A stretch of 64,000 nt of DNA from Zancudomyces culisetae HAW-14-8 (GCA_052426225.1 JBNJNM010000012.1:868001-932000); one strand, 5' to 3'. Numbered from the stretch's first letter, positions 1-64,000 are shown. Made by a program: numbers and translations. The notes: generated by a model from the letters alone, not told the origin.

Positions 1-373
1 TAAGGATAGCCATGATCTAGATATTTAGCCAATTGATCTTTATTTTATAAATCCCTTGACCTCATACATTGATTGTATACATTTCTAAAATATTTAGTAC
101 CATACTAGCTACGAATATGTATGAAAAACCTACCTTTTCAAGAACTGTATCATTATTGCTATTCAGTTTGTTCAAGAGTGGAACCAGAAAAGTTTCCAAA
201 AAAGACTCTAGCTTATCTCCTGTATTTGAAAGTGCCAGTTTATATTCCACAGCCTCCAGTAATTCTATTTTTATGGCGAGTTTATATCAGGGAATTCAAA
301 TAGGAGAAAAAGTATGAGTGTCGCTATAACTATGTAGTGTTAATTACTCACCAATTTCTTTATCCTGTTCCAT
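1..373 (-). CDS. ECM29: Proteasome adaptor/scaffold ECM29, 5' part (runs off the window start)
   Basis: Exons 373-352, 264-134 and 16->1, joined over GT-AG introns, give MEQDKEIELLEAVEYKLALSNTGDKLESFLETFLVPLLNKLNSNNDTVLEKIMAIL, resembling the Ecm29 N-terminus. Confidence 0.8.
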
Positions 374-1051
374 TTCCTATGCGTATTTACCTGTTGAAAT
401 GTTAATATGTTAATAATATGTTTTATTAGCTAGGATAAAAGTAAATATAAAATACCAAAATATATATATGAACTCTCTAAATATACTACATTTGAATTGA
501 CTCTGAAATTCACAAATGCCAAAAATTATGCTAACGTAATCAATACAATTGGGCTGTTTAAATTAAGCGTTAATTGCTTGGCTAATTTCATTGATAGATT
601 GATCGCCAACATTATTAGGGTAATTCAAAAAACGAGGAACTAAAAGGAACACTCAAGATGAAGTAGAACAAAGTGATAAAACAAACCGCAATACTAATAT
701 CTGAATACAGGCAGAAAAAAATTGAGGTATACCACTTTTGGAGCTTCTGAAAACGTACATCAGTAATATATCACGCAGAAAATCATCAAGCTACAGACAT
801 TTCCAATAATAGAGGCAAGAATAATCTATAATACAGATCTGTATTACAAAGTCAAATAGTAATCTAAAGGATAAAGTCGAGTTTGAAAATACTACGAACC
901 AAATATTGTAATAAATAAAATTAATAAATTAAAATAAAACAATAAAGTACAATAATAACAATGGGCAAAAAAGAGTAGAAAGGGAAAGAAAGAACAGAAA
1001 AAAAGCAAAAACTAAAAAAGCAACAAAAAGTATTGAGAATATGAAAAAAGT

Positions 1052-1124
1052 TAGAGCTATTGGGGATCGAACCCAAGACCTTCTGCGTGTAAAGCAGACG
1101 TGATAGCCACTACACCATAGCTCT
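1052..1124 (-). tRNA. tRNA-Val(TAC), copy 1
   Basis: 73-nt cloverleaf: acceptor AGAGCTA/TAGCTCT, anticodon arm TCTGC-TTTACAC-GCAGA, T arm TTGGG-TTCGATC-CCCAA. A T6 terminator follows at 1044-1049. Confidence 0.95.
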
Positions 1125-1127
1125 ATT

Positions 1128-1209
1128 CGTCACCTGCAGGATTCGAACCTGCGCTCCCAAAGGGAAATGGCTTAGCAGGCCACCGCGTTAACCACTCCGC
1201 CAAAGTGAC
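1128..1209 (-). tRNA. tRNA-Ser(GCT), copy 1, intronless
   Basis: 82 nt: acceptor GTCACTT/AGGTGAC plus G73, anticodon loop CT-GCT-AA, long variable arm CCCTTTGGG, GGTTCGAATCC B box. Confidence 0.95.
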
Positions 1210-3724
1210 TTACTTTTTTTCAACTACCTAAAAACTACCTATTACATGTATATCTACTTGTGTATTTGCTATTTTGTAATGGTAATATATCTGGTGTTTA
1301 CTATTGTTTCATTGGTATAAATACTGCTTGTATACATATTTATTGTTGTATAGCAGCTTTTGTATGTATTGGAAGCGTTTATGCTATTTTAGTACTAATT
1401 GTGTGGGTATATATATACTCTTAGTTTCAATTTTTTGTATAGTGCTGTTACTAGATAGACTTTGTAGAAACACTTTATATTGTGTGGTATTGTAGTGTCA
1501 AGATCGATTATAAGGGTGATAACACAGTAGATAAATAAAAGAATGAGTATATTAAATACTTTTTATTTTTTCATTCAAATTATTGTGATTATAAAAGATT
1601 GAATTACAAATCAATTACTCTTTATTTAGCTAAAGCTCGCTGAAGTACATATGTTTATAAATATGATTCTCACTTTGACTAGACTGTTATAACAGCCTTA
1701 CATTTTAATTTTCAGTTATTTTCATAAAAATTACTATATTTATATTTATTCAATGAAGCATTAACAGTATTTTCTTGAATAATTAAAATTATCTACTATT
1801 TATGCAAGATAACTATTAACTAGTTTAAACTTATCTAGTCTTTTCTGTTTTGTAACTCTGAGATAGAGCTATAAAATAGTTCTAGTTAAACAAGCAGTAT
1901 TAAGGATGAAATATGATTTTCTCACTTTAATAGAAGAATGTCATTTAACTGTAACAGTACTACATATTTTATAGGTAAATATTAAATTCTAGTCTCAATA
2001 AACACATATTGCTTGATGAGATTGATATTGATTAAAATTTTGGAAACCAAAAAGTATATAAATATACACATTGCTCACTCGAACCCAATAAACACGCCAA
2101 AGCAAATTTTCGATTATCTGCTAGTACAATGTTCTATTCTAACTCTTAACCTTTGCACAAAATGCAATATTTTTGTTTTTTTTTGTACAACGGATCTATT
2201 AAATAAATTAAGAAAAAAACTACAGAGAATAAACAACCTACATAATACATATCTAGCCAATTCATCTCCATACCACTTGAAATTTTATATCCACTGGGTG
2301 AATTTAAACAAAGATAATACTCTGGAAACCTTGATAAAGTATGTGTAGAGTTTTTATTTTTAAATTTATTATGTGTTTACAACTTTACAGCTAGTAAATA
2401 CAATTTCGATTTTGTTTCCCAAATCATCCAAATGGCCGACTTTCTGAATTAAAATTCATTTTACTTAATCCTGGTCAAGCTCTAGCTTATTTACACAAAG
2501 GAAAATTTTTTTGTATTATAATGGGTGTTTGTGCTTCAATATTAGCCTCAAAAACTTTAATGTCTCAACTCTGAGTATCACTAATTTTTTGCAACATTAA
2601 AAGCTATTTAAGCCGCTCAACTCATCGCTGAAATAATTTTGAATATCTCATGATACCTTTTCATGAAAAAGACAAAATGGAGTTAGTTAGAGGATTAATA
2701 TTACGAATATCGAGGGAATACTAAGCATCGGCTATGGGGTGTTATCTCACCACTACTACGTGTCAGATTTGAGCATAAAAGCTCTTCAGCTTGTAACACT
2801 ATAGGTTATTACCAGTTACATATAAAAAAATGTAGCTATATAGGATATGTAAAAATTGCTATACATGTGTGCTATTAATGACAATGTGTACATTTTTACG
2901 ACTGGTCTACGCTGGATTTATTCAACCATTTTGGTACAATTATAACAAATGATTGTTTTTTTTGTTTTGGTATGTTACCATAAAACCATATTATCTTTAA
3001 AAGTACTTTGCTAAATTATATCTATTACTAAAAACGATCTATACAACCAAATGATAGATAATGTATCTATAACTATTACAACTATTTCTAGAGTAAATGT
3101 GGTTTACAATTAAGCTCTTTAAAATTATAGAAGGTTGATCGTGAAAATTAGTACTAGTATAATCAATGAAGAAGTCAACACGAAAAATAGAAGATCAACT
3201 GAAATGACAAATAGTACATATAATTAATTGAAGTAGTAGTAGAGAATAAAATTATGCGATTATTCCAATTATATGATTTTCCAGCTGAGTGTGTTTTGTT
3301 TACTTTTATAATTTAGACTTTTGGTGTTTAATTTATAACCTATTCAAATTGGCTAAGTATTAAGTTCTGACACTTTTTCTGTTAAATTTGGGTATAACTT
3401 ATGTATAAACATGGTCTTTTGAACTATTATAGTAAATTCTTTGTTCAGCTTTGTTTAAAATACGAGTCAAACAAAGTGCAGTAAAATCATTTTTTTAAAA
3501 ATAATGCTAAAAAGTACCAATATAAGGTATAAATTTAGCCCAGTAAATGCAATATTACACCAACATAAATAAAACCTCAATTAACGTTGTAACATCAATT
3601 TAGGGTAATAAACGAAATAATATTATGCAAAATAATATAATCGGAAAAATAAATATTTAGAAGGATTAGTTATCTTAAAACGCAAAGCATCCAGGTAAAT
3701 TAAATAGTTAAATATAAATATTAG

Positions 3725-4078
3725 TAAATAAAAAAGTAATTATTATCCACAGTTAATTTTATCTACCGAGCTATCACCCTTATAATTCATTTTGACACTA
3801 CAATACCACACAATATAATGTATTTCTACAAAGTCTAACTAGTAACAACACTATACAAAAAATTGAAACCAAGAGTATATACATGCCCACACAATTAGTA
3901 CTAAAATAGTATAAACGCTTCCAATACATACAAAAGCTGCTATACAACAATAAATATGTATACAAGCAGTATTTATACCAATGAAACAATAGTAAACACC
4001 AGATATATTACCATTACAAAATAGCAAATACACAAGTAGATATACATGTAATAGGTAGTTTTTAGGTAGTTGAAAAAA
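3725..4078. repeat. Second copy of the tRNA upstream flank (no tRNA follows it)
   Basis: Inverted relative to 1215-1570. The proximal ~180 bp has 1 mismatch to the left arm, and the next 135 bp has about 13 mismatches. Confidence 0.9.
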
Positions 4079-4645
4079 TGTTGTATGCAAAAGCATCAAC
4101 TTAAATTTACCGCTTTCATTGCAGCAAAATAGCAGAGAAATCAATTTTGAAAAAATTGTTTCCTGCGCAACTCAATTTAGAGTACAAAAATTATGACCAT
4201 GTCATAAATTTTTGTCAATTGTACAGCCAATTTAATAGTACAAATCGATTTATTTTTTAATCGAATCGATTTTATACTTTATTAGTGGATTTATTTTTAA
4301 TCAATTTTATTAGTAAATTATTAGTATAAATTGAAAAAATTTGTAAATCCGACCAAAACCACACTAAAAGTAAAAATAAACATATATAGAGAGGCGTAAT
4401 ACTATTTTTTTAGTGTAAGGAAAGGGCCATTTTGGCTATATTTTCCAGGTTTTGGGAGGAATTCTTTTAAATAAAATTATTTTTACCAAAAATTGTGGAA
4501 ATTGTCCAGTTGTGTTCTTTCCGAGGGGGTTTTATAGATAGTGGTTAACTGGCTAGAAATGGTAAATCCTGTGTCAGTAATAACCACCCTTCTAGGGAAC
4601 CGTGATTGATATTAGTGGAAGTTTTTTGGGAAAATCCTATTGGAC
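4079..4645. mobile_element. Putative truncated LTR of a second retroelement family
   Basis: Interrupts the flank in the same A-run where the intact element inserted. Begins TGTTGTAT (the intact LTR begins TGTCGTAT), with a terminal hairpin GTTGTATGC-AAAA-GCATCAAC. No closing CA, TSD or coding remnant seen. Confidence 0.5.
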
Positions 4646-4829
4646 TAGTACTAAAATAGCATAAACGCTTCCAATACATACAAAAGCTGCTATACAACAA
4701 TAAATATGTATACAAGCAGTATTTATACCAATGAAACAATAGTAAACACCAGATATATTACCATTACAAAATAGCAAATACACAGGTAGATATACATGTA
4801 ATAGGTAGTTTTTAGGTAGTTGAAAAAAA
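4646..4829. repeat. Third copy of the tRNA upstream flank (184 bp)
   Basis: Direct repeat of 3896-4078 (2 substitutions) and inverted repeat of 1214-1397 (1 substitution). Starts at the palindrome TAGTACTA. Confidence 0.95.
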
Positions 4830-5153
4830 TGTCGTATAGAAATACGATTAGAAGGATAAGGGGAATTAGTCCCCGGTTTTATTTAAGTTGTTTTTAGTTA
4901 TATTTATATGTTTAGATTGGACCTTTTTCCCCTTGTGGTTTTGTCCAATGGTTTTTTATTAGTTAGTTATTTTAGTTTAATTAGTCAAATATTTGGGGGT
5001 TAAATGAAGCTCCCACTTGGAAGAAAAAATAAAATCATCTTTATTCACAATTAGAAAAACAGTCTATTCTAGTAAAAGTTTATTATTAGTATTATAAAAT
5101 AATACGATACAGTAAACCAAATTAAAATATATAACTATACTTTTTATTCATCA
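4830..5153 (+). repeat. 5' LTR
   Basis: TGTCGTATAG...TTATTCATCA; no mismatch to 9703-10026 found by eye. Confidence 0.97.
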
Positions 5154-5154
5154 G

Positions 5155-5172
5155 TGGCGCTCCCAGCTAGGC
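5155..5172 (+). promoter_or_regulatory. Primer-binding site
   Basis: TGGCGCTCCCAGCTAGGC, 1 nt after the LTR. Complementary to a tRNA 3' end ...CTAGC-TGGGAGC-G-CCA (G73, invariant C61). The cognate tRNA is not in the window; Arg or Lys are plausible. Confidence 0.85.
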
Positions 5173-5206
5173 GTTAGACTGAAGCTCGGTTGTATGAAAG
5201 ATCAAA

Positions 5207-8200
5207 ATGGATAATCTACATTTATTTGAGGCAGCTACAGGAGAGGATCCTGAGGAATGGGTCGCAAGTTTTGAATTGGTAGCTAAGCTTAATAAGTGGG
5301 ATGCAGCAAATTGGGTGGAGTTTATACAACTATATCTTGGAAAGATAGAAAAATTATGGTATAAAAGGAACAAGGCTACATTTGAAGATTGGGCAGATTT
5401 TAAAATGAAATTTAAAGATAATTTTAGGATTAAAGAACAGAGATTCGAATATTTTGAGAAGCTTAAGGAGATTAAACAATCAAAATTTGAGACTATCGAA
5501 GAGTTTGAGTTTAAACTGGAAGAGATTTTGGAGAATGCAGGTATCAAGATAGATTCGGATAAAGTGGACTGGTTACTAAGTGCCTTAAACTTAGATGCTA
5601 GGACCGCAGTAAAAGAGTATGGAGCTAAAACATGGCAGGAGATAATACAGTTTTTAAAGAAGTTTAAAACATCTAATCCGGGCTCAGTGGAGGATTCAAA
5701 TAGAGATTCAAATACCACCATACAACCAAAAGTTAAAACTGCAGTTAGAGGCAAGTCAATAAAACAGATGACAAATGAACATCTGGGGTATGAACAAATG
5801 GTGAAGAAGTGGGATGAGCTGAGTTTAAACTTGCTAAACAAAGTCGATCAAGTCATTGAGCAGAGGTTGAGAAATCAAAACAGACGATTTAGGAGTGACC
5901 AACCAAGAGTAATGAAGTGTTACTACTGTCACCAGGAAGGGCATCGGAAATATGAATGTGTAAGGTTTCGTGAGGCGGAAAATCAAGTACACAGCAAAGG
6001 TACAGACGTTAATATGATAGATATCCAGGACAGACCCGTAGAAAGAAGCGAAGTATTAGCAGTAGCCCGGCAGACAGCACAAACTAAACCAGAGAAGCCG
6101 TATAGCAGAGCAGCTAGTTACACCAGGATAGTGCCAAGAGCCGAGGGCACAAATCAAGTTAGGCCAAGGACAGTGGAGATGTTGGTGGACAAAGAAATGG
6201 AAGAGACACCAGCTAAGCAGAAGGTTACAGCCAAGGACAAAGTAAACGCAGTAGCAAAGCCAGTGGGTAAGGTCATGAGTAGTAAGACGCAAAGTGAAGA
6301 AGAAAACGGTCAAGGTTCACAAAGAGTCAGGAGCAAAGGAGTTTTAAAAATGGCCGAAGGTATAGAACCTTTTTCACTCAAGGAGCAGCTCGCAAAGTGG
6401 CGTCCTGACATAAGCCTACCTCAGTTAATGGAGATTTCGCCAAGTCTGACAACCGAAATGAGTAATCTATGCAAGAGAACAAAAAATGCTGAGCTAAACG
6501 AAATTAGACTAGAAGTACCAAGGATCACTAACTGTAAGATAATGGTAAAAATATTTGATAACGAATTTTGTGCAGTTGTAGATACAGGTGCCGCGTGTTC
6601 CGTGGCCACGCCAAGTCTATTGGACGAATGGGGTTTAATCGCAGAAGAGGAAAGTGACCAAATCATTGTTACTGCCGACGGGAAAAGGCACTACTCTTTG
6701 GGACGGGTAAATGAAGTGCCACTAATTATAGGAAGGTATCAGTTTCAGGTAAATGTAACTATCATGGAGAGAAGCGACAACACGTTGATTTTAGGCACTG
6801 ACTGGCTTCTAGAACACCAGGCACATATTGACTTGAAGAGTTCGGAGATGAGATTACCAATTGGTAACATGATGCTAATAGTACCGTTGTATACAACTTC
6901 TGGAAATGCCAGTGAGGAGTTTGAGACCTCGGAAGTTTACTACATGATCAAAGCACCTAGTATAGAGCAAACAACCGAAGAAGGATATGAGGACAAGCGG
7001 TTTGAGGAGATGCTAGAAAAAAATGTGGATCTCTTTGCAGAAGAGATAGATGACCTGACCCAAACACACGTAACAGAACATCGAATAGTGTTGAACGAAT
7101 CTACCCCTATCAAGCAGAAGCCCTATCGGATACCGCACCACCTACTCCAACAAGTCCGAAACGAGCTAAAGACAATGGAAACCAATGGCGTTATATCTCC
7201 GTGCGTATCAGAGTGGTGTTCGCCAGTCGTAGCTGTCTGGAAAAAAAATGGAAAGCTACGTATCTGCGCGGACTACAGGAAACTAAACAGCGTAACTAAA
7301 AAAGATTGTTACCCTTTACCGACCATCGAGGATATCTTTATGACACTGTCCGGGTCCAAGATATTTAGCAGCTTGGATGCCCGCAGTGGATTTTGGCAGA
7401 TTAGGATGAACTTGGAGGACAGAGACAAGACAGCATTTTCGATTCCTGGGAGCGGCAGCTACTGTTATAATGTCATGCCATTTGGCTTGAGTAACAGCCC
7501 CGCTTCATTTCAGAGATTAATGGAACAGGCATTATCCCCAGTGCTCTGGAAGACAGCGGTAGTCTTCATCGACGACATAATTATATTCTCGGAGACATTA
7601 GATCAACACTTAGCGGATCTACAAGAAGTATTCAACTTACTGAGAGAGAGTCAAGTACAGTTACATAAAGGGAAATGCAAGTTAGGGATGAAGAGATTGG
7701 AATATCTAGGGCACGTAATCTCAACGGAGGGAATAAGCACGAGTCCTAGTAAGATATCAGCAATGATGGAAACAAAGGAGCCTACATCGGTCAAAGAGTT
7801 GCAAGCATTCCTAGGACTAACGGGATACTACCGTAAGTTTGTAGTAGGGTACGCTACAACAGTTGCTCCTCTACTTAAGCTGCTGAAGAAGAATTGTGTG
7901 TGGTCCTGGACAGAGGAATGTAGTGGTGCAGTGAAGGAGTTAAAAGATAAACTATGCGAGGCACCCACACTCTCACATCCAGATTGGAGCAGAGAGTTTA
8001 TAGTTACGACTGATGCTAGCGTACAAGGAGTAGGTGCCATACTGTCACAGCAATTTCAAGAAGGAGAACGACCAATATCATATGTTAGCAGAATAACTAA
8101 CCAGCACGAGAAAAACTACTCCGTTTCGCATCTCGAAGGACTGGCCGTGATCTGGGCCGTTAGCAAGTTCAAGTATTATTTATATGGTAAACATTTCGTT

Positions 8201-9712
8201 ATAAGAACCGATCATAAATCCCTTATACAATTATTTAATAGCAAAGATATCACGGGAAGAGTGGCACGGTGGGCCATGATTCTCAGGAATTATGACTACA
8301 CCATTGTGCACATAGAAGGAAAGTCGAATCCAGCCGACGCATTGTCGCGATTGGACGGACAAAAAGATAAAAGTACAGAAGAAGCAATAGACGTATTTGC
8401 AATGGACTATTTATATTATTCAGCAATCAAAGATTATTTGGAAAATTATAATTATCCATCAGGTGCAGACGAAGGGTTTAGGAAAAAACTTCGCAACAAA
8501 GCTAGCAAATACATTTTGAAGGATGAGCTACTATACCGGAAATCTAAAGGCGTCTTAAAAGAAGTACTGCATGAGAAAAACATCAAAGAGTCAATAAAAA
8601 AGATACACGAAGAATCCCATCTAGGTATTGAAAACACATGGAGAGTGGCGGCTCAAAAGTATTCAGGAGAAGGACTGTACGAAGTAGTTAAACGTGTGGT
8701 AATGGAGTGTTTAAACTGTCAGTATTACAAAGGCAATAGAGAGAAGAGGAGCAAGTTAAACCCGATTGTAGGAAGAGAGCCATTCGAGATATTCGGATTA
8801 GATGCGGTGGGGCCAATTAACCCCGTTTCCGCATCAGGAAACAGATTCATCTTGACAGGTATCGACTACCTAACCAAGTGGCCAGTTGCTCAAGCGGTAA
8901 GTAACATTAGGTCCGAAACCATTGTCAATTTTATTATAACTAAGATAGTTCAGAACTTCGGAGTGCCCAAGCAGATTATAACCGATCGAGGATCAGGATT
9001 TTTAGGTGATGTGGCCCTCAAAGTATACGAATTTTTGCAAATTCGGCACACACCCACGACATCATATAGGCCGCAGTCAAACGGGCAGGTTGAGAGGCTC
9101 AACCAGACCCTCAAGAACGTGTTAGTTAAACAGTGTATGCACGATAAGGAAAATTGGGATGCCTATTTATGGAAATCTCTCTTAGCAGTTCGTACAATGA
9201 GGAACAGAGTAACACAGCTTAGTCCAGCAGAGTTACTATACGGAGTTAAACTCACGACGCCTACAATTTGGACACCACCTCCAGAAGTAGATAACTTCGA
9301 TATGGCCATCAAAGAAAGGATTGAGAACATTAAAACTGATATTGAGGAATTGAGAGGAATTGGATTGGAAAACAGTATCAAAGCAAAAGAGAAGGAGAAG
9401 ATAATATATGACAAACGGGTAGTGGAATTTAGATTCAAGGTGAACGACTTAGTAATGAAGGCAAACGAACAACAGTTAAGCAAGCTAGAAAGATTATGGG
9501 AAGGCCCATACAAGGTAGAGCGAGTACTAAGGTACGGTACATATGTGATCTCAGATAACGAAGGAAATCGCGATCTAGTGCACGGCGATATGCTCAAAGC
9601 TTTCCATTACAGTCAGTTTATGGTACCGGAAGTATCCGTAACCCTCAAGTCAAAGTTGAAACGGTTTAGGGAGCGTGTGAGTCCAATCTGGGGTCGGGGT
9701 TCTGTCGTATAG
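5207..9712 (+). CDS. Gag-Pol polyprotein, single ORF, 1501 aa
   Basis: CCHC knuckle CYYCHQEGHRKYEC; protease AVVDTGAACS; RT LRICADYRKLN, MPFGL, FIDDII; RNase H TDAS and NPADALSR; integrase HHCC, GLDAVGP, ITDRGS, SNGQVERLN and GPY/F (WEGPYKV). No chromodomain visible. Confidence 0.98.
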   Translation: MDNLHLFEAATGEDPEEWVASFELVAKLNKWDAANWVEFIQLYLGKIEKLWYKRNKATFEDWADFKMKFKDNFRIKEQRFEYFEKLKEIKQSKFETIEEFEFKLEEILENAGIKIDSDKVDWLLSALNLDARTAVKEYGAKTWQEIIQFLKKFKTSNPGSVEDSNRDSNTTIQPKVKTAVRGKSIKQMTNEHLGYEQMVKKWDELSLNLLNKVDQVIEQRLRNQNRRFRSDQPRVMKCYYCHQEGHRKYECVRFREAENQVHSKGTDVNMIDIQDRPVERSEVLAVARQTAQTKPEKPYSRAASYTRIVPRAEGTNQVRPRTVEMLVDKEMEETPAKQKVTAKDKVNAVAKPVGKVMSSKTQSEEENGQGSQRVRSKGVLKMAEGIEPFSLKEQLAKWRPDISLPQLMEISPSLTTEMSNLCKRTKNAELNEIRLEVPRITNCKIMVKIFDNEFCAVVDTGAACSVATPSLLDEWGLIAEEESDQIIVTADGKRHYSLGRVNEVPLIIGRYQFQVNVTIMERSDNTLILGTDWLLEHQAHIDLKSSEMRLPIGNMMLIVPLYTTSGNASEEFETSEVYYMIKAPSIEQTTEEGYEDKRFEEMLEKNVDLFAEEIDDLTQTHVTEHRIVLNESTPIKQKPYRIPHHLLQQVRNELKTMETNGVISPCVSEWCSPVVAVWKKNGKLRICADYRKLNSVTKKDCYPLPTIEDIFMTLSGSKIFSSLDARSGFWQIRMNLEDRDKTAFSIPGSGSYCYNVMPFGLSNSPASFQRLMEQALSPVLWKTAVVFIDDIIIFSETLDQHLADLQEVFNLLRESQVQLHKGKCKLGMKRLEYLGHVISTEGISTSPSKISAMMETKEPTSVKELQAFLGLTGYYRKFVVGYATTVAPLLKLLKKNCVWSWTEECSGAVKELKDKLCEAPTLSHPDWSREFIVTTDASVQGVGAILSQQFQEGERPISYVSRITNQHEKNYSVSHLEGLAVIWAVSKFKYYLYGKHFVIRTDHKSLIQLFNSKDITGRVARWAMILRNYDYTIVHIEGKSNPADALSRLDGQKDKSTEEAIDVFAMDYLYYSAIKDYLENYNYPSGADEGFRKKLRNKASKYILKDELLYRKSKGVLKEVLHEKNIKESIKKIHEESHLGIENTWRVAAQKYSGEGLYEVVKRVVMECLNCQYYKGNREKRSKLNPIVGREPFEIFGLDAVGPINPVSASGNRFILTGIDYLTKWPVAQAVSNIRSETIVNFIITKIVQNFGVPKQIITDRGSGFLGDVALKVYEFLQIRHTPTTSYRPQSNGQVERLNQTLKNVLVKQCMHDKENWDAYLWKSLLAVRTMRNRVTQLSPAELLYGVKLTTPTIWTPPPEVDNFDMAIKERIENIKTDIEELRGIGLENSIKAKEKEKIIYDKRVVEFRFKVNDLVMKANEQQLSKLERLWEGPYKVERVLRYGTYVISDNEGNRDLVHGDMLKAFHYSQFMVPEVSVTLKSKLKRFRERVSPIWGRGSVV
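9690..9699 (+). promoter_or_regulatory. Polypurine-tract-like element
   Basis: GGGGTCGGGG, 3 nt before the 3' LTR and inside the ORF. Confidence 0.7.
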
Positions 9713-10026
9713 AAATACGATTAGAAGGATAAGGGGAATTAGTCCCCGGTTTTATTTAAGTTGTTTTTAGTTATATTTATATGTTTAGATTGGACCTTTT
9801 TCCCCTTGTGGTTTTGTCCAATGGTTTTTTATTAGTTAGTTATTTTAGTTTAATTAGTCAAATATTTGGGGGTTAAATGAAGCTCCCACTTGGAAGAAAA
9901 AATAAAATCATCTTTATTCACAATTAGAAAAACAGTCTATTCTAGTAAAAGTTTATTATTAGTATTATAAAATAATACGATACAGTAAACCAAATTAAAA
10001 TATATAACTATACTTTTTATTCATCA
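9703..10026 (+). repeat. 3' LTR
   Basis: Copy of 4830-5153; contains the ORF stop codon (9710-9712). Confidence 0.97.
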
Positions 10027-10034
10027 AAAAGTAA

Positions 10035-10116
10035 GTCACTTTGGCGGAGTGGTTAACGCGGTGGCCTGCTAAGCCATTTCCCTTTGGGAGCGCAGGTTCG
10101 AATCCTGCAGGTGACG
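10035..10116 (+). tRNA. tRNA-Ser(GCT), copy 2
   Basis: Same sequence as 1128-1209(-). Confidence 0.95.
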
Positions 10117-10119
10117 AAT

Positions 10120-10192
10120 AGAGCTATGGTGTAGTGGCTATCACGTCTGCTTTACACGCAGAAGGTCTTGGGTTCGATCCCCAATAGCTCTA
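10120..10192 (+). tRNA. tRNA-Val(TAC), copy 2
   Basis: Same sequence as 1052-1124(-); starts after a 3-nt spacer following tRNA-Ser. Confidence 0.95.
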
Positions 10193-10194
10193 AC

Positions 10195-10200
10195 TTTTTT
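10195..10200 (+). terminator. RNA polymerase III T6 terminator
   Basis: TTTTTT 2 nt after tRNA-Val, followed by further T-runs; none between the two tRNAs. Confidence 0.85.
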
Positions 10201-12455
10201 CATATTCTCAATACTTTTTGTTGCTTTTTTAGTTTTTGCTTTTTTTCTGTTCTTTCTTTCCCTTTCTACTCTTTTTTGCCCATTGTTATTATTGTACTTT
10301 ATTGTTTTATTTTAATTTATTAATTTAATTTATTACAATATTAAACATTTTCGAATGCATAGAGCTTATTCATGTATCCGTTTTGACCCTTAAATTAAAC
10401 GCTAGCCCGAATCATGGTTGATGAGATTACCAGGGCCTCATCTTTATAATTTGGTAATTATCATATTGCATCAATTATTCTAACAGTTTTGGATTGGCTC
10501 TATAAATAGAAATGCCTATCAAACTCCTAGCCCTACACTCCCCTCTACCTTATTCACTCATCCTTGTTTAACTTTCTATATTTTTAGATTCTCTCGTCTA
10601 AGCGTATCAAAACCCTCAACGCGGTATCCATTTTCTTTTACATTTACACTCACCCACTATATTTTGATCGAACCTGACAGGCCACTAAACAGTTGAACAT
10701 TTTTAGCCACAACAATCTCTCATTCAACTAGCACTATAGCTCCCTGAGCTGCAATTAGTCTACTAGCCCAGTATTTCACACTCATACTTGCTTTTCTTTT
10801 CGTTTTTATATGCTGATTAATTGCCTCAGATTTGAACACCAGATCAAGGGTGGTAAAGTGGACCTCCGGTGAAAGCAACATCGCAGAAAAAACCTTAAAC
10901 AACCAGCTGAGCGAACCCAGACCGGCTACCTAAACTTTCCTCTGGCTCTTGCTAAAACAGAGCCTTAATGGCGGTCACTCTTCATCGTGCAATTAATTGG
11001 TAAGGTTTCCACAATTGCGGTCCAGCATCTAATATTTTGAATTTGTCAATTTAAGTCTAGTTATGGGGTTTAATTTTAATTACTTGCCAAAATTTTTTGG
11101 ATTTGCTGCTTTTAGTTTTCAATTTTTTTATCCAATTTCATTGTATAATTAGCTGTGTCAAAATTAAACAGTTCATTAGCTGTTAATAGGAAGATTGTTA
11201 CACTTGGACAAGTTCACAAAGCTCGCTACCTATTTTGTCTTTTTTTTTCTTGCTCATACTGAAATCAGGAATATACCGTGTAAGACGAGTCTGCGTCTTT
11301 TTTTTTAGGGAGGTCCAAAAATGTACAACCACCTCTGATAGGATATCAACACATCAGAAATACAAAACTAGTTGGACCACCGGAGTTAGTGACCTTTTAC
11401 TTTTAATGCCTTTTGCTATTTATTTTGCGTTTCACATATTCGCACACAAAGATACATATATGTATATATTAAAATTTCATTCCGTATCACCTGGCTTGTT
11501 CTACCATTGATTAAAGGCGATTTACTACATCAACCACCATAATTGCGTTAATAGCTTAGCAGTTTATTCTTCTCAAATGCTTCATTATTTCATTTCCTTT
11601 GAAAGCGCAACAATAATGCTTTTTTTGTCAGCCCAAATCCATCACTTTAGCGATACTTGAAACTCTTTTAACAAAAAAAGGCTCAGCTTTCTCTGTATTA
11701 GAAAATAAATTGTCTGAAATACATATTTCACATGCTAATTGGTCTTGCTAATATGTATTGCGCTTTATCCTAATAGGCATTTTCAATTGCAATTTGGAAA
11801 ACTAATAAATGAATGCTGCTGATTTGTTTAACCATATTACATAATATCACAACTAAAAAAATAAATAAAAACGAATTTTGCGTAATTGGACAACAAATTG
11901 GATGCACCCCGCCCAGCTTTAGGAAAACACCAAACATTTTCATAATTGCAAAGTATTTACAGCCACTTGGTGAATCATTTGTGTTCAAAATATGGCGCCT
12001 CTCTAGATTCCAAAAAATTATGGTTATAAAAATAGAGATGAGGTGTAATTTTGGAAACAAACAAAGGAAAAAATGGCCGGAAGCATCATTTCCGCAATTT
12101 GTGTTGAGGAAATATAATAGAAGAGTTTGAAAAAATCCGAAAACATATTAGAATTCAAGTTGGTTTTCGCATAAAATCGCACAATTTATAATTTACTGTG
12201 TCTATTTTTGTGATTGCAGTGTATTTTTTTTGATGTGATGAAAACGCTAGTAATAAAAGGTCAATTGGCAAAAGAATATAGACAATAGAAACCAACTCAA
12301 ATCATAATAAATATAGTGGTGATAGCAGAGAAAAGGGTGTTTAAATCTAAATTAATATCAGCATATACTTTACTACGGCTTTAATACACTCCACTTTCAC
12401 TTGTGAATATTCAAACACAAACGCAAAAATCAAGAATTCAACATATAGTATTTCA

Positions 12456-15400
12456 ATGGCCAGTTTTACACAAAACGGTGTAAAGAAAGGTGCAAAGATG
12501 TGGGTGGAAATATTTGATCCACACTCGAATTCAGTATTATATATCAACCCCGAAGACGGCGATTGTAGGCAGACTCGGCCAACAAATGAATTGGTGTAAG
12601 TTTCTTGATATCTCTATTTACTCTAAAATGCGTTATGGTAAATATTTAGTAAGAGATAAGTTGAATCTTTTGGATAGGCGGGAAAAGGATCCCAATGGGG
12701 AATGGTGGGAGTTGGTAGACGAAGAAAGCGGCGATTTGTACTATTACAACCCATATTTGAAATTGACAGAGTGGGAAGCTCCAAAAGACTCGATAATTAT
12801 ATGCGCCGAGGAATTTCTGGTATGTACTCCTTTTCTTTGAATTCTGAGCCTCTATAACCTTTTTTTAAAAAATAATATTATAGAATCCAGGAAAAAGCTC
12901 AGGAAAAAGTGCGAAAAAAGTAATAATTTTGCCAAATTCGGACAATAGGGTATCAAAAGAAGGTAAAAAGCTAATTATTATTTTAAGATTGCCCGGGTAG
13001 TACTAGTTTTATTAGATATTAGCAGGAAGGGCAATATTTTTCTGCATTTTAACCAAGATACCTTGGCACAAATAGTCAAAAACGCGAAGGAAGCCTTGTT
13101 CGAAGTTATCAAGTCGCCACTGCGCTCAAGCTATTTGGTAGGCGAAGTGATGCTGGGTTCTAGCACATCGCAAGACACACATGAAAAGAAGGATCGGCCT
13201 CTTTCATCGGATAAAACCACATCAGACAGCTTCAGAGTCTCGACACAATCTATCGCCTTGGAGATTTTTAAAAACGATTTAGAGAGTCGGGCGAGCGATT
13301 GTGATGATGTATCGGTTTCTGACGAGAAAAGCTTTCTTCTTGGGTGGGAAGATTACTTGAACAGAGGGATGGTTGCCTCAGAGGAAGCCATCTGTAATGC
13401 ACCAAACCAAATAGATGACACAAAAAGCAAAGCCGAGTTGACCAACTCGAACCTGGAAATTTCGAAGGATATCATGTTTGATGATATAAATGAGGACCTT
13501 GAAAACATTTTAAAGCTAGATTCACAGCTTATAATGGGCTCCCAGGGGAACTTTGATAACCTGTGTCAAAATAGTGATGTGGATACTCTAAAAATGGAAC
13601 ATTACAGACCGTCTACAGAGAGCCACAACAAAGGTAAGCTATGTTTTAGTTTACATTTTTTTATTAATATCATTTTTTTTCTTATACCAGATTTACAAAA
13701 ATACAGACCAATTTTTTTTTGCTAAAATTATAAACATGTAATAGTTAAACCTCCAAGTCTCAAAATAACTACCAAGAAACAACATAAACCTGAAGAGGAT
13801 GAGGACGCTGCTAGCAGCGTGTATTCCCTAGAGCAGCCGAAAAAAAAACTCGAATCTTTAGCTGTATGTGTTTAAAATGGCTTTTCTTTATTTAAAACAC
13901 ACGTGTTCATAAGTACTCTATTAAAATTGGAGTTTACGCAAATCCATGATTCATTTTTTACAATATTGCATAAACTATTACTACATTTAGGAATTCTTAA
14001 AATCGGGAAAATTGGATGAAGTACTTGGTACCGAAAGCAGTAAGAATATGAAAAAATTATACAAACTCTTTTTTTTTATGCCTAGCCCTTTTTTTGAATG
14101 TGTAACATAACATTATAAACTAAAGAAAAGAGTGGGCTTAGCTGGAATTGACAAAAGTTAGTGTTACAAAATATCTCTGAATTAATGTTAATCTTAAAAT
14201 TAAATAGAAACAAAGATGGTAGAAAAACAAAATAGAAAAGACCATATTGATTCGGGGCTCGTTATTGAGGATGAATCCAGCTACTTTAACTATTTCAACT
14301 TTGCATCTAGATACTTTGTGGAACAAAAGGGTGGGCTTTTCAGGAGAAGACTTTCAAAAGAACAACAGTTCAGCTTTACCACTGATGCAATTAGCTACCC
14401 ATTAACAGATATCCCAAAACCCAGATATAAGCATGCGTTGAACTCATTTATTGTGATTCAGCAAATAATGGGCGATAGACCCTCACAAGACATGGTCTCG
14501 TATACAGCCAATATCCAATTTATGATTAAATTGGGATTGAAGTATCGGGACCTGCACAATGAGATGTACTGCCAGCTCTGTAAGCAATTAGTGAGAAATA
14601 GAAATTGGAAAAGTTTACGCAAAGGGTGGCTGATAATGGCTGTTATTGCGAGCGTATTTGTCCCTAACGATGTTTTTTTCAAGGACCTCATTACATTTTT
14701 GTCTGATCAGTCACAAAGGTTTAAGGAACATTCCAGTCTTTCGCCAATTTACAGGCAGCTGCGGACCATAATTGTTTATACCCATGCCAAGCTTTTAAAT
14801 ACAAAGAAATTCGGCGGCAGATCCTCACCCTACACTATTACAGAGCTAGAGTATGCTCTTAAAGCACCTATGAGGATCCCGTTGTTCGGTGTTACCCTTG
14901 ATGACATTATGAAGGTACCGGCATATGTAGATTCAAAATTCAACATTCCTTTTCTGCTACGGTTTCTGATAGATAGAATAATTGAGCTGAAAGGCTTAGA
15001 AACTGAGGGGATTTTTAGGATTCCTGGGTATAAAGACTTGGTAATAACTTTGGTAAGTTGATTATCTCTCGTTATTTAATTAAGCACCAGTAAAATATGT
15101 AACGTGATGTTTTATTATGTGAGGACATTAACTGAGCAAAGTTTAATGTAGTTGTATTACTTTATATGTAGCGAATGATGCTAGAAGCTGGCGAATCTGA
15201 CTTTGTGTATTTGGATGATGTGAATGTATACGCATCCCTGTTAAAAGAGTGGTTAAGAGAGCTTCTGCTACCACTAATTCCGATAAATCATTATCTAGAC
15301 TGCATACAAAATTCATCAAATGTAGAGATGGCACACCGGATAATATCACAACTTTCTCCTCTGCATTATCGTACTACAAAATACCTGTTGGATTTTTTAA

Positions 15401-15576
15401 GTCTAATGACAAAGCCCGAAATCTCTTCAAAAACAAAGATGAATGCCAGTAACTTGGCATTGGTATTTTCACCCTGTTTCTTGCGCCCTCCTACAACTGA
15501 CATTAAACTAAACTTTGCCAATGCGCCCAAGGAGCAAGAGTTCATTGCCACCCTTCTGTTGAATCCGCCCAAATGA
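12456..15576 (+). CDS. ARHGAP39: WW-MyTH4-RhoGAP protein, ARHGAP39/Vilse-like, multi-exon
   Basis: WW-like WVEIFDP...YINPEDG and WWELVDEESGDLYYYNP...EWEAP; MyTH4 IQQIMGDR, NEMYCQLCKQL, KGWLIM; RhoGAP EGIFRIPG, ASLLKEWLREL, KMNASNLALVFSPCFL. Internal exon borders are partly approximate. Confidence 0.88.
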
Positions 15577-16328
15577 ATCTTTTTAGACAATTTTCATTTT
15601 AATGTTAATTTTGACTTTAATTATATATAATCTACAAATGTACAACAAATAATGATAAATATAGAACCATCTCTTTTTTTTTTATAATCAATATTCATCA
15701 TTTCCAAACAGAGAGTTTGTGCTAATTTACACCTCACAATGGTTGACAACATTCATGATACTGGGTGTATGGAAATAGTTAACATTTTTACAAGTAGGGT
15801 TTGCACCTAGGAACAGCCTTATAGAATTGCACAACCTTTTGCTCAAGCTGTATTAAAGATGATAAAAAATGGTATTTCTGAAGTGGTGTTATTCCTCAGT
15901 AAAAACAAAACCAGACTGGTAAAAGAAAAAAGACATCTCATTACTTTTTGAATGTTAACAGTAAACCAACATGTTTATTTGAAATAAACGTGAACATTGC
16001 CAAAGCTGAAGCCAGGACCAATAAACCAGCCTGTTGATTTTGTATCTGGCGAACTATAATCCTGGGTTTTGCGGAATACGAATGATGTTTGACAACTAAA
16101 TTCGTTTACAATCACGGCAAACCTTACCCACACACAATATTTGCTTGCTTGCTTTTTATTTTAATTTCTGTTGGGTATCTGGTAGCAATAGGCTTAAATA
16201 AACGAATTAATTCGATAATAATTGAATAAAAGGAATAGTTTCACACTGTGTGGAAGATGTTTGCTGTGCATATATATCCATCAAGCACTATTTTTTTTCT
16301 GGGCCTTTGTCTTTTGTTTTCAGAATTA

Positions 16329-17307
16329 ATGCCAAGAAATAAAGTATTAATAGAAGGTTATGATTCCCAAACCTCAATGAAAAGTCAGGAAAACGTTAGA
16401 ACCGGTTAACTTCCTCTTTATAATACAGAAAACGCCCAGCAAACAACGACAAGCAATAGTATATCCCAAGAAATAGTATATGGTATAGATGAGAAAGACA
16501 TCTACGATACTTACAAAATGTTTGATGGAACAGTCGGCTCTAACCAGGAAATCTCTATAAACGAGAAAATCCAATCATACCTTAATCCAATGTCATCAAT
16601 ACAGGCGCCATCACATAACCGCCTTCGAATATTTTCATATGTGCTGTACTTGGTAACGCTTGGAATAAGCATTTGGGTACTTGTAACTGCGGTAAACTTT
16701 GATAGTATGCCTCACAGCTTATTCTACATTATTCTTGCGGTGTCCATCGTGATATTGCTATGTTCATTCTATGTACACCAATTTCTCTATGTCAAGGCAA
16801 TAAAAAAGAGTGAGTATTACATCCTATATCGGTCTACATGTCGTAGAAAAGACATGTTTGTCCAGGGGTTTGAGCTGGATGTACTGTTGTACGAATTTTT
16901 GTGCTGGCTGAATGTATCCACTTTGATTACCTCGCTATGGGTGATTTTTTTCAAAAAAATTTTATAGGTTATGATTAATTTAGTTGAAACTTTCAAGTAT
17001 ATATAAAAATATATTATCCGTGAACTTTGTTAAATGCGGCGCTTGTTTTAGTGTACAGGCTCTAGTAAATATAACGGTAAACAGAAGTCCATCTAATACT
17101 ATTGATAATAGGACCCATGTATATGGAGCAATTGCACATTTGTACATTTCAAGCGGGTTGGCCTGCATGCAACCAACATTTTGTAATGTATGTGATGTAT
17201 GATTTTGGCTGCAACAGCTCTCCGCTAAGCTGATGGTAAACCTGTCTAAAAAGTTCAGGAAAACTCGGCACTTGGCGAAATGGGTGCGCGAGGAAAGAAA
17301 AGGATAA
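16329..17307 (+). other. Unidentified multi-pass membrane protein gene or pseudogene
   Basis: ATG 16329 is in frame with ORF 16518-16967 if a 72-nt GTTATG..CAG intron (16357-16428) removes a TAA. There are two to three hydrophobic segments. Downstream frames are broken by stops. Confidence 0.35.
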
Positions 17308-18143
17308 TTTCACGCCCAACGGGATGTTTCTATGATTTTCGTGATTGAAACACATTTTTTGTACCCGAATTCTTTTATATTACATTACGTTTTTTTTTGT
17401 TGAGAAACAAAAAAATAACACAGAATTGCGCTGGTAAAGCAATGAGCACGGATAAATTGCGAGGAATAGGCAAATTAAAGGTGATGGAATAGCGAAAAAG
17501 TCCGCCTTAAGCATATCACCATCAACAGTAGTTTTGTGTTTGTGTGAGTTTGCGTGTATGTTTTTCGATTCTTGGCAAAAATAAAAGCAAAAAAACGTTG
17601 AATTAGTAATACAATTTGCCAGTATGAATAGACACAAAAGCAAAAACAGACAAACACAAATATATGATCCGTTGAGTAAATTTGTTCAACTTATTGCATG
17701 TCGGTTTATGCATGATTTTATGAGTTTTATTTGATTACCCGTGGACCCATGACCTATATTTCATCACACATATTACATATTACATGTTTCTTTTTCTTTC
17801 TCCCTTTTGGTTAAATTTAGCGGTTTCATTAAAAAAAAGGCAAATATTATATTTGTTTTAGATGAAAGGGGAAGGGGGGGGGGGGAGGAACTGTGTTTTA
17901 ATAACTATACATTCTTTTATTTAAACGGATTTCCTATCCTTCATTAGCCAATATTTTATACAACTAGTATAACTCTAAAAAAAATAAAATACAAAATATT
18001 AGTGAGAAAACGCATCTTACCATACTCATAACTATTTGGCTAAACAACAAAGGCTCAAGTGTAAATATACTGGTAGATAAATATCTTTCTCCTGTAGGTA
18101 AAAATATAATACAACTGTATTAATAAAGTTTGAGTGAATCTAA

Positions 18144-19587
<1,444 letters not shown>

Positions 19588-20067
19588 AACCTAGTTGATG
19601 GGTTTATAAAGCTATTATTGATTCACTTGATTATTGCTTTGTTATTTAGTTTTCTTACGAGTAAAAAGTAGTTGTAGTTGTGAGGTAGATGTAGTTTTAT
19701 TAGTAATAGTAATTGGGTATACAATAAATATTATTCATGTGATATAAAACGTCGCTCATGCTATTAATTGCACTAATTTTTAATATATTTTTGACTGTAG
19801 AGGATAAATTAGTTAATATATTAGTGCTGGTGGTGTTTATTAGGTTTGCATGATAATCTTTTAGCAAAGTGTTAAATTACCAAGCATAATAATTTGGATC
19901 AGTTAGTAATTGAAAAAATGTGTAAAAATAGTTACAAAACTAATTGTAAACAAAAAAAAAAAAAAAAGTAAAATTTTTTTTAATACACGAAAAACACAAT
20001 TTGAAATACAAAATTAGTAAAAATAAAAGGATAGAATATTAAAAGTAAATCAAGTAGAAACGGAATA

Positions 20068-23000
20068 ATGATATTACAGAATAGACAACACGGAGGAGAA
20101 AAGGGAAAGGAAAATGGCCAGGAACCAACATTTTCCAAACTTTTAAGAGAATCCAAACGTGTTGGTTCACAGGTAGATTCAGGCCCTGGGATAGTAGGAG
20201 GAATGGAACTGGGAATGAAAATGGGCGCAGGAATGGGAATAGGGCTCCCAAAAGTAGAACGTAACCTGGATGCGCTAGGTCAGGAGACTCGTAAATTGGC
20301 AACCAGATCAGTTGCAGAAACGGGACCAATGGATAGCAGAACGTAAGCTTTTAATTTGCATCATGATATATTTTGTTTTTTCTTATTGCATGAAGCAATG
20401 TATTGTACAGTTAGCAATGTATACAAGAAATATCATTATATATATATATATATTTAAAAAAAACTGAATAATTATTTATATAGACAAGCTTTTTTCGAGG
20501 AAGGAGGAGTGGATGCTAAAAAACTATTCCAAAAAGTACACACAATTAATATCGAAAAGGCATTTGAGGACACGGCGAGTGGGATGGTCGTGGATTCAAT
20601 GGTGGCGGAGAGCAATGTAGAAAGATATTTACGAGGGTATGAGGAATTCAGTGTGCTTCGCGCTATAGAAAACAGTCAGAATAAGGTGCTTGAAGAGCTG
20701 GAGGATAAATTTCGAGCAGCTTCGCAAATAGATTGGGAACAAACCAAGCAGAAACTGTTGGAGGGACAAGGAATCGGATTTGGGCAGGAAAAAGCGGGTG
20801 CGAGAATGGTGGAACGACTTGTAAAGGCCATGGAAGTAAATGAAGAGAGAAGCAGGGAAAGTAGCAAGTTTGTAGGTGTGGGTGTGGAGGGGGAGGCAGA
20901 GAACAAGGTGGGAGAGTATGGACAAATCATAAAAAGAGTCAATATTGCCAGAGTAAAAGAAACTAGGGACAGAATTGTAAGCGGTAGTGGGCGAGTAGAT
21001 CTCAAACTCATCGAGTTGCTAAGGGAGGTGGCAAGCAAAGGAGAAACCGAAAGGTACAGTCAACACCTGAAGGAGTGCTACGAGATGGTTGAAAGGTTTT
21101 CGACTGTTAGTAAGGAAATCAAGGAGTCAAAGGGGGGAAAAGGAGATAAACGAGGGGGAAAGGAGTATAGACAGGCAATGGTCAATAAGACAAGAGAGTA
21201 TCTGGAAAGATTGTATCTGGAGCATATTGAGCGGGTAATAGAAAAATATCCAAGAGAAGCAGCTGTGGGGGGAGTGCCATCGATCTACAACAAGATCAAA
21301 GGATATTTACAAGTTAAATTCCGACGGTCTCAGGCAATACCGGAGTTTCTGGAGGTTTATGAGGGTGAAGCAGTATGGGCAAATATGTATTATTTGTTGC
21401 GGTGCGGGAAGGTGCGAGAGATGTTGGAATATGCGATAGGACTGGCTGATGTGGTGGCTGATAGTGATCCCGAGTTTTTGAGGTATTTGCGAAGCTATGT
21501 GGAGAGTGAAACCGGAGAAAGCGGTGGAGTTAGAGCAGTATCGGCAGTGGAAAGGGAGAAGATTGCAGCGGCGGTCAACATGATGCGAATGTCGTCGGTT
21601 GGCTTGATAGATCCGTACAAATATATTATATACAAAATCATAGGGCGCAGTGATTTGGGACGCAAAACAGTTCCAGAGGTAATTACTAGCACCGAAGATT
21701 ACCTGTGGCTACAGCTGCAACTGACGAGAGAGATAGAGGGTGATGGTAAAGAGGGTGGAAGAATGGAATTGGGGATGGAGAAGTATACGCTGGGCGACCT
21801 ACAGGCCATGATAACAAAGTTTGGAGATCGGCATTTTGATCCAAGCGGACAGAATCCACTGGTGTATTTCAAAATTTTGATAATGACACAGCAGTTTGAA
21901 AAAGGGATTTCATATTTGCTACAACAGCGTGAGCGAGATACTCAGGATTATTATCTAGTGGATGCAGTGCATTTTGCGATCATACTGGGATACAACGGAC
22001 TGTTGAACATTGCACAAGACGAATACAACTATGGTCACAACTATGAGTACTTTTTGGAATCGGAATTGGACTACTACCTTGTTGGCAAGAGCAAAGTTGA
22101 CGAGCCAAAGTGTGTAAAACTGAACTTCAACAAGTTGATATTGGATTATGCCATGGCACTTCACAGATTCTATGAAAACAAAGCAAAAATGGATAAAAAA
22201 TTCAACCACGTACATTCGGTTGGATTGGGTGCAAACGACTACACACCAATGATGGGACCTGTGGCAACGGAATTGACAATGCACTACATTTTATTACTTT
22301 CACTACCAAGTTTAACTGATAATAATACCAAAGAGGCCCAGACACAACAGCAACAACTGGATGTTTGCATCAGAGCAATCAACAAGTATTTATATGAATC
22401 ATCTGATTTCCAATATTATCAATACTATTTAGGGGATATTCTAAAAGATGGAACCCAACAGAAAGGATTGCTACAACGATACCGGCAACTATTAGGTCTA
22501 AGCAATAAGGAGCAGTTTGATGCAGCAATCACACAGAGGTTGGCAAGTAAGAATATAGAAGAAGGCAAATTGACAGAAGGCATTATGTTATACAATCTAA
22601 GCGAGCAGTACGAAACAGTGCTTCACATTCTGACCAACAAACTGGGCAATGAGTTGTATAGAATGTTGTCAGCTCAACACAACGAAGGTATGGCTTCAGC
22701 CCAGGATTACAACAGCACACAGTTCCAGCTAATGTGCAAATCTCCACAATATCTGGAATACTACGAATTGACACAAACCGTGCTTCAGTACTACTTTAAA
22801 TCTTCCATCGACAAGACCTTCAAACAACCTGCGACTGTCCTCAGTGGCCTGCTGTTGCTAGTAGAGTTTGCTCGCTTTGTGTCTGCGTATTCTGGCGGAA
22901 ACTACGAACAAGGCTTGGAAATCATTGCTGGCTGTTCAATTCTACCAACCTTTTCGTCTACTACAAATCTAGCCAGTGCCCCTGATACCATCAGAATCAG

Positions 23001-23229
23001 CTCAATGGCCGACTCTCTGGTTCGCACCTACGACGATTATGTTTTGCGGCTTGTTCCACACATCATGCTTCTAACTATGCGATGTCTAGTTAGCTTGTAT
23101 GCTCGCTATAAATCGCCACAGCTTAAAACCATGGCAAACAACCTGGTGGTTTTCAGTGGCCTCAGTCAGCTCAAAATGAACAGCTCGGTGTTTGCTGAGC
23201 TTGGTCGCATGAACTCTTTACTATTATAA
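20068..23229 (+). CDS. NIC96: Nucleoporin Nic96/Nup93
   Basis: LPKVERNLDAL, DWEQTKQKLL, VWANMYYLLRCG, DPYKYIIYKIIGR, TEDYLWLQL, VDAVHFAIIL; intron 20343-20483. Start codon uncertain. Confidence 0.93.
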
Positions 23230-23349
23230 TACCCAAAGTATCCGCTTTTCTTTTGCTTTTGCTTTTTATTTTGCTTTTTTTTCTTCTTTTTCTTTCTATT
23301 TATTTATTTATTTATTTCGTACATTCTATATTTCACGTTTTCCTGCTGT

Positions 23350-24765
23350 TTACAACTCAATTGCTCTATCAACACTCAGCCCCATCCCATTGCGCTCGTC
23401 TCGGTCTCCCGGGATGTATATTTTGTGAATTGTTGATGTTGTTACTACTAAATAGCACCACTCTCCACTTCGACTAACGCTAACACTACTGTCAGCTGAC
23501 ATCAGTGCCGGAACATCACGGAGTAGCACTGCCGAGCCTATTCCCATTTTGTTTCCCGCAACGTCAAAGAACCGGCTATCCACTGACCCACAAATCGTCT
23601 CCTCTCTTCCAGTTTCCCCGACAAGTCCATCTCCAAATACCACTTTACAGGTCCCTGTTTCTCCCATGTACACCTCTCTGACCATCACCAACAAATATGG
23701 AATTATTCGTGCTGGGACGCCGCCTCGGGAATCGTCCAATGTTTCCTTGATCCTTCCAATTGTCCACTCGACGTATTTATTAGCACTCTCACCGCTAGTT
23801 GCAAGCGAAGCATACTCCTCGTGGCTATGTATCCCACATTCTGCCAGCAGTCTTTTCCAAGTGTCGAGATGCTGTTTCCTTTCTATTCGTCTTTTTTTCT
23901 TTGGCTGTTTTTCTATGCTCATTTCTATTCCCTTTTCTATTTCTACATTTTTATTTTTTCTTCCTTCATATATCTCCTTATTGTTCTTACTATCATCATT
24001 TTCCAAGTCTACCACGACCCTACCTCCATTACTGTCAGCGATACTATCGTCTCCTTTACTTTTCTTACTAAGATCTACTTCAATTTCATCGAAATCCAGG
24101 TCCAAATCCAATTCTAGGTTCAGATCCGAATCCAAACCTAAATCCACCACCGATTTTGACTCTTGACGCTTATTCTGGTGTTGAGTTTCTGGTGCTTTTA
24201 TTGCTACTAGACTTTTCTCTTTTGTTTCTGTCTTTTTGCTATCAGCATTGCCTCCTGTGTCAGTTTGCTCAATTACTGCCAATATATCAGCATTATTTAT
24301 ACCCAAATCTAAACCCATATCAACGCCAAGGTCAAGGTCTAGATCAAGGTCTAGATCAAGATCGGCTTTACTTTCAGAACACATATCCTTGGATTTTGCT
24401 GGTGACTGGCCACGCACCACTGTACTTTTATCTGCCACATGGTTCTGGTTTAGGCTATGACTCGTCACTCCAACCGAATTAGTATTTGAAGGCTCCAAAC
24501 CTGTGTCGAATTCGTCAAAATTTATGTCGCCAAAATCAAATTCATCAAATTCCTTTTCGTCTTTGACATTATAGCTGTTATTGGTGATCACATTGGTATT
24601 GGTATTGGTATTGGTATTGGTATTGGTATTGCGGTATTCATCACCAGTTACCACTTTTTGTGTATTTTTGTTTTTCCCGAGAAAATCTGTCGAGTGTGTC
24701 GTACTGGCTGCTAAAGTTGTTGATTTTCGTTGTTGGTACTTGCGCAATGCATCTTGCAGTCCCAT
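23350..24765 (-). CDS. HROB: HROB/MCM8IP (C17orf53, DUF4539)-like OB-fold protein
   Basis: C-terminal IPYLLVMVREV...KVVFGD...ICGSVD...IGSAVLLRDV...YLVVTTSTIHKIYIP resembles the HROB OB-fold. The N-terminus is low-complexity. First ATG at 24765. Confidence 0.75.
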   Translation of the reverse strand: MGLQDALRKYQQRKSTTLAASTTHSTDFLGKNKNTQKVVTGDEYRNTNTNTNTNTNTNVITNNSYNVKDEKEFDEFDFGDINFDEFDTGLEPSNTNSVGVTSHSLNQNHVADKSTVVRGQSPAKSKDMCSESKADLDLDLDLDLDLGVDMGLDLGINNADILAVIEQTDTGGNADSKKTETKEKSLVAIKAPETQHQNKRQESKSVVDLGLDSDLNLELDLDLDFDEIEVDLSKKSKGDDSIADSNGGRVVVDLENDDSKNNKEIYEGRKNKNVEIEKGIEMSIEKQPKKKRRIERKQHLDTWKRLLAECGIHSHEEYASLATSGESANKYVEWTIGRIKETLDDSRGGVPARIIPYLLVMVREVYMGETGTCKVVFGDGLVGETGREETICGSVDSRFFDVAGNKMGIGSAVLLRDVPALMSADSSVSVSRSGEWCYLVVTTSTIHKIYIPGDRDERNGMGLSVDRAIEL

Positions 24766-25145
24766 TTTGCTATACCCGTACCCGTACCTGTACCTGTGAC
24801 AATGATTCGTACAAAGAAATTCAAAATAAACATTACCTATAAACCTACAACTATTTTGTATTTGAGTTTTTTTTTTTGAGTTGAGTTCCACTTCAATTTT
24901 TCAATTTTTCTCGCTTGGTTATTGGTTAGCTTAATTAATTTTTTTTTCTACATTGATTTTCTGTTCATTATTTTCAGTTGACTAAAAAAAGAAAGAAAAA
25001 AAGAGTGCTAAATATTTGATCACTTGGATATAATAGTGCCAATTCTATAGAATATATAACAAACCCGATATATCATTTTCCACCCCCCTTCCTATTTTCT
25101 GTGACATTCCCTCTGCTCACCACCTTTCAACTAATTCCAGAAATA

Positions 25146-26817
25146 ATGAGTGCGAATCACGAAAACGATCCGGTCAAAGTGGGATCCACAGATCCCAGCT
25201 CCACAGACTTTGCTTTAGAACATCCAAAACCCGTAATTCTTCGCACCACGATATCTCGAGAAAAGCAATTACTAAAACAACACCAGCAAAACCAAGTTTT
25301 GGCATTTTCTGAACCAAAAAAACATAAATCCAAATCCAAAGCAAATAAAATCACAACTCAGAACCAAACGAAGAATAAACCCACACCCACAATAGCCAAC
25401 CTCGACTTTGACGTTTCTCAACAATTACTTTCCCTGTTGTTACCTTTTGAACGTCAGTCTTCTAAGTACGATTTGTGGGTTGAGTTGGCATTGCTTTCAA
25501 AGGTTTATAGAAAATATAGGTTTCAACAACGAAACAGTATAAATTTCAAAAAACTTGAACAGGTTCGTAAAAACCCCATTGTATTCATTTTTTATATATA
25601 TCTTCCTTTCTTTTATATAGTATTTAGGTTCTGGATCAAATAATTTCAATTTATTTGTGTAAAAATAGCTGAAAAAATGTTTGGACAGACTCAAGCTTGC
25701 CAATGTACAGGAGTTATTAAAGTCAATCATAAACTCGTTTTATATCACCCCCACAAAACAGCCCGAGTAAGTATTTATTTATTTTATTTACTCTTTCCTC
25801 ATTTTTGGCACACTTTCTGCTTCTCTTGATCCCTCTCCTTCCCACGTTTATTTTCCTCAATACCACAATACGCCATCATCAATTATATAAAAAAATAGCA
25901 TAAACAGTTGGGAGTGTGTTCCTTCCCGTCGTTTTATATATCTATCTACCCTGAGGATATATCATATTATTAGCCTGTTGAAAAAGGTACTTGTCTTATG
26001 AAAAATATATTAATGCATAAAATCAGACAGTCTAAAGTACTCATTACAAACTCTGACAGACCTAATCACCGCTAATAAATATAACTAGATTGAGGCTGTA
26101 TCTAAATACACGTACTCACATTTTATCGACCAGGTCAAAAGTACCTATTTTATGACTTTGTCGCTAACACTTTGCGGTATCTGTAGCAGAATTATGTTGT
26201 TAGTGAGAATATGGAATGGGGAGCTATCCCAAGTCTATGAGTTGTTGACCAATTCAATTGATAATCTGCCAGTAAGTTATACCTTCATCTCTACCCCCCG
26301 TCCTCCCTCCCTCCTCCTTTCTGTTTTGCTTGATCTTGTGTTATTAACATTATAATTATTAAAGCACATACGGTAATAAACTAACAGACCTAATCATTTC
26401 TCTTTTGTTGACTGTGTTATTATTTAGGTGCTTTTAGCCTCTGAAGAGTACAAGAATCATAAAAAGGGAGAATTCTTGGTCCCAAAGCTAGAAAATATTA
26501 CCAACACCAACAACTCAGTAAACCACAAAGTTGTGTTTGATTATCATCAGCCGAATATAGTGGAACGGCCTCTTACACGTACACTAGATAACGGGTTTGG
26601 TTGTAACTATGTTATGGAAACAGAAATAGAAACACTTGACCTACACAACCTGGACGAACCAAAACACCCGTCTACCAGTATTGGTGTTAGTTCGGATTTG
26701 CGCATTAGTAAAAACAACACCGATTCTTTCCGCAAAAATACCACAACACAGAAAAATAGCGCCATATTTGACCCGTTTTCGTTTGATGATGATTTGGGAG
26801 GTAAGTATTCTACCTGA
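25146..26817 (+). CDS. RMP1/NEPRO (DUF4477)-like nucleolar RNase MRP-associated protein, ~5 exons
   Basis: ELALLSKVYRKYRFQQRNS..FKKLEQ and the exon YFMTLSLTLCGICSRI resemble the two conserved blocks of this family; GT-AG introns are consistent with the frame. Confidence 0.6.
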
Positions 26818-27099
26818 ATTATAACATTCCTATTCTTACAATCACTGATCACCAACTACAACTACCTTGTAGACCCTGTTCTCTAAATGCACACTAACCA
26901 TTTCTTGGGTTACTTGTATAAATAAATGTCAAAATATATACTTTTTTTATTTTTTTTATAAGCATTCTGAATTATCAATACAATAAAAATTTGTAAATAA
27001 AAGTCTAAAACTGTCAGCATCGGTACAGTTATTCGACCTTCTCATCAGGAAACAAAACACCAAGGGATTGCAAAAGTCCAGGCCTAGTAGTAAACAAAA

Positions 27100-27795
27100 C
27101 TACTCTTTGGAAATCAAGGGCTCATAATGTTCAACCATTTCCTCTCGAGTTGCTACAGTCTCCTTGTAGCTCTCTCTGCTTCTACATGCCTTGCTCCACT
27201 CAATGACCCGAGAGATAGTGGGATCACTTGAATCAAGCTTGAAGTCAAAGAACGACCCAATGAGTTCCAGGCGATCAAGCATTGGTATAAGTACCAGATC
27301 TGCCATAGAAAAATCCTTTCCCAGGAAGTACGGCCCAGCTGATGACTGCTTCTCCATAAGCATGTTTAGTTCCCGAAGAACATCAACACCCTTTTCCCAC
27401 TCTGCACGCCGGTTTTCAGGCTTACCCTTGAGTACCTGATTGAACTGGGTAACAATTCTGCTAGAAGATTCGATAAAAAATCTCACTTTGGCCCGCTCCA
27501 ACGCGTCAACTGGCATCAGCTTGCTTTCGGGCTTGAGGTCTGCTACATACTCTGCTGCTATGAGTGATTCAACAATGATTTCACCACCATTTCTTCCGCT
27601 CTCAGGGAGTCTAAACGCGGGAACCTTGTTAGATGGGTTGATATCTCTCTTGTACCATTCTGGGCGTTGTTTGAGGTTGATTTCCACTTTCTCGTAAGGA
27701 ACCTTGGCTTCTTTCAATGCGATGGCGGCTCTGTGGCAAAAGGGACAAGTGCGGTAGCTGTAAAATGTTAATAACTCTCTGCTAAACTGCGCCAT
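27100..27795 (-). CDS. Glutathione S-transferase, omega-like, intronless
   Basis: CPFCHRAAIAL active site, INPSNKVP, ESLIAAEYV, PYFLGKDFSMADL. Confidence 0.92.
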   Translation of the reverse strand: MAQFSRELLTFYSYRTCPFCHRAAIALKEAKVPYEKVEINLKQRPEWYKRDINPSNKVPAFRLPESGRNGGEIIVESLIAAEYVADLKPESKLMPVDALERAKVRFFIESSSRIVTQFNQVLKGKPENRRAEWEKGVDVLRELNMLMEKQSSAGPYFLGKDFSMADLVLIPMLDRLELIGSFFDFKLDSSDPTISRVIEWSKACRSRESYKETVATREEMVEHYEPLISKE

Positions 27796-28877
27796 TTTTA
27801 TTTTTTTTGTATTTAGTGATAAAAAATATCTAACTGTGAAACAGACCGTTGCTGTATAATTCTTTTAGTCATTTATATACATTTTTCATATGAGCAATCC
27901 AGCTAGATGTACCAAAAAAAAAAACTAGCAAATGAGCGGAGAAAAAAATCTGGATTCTCGTTAACTTTTATTTCAGGAAATTATATTGGAAGGTGACAAA
28001 AATTAGCACAAAAACAGAAATTAGTAATCAGTTAAATGAAATCGAATTAATTTGTAAGCAACATGGGCTCAAATAATTATCACTTTCACAATGAGTGTAA
28101 AGAATGATAATCAAGAGAGAGGTACACAGCCTCACGAGGCAAATGCTGTTAAGCCTAGGCAACCACTTTTGACATGGAGTTAAATTATTAATAATTTATG
28201 ATTTATGAACCATATAAAGTATGGTATGACATTACCTTAATCAAGAAGATTAGTTAAAGGATGGAAAACCAAGAAAAAGCGAGGTAACCTTCTTAAACTA
28301 GCACCACACACGTCTACCACAGAGTTGTATAGCTGGATGCATCTTTTCATCAAGTATTTTTCAAAGTGTGTTTGGCTTTTCTTAATATGTCGTCGTGTAT
28401 TGACTTTTTTTTTCTAGTTTGGTGAAACAACAATGATAAGCGCCAGTATAATCAATTGTTACAATTTCAAGCTCAAAAACTATAACAAAGAGTGAATGTA
28501 AAGCTGATAGACGTACTGTCGATAAAATGTGTACGTCTACCTTTTTACGCTGCTTTCGATAATAGCACAAGCGATTTTCTTCAAAAATATGGATTATAAA
28601 CTTCACTTCAGAAAACAAATGCAATAACGTTACTGCACGCCCATTTAGTACTAAAGAAATTTCCATTATTTTGCTTGTTTTTGGGCACCAAAAAAAGAAT
28701 GATCAAAAAAATCTTGAAAGGGGCGGCGGTTAAATGCAGTGTTCTTTTCATCCCTTCTCGATAAGGTCATAAAAAAAAAGCTCCAAAAGGTTAAAAGTAG
28801 TGAAATGAACAGAAAAAAAAAGCATGTTTAAGGAGAATTATCAAAATAACGTTGGTTTTAAAACTTTTAAAAGAAAA

Positions 28878-29626
28878 TTAAAGGTTCATTTCATCAGAGG
28901 TAAGGATACCGAGCTCATCCTTTACTGGCCTCAAGGCATCAAGGAATTGAGAGTATTGGGAGGAGGAGTCAACTTTGGCTTTCAAAGCATCAAAGACTCT
29001 AACACCGGTGGCATAGTCATCAATGCGACGGGCAGCGCGCAAGGCAGCTTCGCAAACAGTGACATCTGGAACAAGATCGTATGAGAAACAGTTGTTCAGG
29101 CCTCTGCGCAACTCGAATTGGTCATCGACGTTTTCAAAGAACTTGACGTATCTGTTGGTGAATTCTTCGTATGTTTCTTCATGTCCAGTAGAATACATTC
29201 TTGGAGCTAAGTTATGTTGAAATGATATGCATTAGTACATAAAATATAAAGAAAAGTCGCAAACCAATATAGTACTGATGAGCCATATAATGATAATCAT
29301 TTTTTTGCTAATAAAGTCTCGTTTAGGGCTGAATTCCAATTTTATCACTTTTTCTGACCTCAGTTTGGTAGATGGCATCAACAGCGTGCCTTTTCCAAAT
29401 GTACAAAAGGTCGAGAAGTAATATTCAAAAAAATTCTAACACATACACACACACACACTCCCTCTCTCTCTCTTTTTAAAATAAAAAAGCATAAATCCGC
29501 ACAGAGACGAATTATTTGCTATCTATAAATTAATGAAAGATTCGTACCTGCATATTGGATGCGTGAAATTGGTCGGCTTACTGAAGCCATAACAGATTTC
29601 TTGAGTGCCAAACGAGCAGCGTTCAT
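28878..29626 (-). CDS. COX6: Cytochrome c oxidase subunit VI (COX5A orthologue)
   Basis: Exon 29626-29548 is a basic presequence. Exon 29206-28878 has ETYEEFTNRY, FELRRGLNNCFSYDLVP, AALRAARR, ELGI. Confidence 0.95.
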
Positions 29627-31505
29627 CTTTGTCGATATTGTTTGATTTTTCTTTTAATTAATTTGTTTTACTGACTACTTTTGAAAAAACTCAGGACAGA
29701 CCTATTTGAGGGTGTACAAGACAGAATCAGTGAATTGGTCAAGGATGATGAATCTAAAATATGGTATAAATATAAAGGCATAAAGTAGATGAAAATTTAC
29801 CAGTCTCGATTTGTTTTTCTGTTCGTATAAATTGTCTTATTCTTTTTAAAAATAGTATATTAAAAAGAGTTATTTATTTCACTCCTCTTTGGTGTGCTGT
29901 CTGCGAAAAAAAAAAGTTAAAAAAATTAAAAATTGATAAAAAAATTTTAATGGCGTTAGATTAGCGCAAATTAATGGGCAAAAAAAAATGTTGCGGTTTT
30001 TTTGTTATTTTTTAGCTTTTTTTTTTGCTGAAATGTGTGGAATAGATAAAAAAAATTACTATTATAATTGTTTTTTTTACTTTGGCTAAATAGCAAATCG
30101 GGTATGGAAAAAGAGAATTGATAAGTAAAATGGGAGGCGAATGTTTTCATTCAACCTTATTTGCTAAACACGCAGTTTTTATTTGCCTAACAATGCCATT
30201 ATTTGGTTTAAGCAACACATGTGGGGTGGTTTGGCAGCGAGTTTTCTCATTATCTGGAGCGCTTCCTTTGAATGTATATCTTGTACTTTGAACACAGAAG
30301 AGTGTCTGCTCTCTATGTGCGGTTAAAAGATGAACTAAAAATGTGATAAGATAAACAGGAGGGGATAAAAAAGTGGTTTCAGTGTACGTTTATGGTTGCG
30401 TAAAAAGACCAAGTAGAAAAAATATATCGGATCTAGCATCTTTCTTTGTGGTATGCTGACTACTGCATCGCCATGAACTTTCGTGATAAAGATAATTAAA
30501 AATAGAGTGAAATCATACTGAGTAGAGGAAGAAGTGTTATTTTGATGTCCTTTTGCTGTTGTTGTCACTATTAATGTTTTGCATCTAACACCACCTACAA
30601 AAAGTAGAACAAACTAAAATAAACAAGAATACATAGTATTGAAGTACGAGTACAAGTGCATGTCAAGTACCACAGTGTAATCACACCAACAGGGTTTGTA
30701 AGGTAGTGGTAATGTCCATACAACACAACCATTGTTAGCAAGCGTTTGATGAAGTGCGCTCTAGTCTAGCCCTTGAATTAGAGCTAAACAGATTCATATG
30801 GTAGCATTGGATCCCTCTTTCTCCAATCTGTTACCTATCAGACTCTGAAACAAGAAACAAGCGTAAAAACATTAACAGACAGACTAAAGACCGCTTTGAG
30901 AGAGGAGAATGAGGGATGGGGGATGAGGGAAAATGAGAGAAGTCAGCTGTTTAAAAAAATCTCTAGAATGGGTAGGGGAGGAGCAAGATAAAAATATCAG
31001 CAGCGATTTGAGATGAGTAATGGCGATTTTTATTGAAATTACACCAATAAAAAAGCCTCGTAATAACCACAAAATCGCTCTAAAAAGGATCAGACCATAA
31101 CCAGCTTAGTTGATGTTTTGCATTTCAGCAATAATTTGTAAAATGTTCGAATCAAAGAACTTTTAAATTGCATAAAACGCGATAATAAAGACAAAAAAGA
31201 CAAAGTTAATAGCTGAAAAATAATGTTTGGTTACTTGCTACAATCCTTGTGTGAGTTTACAAATACAGCAACAGCTTGATAACATAAAAAGAAATTGGGT
31301 TGGGATAGGGTAGCCAGATTAGCATTTGCAAAAGATTGGGAATACAAACTGGCTAGGCTTTCCCTCTGAACCCATTACCGCAAAGGAGTTAATAGTTGCA
31401 AAAGTATCAAAAAATACCGGATCTTGGAAAAAAAAACAAAAAAAGAACATGTGAATAGTCTGGTTGTCATATATACTCGGATGTGTGAGCCCAGTGTTTC
31501 AGCAT

Positions 31506-33885
31506 TTACAATACAAAAAATCCGAAGGTAATTAGGAGGGTTCCAATATAAAACAACGAGTCGTACACCACACTTTTGAAAAGTACGTCGATAAGAATAC
31601 TTATGGGAATCTATAGGATAGATGTATTTCTTTTTTTTTTAGTAGCTTCAGCAACATTTTGATACATCAAATGCACGCCGAAATAAGGATATCACCACTC
31701 CTAACCGACGCTCTTTGGGCAACTCTTTTTCACTATCACCTGCGACAATGATTTGTGTGTTCATTATCATTTACAAAGAGTATGTGTGAGTGAGAGAAGA
31801 TCGTTAATGATGGTACAAAAGTATACGGAAAAGAGAAAAAATTAAGATTAATGAACAAACTTACTGATAATGACAATCCTAGTGTGACTTTTAGTGGGCT
31901 AGTAAGAATAACCGCTCGCAGCCACAGAAATTCGGACAGACAAGCACCCATAAACGCATTAAGAAGAAGTAAGACCACAGTAATGATAAAACCAGAACTC
32001 CCGCCATCAAAAGCAGAGGTGGTGGTAGTATCGTTAATGGGTTGGGCCGAGTGGGTCGGTAGTGACTCAATTCCCAAGACATCAAGTAGTACAAGTATTG
32101 GCCAGTAAAAAAGCAAACAGCAAAGACCAACACAGCCCAGAAATAGCAGGGGATTAGTCGATTTCTCACTCTGCGCTCCATTCTGTCCACTATGGTACTC
32201 ATGATCTTGGTGAAGCTGTTCTTGCGAATATCCACGTAAATGACTTTCACTATAATTATCATTTCTATCTCGATTGCTGTGAATATCACTCTCGGCATTG
32301 GTACCGCTGATAATGACAGAATCGCACTTTGTACATGTTAGACTAGCCAGTGCCGCCTTGGGAATCTGTATTGGTAATAGACGAGACTCGGGGTAGTGTA
32401 CAAAATTTGCAGTAAATATAAATTTCAGCTTTTCTATTAGTGCATGTACTGAAAGGTAGATATATGAAGTTGAAGACTTGGTAAAACTCTCGTTTTCACT
32501 GTCATTACTTTCTATGTGGCCTTGGCCTTGGCCTTGAGTTCCGGTTGCTGATGTTGATGTTGATGCTGATACTATCAAAGTTTGGCTTTCTTGGTCTTGT
32601 TGAAAATTATGGCCGCTATTACCGCTATTCCGTTGCAGTATTGATGATAAAAGTACCGGAGATGGTTGATATTCGTATACCTGCTGCTGTCGTTGTCGTT
32701 GCTCTTGTTCTCGTTCTTGTTGTTCTTGTTGTTCTTGTTGTTCTTGTTGTTGTTGTTCTGTATGTAAAACTAGACAGGAACTACAATGAGAGTTTAGTTT
32801 TATTAATACAGCATATAACCCATACAATACCGCACTAGATAGTGCCAAGAAGTTTCCCAACAAAAGGTGGTACAGACTGTTGTTTTCCACTTGATTATTG
32901 ACGGCTGTTTGATCATTAGCACCTATATTGTTGTTGTTGTTGTGTATAGATGTGGTTACCAGGTATATTCCAAAGATTCTACAAACAATATTTGCATATT
33001 TATACAAGTTAGTTTCCATAAAAATATAATAAAGGTACCAAAGGCAAGACGCAAGAAACAAGAAACAAAAAAGTGTGAAAAAAAAAAAATATAAAGTCAA
33101 ATCAAATCAAATCAAATCATATAGTGGTTTGTTTATGATGAACTTACGACAAGAGAACACAAGAGATCTTTTTGTAATTAAACGAGTCAATTCCAAACAT
33201 TACAGAAAACAGTAGCGTAAAAAGGCCACTGGTACTGGTTAGAATTGCCGATACAGATACACTGGTATATATTAACGAAGCGGTCTGAAAGGCGTTGGCA
33301 AAGTAACGTAATAAAGTGAATTTCAGACCGAAGTTCACAAACAGCTAATGGATATAATCATTGATATTAGATATACCATCGGAAATCACAGTATTAAAGG
33401 CGAAAAAAGAAAAAGAAGAAGAAGAACAACAACAAAAGAAAAAAAGTAAACAAGGGTTTTACCTCCATAAACGTTAGATATTCTCCACCAATAATTGTGG
33501 GTAAAGTGCCAGCCGATTGCACTTGGTAGTTTTGTAAGTGGACATTCTGATAGGTGTGACGAAACCGGTTCGAGATACGATGTACAAGCAGAAATATAGT
33601 GAAGGAGCTTGTGTTCAAGTATGTGATAAAGTAGGGTTTTGTAAATGGGACGAGTAGTTTGTCGTTATCGTTATCGTTTTCAAATAGGTGCTAAGTAGTA
33701 AAAGTTCATGGTATAAAAGTATGAATATAATAATAGAATATAACAATCAATATTAGTTTAAATTTAAATTTAAATTTTAAAAAAAAGACCTCCCCAGTAA
33801 GACTTACGCTAATAAAAAAGGATGAAGTCACCCATAGTGTAACCACAAGTAGAACTAGAATAATTCCTTTAGTATTGTTATCCAT
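31506..33885 (-). CDS. SLC35F5/THI74-like EamA-family transporter, multi-exon
   Basis: GIILVLLVVTLWVTSSF, KPYFITYLNTSSF, YTSVSVSAILTSTSGLFTL, GNFLALSSAVLYGLYAVLIK, SEFLWLRAVILTSPLKVTLGLSLS|IP. The 3' end is uncertain. Confidence 0.88.
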
Positions 33886-34575
33886 TTGATATATCTATCT
33901 TTATGACTTTTTATTATTATAATATTTTGAATAGTATACTTTCACAGTGATTTACTCTCCCCTCTTGATCGCCTCGTTCTTATCGTTTTTTTTTATTAAA
34001 AATTTACTTTCTTTGTATCCGAATAGGTTTGTCCAAAGGTAAATGTAAAAAAAAAAGAAAAGAAAGAAAAACAAAAACAAAAAGAAAACAGGGAGGAATC
34101 AAAAAACAAGAGTAATGAAATGTGGAAAAAAAAAACTGTTGAATTTCAACTTTCTTATTTCTGCATTGTACTTGGATTACCCTATCGTTGTCCTCTTTGA
34201 GTTTAGTCGTGTCTTGGTTGTTGCTGTTATATAATATACTTTGATACTTTTTAATAAAAAAAATTATACAAAGTACTGGTAAAAGGGGAGAGGGGGAGGG
34301 GGGATGTGTGTGGGTTTTGGGATTAAAAAGTATTATTGATTTTGAATAGCAAAATCATGTGAATCTAAAACAATCCATAGTTACAAGATTCTCAATACAA
34401 CCACAATATAACTTACCAAACATTACAAAAAGTATGCTTTATAACAGGATGAAAAACAAAAAATATATTAAAAAAACTACACATGACCACAATACAATCA
34501 TCAAACAAAACCAGAAAAAAGACCATAAAAACCACAATAAAAAAAAAGAGAGAGAGGGGGGGGGGGAAGGTTTGA

Positions 34576-37290
34576 TTACTCCAATAATCCATTCCTAGTG
34601 CTCAAAAGATCGGCATATCGCTGCTGTAACGTCCGCTCAGTATGTGCAAGTTGCTGAACACGCTCAGTCAAGTCAGCAACACGAACTGGAATACCGACAT
34701 TAAGTTCGTTGGTATGAAGAGCATGGAATGAACGGAGTTGCATAACGGTATTTTCATACAAATTAAAAAGTTCATACAACTTGCCACCACCATTATTATT
34801 ATTATTATTAGCAGAGTTGGTATTGGTATTGGTATTTGAAAAGGAAGAAGAGGCCTTCTGTTGACTCAATCGTTCATATCCACCCAATACAACATGTAAT
34901 TTTTTCTCCAGTTTGTTGGCTTGTTGAGCCATTTCAATCATTGTCTTTTGTCTACTAGCAAGCAATTTCTTGTTCTCTTCTATATCAGCAGTAGAGCCAA
35001 TGGTACTGTGTGTATGTAAATTGGAAAAATCAGACGTGTTGGGATACTCAGTAGCCAGTTGTTCGGTAATCAAACCACGAGCTGCTTGCAACTCCTTATC
35101 CTCAAATACATCCAGGTTTCCAAATTGACTGTTGGTAGAAAACGAAGGTTCGGAACTGACGGTACAGTCGTTGGCTACTAACAATGCCATTTCGGCATCA
35201 ATCATTCGCAGAGCTACATCATTGCCATCAGCAGTTGTTCTAACCTTTGCATTGGACTGTTGCTGTTGTTGCTGTTGCAGCTGCTGTATAGATGAGAATT
35301 TTTGTAACAAATCACGCGCGACATCATCAACACTCCCTGCTCCACTGCTAGAATTAACCTTGGAAGAGTGGGAACCAGTATTAGTATCAGGTATAAGTGA
35401 TTGAAAGATAGAAGGTCTTGGTAATCCACGTTTTATGGGTGTTGAACGTCGGTTCTGTATTTGCTGTTCAAGTTTGCGTTGCTTAGCAAGTTGTTGTTTA
35501 TGTACAATTTCCATATCTTGCTCACTGTTACCATAATCATTCCCATCAACTTGCATAGTTTGCGAATCGCCTGACTGTTCATCTTCAGAATGAGGCACAA
35601 TTATTTCAAACTGGTTTTTGGGTTTTGGCAAATTCATCAATGCCCGAGAAATCATTAGGGATGGGTTTTTCTTTGTCTGCAAATAACTTGTTGCAGACTG
35701 TCTGGGCGTGTTAAGACCAAATTCATCTCTAACTGAGGGTGTTTGTTGGCTCGATTCCCGCCTCTGTCCAGATACAGCATCGGTTGTAGACACGGTTGAT
35801 GTTGAAAGATAGCTTGGAGTCTGTGTAACTGATGAGCGTGGAGTGATTCCAGTATATCCAGTACCTAGTTGAGTATGCAATGGTGTGTTTTCTTCACCCA
35901 GCAATGGTGTCTGCTGTGCTGTCAATCCGACCAGATTCATAGCCTCAACCATTACTGTGTTTTTATCGACCTTTTGCGCAGATGAAAGAATCTGGTCTAC
36001 TTTGGCCTTTTTAGAATAACTACCCAACAACAAATTTCCCGCCACATTGCTACTACCACCAATATCGCTGTTTTCTTCTTCTTCGTTTTTTTGGTTACTT
36101 CCACTGCCAACGAGCTGCTGTGCACTCTCACCTTGCTGCGCCAACTTGACAATTGTCTCCATTTCTGTGTCGCTGACTTGTGGAGCTGGTAGGTCCAGTC
36201 TGGGTCGGTTGTATAGACGATCAAGCTGCTCCTTCTCGACTGCTTGTTTATTAAGTTTGGCCTGCAAGTATGCCATTGCACGTTCCTGCCGCTCTTGTTC
36301 ATCACGTTCTTTTGCCTTTTCTTTGCCCTTTCCTTTTCCTTTTGCTTTTCCTTTTCCCTTTTCTGCATCTTGTTGTTCCTCGAGTTCCTGTTCAAGTTCC
36401 CATTTTTTCTTTTCTTCAACTTCACTCAATGACACTGAACCACTAGCAGAGCCACGACTGCGACTAGTGCTACTCTTGGAATCTTTTATTAATTCCTCAT
36501 TTGTATCATAAAACCCCGGCAATGGCGCTTTTGCAAATGGAATATCTCGGTTATAGTCCACCAATACATTTCCACGCTTCCGTGCCTTCTTGCGTGCCAA
36601 AGTCTGTGCCAACTGTTCACCAGGAGCCAGAATACCCGCCGCAACCAGCTCACGGCGCCGTTGCAACCCGGCCAATTTACGAGCCTCCGCAAGTTGCCGT
36701 TCACGTGCTTTACGTTTCGCCTTTTTTCCTTGCGTGTTTGCGAGCCTAGCACGAGCTTCAGACAACATTTCCAATTCGTCTTCATCCATATCAACCGGAT
36801 CCGGTCGTGCGGGTTTTGTCTCGGGATCGGGATCGACTTCGCCTGCTCGTAGCCGGCGGTATTGTGGTATGTCAGCAACTCCCGGCTCAGCCTCGGCACC
36901 CGGCCCCTGTAGCGCCAAAGCCGCACTACTGCCACCCTTTGCACCCGCCGCGCCACCGCCAAGCTGGGCCTCTGCATCATCCAGCAGCTTTTGGTACCGC
37001 TCCAGACACTGCGCGGGCGTACGACCAACAATCGGTGCAATCGTTCGCCATTGGGTCGGCATCAGCTTGGCCAGATGCAACAGCTTTTCATCTTCTTCCG
37101 TCGACCACTCCAGCTTGCGGATGCTCGGATCCAGCCACTCGTACCATCGCGCTTTGCATTGCTTTGGCGTCTTGCGGACCAACAGCGACGAAATACGTGC
37201 CCATTGGTTCTTGCCGTACTTCATCACTGCTGCCTTGAGGATCTCATCCTCTGTGTTCTTCCAAACTCCGCCCTTGATTGTTATTCGCAT
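34576..37290 (-). CDS. CEF1: Pre-mRNA splicing factor Cef1/Cdc5, intronless
   Basis: MRITIKGGVWKNTEDEILKAAVMKYGKNQWARISSLL Myb repeats; PETKPARPDPVDMDEDELEMLSEARARLANTQGKKAKRKARE. Confidence 0.98.
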   Translation of the reverse strand: MRITIKGGVWKNTEDEILKAAVMKYGKNQWARISSLLVRKTPKQCKARWYEWLDPSIRKLEWSTEEDEKLLHLAKLMPTQWRTIAPIVGRTPAQCLERYQKLLDDAEAQLGGGAAGAKGGSSAALALQGPGAEAEPGVADIPQYRRLRAGEVDPDPETKPARPDPVDMDEDELEMLSEARARLANTQGKKAKRKARERQLAEARKLAGLQRRRELVAAGILAPGEQLAQTLARKKARKRGNVLVDYNRDIPFAKAPLPGFYDTNEELIKDSKSSTSRSRGSASGSVSLSEVEEKKKWELEQELEEQQDAEKGKGKAKGKGKGKEKAKERDEQERQERAMAYLQAKLNKQAVEKEQLDRLYNRPRLDLPAPQVSDTEMETIVKLAQQGESAQQLVGSGSNQKNEEEENSDIGGSSNVAGNLLLGSYSKKAKVDQILSSAQKVDKNTVMVEAMNLVGLTAQQTPLLGEENTPLHTQLGTGYTGITPRSSVTQTPSYLSTSTVSTTDAVSGQRRESSQQTPSVRDEFGLNTPRQSATSYLQTKKNPSLMISRALMNLPKPKNQFEIIVPHSEDEQSGDSQTMQVDGNDYGNSEQDMEIVHKQQLAKQRKLEQQIQNRRSTPIKRGLPRPSIFQSLIPDTNTGSHSSKVNSSSGAGSVDDVARDLLQKFSSIQQLQQQQQQQSNAKVRTTADGNDVALRMIDAEMALLVANDCTVSSEPSFSTNSQFGNLDVFEDKELQAARGLITEQLATEYPNTSDFSNLHTHSTIGSTADIEENKKLLASRQKTMIEMAQQANKLEKKLHVVLGGYERLSQQKASSSFSNTNTNTNSANNNNNNGGGKLYELFNLYENTVMQLRSFHALHTNELNVGIPVRVADLTERVQQLAHTERTLQQRYADLLSTRNGLLE

Positions 37291-37972
37291 CGTTTATTTA
37301 CCGTCCCTGTTTATCCCCTTTTTGTTTTTCTTTTTCTAATTCACTTTCTATTTCTATTTCTATTTCTATGTTTAGTCGTTATGTGTTGGTTCTAGAAATG
37401 ATTTGTAGAGGATTAATATTTATTATTAATTCAATTCATTCAATTCATTCAATATTGCTCATTAAATGTTTGCTAATTTTTACTAGTATTCACCACTCAC
37501 TCGCTTTCATCTAAAAAAAAAAAAAATTTTTATATGTATATGTAATTATTAGGTTATTTTTTCGTGGATTAATTCAAATCCCAAGAATTAGTAAATAAGT
37601 ACATATAATTTACACAAATATATTGAAATATACTGTAAATAATACAAAAATCATATATATATTTGGAGAAGCAGGGGAGAGAGTTTGTATTGTATTTGGC
37701 TCTCATGGATTGAACTAAATAATAATAAATAAAAACCATCATGTTTCAATCTTAATATTACTATAACAGAATAATTGTTAAAAACATATATATAATATAA
37801 TATAATATAAAAAAATAAACAAAATAAACAAATACGAAGAATCATTAAAAGACAAAAACATGTAGTAAAAATATAAATATATAAATGTCTAAAATAAGTC
37901 ACAAAGATCAAGACTCTCTCCCCCTCCTCCCCCCCCCCCCGCCCCTTTTTTATATTTTCTTCTTTCTTCCTT

Positions 37973-39529
37973 TTAAGGCCTGAAAAATTGGTTCTGTGAA
38001 AGCTGCCACTGGCGCCACATTTGATACTGTTGGGGTGTAATGTTATTGAGACCATATCCTGGTGTAGCAGCATTCGCATTAGCATTTGCATTTGCATTCG
38101 CACTGGGATTGGCATTAGCAGCAGTAGGAGTAGGAGTTGCTGTGTTGGCAGTAATTCCGGGAGTACTTAAAGCACCAGGAGTCGCAGACGAAGCACCAGC
38201 ACTCGCGTTTTGGCTGTGGGATGCTAGCAGAACCTCAGCAGCATTAGGATTGCCTACTGCAGCAGCAGAAAGAAGTCCAGATTGCAGCAGAGGGGAAACA
38301 AGTGGGTTTGCCGCAGAAATGTTAAACCCGCCAGAATTCCCCCCAGAAGAAACTGTGGGATTCATACCAATCGCCCCCATGTTCATCCCAAGTCCACCCA
38401 GCCCGCCAAGGTTCATTGCGTTCATGTTCATTGCATTCATGTTTACACCCATCCCCATGTTGGCATTGGTATTTGGGTTTTGGGCAGATAATGACGGAGT
38501 ACCACGTAGATGTGAATGAGCAGCGGCATGTGTAGCGTGTGCTTGTGCTTGTGCTTGAGTTTGTGCTTGAGTTTGGTTTTGAGTTTGACTCTGGCTTTGG
38601 TTTTGGCTTTGGTTCTGATTTTGGCTTTGAGCCTGGCTTTGGTTTTGACCATGTTGATGTGATTGAGATAGCGAATGAACAGAGCCCATGACATTCTGTT
38701 TGGCTCCAGAATTGGCCAAGGCATTGAGGTTATTCAGTAATAGAGAGCTAGGAAGATTACCAACATTTCCACCCGCGTTAGCATTAGCAAATAAACTGTT
38801 AAGCGATTGGATATTCAGCTGAGCCAGTGGATTGTTTAAACTCATGTTGGCATTGCTGCCTGTGCTTTTATTTTCTGACATATAATGTGCCTGCTGAGCC
38901 TGTTGTTGTTGTTGTTGTTGAGCTTGTTGTTGCTGAGCTTGTTGTTGAGCTTGCTGTTGAGCTTGTTGTTGGGCTTGTTGTTGAGCTTGTTGAGCTTGTT
39001 GTTGCTGCTGTTGTTGCTGTTGTTGCTGCTGCTGAGCTTGTTGTTGTTGTTGTTGTTGTTGCTGCTGAGCTTGTTGTTGTTGTTGTTGTTGTTGTTGCTG
39101 TTGTTGTTTCTGGGCCAAAAGAATTTGTAGGGAAGTAGCTTGTTGAGATGGATGAAGAGCACGAAGCTGGTTAATTTGATCAGTTGATAAATTGATACCA
39201 TTTGCAGCAAACAACGAAACTAAGTCTACTGGTGAGGCAGCTGATGCAGACAATGATGAGTCCTGTTGAGACTTTTGTTGGGCCTGTTGTTGGGCTTGTT
39301 GTTGTTGAGCTTGTTGTTGAGCTTGTTGGGCCTTTTGTGCTTGTGCCTGCGCTTGTGCTTGTGCTTGTGCCTGTGCCTGAGCCTGAGCCTGTGCCTGAGC
39401 TTGTGCCTGAGCCTGTGCTTGTTGTTGTTGTTGTTGTTGTAACTGTTGTTGCTGAGCTTGTTGTTGTTGCTGCTGAGCTTGTTGTTGTTGTTGTTGTTGC
39501 TTTTGTAACTGCTGGGCTTTTTGCTGAGC

Positions 39530-39562
<33 letters not shown>

Positions 39563-42224
39563 AGCTTGTTGTTGTAAATGAAATTGAATCTGCAACTTGG
39601 CATTTTGTTGCGCCTGAGCCAAGGAATATCCCTGAGTAACATAATGCTGCACAAGTTGTTGGAACAACTGGATTTGTTGGCTGGCTGTTGTTGCCGTTGA
39701 TGATAATATGCTCTGTTTCTGTTGTAAGTTTGGTGTAGACGAAACATTTGATGACATTATTGAATCACCTGCATTGGCATTGGCCGTTGTGTTGGAATTG
39801 GAACCAATACTGGGAGTAGCTGTACCTGTACCTGTACCTGTACCTGTGCCTGTGCCTGTGCCTGCACTATTGGAATTAGAATTGGTGTTTGTATTCGCAT
39901 TCGCATTTGGATTTGTGTTTGGATTTACATTGGAAGCAGCGTTAGAGTTGGCATTAGAGTTTACAGAGGCATTAGTTAAATTATACCCAATCGAAAAGTT
40001 GGATTGTTGGGCAGGTGATGCAAGATTAGCAAACTGAGTAGAACCAGGATTTATGTTTGACTGTTTAGATGAAGACGTTTCAGCTGAAAGATCTGAAGAA
40101 TTAAACAACAGATTTTGGCCAAGTGATGCTGAATTTTGTTGGTGGTTTGACATTGCTCTTTGAAGAGCTTGTTGGTGTTGTTGCTGTAATTTCTGCTGTT
40201 GTTGTTGTTGTTGTTGCTGTTGTTGTTGCTGCTGTTGCTGCTGCTGCTGTTGCTGCTGTTGTAATTGCTGAAGCTGTGCTTGTTGTTGTTGTTGCTGGGC
40301 CTGTTGAGCCTGTTGTTGCTGCTGCTGTTGTAATTGTTGTTGTTGTTGTTGCTGCTGTTGTTGTTGTAATTGTTGATGTTGTTGTTGTTGTTGAATTAGT
40401 TCAGATTGAATATTTGTATTTGCTATATTTGAAGAAATAGTTAGAGGAGTACTTGCAGATAAAGGAGTTTGAGTTTTGGATTTTGGAGACAACAAATTGG
40501 CATTTACAGCAGATGAAGAAAGTGGTTGGGAATGCTTGGTTCCAGGACTAAACGTATTCATCGCCATAGCCATATTCATATTCGTATTCATATTCGTATT
40601 CATATTCATAACCTCAGCCGATTTGAGCTGAGGAGTAATCAATTTCTGGGCCGAAATGGCAGGTGTCAGCTGACTAGACATATCACAGAAATGAGTTGGA
40701 ATTGGCTGTTTGAGAAACACAAATCCAAGCAGTGACTCGTTGAGTGGAACCAACATAATACCAAACAACTCTCCCGGCCGTGCCGATGGCTCGTTGAACC
40801 GAATGATCCCGACATACGAACCTTGCTTGAGCGTGGAACAAAACGAATCAAAATTGTACGACAACTCATTCTGCGACAGCGTGTATCCCCCAAACGCCGC
40901 ACCCGTCAACTTTTGTTCTGCATCGGAACTGCGAATAAAAACAACCTGTGGCACTCGCACCACTTTTGCCCACTCGCTAACCTGCGACGCACTGATGTTT
41001 AGCAGCCCTGTAACATTTAACTGGGCCGGCCACTGGCTGATCACACAATCGCTGATCAGATTACCTTCGCTTGCCATAGCTATTGACGTTGCTGGAATCA
41101 CCATTTCTGTCAGCTTGCCATTTGGCGTCCGTGCTGCACTGATAATCACTCCCTTCCAGAAATTCGACACTTGGAATGAATCTCCCGTATCCGACCTAAG
41201 CAAATGGTTGGTTTTGCCCGTGCCAAACTGAACCATGCTTTGGTGTTTTGGCGCTCCCTCTGCTATCTTTGGTGACTCAACCGCCTTCTGATGCTCACGC
41301 CCTCCCAAGTTCATCTTCTGCTGTACAACTTCGCCGCCTGCCTCTGGTCGTGGCACCCCCTTGCTACCTTCTTGCTGAGCCAGTGCTGCTGCTGCCGCCG
41401 CCGCTATCGACTGCATAAACACCTCATTGTCGTTGTACTGCGCACGATACTTAGTCAACGTGTTCAGCAGCACGTGCTGGGCTGTAGAAAGACTTTGCTG
41501 CTTGTCTTGAGCGTTGGAAACCAGCAATAAATTGGCTAGTTCTGTCGCACTCATCGCCACCACCACTTTGGGTTCTCGATTAACCATTTGTGACAACCTT
41601 ACAACTGTTTGGACTGCTTGTTGATGTGTGATTTGACCAACCGCTGGACTTGGTGCATACACCTGTCCCTGTCCCTGTCCTTGTTGTTGTTGTTGTTGTT
41701 GTTGTTGTTGCTGGTTTGATGTTGTCCTCTGAAGAGCCTGCTGCTGCTGCTGCTGCTGTTGTGCTTGTTGTGCTTGTTGTTGCTGATCCATTGGCGACTT
41801 GTTCTTTTGTTGTTGAGCCATTACTGCACTCAACCCTGCCATCTGACTCTGCCCCTCACTCATACTTCCTTGCATCATCAAATTGGTCCCTCCGCTAGGC
41901 GATGGTGTCACTGTCTTTGAAAACATCGTGTTTTGCTGTAGCTGTTGTAGCTGCCTCACTGCCTTTGGCGAACCCATGATATTTTCCTGGCTTTTATTTC
42001 CCGACATTGGTAGTGATGTTGGTATTGGAGTTGCTCCTGTCTGTACCAATTGAGGACTTTGTAGCTCTTGAAGTTGTTGTATCTGTGCTTGTGTTTGTGT
42101 TTGCAGTTGGTTTTGTAGTTGTGCAAACAATGGGTTCTGCATCATCGAATTTTCTTGTCCTTGTTGCTCTCTGTTCTTTAACTTTTGTTGTTGACTCAAA
42201 AGTTGTTGAAGCTGGAGTTGAGCC

Positions 42225-42255
<31 letters not shown>

Positions 42256-44704
42256 GCGCCTGATGCTGAGCCTGCTGTTGCTGTTGTTGTTGCTGTTGCG
42301 CCTGATGCTGAGCTTGTTGTTGAGCCTGCTGTTGTTGTTGTTGTTGATGTGCCTGATGCTGAGCTTGTTGTTGAGCTTGCTGTTGAGCTTGTTGTTGCTG
42401 TTGTTGTTGCTGAGCTTGTTGTAACTGTTGTTGTTTCAGCATTTGATTATAAAGTGGGTGTTGAAGCAACTGCTGTTTAGCTGCTCCCAACTGTTGTACA
42501 AGCGTCTGCTGCATAATCTGCATGTTTCTACATTCCTGAACCAACAGGGCCTTTTGTCGTGCTGCCTGTGCCATTTGTGCTGCTGTTGTACCCCCCGGCG
42601 TGTTTTTGAACTCTTCGACCTGTTGTAACTTTTGTAGTTGACTTACCCGCACCTGTTGTTGCTGTTCAACTTGTGAAATCTGGGCTTCTAGCGCCTTGAT
42701 CTTAGTCACAAAGGCTGAAAGTGTTGCTGCTGCCTCTGCTGTGGTTACTGGTGTCGCTGCTGTGGTTACTGTTGGCGTTGGCGTTGCTGTTGCTGTTGCT
42801 GTTGGTACACCCTCCTGTCCCTGGTTCTGAGTTTGCCCTGCACTTGCACCTGCACCTGCACCTGCACCTGTTACTGTTGCTGTTGTTATGGGTATAACTG
42901 GCGTTCCTACTGCTGGTGTTGAAACTGTTGCGGCATTTGGTGTCGCTAATGCTCCTACCCGTGTGTTTATTGCAAGCCCCGCACCCAAACCTGCCTCTCC
43001 ACCCATCACCATTGCAGCCGCATTGGCCATTTGCTCTTGTGTCTGTACTGGCCTCTCTCCAATTCCTCCCTCAGTTTTACTAACTGGTGCCGGTGATATC
43101 GATGCCATTTTCTTGTTGGCCATCTTGGTACTGCGAGGCGATCCCTTTTTCGATGCCGCCTTACTTCCCCGGCCCCTACGTGATATAGATGGCATTATTC
43201 CTGCTGCCTCACCTCCCTCCACGCTCCGACTCTCACTAGTTCCTCTTGAATCTTGCTGTACCTCTGTTGGTGTGGCTATTACTGTTGGTGTTGCTACTGT
43301 TCCTGCTCCTGCTCCTGCTCCTGTTGCTATTGTCGTTGCTGTTGAAACACCCAACTCAGGCGCTCCATCTCTGTTCTGTATACCCGACTCATCCACTTGC
43401 GCCTCTCCTCCTGAACTCGCAGCCGAACCCGCGGTCGTGTCCGCCACTACTCCCGTAGTTGGAACTGCAGCTGGAGTAGCTGTTGCTGTTACTGTTGTAT
43501 TTGTGACTGTAGTTGTATCATTTCTACTTTCTACCTCCTGAATTTTCGTTGCCTCGCTTGTAGAGTCTATCTTTACTTTCTTTTCTGGTCCGCCAAGTAC
43601 CTCCTCTTCTTCAGCCTCTGACTGTCCAATATTTATATTTGTAGTATACAGCGGGAATCCTCCTGTCTGTCCACTAGGAACTAGAACCGGCTGCCGACCT
43701 GAACTGCTACCCTTTCTGATCATCACTCTGAAATATTCTCCTTCTTTACTGGTTAGCGCAACCGCTGAAAAATTCACCGCCCGCTGTCTAATCAAATCCA
43801 ATGCTTTAGACAGCGTTGTTCCATCATATTCTCTTCGCTGGTTCTCGCGACAGTACTCTTCCAACACTCCTACACCCGTCTGTCTCCATCCAAGCTCCTG
43901 TATTAGTCTGGCACTGCTCTCATCACCATTGTTTCCCGCTAGCTCTTGCATAAGCAGGCCCTCAATTCCGTACGGCAATGCTCCCCCCACCACTACACAA
44001 TGTTTAGAGTGCACATCTACTATTTTTGCATCCTCATCAAAATCCGCAAAGTCATCCATCATTTCAAGCGCTCCTACCAACCCCTCCAAAACCGCGCTCC
44101 TGATATGCCCTCCTACATCAAACTCATGTCTCAGCATTTCTATCCCAAACTTTCGATAGTTCGTCGTAAAGTACTTTGATAACACCGCATTGTTTGACAT
44201 TGGCGAGTAATCCCCATAAAATACCACTCCTATTTTAACCACTGGTGTCACCTTTATTGGTACGTTTACACCCGTCACCAACACTGGCGTCCTCAGCTCT
44301 CTACATTTATTGATTTTTTAGTTAGTATCTTGCTCTCATTTTTTCCCTCTCTTGCTTTCCCCGTTTCTTGTTTATCATGTTTTATTTCACCTTACTCACC
44401 TTATAATCTTCTCTAATACCTCGCTATAAAGCTTTGGAAAAACACTTTCTATTCGTTTTGAGTTTTCGATTACAATCACACACAATATAACCTTTTTTTG
44501 TCCAACCATCTCCTTTTTATCCTTATTCTGCAGCCCTAAGCTAAGATCGCTTCCAGAACCCCCAGATGCCTCTGGACTGGCTCTTTTTTTGCTCATTATC
44601 TCCTCTGCTCTTAGCACTTGGACATTTCCCATCATTTGTGTTTCCATTTTTATCATCGTTCTATTATTTTTATTTATTTGTAATCCTACTATTAGTAAAT
44701 TCAT
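37973..44704 (-). CDS. MED25: Mediator subunit Med25-like (VWA plus ACID/PTOV) with very long polyQ tracts, ~2200 aa
   Basis: Intron 44301-44399 joins the two ORFs. VWA-like CVIVIENS...IGVVFYG...F..GG...AVLEGLVGALEMMDD...KHCVVVG; ACID-like FWKGVI...QWPAQLNV...IMLVP..ESLLGFV. Several candidate ATGs. Confidence 0.8.
38890..42435 (-). repeat. Clusters of CAA/CAG polyQ and dipeptide (QA, GT, NA, MN) coding repeats in MED25
   Basis: Visible (TTG)n/(CTG)n arrays at ~38890-39570, 40150-40395, 41680-41790 and 42185-42435. Confidence 0.95.
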
Positions 44705-47700
44705 TGCTCTTTCTATTTTAATCCTTTACACAGTTTACGCCTAAATCATATCCCTCAACAAAACGATTTATTCTCGTTTCGTTTTACATATGTTAAATTA
44801 CACTGTTATTTCAGAAGTTTGACCCTTTCCTTTTATAAAATCTTACACCACCACCACCATAGTTCTTTTAATTTAAATTAATAATCATAAATACATAGAA
44901 CCTCTGCCAATCTATCACTAGCACAATGTTTTCAGCATCAATTTCTTCACCTCATCTTTACGTACTCAACTTATTTGTTTATTAAAAACTTGTAATATTA
45001 CCCCCCCCCCCACCTCTCCCCTCATCACGAACGTTTAAACAATATTCGTGATATCATCCGCAACCTTTTTGTTTTCGGATTATGCCGATTGATCACTTTT
45101 CGCAAAAGGGCTCCAAATCCAAGAATTTCTATATTATTATTAAAATGCTCGTCTCTTTCCTTTCTTACCTTAAATTTTCTTATGCTTTACCTTTCGCTCG
45201 CTCACTCCCTTCCGATCAGCGTTTCTTTATTCGTCTCTAGGTTTTCGATTCGTTCTCTCCTTCAAAATTCCTCTGATACTCCTCTTTGTTTTCAGAATGT
45301 TCTATATACCTTTTGCCTTTTTTTATTTCCCTCGAGATTTCAAACACGAATTACAAATTAATGAGCTGGATACACCTCTCTTTCTCTCCCCACTCCTTTC
45401 AAGAAATAATAATAATCAGATTTAGATTTTCCTCTCGTAATTTACAATCAAATGCTTCCCATCTAACAAAGCCCAGCAAAAAAAGAAACTCTCTCTTTCT
45501 TGCACAAGTTACTGCCTTTGAAGTTTTTGACTACCCTGCTACACGCCAGAATTGTTTTTATTTTTTGACAACTTAGTGTACAATTTACTTGTATCTCCCT
45601 CCTATTCGGTCATCACAACTAGTAAAATAATTTCACAACTTATTTAACCCCAAGCCCTTATTAATTTTCATGTAACTAGCGTCCTTTTTTTTTTCTCTTT
45701 GGCTTTTATTTGTTTTCGTTTGAAATTCTCAGATTATTCTTTTCAATTTTATTTATTTTCATTTGCTCTATTTTTATCCCAATTTCCTGTTTTATTCTAG
45801 TTTTATTTTTTTGAGTGACTATGTTTGCTAAATACCCTTGGAACCCAAGAATTCTTCACGTTTTTTTTATTACCAAACTTTGTTATTTTTTCCTTTAATT
45901 TATTTTTTTAGCTTACTTTTACCTAGTTTCCTCCATTCTGCACACCACCAGCCCTTATACCCCCCCTCCCTCTTTACACACCCATTTTCAATTTCTAGCC
46001 AATTCGATTTATTTTCGGTTTTTAGTAACAATAAATTAATTTTCAAAAAGTAAATTAAAAAAAAAATTTTTTTTTCGCGATTTCAACTGGAAATACACTG
46101 CGCTGTGCACTCAAAATCCCCATACTCATCAACAACCATATGCATCAGGTTTTGCAAATCACTTTCTATTTATTTGCTTGTGTTTTTTATTTTTATTTTT
46201 ATTTTTATTTATTCATTTTTACTATACATTTTGTAAAACGCGCTTGGTTATGGACATTGCTCAAATACCAAAAAATCATCTCTATTTTTTGTTTTTGTTA
46301 CCACTTTTTTGCCTGGTTATTTTTTTGTTTTCACATTAATTCTTTTAAATCGTCCATTACGTCATATTGCATCTGTCCAGCCAATTTCCCTTTAACATGT
46401 TGTTTCTTGGTAGCTTTATACAGGTGCAGTTTTGATTGATCATCTTTAATTACCGAAACAAAATATCATTTGATTGAATAAACAACCAAGGAGTTTTCTT
46501 GGGATTGATAATAGTGCGAATTGTCCGCCTGTTTTTCCCTGCGAATTATTTTGCTAACATTCGCTAAATTAAAAAAGCAGAACTTGTGATACACTTTTCA
46601 AAAACAACCCCATCTAACTGCAATGTTGTTTTGTATCCATCTGTACTAGGTTTACCTTTTCAAGTCAATTCTGAATACTAGGAGTATGTACAGCATTTAT
46701 AAAAACAATTTACATACACATTTCTGGATACTACTGTACCTACTACTCGCAAACATCTTGCACTATTAGTATCACTATTTATTGGCATTTTTGTCCAGAA
46801 ATTCTCGTCGAATTGTTACTTTCTTATTTTACTCTAAAAGCGTTCTGTACTAAATTCATTATCAGATTTGGGGGAATGAATATTGCAGAGAAAACACTCT
46901 TCCCCTCACTTTCTCGCTTCCGATCTGGTCTATAACTTTCAACGTTTTTTATCACACATTGGCTGTACCCAACCCTGAATTTGCTACCCCTTTACTGCTT
47001 TTACATCATTTGTTTATCTAAAGTTTGTCCCTCCCCTTTAAATCGCTTTTTTTTATCCAACCAGTATTTAGATGTATTTCCCTCTCCGCTCCTTTATATG
47101 CATATACAACCAATATTACCAAATTAGAATGAATGTACTATCCTGTTACTATTACTAGCTGAAAATAAACTATAGCCTCTTCCTCTTCATTAACCTTTTT
47201 TTTATTTGCAACCTTCTCCGTCACTACTTGTTTTGTAAACATTCGCGTATTTTTTTTAAATGATTCTCATCAGCATGTTATATGTATATTTTGTCATACT
47301 TCTGGTTTAATTTAGATATACCCGATCTTGTTGTATATTATTAGTATCCAAAATAAATACTTATCACTCAAATGGGGTTTATAAACTATTTCTCTCTAAA
47401 AGAGTATATTCCGAACCAAAGTACCTTTATCATGTTACTTTTTGCCTGCATCCATAGCGCCCTGTTGAGCGATCTCAAATTGTACTGCATTTGTAATTTA
47501 TTTATGTTTACTTTACAGACACATAACCGTATTATACAAGAGCACATATACATTCTTTTTCCTACACACCCTCTTCAATCTATCCAATTCCTCCAATATA
47601 TATCATATCACTGCTTCCTCGACTAATACTTTATACTGCCATCACAATTAACCCCACAAAAACAAAAACCCCCAAACAGAATTCTACTCTTGGTGTCTTT

Positions 47701-48510
47701 CTCCAGTTAATCAATCAAATCTCAGGGTTTTCCGAGGTCTTTCTACTTATTTACTTTTAGTTAGTGCTAAGTGCTGGCCCTGTCCATTTATTTGAATGTT
47801 GTACTTACAACTCAATCTAATACCAATAGTTCTAAAACGTTAATATGTACATCATCATCTAACACTTGAAAATATGGCCTTGTCTCTCAATGTTTGAATC
47901 AATGGTCAAAAGTATTACTAAAAACCACTATCAAAGATGGGTATCTATCAATAATATGCAATATCATCATGTCCTCTTGACCAGCGATTGCCGTTCTTCA
48001 CTGCTTTTAAGTCTAATATCGAAATTAAACATAGCAAAACCAACGCCCTCGTCCCGTATTGGCTGTACTTGGTTCTCAACTACTAGGTCTGTTCTCCATT
48101 TTTTTTTTTCACAATCCGTTTTTCTTTTTTGACACGTTTTTCCCTCAACATAGCCCTTTCATATGCGGCTTATAGAACCCAGATCATTTAAAAGCCAATG
48201 GGAACAAATGAATAATGAAAGTAGCAAATTGAGTCGTGAAAAATCTAGTCTGCACTATTATTCTTTGCATATGCCATTCGCCATTTGCCACTTCTTTGCA
48301 TTCAATGCTTTTCTTTTAATTGTTAGTAAATGTAAATAATAAAAAAAAACAAACCTAAATCTACTAGAAAAATTAAAAGAATGTTTGCTAATCCAACAAC
48401 TGTTGCAAAACAAACCAATTTTAATCAGGGTCTCTTTTTTTTTTTTACTATCAAAAAAAAATAGCTACCAATAAACTTACAATAGGTAGAAACGACAAGC
48501 GACTGTTGGG

Positions 48511-49929
48511 ATGTCAGGAATAGAAAGTAGTCAAAAAGAGACAAACGGTAGTGGCAAGGAGCCATTTTCCGGCTTTTCCAATAAGTTTGGATCTCCTAGC
48601 GAACCAGGATCGCCGATGGGACTCGGCGATTATGAGTACGAAGAGCAAAACGAGTTGTTACCGATCCCAGTTTCCACATCTTATGAGATCCCAGCCACCA
48701 CAAACTACAAAGTCAATCCTCCACCAAGAGATAGACCAGTTCGCATGTATTGTGATGGAATATATGATTTGTTTCATTATGGACACGCACGAGCCATTGA
48801 ACAGGCAAAAAAATCTCTTCCAAATGTATACTTGATTGTTGGAGGTAAGTGTATATCTCAATAAAAATCATCTTGCTGCGTATAATTGTCATATCTTGCT
48901 TGGGGCCACCCAAATCCTGGGGGTCAAAAAGAGTAATAAATCATTTGGATGTGCTAAAAGCTGGATGTACATTTAAAATAACACGATGTCTGTGTAAACA
49001 GCTTGTAATGATAGGGATACACATTCAAAAAAAGGAAAAACCGTAATGACGGAACGGGAGAGATACGAGTCGTTAAGACACTGTAGATGGGTAGATGAGG
49101 TGGTTCGTGATGCACCATGGGTTGTGACCCAAGAGTTTATAGATAAGCACAAGGTATTTTGACCAGCATCAAGCTTTACTTTGATTATAATACAAACCCC
49201 GTGATTATTAGTAATATAAACAGAAAATATACGTTACTACAATAACAAGCTGTTATGTCGACAAATAGATTGACTACGTATGCCACGATGACTTGCCATA
49301 CGCATCAGCAGATTGCGATGATGTGTATGAGTTTGTAAAAAAACAGGGAAAGTTTTGGCCAACAGTAAGAACAAATAACATTTCGACATCGGATTTGATC
49401 ACACGGATAGTACGCGACTACGACAAGTATTTAAGAAGAAATTTGGAAAGAGGAGTATCGGCGAAAGAACTAAATATTTCATTTATCAAGGCATGTTTAT
49501 TTATTTACTAGTATTTACTATTCACTCTTAATATTATTAACACAGAATTGTCGTGTTAGATTACTTGAGTCTAAATCAACCTATAGTTTTCCAATATACT
49601 TATCATTTTCAATTTCTTTTCTTTAACAGGAACAAGAGCTGCAGCTGCAAAAACATGTTGAAGGGATCAAGGATCATATTAAAAAGAGCGTCAAAGATAC
49701 AAGAACCGATTTGAAGAATGAAATATCTGATCTTAAGGCTGAGCTCAAATCTATTACTCAGTTTTGGGAGGAACGGGGTTCAGAGATCTCCAAGAACTTT
49801 GGATCTATGTTTGATAACAATGTTATGAAAAGATTGTTCAGAAAAAGAAAAAGTGAGCTTGAGAATATTGCCGGAAATTCAAATGCAAAGAGAGTGAAAT
49901 CCTCTGCCGAATTCTCCAAAAAATCCTGA
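48511..49929 (+). CDS. PCT1: Choline-phosphate cytidylyltransferase, 4 coding exons
   Basis: [20 protein letters not shown] (HxGH), [46 protein letters not shown]. An upstream exon is possible. Confidence 0.95.
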
Positions 49930-50389
49930 TTAAATTCTACTTTTACTTCATCCTTTTTTTATTGTTGGTGTTTGTCTATTATGAGGAGATGAGTTTGTAG
50001 CCTTGCACCTATCTATCGGCTTTAGGCTTGATATTTGCCTAGCAGCAGGGTTTAAAATTCTTTTGCGTAATACCTAATACAACTTTTTAATGGTTAAGCT
50101 CTTTCGATTTTTCTGTTCTCTTTTTTACTGTTTTTTTTTATTGTTATATATCTTTTGTTAATGTGACACTGAGTACCAATGTTTTTGAATAATTAAATTG
50201 AATGTATTCTTTAAGTAAAATACACATCAAAATTACATAAACTACCAAAAGCAAACTAAAAATAGCAATAGTGATAGCAAAACACGTTTTTACTAAATGG
50301 TCCATCCCATAAAGCGCTTTTCTCAGAATCTATTTCCATGAACTACTAAAAAATTTTTTTTTTGGTTGATGGGCTTATTGATCCATAAA

Positions 50390-51801
50390 CTACAACTTTA
50401 AAAAGGTGTCCAAAATATCCACAATAGAGATAACCCCATTTACTTGATACTTATCACCAATAACCCACACTTGTCGGGTTCCTGCATTTATCATTCCAGT
50501 AAATACCTTGTTCAAAGTAAACATCTTGTTAATGAATCTGGATCGTGAAAGTATTACGTCTTTATCTGCTGGAGGTCTCGTGCCTATATTGTTTAAAAAT
50601 GCCAACACTGGTTTTCCCAGCAAATGGAAGTTTGTGCTGTTTAAATTACAAAAGGCCGATATTTCGATATCGGAAAGAATCTCATTGTTTGCATTTAATA
50701 TTGGAAGCGAGTTGATTTCATAAGTGTTTAACACCTTAAATCCCTCGAGAGCCAGAGTATGTGGTGTCATATATAATATGTTTTGATTTCTTTCTATGCC
50801 ATCTTTTGTTAGCACAAATCCTGCATTGGATCCGATATTCTCTTTCAAGCTACTATTTCGGTTCTTAAATAACAGCTCCGTTATCTGCTTGGATTTGATG
50901 TCCAAGATTGGCTGGATAATATGGTTTCTATTATTGAAAAAGTTGAGTAAGTCGTGGCGAGTCAATGCTATTGGTTGGCTCGTATCGATCCCACACGCAC
51001 AACTCGCATCCGCTCTTTCTACCAAGATTTGATTCGTATCTTTTCTTGCTTTCTTGCAGTTTACACTTACAAAATTGTATCTTTCTGGTATAATTACCTC
51101 TAGCAACTTTACAAGTGGTAGGTCACACTGGACTATTGCGGCTTCCGATGTTTTGGTTTTTAATACCGTTTTTATCTTCGTCTTAAATACGTTATTCATA
51201 ATTTCTCTATTATATAAAGCCTTTTCCTTGATCTGTGGTTCCAAATCTGGCTATTTTTGTCAAATTTTTTGGGGTAGATACTTGTTATATCATAGTTAAA
51301 CATGAAATTCTAAAAATACTTGAAATAGCATAAAGCAAGATGCAATAAAATCAAAAACTACCAAGTTGGATGCTCATTTTATTTTATTTCCTTCTCTTCT
51401 TATGTTTTCTCTTTCACCCCCATCAATCCCCTCCCATTTCCCCTCACCAGAACATTGCAGTATTCTTTCACTTTACTCTTAACACGCTTTCTTATGATTT
51501 TAATTCTATAAACAACAATTTAACTTACATTTGTTACAACGAAATTTATCAAATCTATTAACCCCAAAAGATCTTCAAACTTTCCGTACTTGTGAATATT
51601 TCCGGTGTCCTCTCCACTCGAATCGAAACAAACACCCAAGTACAGAGTTTTATTTTCTCTCATCAGGACTAAAGCATCTTCAATCGTGTTGTCAGAGCTA
51701 ATCCCAATTATTTTCCTTGGAGATTTCTTTTCTTTAGCCACATGCGAAACCGTATAACCGGAGAGAAAATCCATCATATTCTCGTTAACTACTTGCACCA
51801 T
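50390..51801 (-). CDS. CBS-domain protein (Sds23/AMPK-gamma-like), 2 exons
   Basis: Exons 51801-51529 and 51250-50390 are in frame. CBS-like DNTIEDALVLMREN, ALEGFKVLNTYEINSLPIL, QVWVI...GVISIVDIL. Confidence 0.75.
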
Positions 51802-53056
51802 TTTTATCTACGCTTCGCTTTCTTTTCTTTTCTTATTTTATTGCGAGAATGGCTTATATATAACCGAACTTTGGCTTATCTAACTATGTCTTACTCTATA
51901 TTATTAGCGCAATGCCTTTTTTTTTGTGAACGCGTTAATTTATTTTTCGAAATTGACCCTAATATGCGTAAATCTTATTTAAGTCTAGAACAACAGATTC
52001 TCACGTTAATTAATGTCTAGAGTGGGTATGATACAATTTCAAATTGATCATATGACTGAAATGAGTTTTGTTTGCCAAAGGTTTATTCCCCTGAAACACA
52101 TTCAGCTTGGCACAGGTTTAATTATTATTTGTTGTCAATCTTTGCTAGTGCCCTGTGCATTTTGACCTTTTTTACACACTTTGGCGTGTTTCAGAAACCA
52201 CAGTCATTTTTATATGTGCCTCTTCTTTTACCATCTATAATTTTGCTACCAAGCTCGAACTACATTACCATGCTTAAATGGGTACTATTCTGCACTTAAC
52301 TTTAGATAATGAAAGGAGCAGGAGGAAAGAAGGAGAGAGAGAAGGAAAAGGTGGCATAACTGAATGGTTACAGTGTGTCACACACCACCTCTCTATGCAT
52401 ATACCCCGGTATTGGCGCTCATTACATCGCCTTTCTACTTCTGCTTCTGTAGTAGTTATAAACCCAGCACCTATGAGATGTAAATAAATAGGTGCTGTTT
52501 TATTGTAAAATTGTTCGTATAGGATTTTTTCTCTTGTTGACATTTATTTGTAGCAACAGGGTATGCACATAAAAAAATCCTATTTGTAAAAGTATTTTAC
52601 AGCTTAAAACGTTGCATCTGTACACATGGCCAACGCTCTCTGCTCGTTAGTAGTATTTTTATTCGTTTCACTTCTCTTTTTTTGCTCTTGTTTGTATTTT
52701 TAGGGTTAGTAGGACTTTTTTTTGAGTAAATAAAGATGGCAAATTAAAATTGATTATTCAATTGGAGTTCGAGAAAGTGGTAATAAACTTGGCGAATGGA
52801 CTAGTCATCTGAAAATAGTATACTCATTTTCAACCAATAGCTTTACGTGTCCCGATGCCCAACAGTTCTACTAGCTATCAAACAGCGCATTTTATTATTC
52901 ATGTTCAGATATTATCGCCTACCAAAAGTCCAATATACTCTGATATCATTATCCTCTCTCTATTTCGAAACCCCTCTTCGGGTTAGCATTTTTGTACTTT
53001 TGCTCTAGCAATGTATTTTTGAATAATCCATAATTTATCCGGAATGAAAGCATGCT

Positions 53057-55981
53057 ATGAATGCTGATAGATACATTGAGGGAGATTTTCTAATTTCTAG
53101 AATATCTACGAATGCAAAGTCAGGCTTTTTCGATCCTTCAATCTTTGGGGTTTATGCAACTTGTACACGATGCTGCAAAAAAGTAGAACTTTGTAATTAT
53201 ATCAAACAATACTTCTTGACTCGACACAACGTTTTGGACCATGAGATAGCAATTAGCACCATAAATTATATCAATTGTGTTAACTGTGGTCAACTGGTAG
53301 ATACATACAGTAGAAATGGTAATATAGACCCTATAAAAGCCGCACAAGCCTTTAAGGCGGTTTTACAATCATTTAACTGGAAATATCGGTTTGCTTTTCA
53401 CGTAATCCTGCCTGGTAAATCTAATCCAAATAATTCTAATGACTTTTCAACAGCTGCTTCAGACATAAGATCTAGCTTCAAAATTGCTACCATATCTGTC
53501 TTTGACAATTATCTAAGAATACTTTTCGGTGTGGATGCTTTTGAATGGGTGAAGCTAGTGTATTTGACTGAGGATTATTGTGAACTTTCAACGGATGCTT
53601 TGTCTCATGGTGAAAAATGGTTTAATGCAAAAGCAAATATCATTAAGCATGTTCTAAACAATGTCTTTAGTGGCAGCACATTCCACATGAAACTAAAACG
53701 ATCCAACTTTGGTGAGATGGGCCCAAGAGCCAGAAAAAGCAACAGAAACACTCTGGAAAGCTATGTTTCTGACGGCTTTGAACCAACAGTATCAAAGCAT
53801 AATGCAAGTTATAACGGAGTGCGAATACTAGACCAACTTGAAAACGCTTTAAAACCAACTTGTATATCTGTTGGTTTTGAGCTCGACAATCGCGAGAATG
53901 GTGATACGGACTCTGATCCTGATCCAGAATGTTCATTTCTAACCGAATATTCGCATTCGAATCACAACTGTATAAATTACCCTTGTGCTACCGCGAACGA
54001 AATCACAACCCAGAGTTGTATGGGGAGCCAAAGCCAATATACCAACTGTGATGATATTGCTATCTCATGTAGTCCAGACCGCGCTTTTAAATCAAATGCA
54101 TATAGTCAAATGAGCACAATAAGCAGATATTCCAGCACAAGTTTTCCACCTGGTGTTTGGGCAACCGAGCTTTCTACATTTGAGGAGAGTCCGCATGTAG
54201 GCTTAGAGTTAGATGAGCCCTTTTTGGGCACCACTCAGGAATCTCGAACAGATGTTAGCGATTCTACTGCCCCTATACGCAATAATACGGAGAACAGTTG
54301 TAATATAACCGAATTTTTACAAACACAGCACAATATCCACGAAGACACATGTATCTCTAACATTGAAACACCGTTGATTCTGGATGGTACGCTTTGTATC
54401 GAGGTAGAGGAACAACCGGATAACACGGATAGTGGGAACCAGTGTAACCGTCCATCACAGATAAAAACGGCTCTCTCGCCAGCTACCTCTGTATCATTGT
54501 CATCTAATAGCACCATCGAACCTTGTGCCCCTGGTACTGAAAGGAAATATCCACAATTTTTTTTGCAGTATACATCTACAATTGCTGAAAAGAAACCCGA
54601 TCATATTATCTCACCAGTTTTTAATGATACATTGTCTCCAGGCTTGAAAAAGAACCTTGACGCAGATACAACTCTCTCCATTTGCGAAAAACAAAATCTT
54701 TGGCCTTATCATTCACAACACACCGATACTCAGTTTGATAAAGTACTAATTGGTTTTCTTGAAAAACACATTAACTCACAGGAAAAGAATTGTGAAGCTC
54801 GAAGGATTGGTTCTCCCCAGAAAGATTCTGGCATACTTACGGCTGTTTTACCAAGTCCAAAAATAGCTCAAAACAACAGCACTTTTAATTCTACTAAAGC
54901 ATCAATACCTGAAAATATGAATAGTCGCAAATACTTGGATGAACACGTACATCCTGACGCTACAGACACTCAGAAGCCTAGATTTACTACGCCTAGAGAC
55001 AGAATCCCACACTATGAGATCTTTTCCGATTTCAAGGAAGCTGACAACACTAGCTTTCAGCCCTCGAATGTCAATACCAGTACACAGGAGTTGTCGTTAA
55101 TTCCTACTTGCACTCAGAGGACCAGGTCTTCTCTTAGTAGCAACACAAGTCACGTTTTTACGCCAAAGGATGCTCAAGTCAGACCAAATATTTGCCTTTA
55201 TTCTGGTGAAATAAAGAATACCCAATCATTACAGCTTTTCAGCGTCATTCCAGAATCCCCACTCTACGAATATCACAACAACAATACTAATAGGGAGACA
55301 CCGCTTTGTAGCGGTTTTTTGGATGGACTGATATCACCAGTAAAGCCACTGTCTAACATTGGGGTCGCTGATACCACAAACCAATGTATACAGACAGGCC
55401 TTACGGTTTCCTCTACGACATCCATTTCGTCGATAAACAGTACACCATCGATCGTGAGAATGACACCACAGCCACGTCCAGGAGGTATTGTAATTCCCGA
55501 AACGGTATTTTTTCCTCGTGCCAGCACAGCTAACAGCAGTACAATAACGACTTTTACGTCAATATCGCGACCTTCAAACATAAATACTACTGGTGTACTG
55601 AATACAGCATCAGGAACTCCTCGCACCAGTTTGCCAAAGATGAATTTTCACTCTGCAACAAAGCCACTTGGTGACCGAGCTTCAGTGCTACCCGATGACA
55701 ACAGCCAGCGAAAACACTACGAAAATGTTTCCTTTTTGGGTAAACGTCACAGATCCACAGCAGAGGTGCAAAAGTCATCTCATAAACACCTTTTATCCAG
55801 CACTGTAGATTTACGATACGTAACTCCGACCAAAAGATCATATATGCATTTAAACACGAATCCAGATTTGAATCCAAACTCAAGCTTAAACCCAGAGTCG
55901 GTTACTAATCATATATGTACCGACAGTGTTCATGTAGATTCGGTTATTTCGGTGTTGGAAACACCCATAAACCTCCTTTGA
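53057..55981 (+). CDS. Zn-ribbon OB-fold (RPA70C-type) protein with long disordered tail, DDIAS/noxin-like
   Basis: YATCTRCCKKV...CVNCG...FNWKYRFAFHV...TISVFDNYLRILFGVDA in the first ~215 aa, followed by a ~750-aa S/T/P/N-rich tail. Confidence 0.6.
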   Translation: MNADRYIEGDFLISRISTNAKSGFFDPSIFGVYATCTRCCKKVELCNYIKQYFLTRHNVLDHEIAISTINYINCVNCGQLVDTYSRNGNIDPIKAAQAFKAVLQSFNWKYRFAFHVILPGKSNPNNSNDFSTAASDIRSSFKIATISVFDNYLRILFGVDAFEWVKLVYLTEDYCELSTDALSHGEKWFNAKANIIKHVLNNVFSGSTFHMKLKRSNFGEMGPRARKSNRNTLESYVSDGFEPTVSKHNASYNGVRILDQLENALKPTCISVGFELDNRENGDTDSDPDPECSFLTEYSHSNHNCINYPCATANEITTQSCMGSQSQYTNCDDIAISCSPDRAFKSNAYSQMSTISRYSSTSFPPGVWATELSTFEESPHVGLELDEPFLGTTQESRTDVSDSTAPIRNNTENSCNITEFLQTQHNIHEDTCISNIETPLILDGTLCIEVEEQPDNTDSGNQCNRPSQIKTALSPATSVSLSSNSTIEPCAPGTERKYPQFFLQYTSTIAEKKPDHIISPVFNDTLSPGLKKNLDADTTLSICEKQNLWPYHSQHTDTQFDKVLIGFLEKHINSQEKNCEARRIGSPQKDSGILTAVLPSPKIAQNNSTFNSTKASIPENMNSRKYLDEHVHPDATDTQKPRFTTPRDRIPHYEIFSDFKEADNTSFQPSNVNTSTQELSLIPTCTQRTRSSLSSNTSHVFTPKDAQVRPNICLYSGEIKNTQSLQLFSVIPESPLYEYHNNNTNRETPLCSGFLDGLISPVKPLSNIGVADTTNQCIQTGLTVSSTTSISSINSTPSIVRMTPQPRPGGIVIPETVFFPRASTANSSTITTFTSISRPSNINTTGVLNTASGTPRTSLPKMNFHSATKPLGDRASVLPDDNSQRKHYENVSFLGKRHRSTAEVQKSSHKHLLSSTVDLRYVTPTKRSYMHLNTNPDLNPNSSLNPESVTNHICTDSVHVDSVISVLETPINLL

Positions 55982-56160
55982 AAGTGTATTTTTTTGATTT
56001 TTTTCTCTTTATCTGTCGATGTTGATATCATTTTTTAGAATTCGCACATCTTTGAGCTTTATGCTGAAATATTTTATTTATTACAGCCTTATAAGAACTA
56101 TTAACGTAAACTAGCGTTTCGATAAACATAATCAAAGTAAAAAAATATAAAAGAACATAA

Positions 56161-57990
56161 TCAAACCTCACTGTCAATTGAATCAGTATCTGTGCGTGTA
56201 AATACCATTCGAGTAAGGCTCAGATTTCTTGTTCTGAATCCAGCCTCACAGTATGCAAAATAATAATTCCACTTTCTCAAAAGCTCCTTGTTGTAAACGA
56301 GATTACCGTTGTACGTAGACTTATCACTAAGCTTGGAAGTCTGTTCTTGTGCATTATTTCTTGACCTCGCTTTTTCTATATCGGTGATCATCTCAGGCGC
56401 GATACAGGGATGTCCCTCAATCTTGTGAAAATTTTCATTCAGCTTCTTTCTCCATAGGTACAAAGTCTTTGCATAGTGCATGGGGTGATTACGCACTTCA
56501 TTCAAGAACAGTCTCCCATCAGAGCCGTTGTTGGCCTTACCAACAAGTAATGAAACAGAGGGACAGTGAACTCCAGGAAATATATATTCTCTTATAAATT
56601 CATTTTCTCTGGTGTATTTTTCATACCTTTCGTCATTTATGGTAGTTGACTGGATGTATACGCATCCCCTTTCCTTATTGAGAAGCCTATCACACTTTTT
56701 GAAAAACAACCCCAGATTCTTGTTGCCAACATGCTCAATCATTTCAACGGACACAATCTTATCAAAGCAGTAAGTGTTTTCGTCAAGATTTCTGTAATCA
56801 ATTATTTGCACTTTACACTTTTCAGCAAGATCATGCTCCATGATTTTTCTGTCTACTTCCTTCTTTTGTTCGACACTTAGTGTTATTCCCAAAACGCGGC
56901 ATCCTACCTTTCTTGCAGCCTAAATACAGCGTATTGTAAAATTATTAAATAGCTGGTGTGTCTTTGCTTTTTCAAAATGTACATTTGTAAAGCAATAGAC
57001 CAAGCGAACAAAACCAACTGCACATGCTAATATAAATGTCAACTATTCCTGTGCCCACTTACATACGTCATGAAAAATCCCCAGCCACACCCAATATCCA
57101 AAACGTAGTCATCTTTTGTGATCTTTGACATCTCGATTATCATGTCAACTTTGTTTATCTGTGCTACTTCAAGTGTATCGCTGGGATTTTTCCATATTGC
57201 TGAAGAATATGAATGTGTTTCTTCGTCAAGAAATGACAAAAAAAATTCATTACCCAAATCATAATGGGCACTGATGTTGTTTTTGAATCCTCCATATGAC
57301 TTCCATCCAAACGTAAAAAGGTTGTATAGACAGTAGGCCCATGAACCCTGCAAAATGCTTTCCATTTGTTTTCTGTTTGCAATAAATATCTATTTGGAGT
57401 TTACAAACAAATTTTCATAGGCTGAGCTCCACTTTTGGTGTATACTTTAACTTGTATGAAAACGCTTTGTATTTTAAAAAGAAAAGTGAAAAAAAGTGAT
57501 TACCCTGAAAACATTCACAAGTCCCTTAACTTTGATCTCCTCAAGTATGTATGACTCTGCAAACCCCTATGTGTTGCAAAGTATTAAAGCCGAATTGTTA
57601 ATAATTTAAACTATGGGTGTGCCAAACAATACTAATCTTAAGACAAATTAGTACACAATTTTGGAGTAATTTTAGCAGAATACCCACCATATCAGCACGC
57701 TCGTAAATCCTTGTGTAGAAGGCAGCGTCCAGAACAGTTATCTCAGATTTCAGATTTAAGCTTTTGATGTCCCCAAATCTGTGAACGTTTTTGTCTACAT
57801 CGACAAATACAAGTAATCCCTTTTCGATCTTTGACAGGGCATTGTACAGGTAAGTATTTTCTATTTATTTTCACATGAGAATAAAACATCAGTGTCATTT
57901 ATTGGAACCACAGTGAATGGTATGTGATCAGATAATGTTTGCTTCTGTAAAACAATGCTTGTGAATTTTTCAGATCCACTTACCAAGCAT
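56161..57990 (-). CDS. Cyclopropane-fatty-acyl-phospholipid synthase family methyltransferase, 5 coding exons
   Basis: ADMGFAESYI, NISAHYDLGNEFF, YSSAIW, VLDIGCGWG, GITLSVEQ, FDKIVSVEMIEHVG, FIREYIFPG, HYAKTL..WR, RKWNYYFAYCEAGF. Confidence 0.92.
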
Positions 57991-58807
57991 TTTTAGCTAC
58001 TACTGGGATAACTTCTTTCTTGGCTTGGGTTGTAAGTGATAATTATTTATTCAGTCCTTTGTTTGGTGTCTGACTTTTGTAATATCTTTTTCTACTTAGT
58101 TTAGTATTTCCAATAAATATACACCTTTATTACACCCTTTGCGTATCTTCTTTAGTCAATACTATATTAAAAAGTAGTTAGTTATTGTTATAAAAACCAC
58201 TCTTACCTTTTATTCAAGTTGCTTTTCAGACTGTATTCTTTCAGATTTATGAGGAAGGGGGTGTACAAACCTCTTGGTATTTATACTTGTAGTCTTGAAG
58301 TAATTTTCTATTGTAATAATGAACTGAAAGGTAAATTGTCGAAAAAAAACACAATAATAGTACCCCTACATCGTTGTTTCACTCTACACAAAACCTACCT
58401 TGTATAGAACCTACGCTATTCTAGTATCATTAGCATGTAGTTGTCAACTAATATCACTTTTGACGCAGCTTATCGCATAAAGCTGCATCTTGTTGAACCG
58501 ATGTTTTTTCCACTTTTTTTCCTACTTGGAAAAATTTTATTAACAAAATGCAATGACCTTGTTTTTAATAATTTACAATAAGTCATCTTACAACTAAAAA
58601 TGTGTAAAGCTGAACTAATACTGGTAATGAAAAACGTGATTTATCCCAAAAGTACCCTTTTAAGATAAAAAAAATTCTGCATTGCCAGTGTTTTTGTAAA
58701 ACGAAAGAAAAACTTAAACCTTTTTCCCTATAGGAATTCTTCAAATAGCACTCTGATTTGCTTCGAATGCATCGGAGACTGTGCTAACATGTTCCTATAA
58801 ACTTATT

Positions 58808-59107
58808 TTAATTTGATATACGCGGTTCATGATATGTAGTTTCAAATCTTCCTAAAAAGATTAATTGATTGTGCATTGAAATAAAGTGTTCTGGGAGTCC
58901 AATCAAATCAACACCACTTGAAAAAACCGCTTCCGCGTTCTTATATTTATCACAGTCATATCCAGAACCCTCAGCTATTAAAAGCTCATTTAGGAAAAGT
59001 TTTTTTTCTCTGCTACCAGGAGGTTACTTAAGGATATATTTTCCGTTAATCAAGTATTTTTATTCCTCCATCAATTGGGCTTTCGATATATTAATGACAA
59101 TTGGATA
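58808..59107 (-). pseudogene. Degraded ORF remnant, family unknown
   Basis: A ~100-codon protein-like frame (YPIVINISKAQLMEE*KYLINGKYILK*PPGSREKKLFLNELLIAEGSGYDCDKYKNAEAVFSSGVDLIGLPEHF...) is broken by two TAA codons. Confidence 0.3.
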
Positions 59108-61922
59108 ATTCAAAAAAATACAATAAAATTATGCTTTTTCTTGCTGAAAAAGAGGTTGCAGTCAAAAATATAAAATACAAATCGGAGTAATAAGGGAAAA
59201 ATGGATGTCAACTTTGTCCGATTTTTCAGGCTCATCAATAAGCAAAAGCCAGCAACATTACTTGTTTTAGCGTGTAAAAATTACCAAATGTAGTTTGCCT
59301 ACATTTAAAGCTGTGTCTGGAATTTTTTTAAAGGTTTCGCTAAATCTTTTTTTTTCGCACTGCAACTATCGGCTCACCCAAAGATTTACGAGCCGAAAAC
59401 CTTTTATCCAATTTCATCATAGGTGTACAAACTAAAATTACTATTTTAGAACTGTTGGTCTACTATCCTTGTCAAAATAGCTTTTATAGTTAGTTCTAGG
59501 GCTATTCTTCGTAACATCCCGCAAATGCTGTAGTTTAATACCTGCCCATTTTAAAAATAGCTATAAACGTAAGTATCTTTTTAATAAAAGCAGGTTGGAT
59601 GCATGAAAACTAATGATTCGTAGTTGTTTAATTGATTGTGCTTTTCCTAAAAACCGAGAACATAAATGTGGCTATCGTGCTCTCTATTGGAATGTATGAA
59701 AAAAAGGAAAAAAGTCAGTGGGCTCTAAAGTTCTAGAAAGTGCAACAAAAGTACTACAAACGATGTTCTGCTCTTCACCATCTTATATTACCATGCATAT
59801 CTCTTGATATATTATACCTAGACTCAGATTCTCGTTCGAAGGACCCAAACTTATGCTGGTAAAAAAAAAGAAAGCCTATATTTTATTACAACCTTTCTGG
59901 CCAGGAAAAGATGCAGTAATGGTTTGTTTCCTTTTTTAGCATTAAATTTGGTATTTACTAATTGGAAAGCGGCAAGTAAGATGCCCTTGATGGTTAAATG
60001 AGCCAGAGTTCTTGTACTTTTCTATACGATAAACTCATAATCACCCTGTGCTACCTACAGAACTTTATCGGAATGGCGATTGACGTTTTACAATTGTGAT
60101 AACAGAAAAAAGGAAAGCAGGCATTGCACCAGGTGTGCTTGAAAATTATAATGTAGAATTTCTAGAAATAATATTCTGCGAATATAAGAGCGGCTAGAAA
60201 AACTACTTTTACTATGTCCTTTTAAGTTACTGGTAATAAATAGTGGCAATTTTCCTTTTTTTCGCTTTGAACTCGTGGTAAGTCTTAAAAGTAGTTTCAC
60301 CACATTACCATGTGGACCTAAGCGCTAAGTTGAGATAAATAGGATTAATAAACACATTTAGTGGCGTGATATTTGGTATACAGTAAAAGATATAACACAT
60401 AGTAGATTTAATTTTCAAGAGAACACTCTCATTTTAGGATGTAGTGGTTTAGTAGCAATACTGCTAGATCATAATTTGAGGTGGGAATTCAAAATTATGT
60501 TATTTAGGTCTACACTTTAGCATGCTGAATTCGAATGATTTAAATATAATCTAGTATGAAAATAAAAAAAATTATTATCCATCCCGGAGCGAAGTGGAAC
60601 AGAATGAAACAAATAATACTGAGTAGCAAAACAGTGCCTCAAAATTGCATATGTGCCTTTTAATACAAGTCGGGCTTAAGGCTGAATCAAGATTAGCTTT
60701 TTTTATTTCTTGGGTTAAAAAGCATTTGTATTACGGATACACCGCCTTTGGTCGTATTAGTATTCGGTTTACTCTACAACAAATAAATATATTGTTAAAT
60801 TCAAGCTACTGGGCACAAAATGGGCTCTGGCCTACCTTGTTAGTGTGGGGACTGCTGGGCTTTGGTATTTTGGTCTGTCTTGCAAAGTCAAGCTGGCCAC
60901 CAGGATGACTGCCAAGCGAGTTTTCTACAATTTTTTTGACTTCTGCCCTCATCTCCTTAGTTCTAAAATCAAATAGAAAGTAAAAACATTGGTAGCAAAC
61001 AACCTATGGGTCAACGTTAACCGATAGTATAGAGTAGAGAAATTATTACTTGAATTGATCGAATAGAAACTCTTGCCACTTGGGAGTTAAATAATGCGAC
61101 AGCAGTGCAATTGCTTCACATGTCCTTAGACCTATGTTACATTAATTTAAGTTAATAATCTGATTCAATCTGTAAATTTATAAAAAATGTACCATTTATC
61201 AATCTGTGATCGTCCATCATTAAGCATTCCTTGCTTCTAGTTGATTTTGCCAAGCAGTTGATATCCTTATAACCTCCCAGAATACACTCGACCTGTTATT
61301 ATTTTTACTCATTTATTAAATATATGTACTAGTAACAATAAAATAATTGTGAAGGTACCTTTTTTACTAACCAGTCTCCGACTTTTGATTCATTTAACCG
61401 TACAAACAAGTCAGTACCAACATCTGCAACATAAAAAAGCAGATGTTTAGTCTTATATAAGTAGGTTACTAAGCCCAGCAGTCGAGTTTAGTAGAATAGA
61501 ATAAAGTAAAAGAGGATTATAATGTCATTTCACCTTCTGTATCACATATCCTTGGTATAGAGCCGTTCAAAACCGATTCAAGCTGCAAAAAATATTTTAC
61601 ATCCTCGCTTATCTCTTGATCCCGAAACTTCGCCTCTAAGTGTAAGCTGCTATATTCGACATATTTTGACTATACATACATTCATGGATAGTTTTCGTTT
61701 ATAACCCATTCTCAGTGAAAAAATACAATAATAATAGTTATAATAAATAGGCTTACCGGTAATGAGGTACTTTCTAGAATACAAAGTAATATAAATGTCT
61801 CGTCAATCTCCGACATTATATAGAATGATCCATCTAAGAAATTTAAAACAAAAATATTTTAGGGGTAACTTGTAATAAACGAGTTACAGGATTATAAATA
61901 AACTAAACTTCAAGTAAGAAAG

Positions 61923-62348
61923 TTAATAAACTTTAAAATGGTATGGGAATTGACTGATTGGAATACCTTTATACATGTTGTTTCCAATCAACCAACTTTG
62001 TTTCATCGTCAAATCAACCTTGGATGTCTGTAATAGCTGTTTGTTGGCACTTTTATAATATACTAGTGCTTTCTGACCTATGCGTTTATTTATTTTAAAA
62101 GAATTGTATTCAATCGAAATATTATTCATTTAGATAATTCATGTACAAGAATTGTTGTTGTTAAATTTACCATTAGAAGGTTTGGGTAGGTATAAAGCTT
62201 TTAGGCCTAAAATATTCACAGTATTTCTTATTATGAAGTATTTCGCAAAGAGTACTTCCTTTATTGCTTTAAGAATCGAGGTATATGCTAAAGTACCAAA
62301 ATATAAGAGTGTATAACTTTTACTTTCACTTACCCGCTTGTTCATCAT
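61923..62348 (-). pseudogene. Possible degraded ORF remnant
   Basis: Two ~69-codon ORFs lie in the same frame, separated by TGA-ATT-ATC-TAA. No family recognised. Confidence 0.2.
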
Positions 62349-64000
62349 TTCCGATACTTGGTGAAATTAGTACATTTAATTTGCTGTTATTCGTTGCCAT
62401 ACTCTATGGTTTATTGTCGGTGTATAAATTGCAAGGTCTGTTTTCGTGGTTTTAAAGGTAAATCTCGATTTAGTTGGTCTATGTTTTAAATTCTTGAATT
62501 TATTTACATTAAAAGATGGTAGAATTTAGTTCAAATCAATCTAAGGTCTCAAAAATAAGCAAAACATTTGTGGCCAATTGGCTCTGGAACGCTAGATCAA
62601 AAGATTGTGCATAATTCACCCAAATCTGTGTTGTGAGATTTCGTTGTTTATTACTAAAAAAATGTAACACAAGCTAATAGGGCTAAATGTACTTATTTAG
62701 GCAGACATAGTTTGTGAGCTGAACTCCAAAACAGGTTAATGCCAAATTTTCCCTAATATTTCTATGAAAGTGGTAAATGCCCATAATCACTGCCGTGGCA
62801 TCAGTTTAAAAAATATATCTATTTTGCAATAGTTGTTATACCTACAGATTGAATAATTTTGTGGAGGTAAAAAAAGTTCATAAACTGACATGTTTAGGCA
62901 TTACTCTGCGATCTAACTTGAGATTTGCATTTCACAAGTATAACTATTTTACTAAATCGAATTGAAAAAGATAAAAAAAAATACTGTCATTTCTAATATG
63001 TAATTTTTGTGCATACTTCAGAACAATATTGTATAAATGCCAATGGTTTGGATAACAAAAGTAATATCCAGAAGTTCCAAATTCAAATCTAGCTAATGTC
63101 AAAAAATTGTCACTAGGTAACAAAGATAGCATTTAAGCATAGTATTCTACTATCCGCTTAAAACAAATTTGAGAGTTACAACGATTGTATTGAAAAAAAT
63201 AAGAGACAAATCGACTTTGAGAAAAATCAATATATATAATGTTTAAGGCATTGTACATATGCAATTTTATCATTATGGCCTACTTCAACTCTAAAATTCA
63301 AGATCAATATATTAAGATGGATTTATACAAGTGTTTTAAAAAATATATTTTTTCATACAGTGAAAATACACTAACTATGAATAATAAATACAGTTCAGTA
63401 ACACAAGTCACCTATAAGGAGCGGAGAAAAAGGTGCAATGTGTCAAAGGAGAATATTAGGACAGGTAAACATAAATTCTGGCTTTTAAACACTAACACGA
63501 ATTTCTAATTTTAACACAAGTTTAAACCTATACAGTTATCAGAGCAATTGAGGATAATGTCCCCACAGTTACAAAAGATATTCCAGAACATATAACCAAA
63601 TCCGAGAACAACCGTGAGCTGAAACGTCTAAACTCAATAATTATAGTTTACCCTTATATTAACGATTAAATAAAAATATATACATGATAGGCAACATAAC
63701 AGCTATATTAAAAAAAAAAGATACAAATGTAAAAACGAAAAAGCATGAATCAACCTATGATACCAATTCTCCTAGGGTAAAAGCTGAGCAAGAGTATTTT
63801 TTCAAGCCTTCCAACATAAATGGGGATACTCACTTAGCTGTAACAAGTATGAACATTGGACTCATAAAAATGTATGTTTTTATTATCAGAAACAAAAAGA
63901 ATTCAACAAGATTAATAAACATAGCTTGTGTACAAATAGAAGCAATATAGAAAACAAGCCCAAACGCAAAAAAAAGTTAGATAGATATGCAAGTCATCAG

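What the first reader, a model, noticed from the sequence alone, without database searches (positions are those of the whole stretch)
4079..10192. Candidate tRNA-gene-targeting Ty3/gypsy system: two different insertions at the same site upstream of tRNA-Ser, with the empty site preserved in the window
Seen: the empty site (reverse complement around 1205-1226) reads TAGTTG-A7-GTAA-[tRNA-Ser]. The filled site reads TAGTTG-A7-[LTR...LTR]-A4-GTAA-[tRNA-Ser], so the element ends 8 bp before the mature tRNA 5' end. A third copy of the same flank is interrupted after TAGTTG-A6 by a different sequence that also begins TGTyGTAT. Known: S. cerevisiae Ty3 integrates at Pol III start sites via TFIIIB, and Dictyostelium DGLT-A inserts just upstream of tRNA genes. 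Inference: two hits within about 1 bp of one site indicate position-specific, Pol III-guided integration by a non-chromodomain element in an early-diverging fungus. I know of no description of this there, but cannot check.
Basis: partly seen in the sequence, partly recalled or inferred. Interest (0 to 1): 0.9.

Follow-up and report, generated by a model that had tools for sequence, protein, structure and literature searches.

The report
tRNA-gene-targeting retrotransposons in a gut fungus
An apparently intact Ty3/gypsy retrotransposon sits exactly 8 bp in front of a tRNA gene, and genome-wide a whole radiation of related elements inserts at that same spot in front of about 60% of sampled tRNA loci, a Ty3-like homing behaviour that I could not find described for an early-diverging fungus.

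Summary

**In the window**
- Window 4830-10026 is a full Ty3/gypsy element ("A"): identical 324-bp LTRs and one 1501-aa gag-PR-RT-RNaseH-IN reading frame.
- It is flanked by a 4-bp duplication (AAAA) and ends 8 bp before tRNA-Ser(GCU).
- An inverted paralogous empty site lies at 1210-1220.
- 4079-4656 is a truncated solo LTR of a second family ("B", at least 40 LTR copies). Its 5' end abuts the same A-run, 1 bp off.

**Genome-wide (27 Mb, most likely Zancudomyces culisetae)**
- A, B and at least eight other LTR families end 2-14 bp (mode 8) upstream of many different tRNA genes.
- Their 4-bp duplications are not A-runs.
- 32 of 54 sampled nuclear tRNA units are occupied.
- Orientation is biased: 26 of 28 oriented insertions run the same way as the tRNA.
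- Repeated hits build LTR stacks with 4-bp spacers.

**Integrase**
- It has no chromodomain and no room for Ty3's vestigial one.
- It carries a short, conserved, lineage-specific C-terminal tail motif, which is a candidate tether. This is inferred, not tested.

This is a new lineage of a known kind, the Pol III-start-site-targeting LTR retrotransposons.

The parts
1050..1209 (-). Paralogous tRNA-Ser(GCT) (1128-1209) and tRNA-Val(TAC) (1050-1125) pair, 2 nt apart, with no insertion upstream.
   Evidence: ARAGORN. 902-1218 is 99.7% identical to 10026-10342.
1210..1220 (-). Empty target site: A7 (1220-1214) plus GTAA (1213-1210), directly upstream of tRNA-Ser.
   Evidence: Sequence read.
1214..1568 (-). 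Upstream flank of the empty paralogue. The proximal 184 bp (1214-1397) is 99.5% identical to 4646-4829. Over its full length the flank is 92.7% identical to 3726-4081. In the 104 aligned columns just distal to the proximal block there are 7 mismatches to copy 1.
   Evidence: blastn of the window against itself and alignment A1.
3726..4078 (+). Flank copy 1, ending TAGTTG-A6. It is interrupted at the canonical site by the family-B LTR.
4079..4656 (+). Solo LTR of family B. It holds positions 1-578 of an LTR of about 597 nt and starts TGTTGTATGC; the last 19 nt are missing.
   Evidence: At least 40 genomic copies at 93-100% identity. The full LTR end (..GAATTCAACA) was read from 30 copies.
4646..4656 (+). 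11-nt microhomology TAGTACTAAAA, shared by the B LTR tail and the tRNA-Ser flank. It is the junction of the rearrangement.
4646..4829 (+). Flank copy 2 (184 bp), ending TAGTTG-A7.
4826..4829 (+). Left copy of the 4-bp target-site duplication (AAAA) of element A.
   Evidence: The empty site has A7; the filled site has A7 + A4.
4830..5153 (+). 5' LTR of element A (324 bp, TGTCGTAT...TTCATCA).
5155..5172 (+). Primer-binding site (TGGCGCTCCCAGCTAGGC), 1 nt after the LTR. Several other LTR families in this genome use the same site.
5207..9712 (+). Single gag-pol reading frame of 1501 aa. Pfam domains by residue: gag 53-113, protease 446-534, RT 679-838, RNase H 926-1029, integrase zinc domain 1123-1175, integrase core 1206-1289. 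No chromodomain.
   Evidence: the ORF listing and Pfam. The best solved RT/RNase H homologue is Ty3 (4OL8, E 5.5e-83). The integrase matches Ty3 7Q5B at E 5e-13.
9449..9601 (+). SH3-like integrase C-terminal domain with the GPY motif (residues about 1415-1465).
   Evidence: AlphaFold2 model: beta-barrel with pLDDT about 82. Alignments.
9620..9670 (+). Conserved C-terminal tail motif (MVPEV..TLKSKLKRFR, residues 1472-1488) in a tail predicted to be disordered. Candidate targeting determinant.
   Evidence: M, P, V, L, S, L, R and F are invariant across families 49-62% identical. The motif is present in 7 of the 120 listed homologues and absent from the other 113.
9690..9702 (+). Polypurine-like tract (GGGGTCGGGGTTC), directly before the 3' LTR.
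   Evidence: Sequence read.
9703..10026 (+). 3' LTR of element A, 100% identical to the 5' LTR.
10027..10034 (+). Right copy of the duplication (AAAA, 10027-10030) plus GTAA. Together these are the 8-bp gap to the tRNA.
10035..10194 (+). Targeted tRNA-Ser(GCT) (10035-10116) and tRNA-Val(TAC) (10119-10194) pair.
   Evidence: ARAGORN.

Best explanation
**What it is.** The window holds two independent insertions by a radiation of Ty3/gypsy LTR retrotransposons. They integrate position-specifically just upstream of tRNA genes.

- Element A (4830-10026) looks young: identical LTRs, one open gag-pol frame, a primer-binding site, a polypurine tract and a 4-bp duplication.
- The family-B LTR (4079-4656) is an older hit at the same site. 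It was later reduced to a solo LTR and rearranged.

**How it most likely works.**

- The integrase joins the LTR ends (TG..CA) to target DNA with a 4-bp stagger, centred on positions -8 to -5 from the first base of the mature tRNA. For tRNA pairs this is the first tRNA of the pair.
- It usually does so with the element pointing the same way as the tRNA.
- Such precision and directionality, regardless of tRNA identity and local sequence, are best explained by tethering of the intasome to the Pol III pre-initiation complex (TFIIIB and/or TFIIIC), as shown for Ty3 and DGLT-A.
- The contact surface must differ from Ty3's, because there is no chromodomain. The conserved short motif in the disordered integrase tail is the best candidate.
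- Each new insertion lands between the previous element and the tRNA. This builds LTR stacks separated by 4-bp spacers.

**Shown:** anatomy, positions, duplications, orientation bias, stacks and the conserved tail.

**Inferred:** the protein tether and the role of the tail.

**History of the window (inferred).**
1. B inserted at the A-run of the right-hand paralogue and became a solo LTR.
2. A repair or gene-conversion event copied about 500 bp from an empty paralogue or allele. One end resolved in the 11-nt microhomology in B's tail.
3. A then inserted at the restored site.
For: **Anatomy.**

**Family A and its sister family, genome-wide.**
- A has three full elements and several solo LTRs.
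- A LTR 3' ends lie 7-8 bp before tRNA-Ser/Val, tRNA-Gln and two different tRNA-Glu/Met loci, with duplications AAAA, GACA, AAAA, AAAA.
- A sister family lies before tRNA-Ala/Lys, Phe/Leu, Ser(TGA)/Gly and Ile.

**Family B.**
- Its 3' ends lie 7-9 bp before tRNA-Lys, Thr, Pro/Cys, Ser(GCT)/Val and Ile.
- Duplications read from B elements are CAAT, GCAC, ACGA, ACAG, AACA and TCGT.

**tRNA-side sample.**
- 32 of 54 nuclear tRNA units carry a repeat terminus 2-14 bp upstream.
- Gap counts: 2 bp x1, 3 x2, 4 x1, 6 x4, 7 x6, 8 x10, 9 x5, 10 x1, 12 x1, 14 x1.

**Orientation.**
- Every LTR family seen at two or more tRNAs lies on the same strand relative to the tRNA, with two exceptions.
- Where the absolute orientation is known, 26 insertions are direct and 2 reverse (binomial two-sided p about 3e-6).

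**Stacks.**
- A, then D, then tRNA-Glu; paralogous copies lack D.
- B, then another LTR, then tRNA-Ile or tRNA-Lys.
- In an independent public assembly, three successive LTR insertions are separated by the identical spacer CGAC, followed by CGACATAA and tRNA-Val.

**Integrase tail.**

**Precedents.** PMC5911963, PMC8632968 and PMC6101501 describe the Ty3 and DGLT-A mechanisms.
Against: - No protein-protein contact was tested.
- The Pol III start site in this organism is unknown. The empty-site consensus ACAAAAAA(A/G)TT suggests it may lie 2-5 nt upstream of the insertion point.
- 5S genes (all in rDNA units) and the single U6 gene carry no LTR upstream. Targeting of Pol III genes in general, as opposed to tRNA genes, is therefore unproven.
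- Some gaps are 2-4 or 10-14 bp, and one stack (L046) lacks matching duplications, so the rule is not absolute.
- The genome could only be sampled: 63 top-scoring tRNA hits and 40 scored LTR hits per search.
- The orientation bias could partly reflect selection after insertion.
- In Smittium culicis, relatives with the same tail motif were not seen 8 bp upstream of tRNAs. One sits 13 bp downstream of a tRNA and two sit in LTR stacks.
Confidence: 0.9

Rival explanations
1. The elements simply prefer A-rich or otherwise easily bent DNA. tRNA upstream regions happen to contain A-runs, so the association is indirect.
For: In the window both hits lie in an A7 run. Empty tRNA upstream sites read ACAAAAAA(A/G)TT. 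Several duplications are AAAA.
Against: - Many duplications are not A-runs: GACA, CAAT, GCAC, ACGA, ACAG, TCGT, CGAC.
- A-runs are everywhere in a genome of about 36% GC, yet every readable LTR 3' end is next to a tRNA, another LTR or its own primer-binding site.
- The distance is measured from the tRNA, not from any sequence motif.
Confidence: 0.02
2. Integration is random or only loosely regional. Purifying selection in a compact genome leaves only the harmless copies next to tRNA genes.
For: The genome is small (27 Mb). tRNA upstream regions are classic safe havens (PMC5006619).
Against: - Selection cannot produce a modal distance of exactly 8 bp, 4-bp spacers repeated through stacks, or a 26:2 orientation bias.
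- Copies with identical LTRs (the window copy, and the C11 and C10 copies) already sit at the exact position.
Confidence: 0.04
3. The association is inflated by segmental duplication of a few LTR-plus-tRNA units, not by repeated independent targeting.
For: Inverted and dispersed duplicates of whole tRNA loci with their LTRs do exist: C6 1717406/1738579, C10 1276429/1292840, C11 1960924/2032899 and L111/L112. The window's own tRNA pair is duplicated.
Against: After collapsing duplicates there remain more than 30 insertions. They lie at different tRNA species, with different flanks, gaps and duplications, and belong to at least 10 LTR families.
Confidence: 0.02
4. Targeting is real but is guided by a DNA or chromatin feature of active tRNA genes, such as a nucleosome-free or bent region or a replication-fork pause. 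It would not depend on a specific contact between the integrase and a Pol III transcription factor.
For: - No contact was tested.
- The integrase lacks Ty3's Brf1-binding chromodomain.
- Bendability contributes to Ty3 site choice (PMC8632968).
Against: - Single-base precision and strong directionality point to an asymmetric protein ruler.
- In every studied case of such precision (Ty3, DGLT-A, TRE5-A) the element contacts TFIIIB or TFIIIC (PMC5911963, PMC6101501).
- A lineage-specific conserved integrase tail exists.
Confidence: 0.1

Closest known systems
Ty3 of Saccharomyces cerevisiae (Metaviridae)
   Same: - Ty3/gypsy gene order.
- Ty3 RT/RNase H is the best solved homologue (4OL8, E 5.5e-83).
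- Position-specific insertion a few bp upstream of tRNA genes, leaving the gene intact.
- tRNA-primed primer-binding site.
   Different: - Site about 8 bp rather than about 15 bp from the mature 5' end (PMC6101501).
- 4-bp duplication; Ty3's is 5 bp (from memory).
- One gag-pol frame rather than GAG3/POL3 joined by a +1 frameshift.
- No vestigial chromodomain after the integrase C-terminal domain; in Ty3 that domain binds Brf1 and acts as the ruler (PMC8632968).
- Strong orientation bias here.
- The host is a zygomycete, not a yeast.
DGLT-A of Dictyostelium discoideum
   Same: - Single gag-pol reading frame.
- No chromodomain.
- Insertion in a narrow window upstream of tRNA genes.
   Different: - DGLT-A sits 13-18 bp upstream, in either orientation, and contacts Tfc4 through its RNase H and the integrase N-terminal extension (PMC6101501, PMC5911963).
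- No full-length DGLT-A copy survives in D. discoideum, whereas here copies have identical LTRs and an open frame.
- Different eukaryotic supergroup.
Tj1 (Schizosaccharomyces japonicus), Tyl3/Ylt1/Tyl6 (Yarrowia lipolytica), beta/Tca8 (Candida albicans)
   Same: Fungal Ty3/gypsy elements found 1-30 bp upstream of the tRNA start site or mature end (Table 1 of PMC5911963).
   Different: - All are in Ascomycota.
- None is reported with this occupancy (about 60% of sampled tRNA loci), this many co-existing families, or the tail motif.
- Their relationship to the present lineage was not tested.
Skipper-2 (Dictyostelium) and chromoviruses
   Same: Ty3/gypsy elements whose integrase C-terminus decides the target. 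Skipper-2 inserts 8-23 bp downstream of tRNA genes. That geometry resembles the single Smittium culicis relative seen here, 13 bp downstream of a tRNA.
   Different: They carry a canonical or diverged chromodomain. The present elements have none.

Membership tests
Ty3/gypsy (Metaviridae) LTR retrotransposon | Two direct LTRs ending TG..CA and flanked by a short target-site duplication | tested here: met
   The LTRs are 324 bp and 100% identical, TGTCG..ATCA. The duplication is AAAA, judged against the empty paralogue.
Ty3/gypsy (Metaviridae) LTR retrotransposon | Domain order gag-PR-RT-RNaseH-IN, with integrase after RT | tested here: met
   Pfam hits lie in that order along the 1501-aa frame. 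Ty3 RT/RNase H is the best PDB match.
Ty3/gypsy (Metaviridae) LTR retrotransposon | Primer-binding site after the 5' LTR and a polypurine tract before the 3' LTR | tested here: met
   TGGCGCTCCCAGC.. starts 1 nt after the LTR and is shared by other families. A G-rich tract lies at 9690-9702.
Pol III start-site-targeting LTR retrotransposons (functional class) | Independent insertions fall in a narrow window upstream of many different tRNA genes | tested here: met
   More than 30 independent insertions lie at 2-14 bp (mode 8) before tRNAs of many specificities.
Pol III start-site-targeting LTR retrotransposons (functional class) | The target gene is left intact, and empty and filled sites differ only by the element plus the duplication | tested here: met
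   Window 902-1218 versus 10026-10342 is 99.7% identical; A7 becomes A7 + A4.
Pol III start-site-targeting LTR retrotransposons (functional class) | Other Pol III genes (5S, U6) are also targeted | tested here: inconclusive
   All six 5S hits are identical in score, and five are spaced about 13.2 kb apart as in rDNA units. There is a single U6 gene. None has an LTR within 400 bp upstream. These are too few independent targets.
Pol III start-site-targeting LTR retrotransposons (functional class) | An element protein binds TFIIIB, TFIIIC or Pol III | not testable with these tools
   Not tested. The TBP gene is split by introns and the partner is unknown, so no complex prediction was run.
Ty3 lineage proper | Vestigial chromodomain after the integrase C-terminal domain that contacts Brf1 | tested here: not met
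   Only about 35 residues follow the SH3-like domain. The AlphaFold2 model shows no further folded domain, with tail pLDDT below 55. Pfam finds no chromodomain.
Ty3 lineage proper | 5-bp target duplication and separate GAG3/POL3 frames | tested here: not met
   All duplications read are 4 bp. The element has a single reading frame.
Ty3 lineage proper | Phylogenetic grouping with Ty3 in RT/IN trees | not tested
   No named reference sequences could be obtained. The integrase scores lower against Ty3 (52 bits) than against foamy-virus integrase (67 bits).
Chromoviruses | Chromodomain at the integrase C-terminus | tested here: not met
   PF00385 is absent here but present in several 36-37% identical homologues.
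DGLT-A-like elements | Insertion 13-18 bp upstream of tRNA genes in either orientation | tested here: not met
   The modal distance is 8 bp and the orientation count is 26 direct to 2 reverse.

The most novel reading that the evidence does not exclude
Pol III-gene homing arose independently in a zygomycete (Harpellales) lineage of Ty3/gypsy elements. It would use a new kind of ruler: a short linear motif, M-[VI]-P-E-V...L-[KR]-S-K-L-[KR]-R-F-[KR], in a disordered integrase tail. That motif would dock directionally on the Pol III pre-initiation complex and place the cuts at -8 to -5. The terminal CA of the LTR would then take over as the tRNA start site. The motif also occurs in relatives from Smittium species and from Actinomortierella (Mortierellomycotina). 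It may therefore mark an old clade of early-diverging fungi whose members use different geometries, upstream or downstream of tRNA genes.
Probability: 0.3. Interest if true: 0.75.

Novelty: new member of a known kind. Interest (0 to 1): 0.6.

Why it matters
- Position-specific homing to tRNA genes is the textbook way for retrotransposons to survive in compact genomes. Its mechanism is known in detail only for Ty3 in budding yeast and, in part, for Dictyostelium elements.
- Table 1 of the 2018 review PMC5911963 lists such Ty3/gypsy elements only from Ascomycota and Dictyostelium.
- My literature searches found nothing for Zoopagomycota or Harpellales.
- This lineage offers a third, apparently young system with about ten co-existing families and very high occupancy.
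- It shows a strong orientation bias, and its integrase lacks Ty3's chromodomain ruler.
- That makes the question of convergent versus ancestral targeting, and of how a different integrase reads the Pol III complex, directly testable.
- It also matters for annotation: in this genome, LTR stacks mark tRNA genes and drive local rearrangements and duplications of tRNA loci.

Tried and rejected
- **Large flanks.** I asked for 9-kb flanks around 55 tRNA units. I fetched 430-bp pieces instead, so pol genes upstream of sampled tRNAs could not be counted.
- **Public reads.** Reads were laid on 3600-5400 to check the odd junctions. Two runs held only pieces of the B LTR with its canonical end and primer-binding site. 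There is no independent check of the 4078/4079, 4645/4646 or 4829/4830 junctions.
- **5S and U6 upstream regions.** No LTR, but uninformative.
- **Primer tRNA.** No tRNA gene matching either primer-binding site occurs among the fetched loci.
- **TATA-like elements supplied by LTR ends.** No difference between empty sites (7 of 19) and occupied sites (11 of 32). The idea was dropped.
- **Is the tRNA-Ser flank a relic B-like LTR?** Beyond the 11-nt match and a loosely similar tail there is no similarity by blastn or by eye. I treat it as microhomology.
- **Metagenome scan with the integrase-tail alignment.** Nothing found.
- **Contig of homologue P0012.** Its neighbours look bacterial, so it says nothing here.
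- **Homologue P0002 (55% identical, carries the tail motif).** Its DNA could not be fetched.
- **Short contigs from Smittium mucronatum and Actinomortierella.** No flank information.
- **Complex prediction.** Not run. The partner is unknown and the host TBP gene is split by introns, so a negative result would mean nothing.
- **RT/IN tree with Ty3, Tj1, DGLT-A and chromoviruses.** Not built, because named reference sequences could not be imported.

Full report
**Observation**

ARAGORN finds four tRNA genes in the window: tRNA-Val(TAC) 1050-1125 and tRNA-Ser(GCT) 1128-1209 on the minus strand, and the same pair at 10035-10116 and 10119-10194 on the plus strand.

- Upstream of the left pair the sequence reads TAGTTG, A7, GTAA, then the tRNA.
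- Upstream of the right pair it reads TAGTTG, A7, a 5197-bp element, AAAA, GTAA, then the tRNA.
- The element has 324-bp LTRs (4830-5153 and 9703-10026) that are 100% identical. The repeat tool capped its report at 300 bp.
- It therefore ends 8 bp before the mature tRNA 5' end and is flanked by a 4-bp duplication.
- A further copy of the flank (3726-4078) ends TAGTTG-A6 and is followed at 4079 by a different sequence beginning TGTTGTATGC.

**Element A**

- One reading frame (5207-9712, 1501 aa) carries gag, aspartic protease, RT, RNase H, the integrase zinc domain and the integrase core, in that order. It has no chromodomain.
- The best solved homologue of the RT/RNase H region is Ty3 (4OL8, E 5.5e-83).
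- The integrase matches Ty3 (7Q5B, E 5e-13) no better than foamy-virus integrase.
- A primer-binding site (TGGCGCTCCCAGC..) starts 1 nt after the 5' LTR. A G-rich tract precedes the 3' LTR.
- Identical LTRs and an open frame indicate a recent insertion.

**The second sequence**

- 4079-4645 matches at least 40 places in the genome at 93-100% identity, often in pairs 5.8-14 kb apart.
- Reading 30 copies shows that the full LTR of this family (B) continues for another 30 nt and ends ..GAATTCAACA. It is followed in 5' LTRs by a primer-binding site (TGGGGGCTCTGCC..).
- In the window the B LTR is a solo copy that stops at position 578 of about 597.

**The organism**

- The genome has 27.1 Mb in 25 contigs.
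- The closest proteins are named Zancudomyces culisetae: 95% identity, with other families at 46-63%.
- A contig of the public Z. culisetae assembly carries the same LTR families.
- Zancudomyces is a member of the Harpellales (PMC10386755), so 'early-diverging fungus' is right.

**Is it targeting? From the element side**

Family A:
- The three full A elements end 8, 8 and 7 bp before tRNA-Ser/Val, tRNA-Gln and tRNA-Glu/Met, with duplications AAAA, GACA and AAAA.
- A solo A LTR lies 8 bp before another tRNA-Glu/Met locus that has since been duplicated to four places.
- A sister family (66-79% integrase identity) lies before tRNA-Ala/Lys, Phe/Leu, Ser(TGA)/Gly and Ile.

Family B:
- Family B ends 7-9 bp before tRNA-Lys, Thr, Pro/Cys, Ser(GCT)/Val and Ile.
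- Duplications read from B elements are CAAT, GCAC, ACGA, ACAG, AACA and TCGT.

Every other readable A or B 3' end is followed either by its own primer-binding site or, after 0-6 bp, by the start of another LTR (TGTYRTAT..). The targets are not A-runs.

**From the tRNA side**

- A genome search with the Rfam tRNA model scored 63 genes, which fall into 55 units. One lies on a 61-kb contig that looks mitochondrial.
- I fetched 400 bp upstream of each and compared them with all fetched loci.
- Of 54 nuclear units, 32 have a repeat that ends 2-14 bp before the first tRNA of the unit.
- The gaps are 2 bp (1 unit), 3 (2), 4 (1), 6 (4), 7 (6), 8 (10), 9 (5), 10 (1), 12 (1) and 14 (1).
- Three units are uncertain and 19 are empty. 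The empty sites read ACAAAAAA(A/G)TT.
- At least ten LTR families take part.

**Orientation**

- Whenever one LTR family lies next to two or more tRNA units it is on the same strand relative to the tRNA.
- There are two exceptions. One B element has its 5' LTR 8 bp from an inverted tRNA-Ser(TGA), with duplication TCGT. One copy of a family here called D is also reversed.
- The absolute orientation is known from primer-binding sites, or from gag or integrase coding sequence next to the LTR. For these insertions the count is 26 direct (3' LTR next to the tRNA 5' end) and 2 reverse.
- The binomial two-sided p is about 3e-6.

**Stacks**

If each insertion duplicates positions -8 to -5, a later insertion should lie between the earlier LTR and the tRNA, separated from the earlier LTR by the same 4 bp. 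This is what is seen.

- At two paralogous tRNA-Glu/Met loci the A solo LTR is separated from the tRNA by a later D LTR. The other two paralogues lack D.
- B LTRs are followed by one more LTR and then tRNA-Ile or tRNA-Lys.
- In the public assembly an older LTR, a full element and a solo LTR are separated by CGAC, CGAC and CGACATAA before tRNA-Val.
- One stack (L046) lacks matching duplications, so recombination also reshapes these arrays.

**The window's rearrangement**

- The block 902-1397 on the minus strand holds the tRNA pair, about 150 bp downstream of it and 184 bp upstream. It is 99.5-99.7% identical to 4646-4829 plus 10026-10342.
- Flank copy 1 matches the left paralogue at 92.7% overall. 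There is only 1 mismatch in the proximal 184 bp, against 7 in the next 104 columns.
- The boundary coincides with TAGTACTAAAA, an 11-nt string present both in the flank and at positions 568-578 of the B LTR.
- The simplest history has three steps. B inserted at the A-run, 1 bp upstream of A's later site, and became a solo LTR. A repair or conversion event then copied the block from an empty paralogue or allele, with one end resolving in the microhomology. That event removed B's last 19 nt and recreated a clean A7 site, into which A then inserted.
- This history is inferred. Public reads could not verify the junctions.

**Mechanism**

The position is set from the tRNA whatever its identity or the local sequence, and it is directional. 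In the studied cases such behaviour comes from contacts with the Pol III machinery.
- Ty3 integrase binds TBP and Brf1 through its C-terminal domain and a vestigial chromodomain that acts as a ruler. TFIIIC sets the orientation (PMC8632968).
- DGLT-A binds Tfc4 through its RNase H and the integrase N-terminal extension (PMC6101501).

Here only about 35 residues follow the SH3-like C-terminal domain. An AlphaFold2 model shows the barrel (pLDDT about 82) followed by a low-confidence tail and no further domain.

That tail carries a motif that is invariant at eight positions (M, P, V, L, S, L, R, F) across families only 49-62% identical.
- It is present in 7 of the 120 listed homologues: six from Zancudomyces and one from an unnamed sample. 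It is absent from the other 113.
- A profile search of 1.8 billion representatives found 15 more proteins with the motif. The ten I looked up come from Zancudomyces, Smittium culicis, S. mucronatum, S. megazygosporum, Actinomortierella wolfii and two unnamed samples.

I therefore propose tethering to TFIIIB or TFIIIC through this tail. This is inference only.

**Cross-species look**

I read three S. culicis elements with the motif.
- Two lie in LTR stacks with no tRNA in the 4-5 kb read.
- One has near-identical LTRs and duplication AAAA. It lies 13 bp downstream of a tRNA-Ser(CGA), in its T-run, tail to tail.

The association with tRNA genes may thus be older than Zancudomyces, but with varying geometry. 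Three elements are too few to say.

**Comparison and novelty**

- The 2018 review (PMC5911963, Table 1) lists Pol III-start-site-targeting Ty3/gypsy elements only from Ascomycota (Ty3, Ty3p, Tj1, beta/Tca8, Tyl3, Ylt1, Tyl6) and Dictyostelium (DGLT-A, Skipper-2).
- Full-text searches for Zancudomyces, Harpellales, Kickxellomycotina or Zoopagomycota together with retrotransposon or tRNA terms found no description.
- The present elements work like Ty3 but fail the tests for the Ty3 lineage proper: the duplications are 4 bp, there is a single frame, and there is no vestigial chromodomain. They also fail the tests for chromoviruses and for DGLT-A-like geometry.
- I file them as a new lineage of a known functional kind. 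Whether they are convergent needs a phylogeny that I could not build.

**Limits**

- The genome could only be sampled.
- The Pol III start site is unknown.
- 5S and U6 genes were uninformative.
- No binding was tested.

Noticed in passing
window 1050-1209 and 10035-10194; loci L005, L022, L025, L028, L042 and others: Many tRNA genes in this genome come as head-to-tail pairs only 0-7 nt apart: Ser-Val, Glu-Met, Ala-Lys, Phe-Leu, Ser-Gly, Pro-Cys and Thr followed by a second tRNA. They are probably dicistronic. About 18 of the 55 sampled units are pairs.
   Followed up: partly
G000 C6:1717406/1738579, C10:1276429/1292840, C11:1960924/2032899; window 902-1568 versus 3726-10342: Whole tRNA loci, with their LTRs, recur as inverted duplicates 9-72 kb apart and on other contigs. 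This suggests that LTR stacks at tRNA genes promote segmental duplication and gene conversion.
   Followed up: partly
L123:5161-5540 (Smittium culicis, LSSM01003739.1): A relative with the same integrase tail motif, near-identical LTRs and duplication AAAA lies 13 bp downstream of tRNA-Ser(CGA). It sits in the tRNA's T-run, tail to tail, a Skipper-2-like geometry. Two other S. culicis relatives (L121, L122) lie in LTR stacks.
   Followed up: partly
P0160 (Actinomortierella wolfii), P0131, P0159: An integrase tail with a variant of the motif (MVPE[LV]..AAKPLRS.L.R[FY]R) occurs in a Mortierellomycotina fungus and in two unnamed samples. The contigs are too short to see the targets.
   Followed up: no
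L061-L115, last 12 nt before the empty tRNA genes: Unoccupied tRNA genes share the upstream consensus ACAAAAAA(A/G)TT. An LTR end (..ACA) plus its duplication recreates a similar CA-plus-A-rich context, so the LTR terminus might serve as the Pol III start site after insertion.
   Followed up: no
L119 (ENA contig_39200), 9228-12736: A Ty3/gypsy-like gag and pol (41% identical) sits on a metagenomic contig whose other genes look bacterial (sigma factor, NrdR, YbeY). This may be a chimeric assembly or a transfer. It was not examined.
   Followed up: no
window 37973-44284 (-): A 2103-aa open frame with long CAA/CAG (poly-Q) repeats at 38.9-39.1, 40.2-40.4 and 42.2-42.4 kb. It is unrelated to the finding.
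   Followed up: no
G000 C18 (61 kb), L103: This contig carries closely packed, AT-rich tRNA-Ile(GAT), Asp and Cys genes. It is probably the mitochondrial genome and was left out of the tRNA sample.
   Followed up: no
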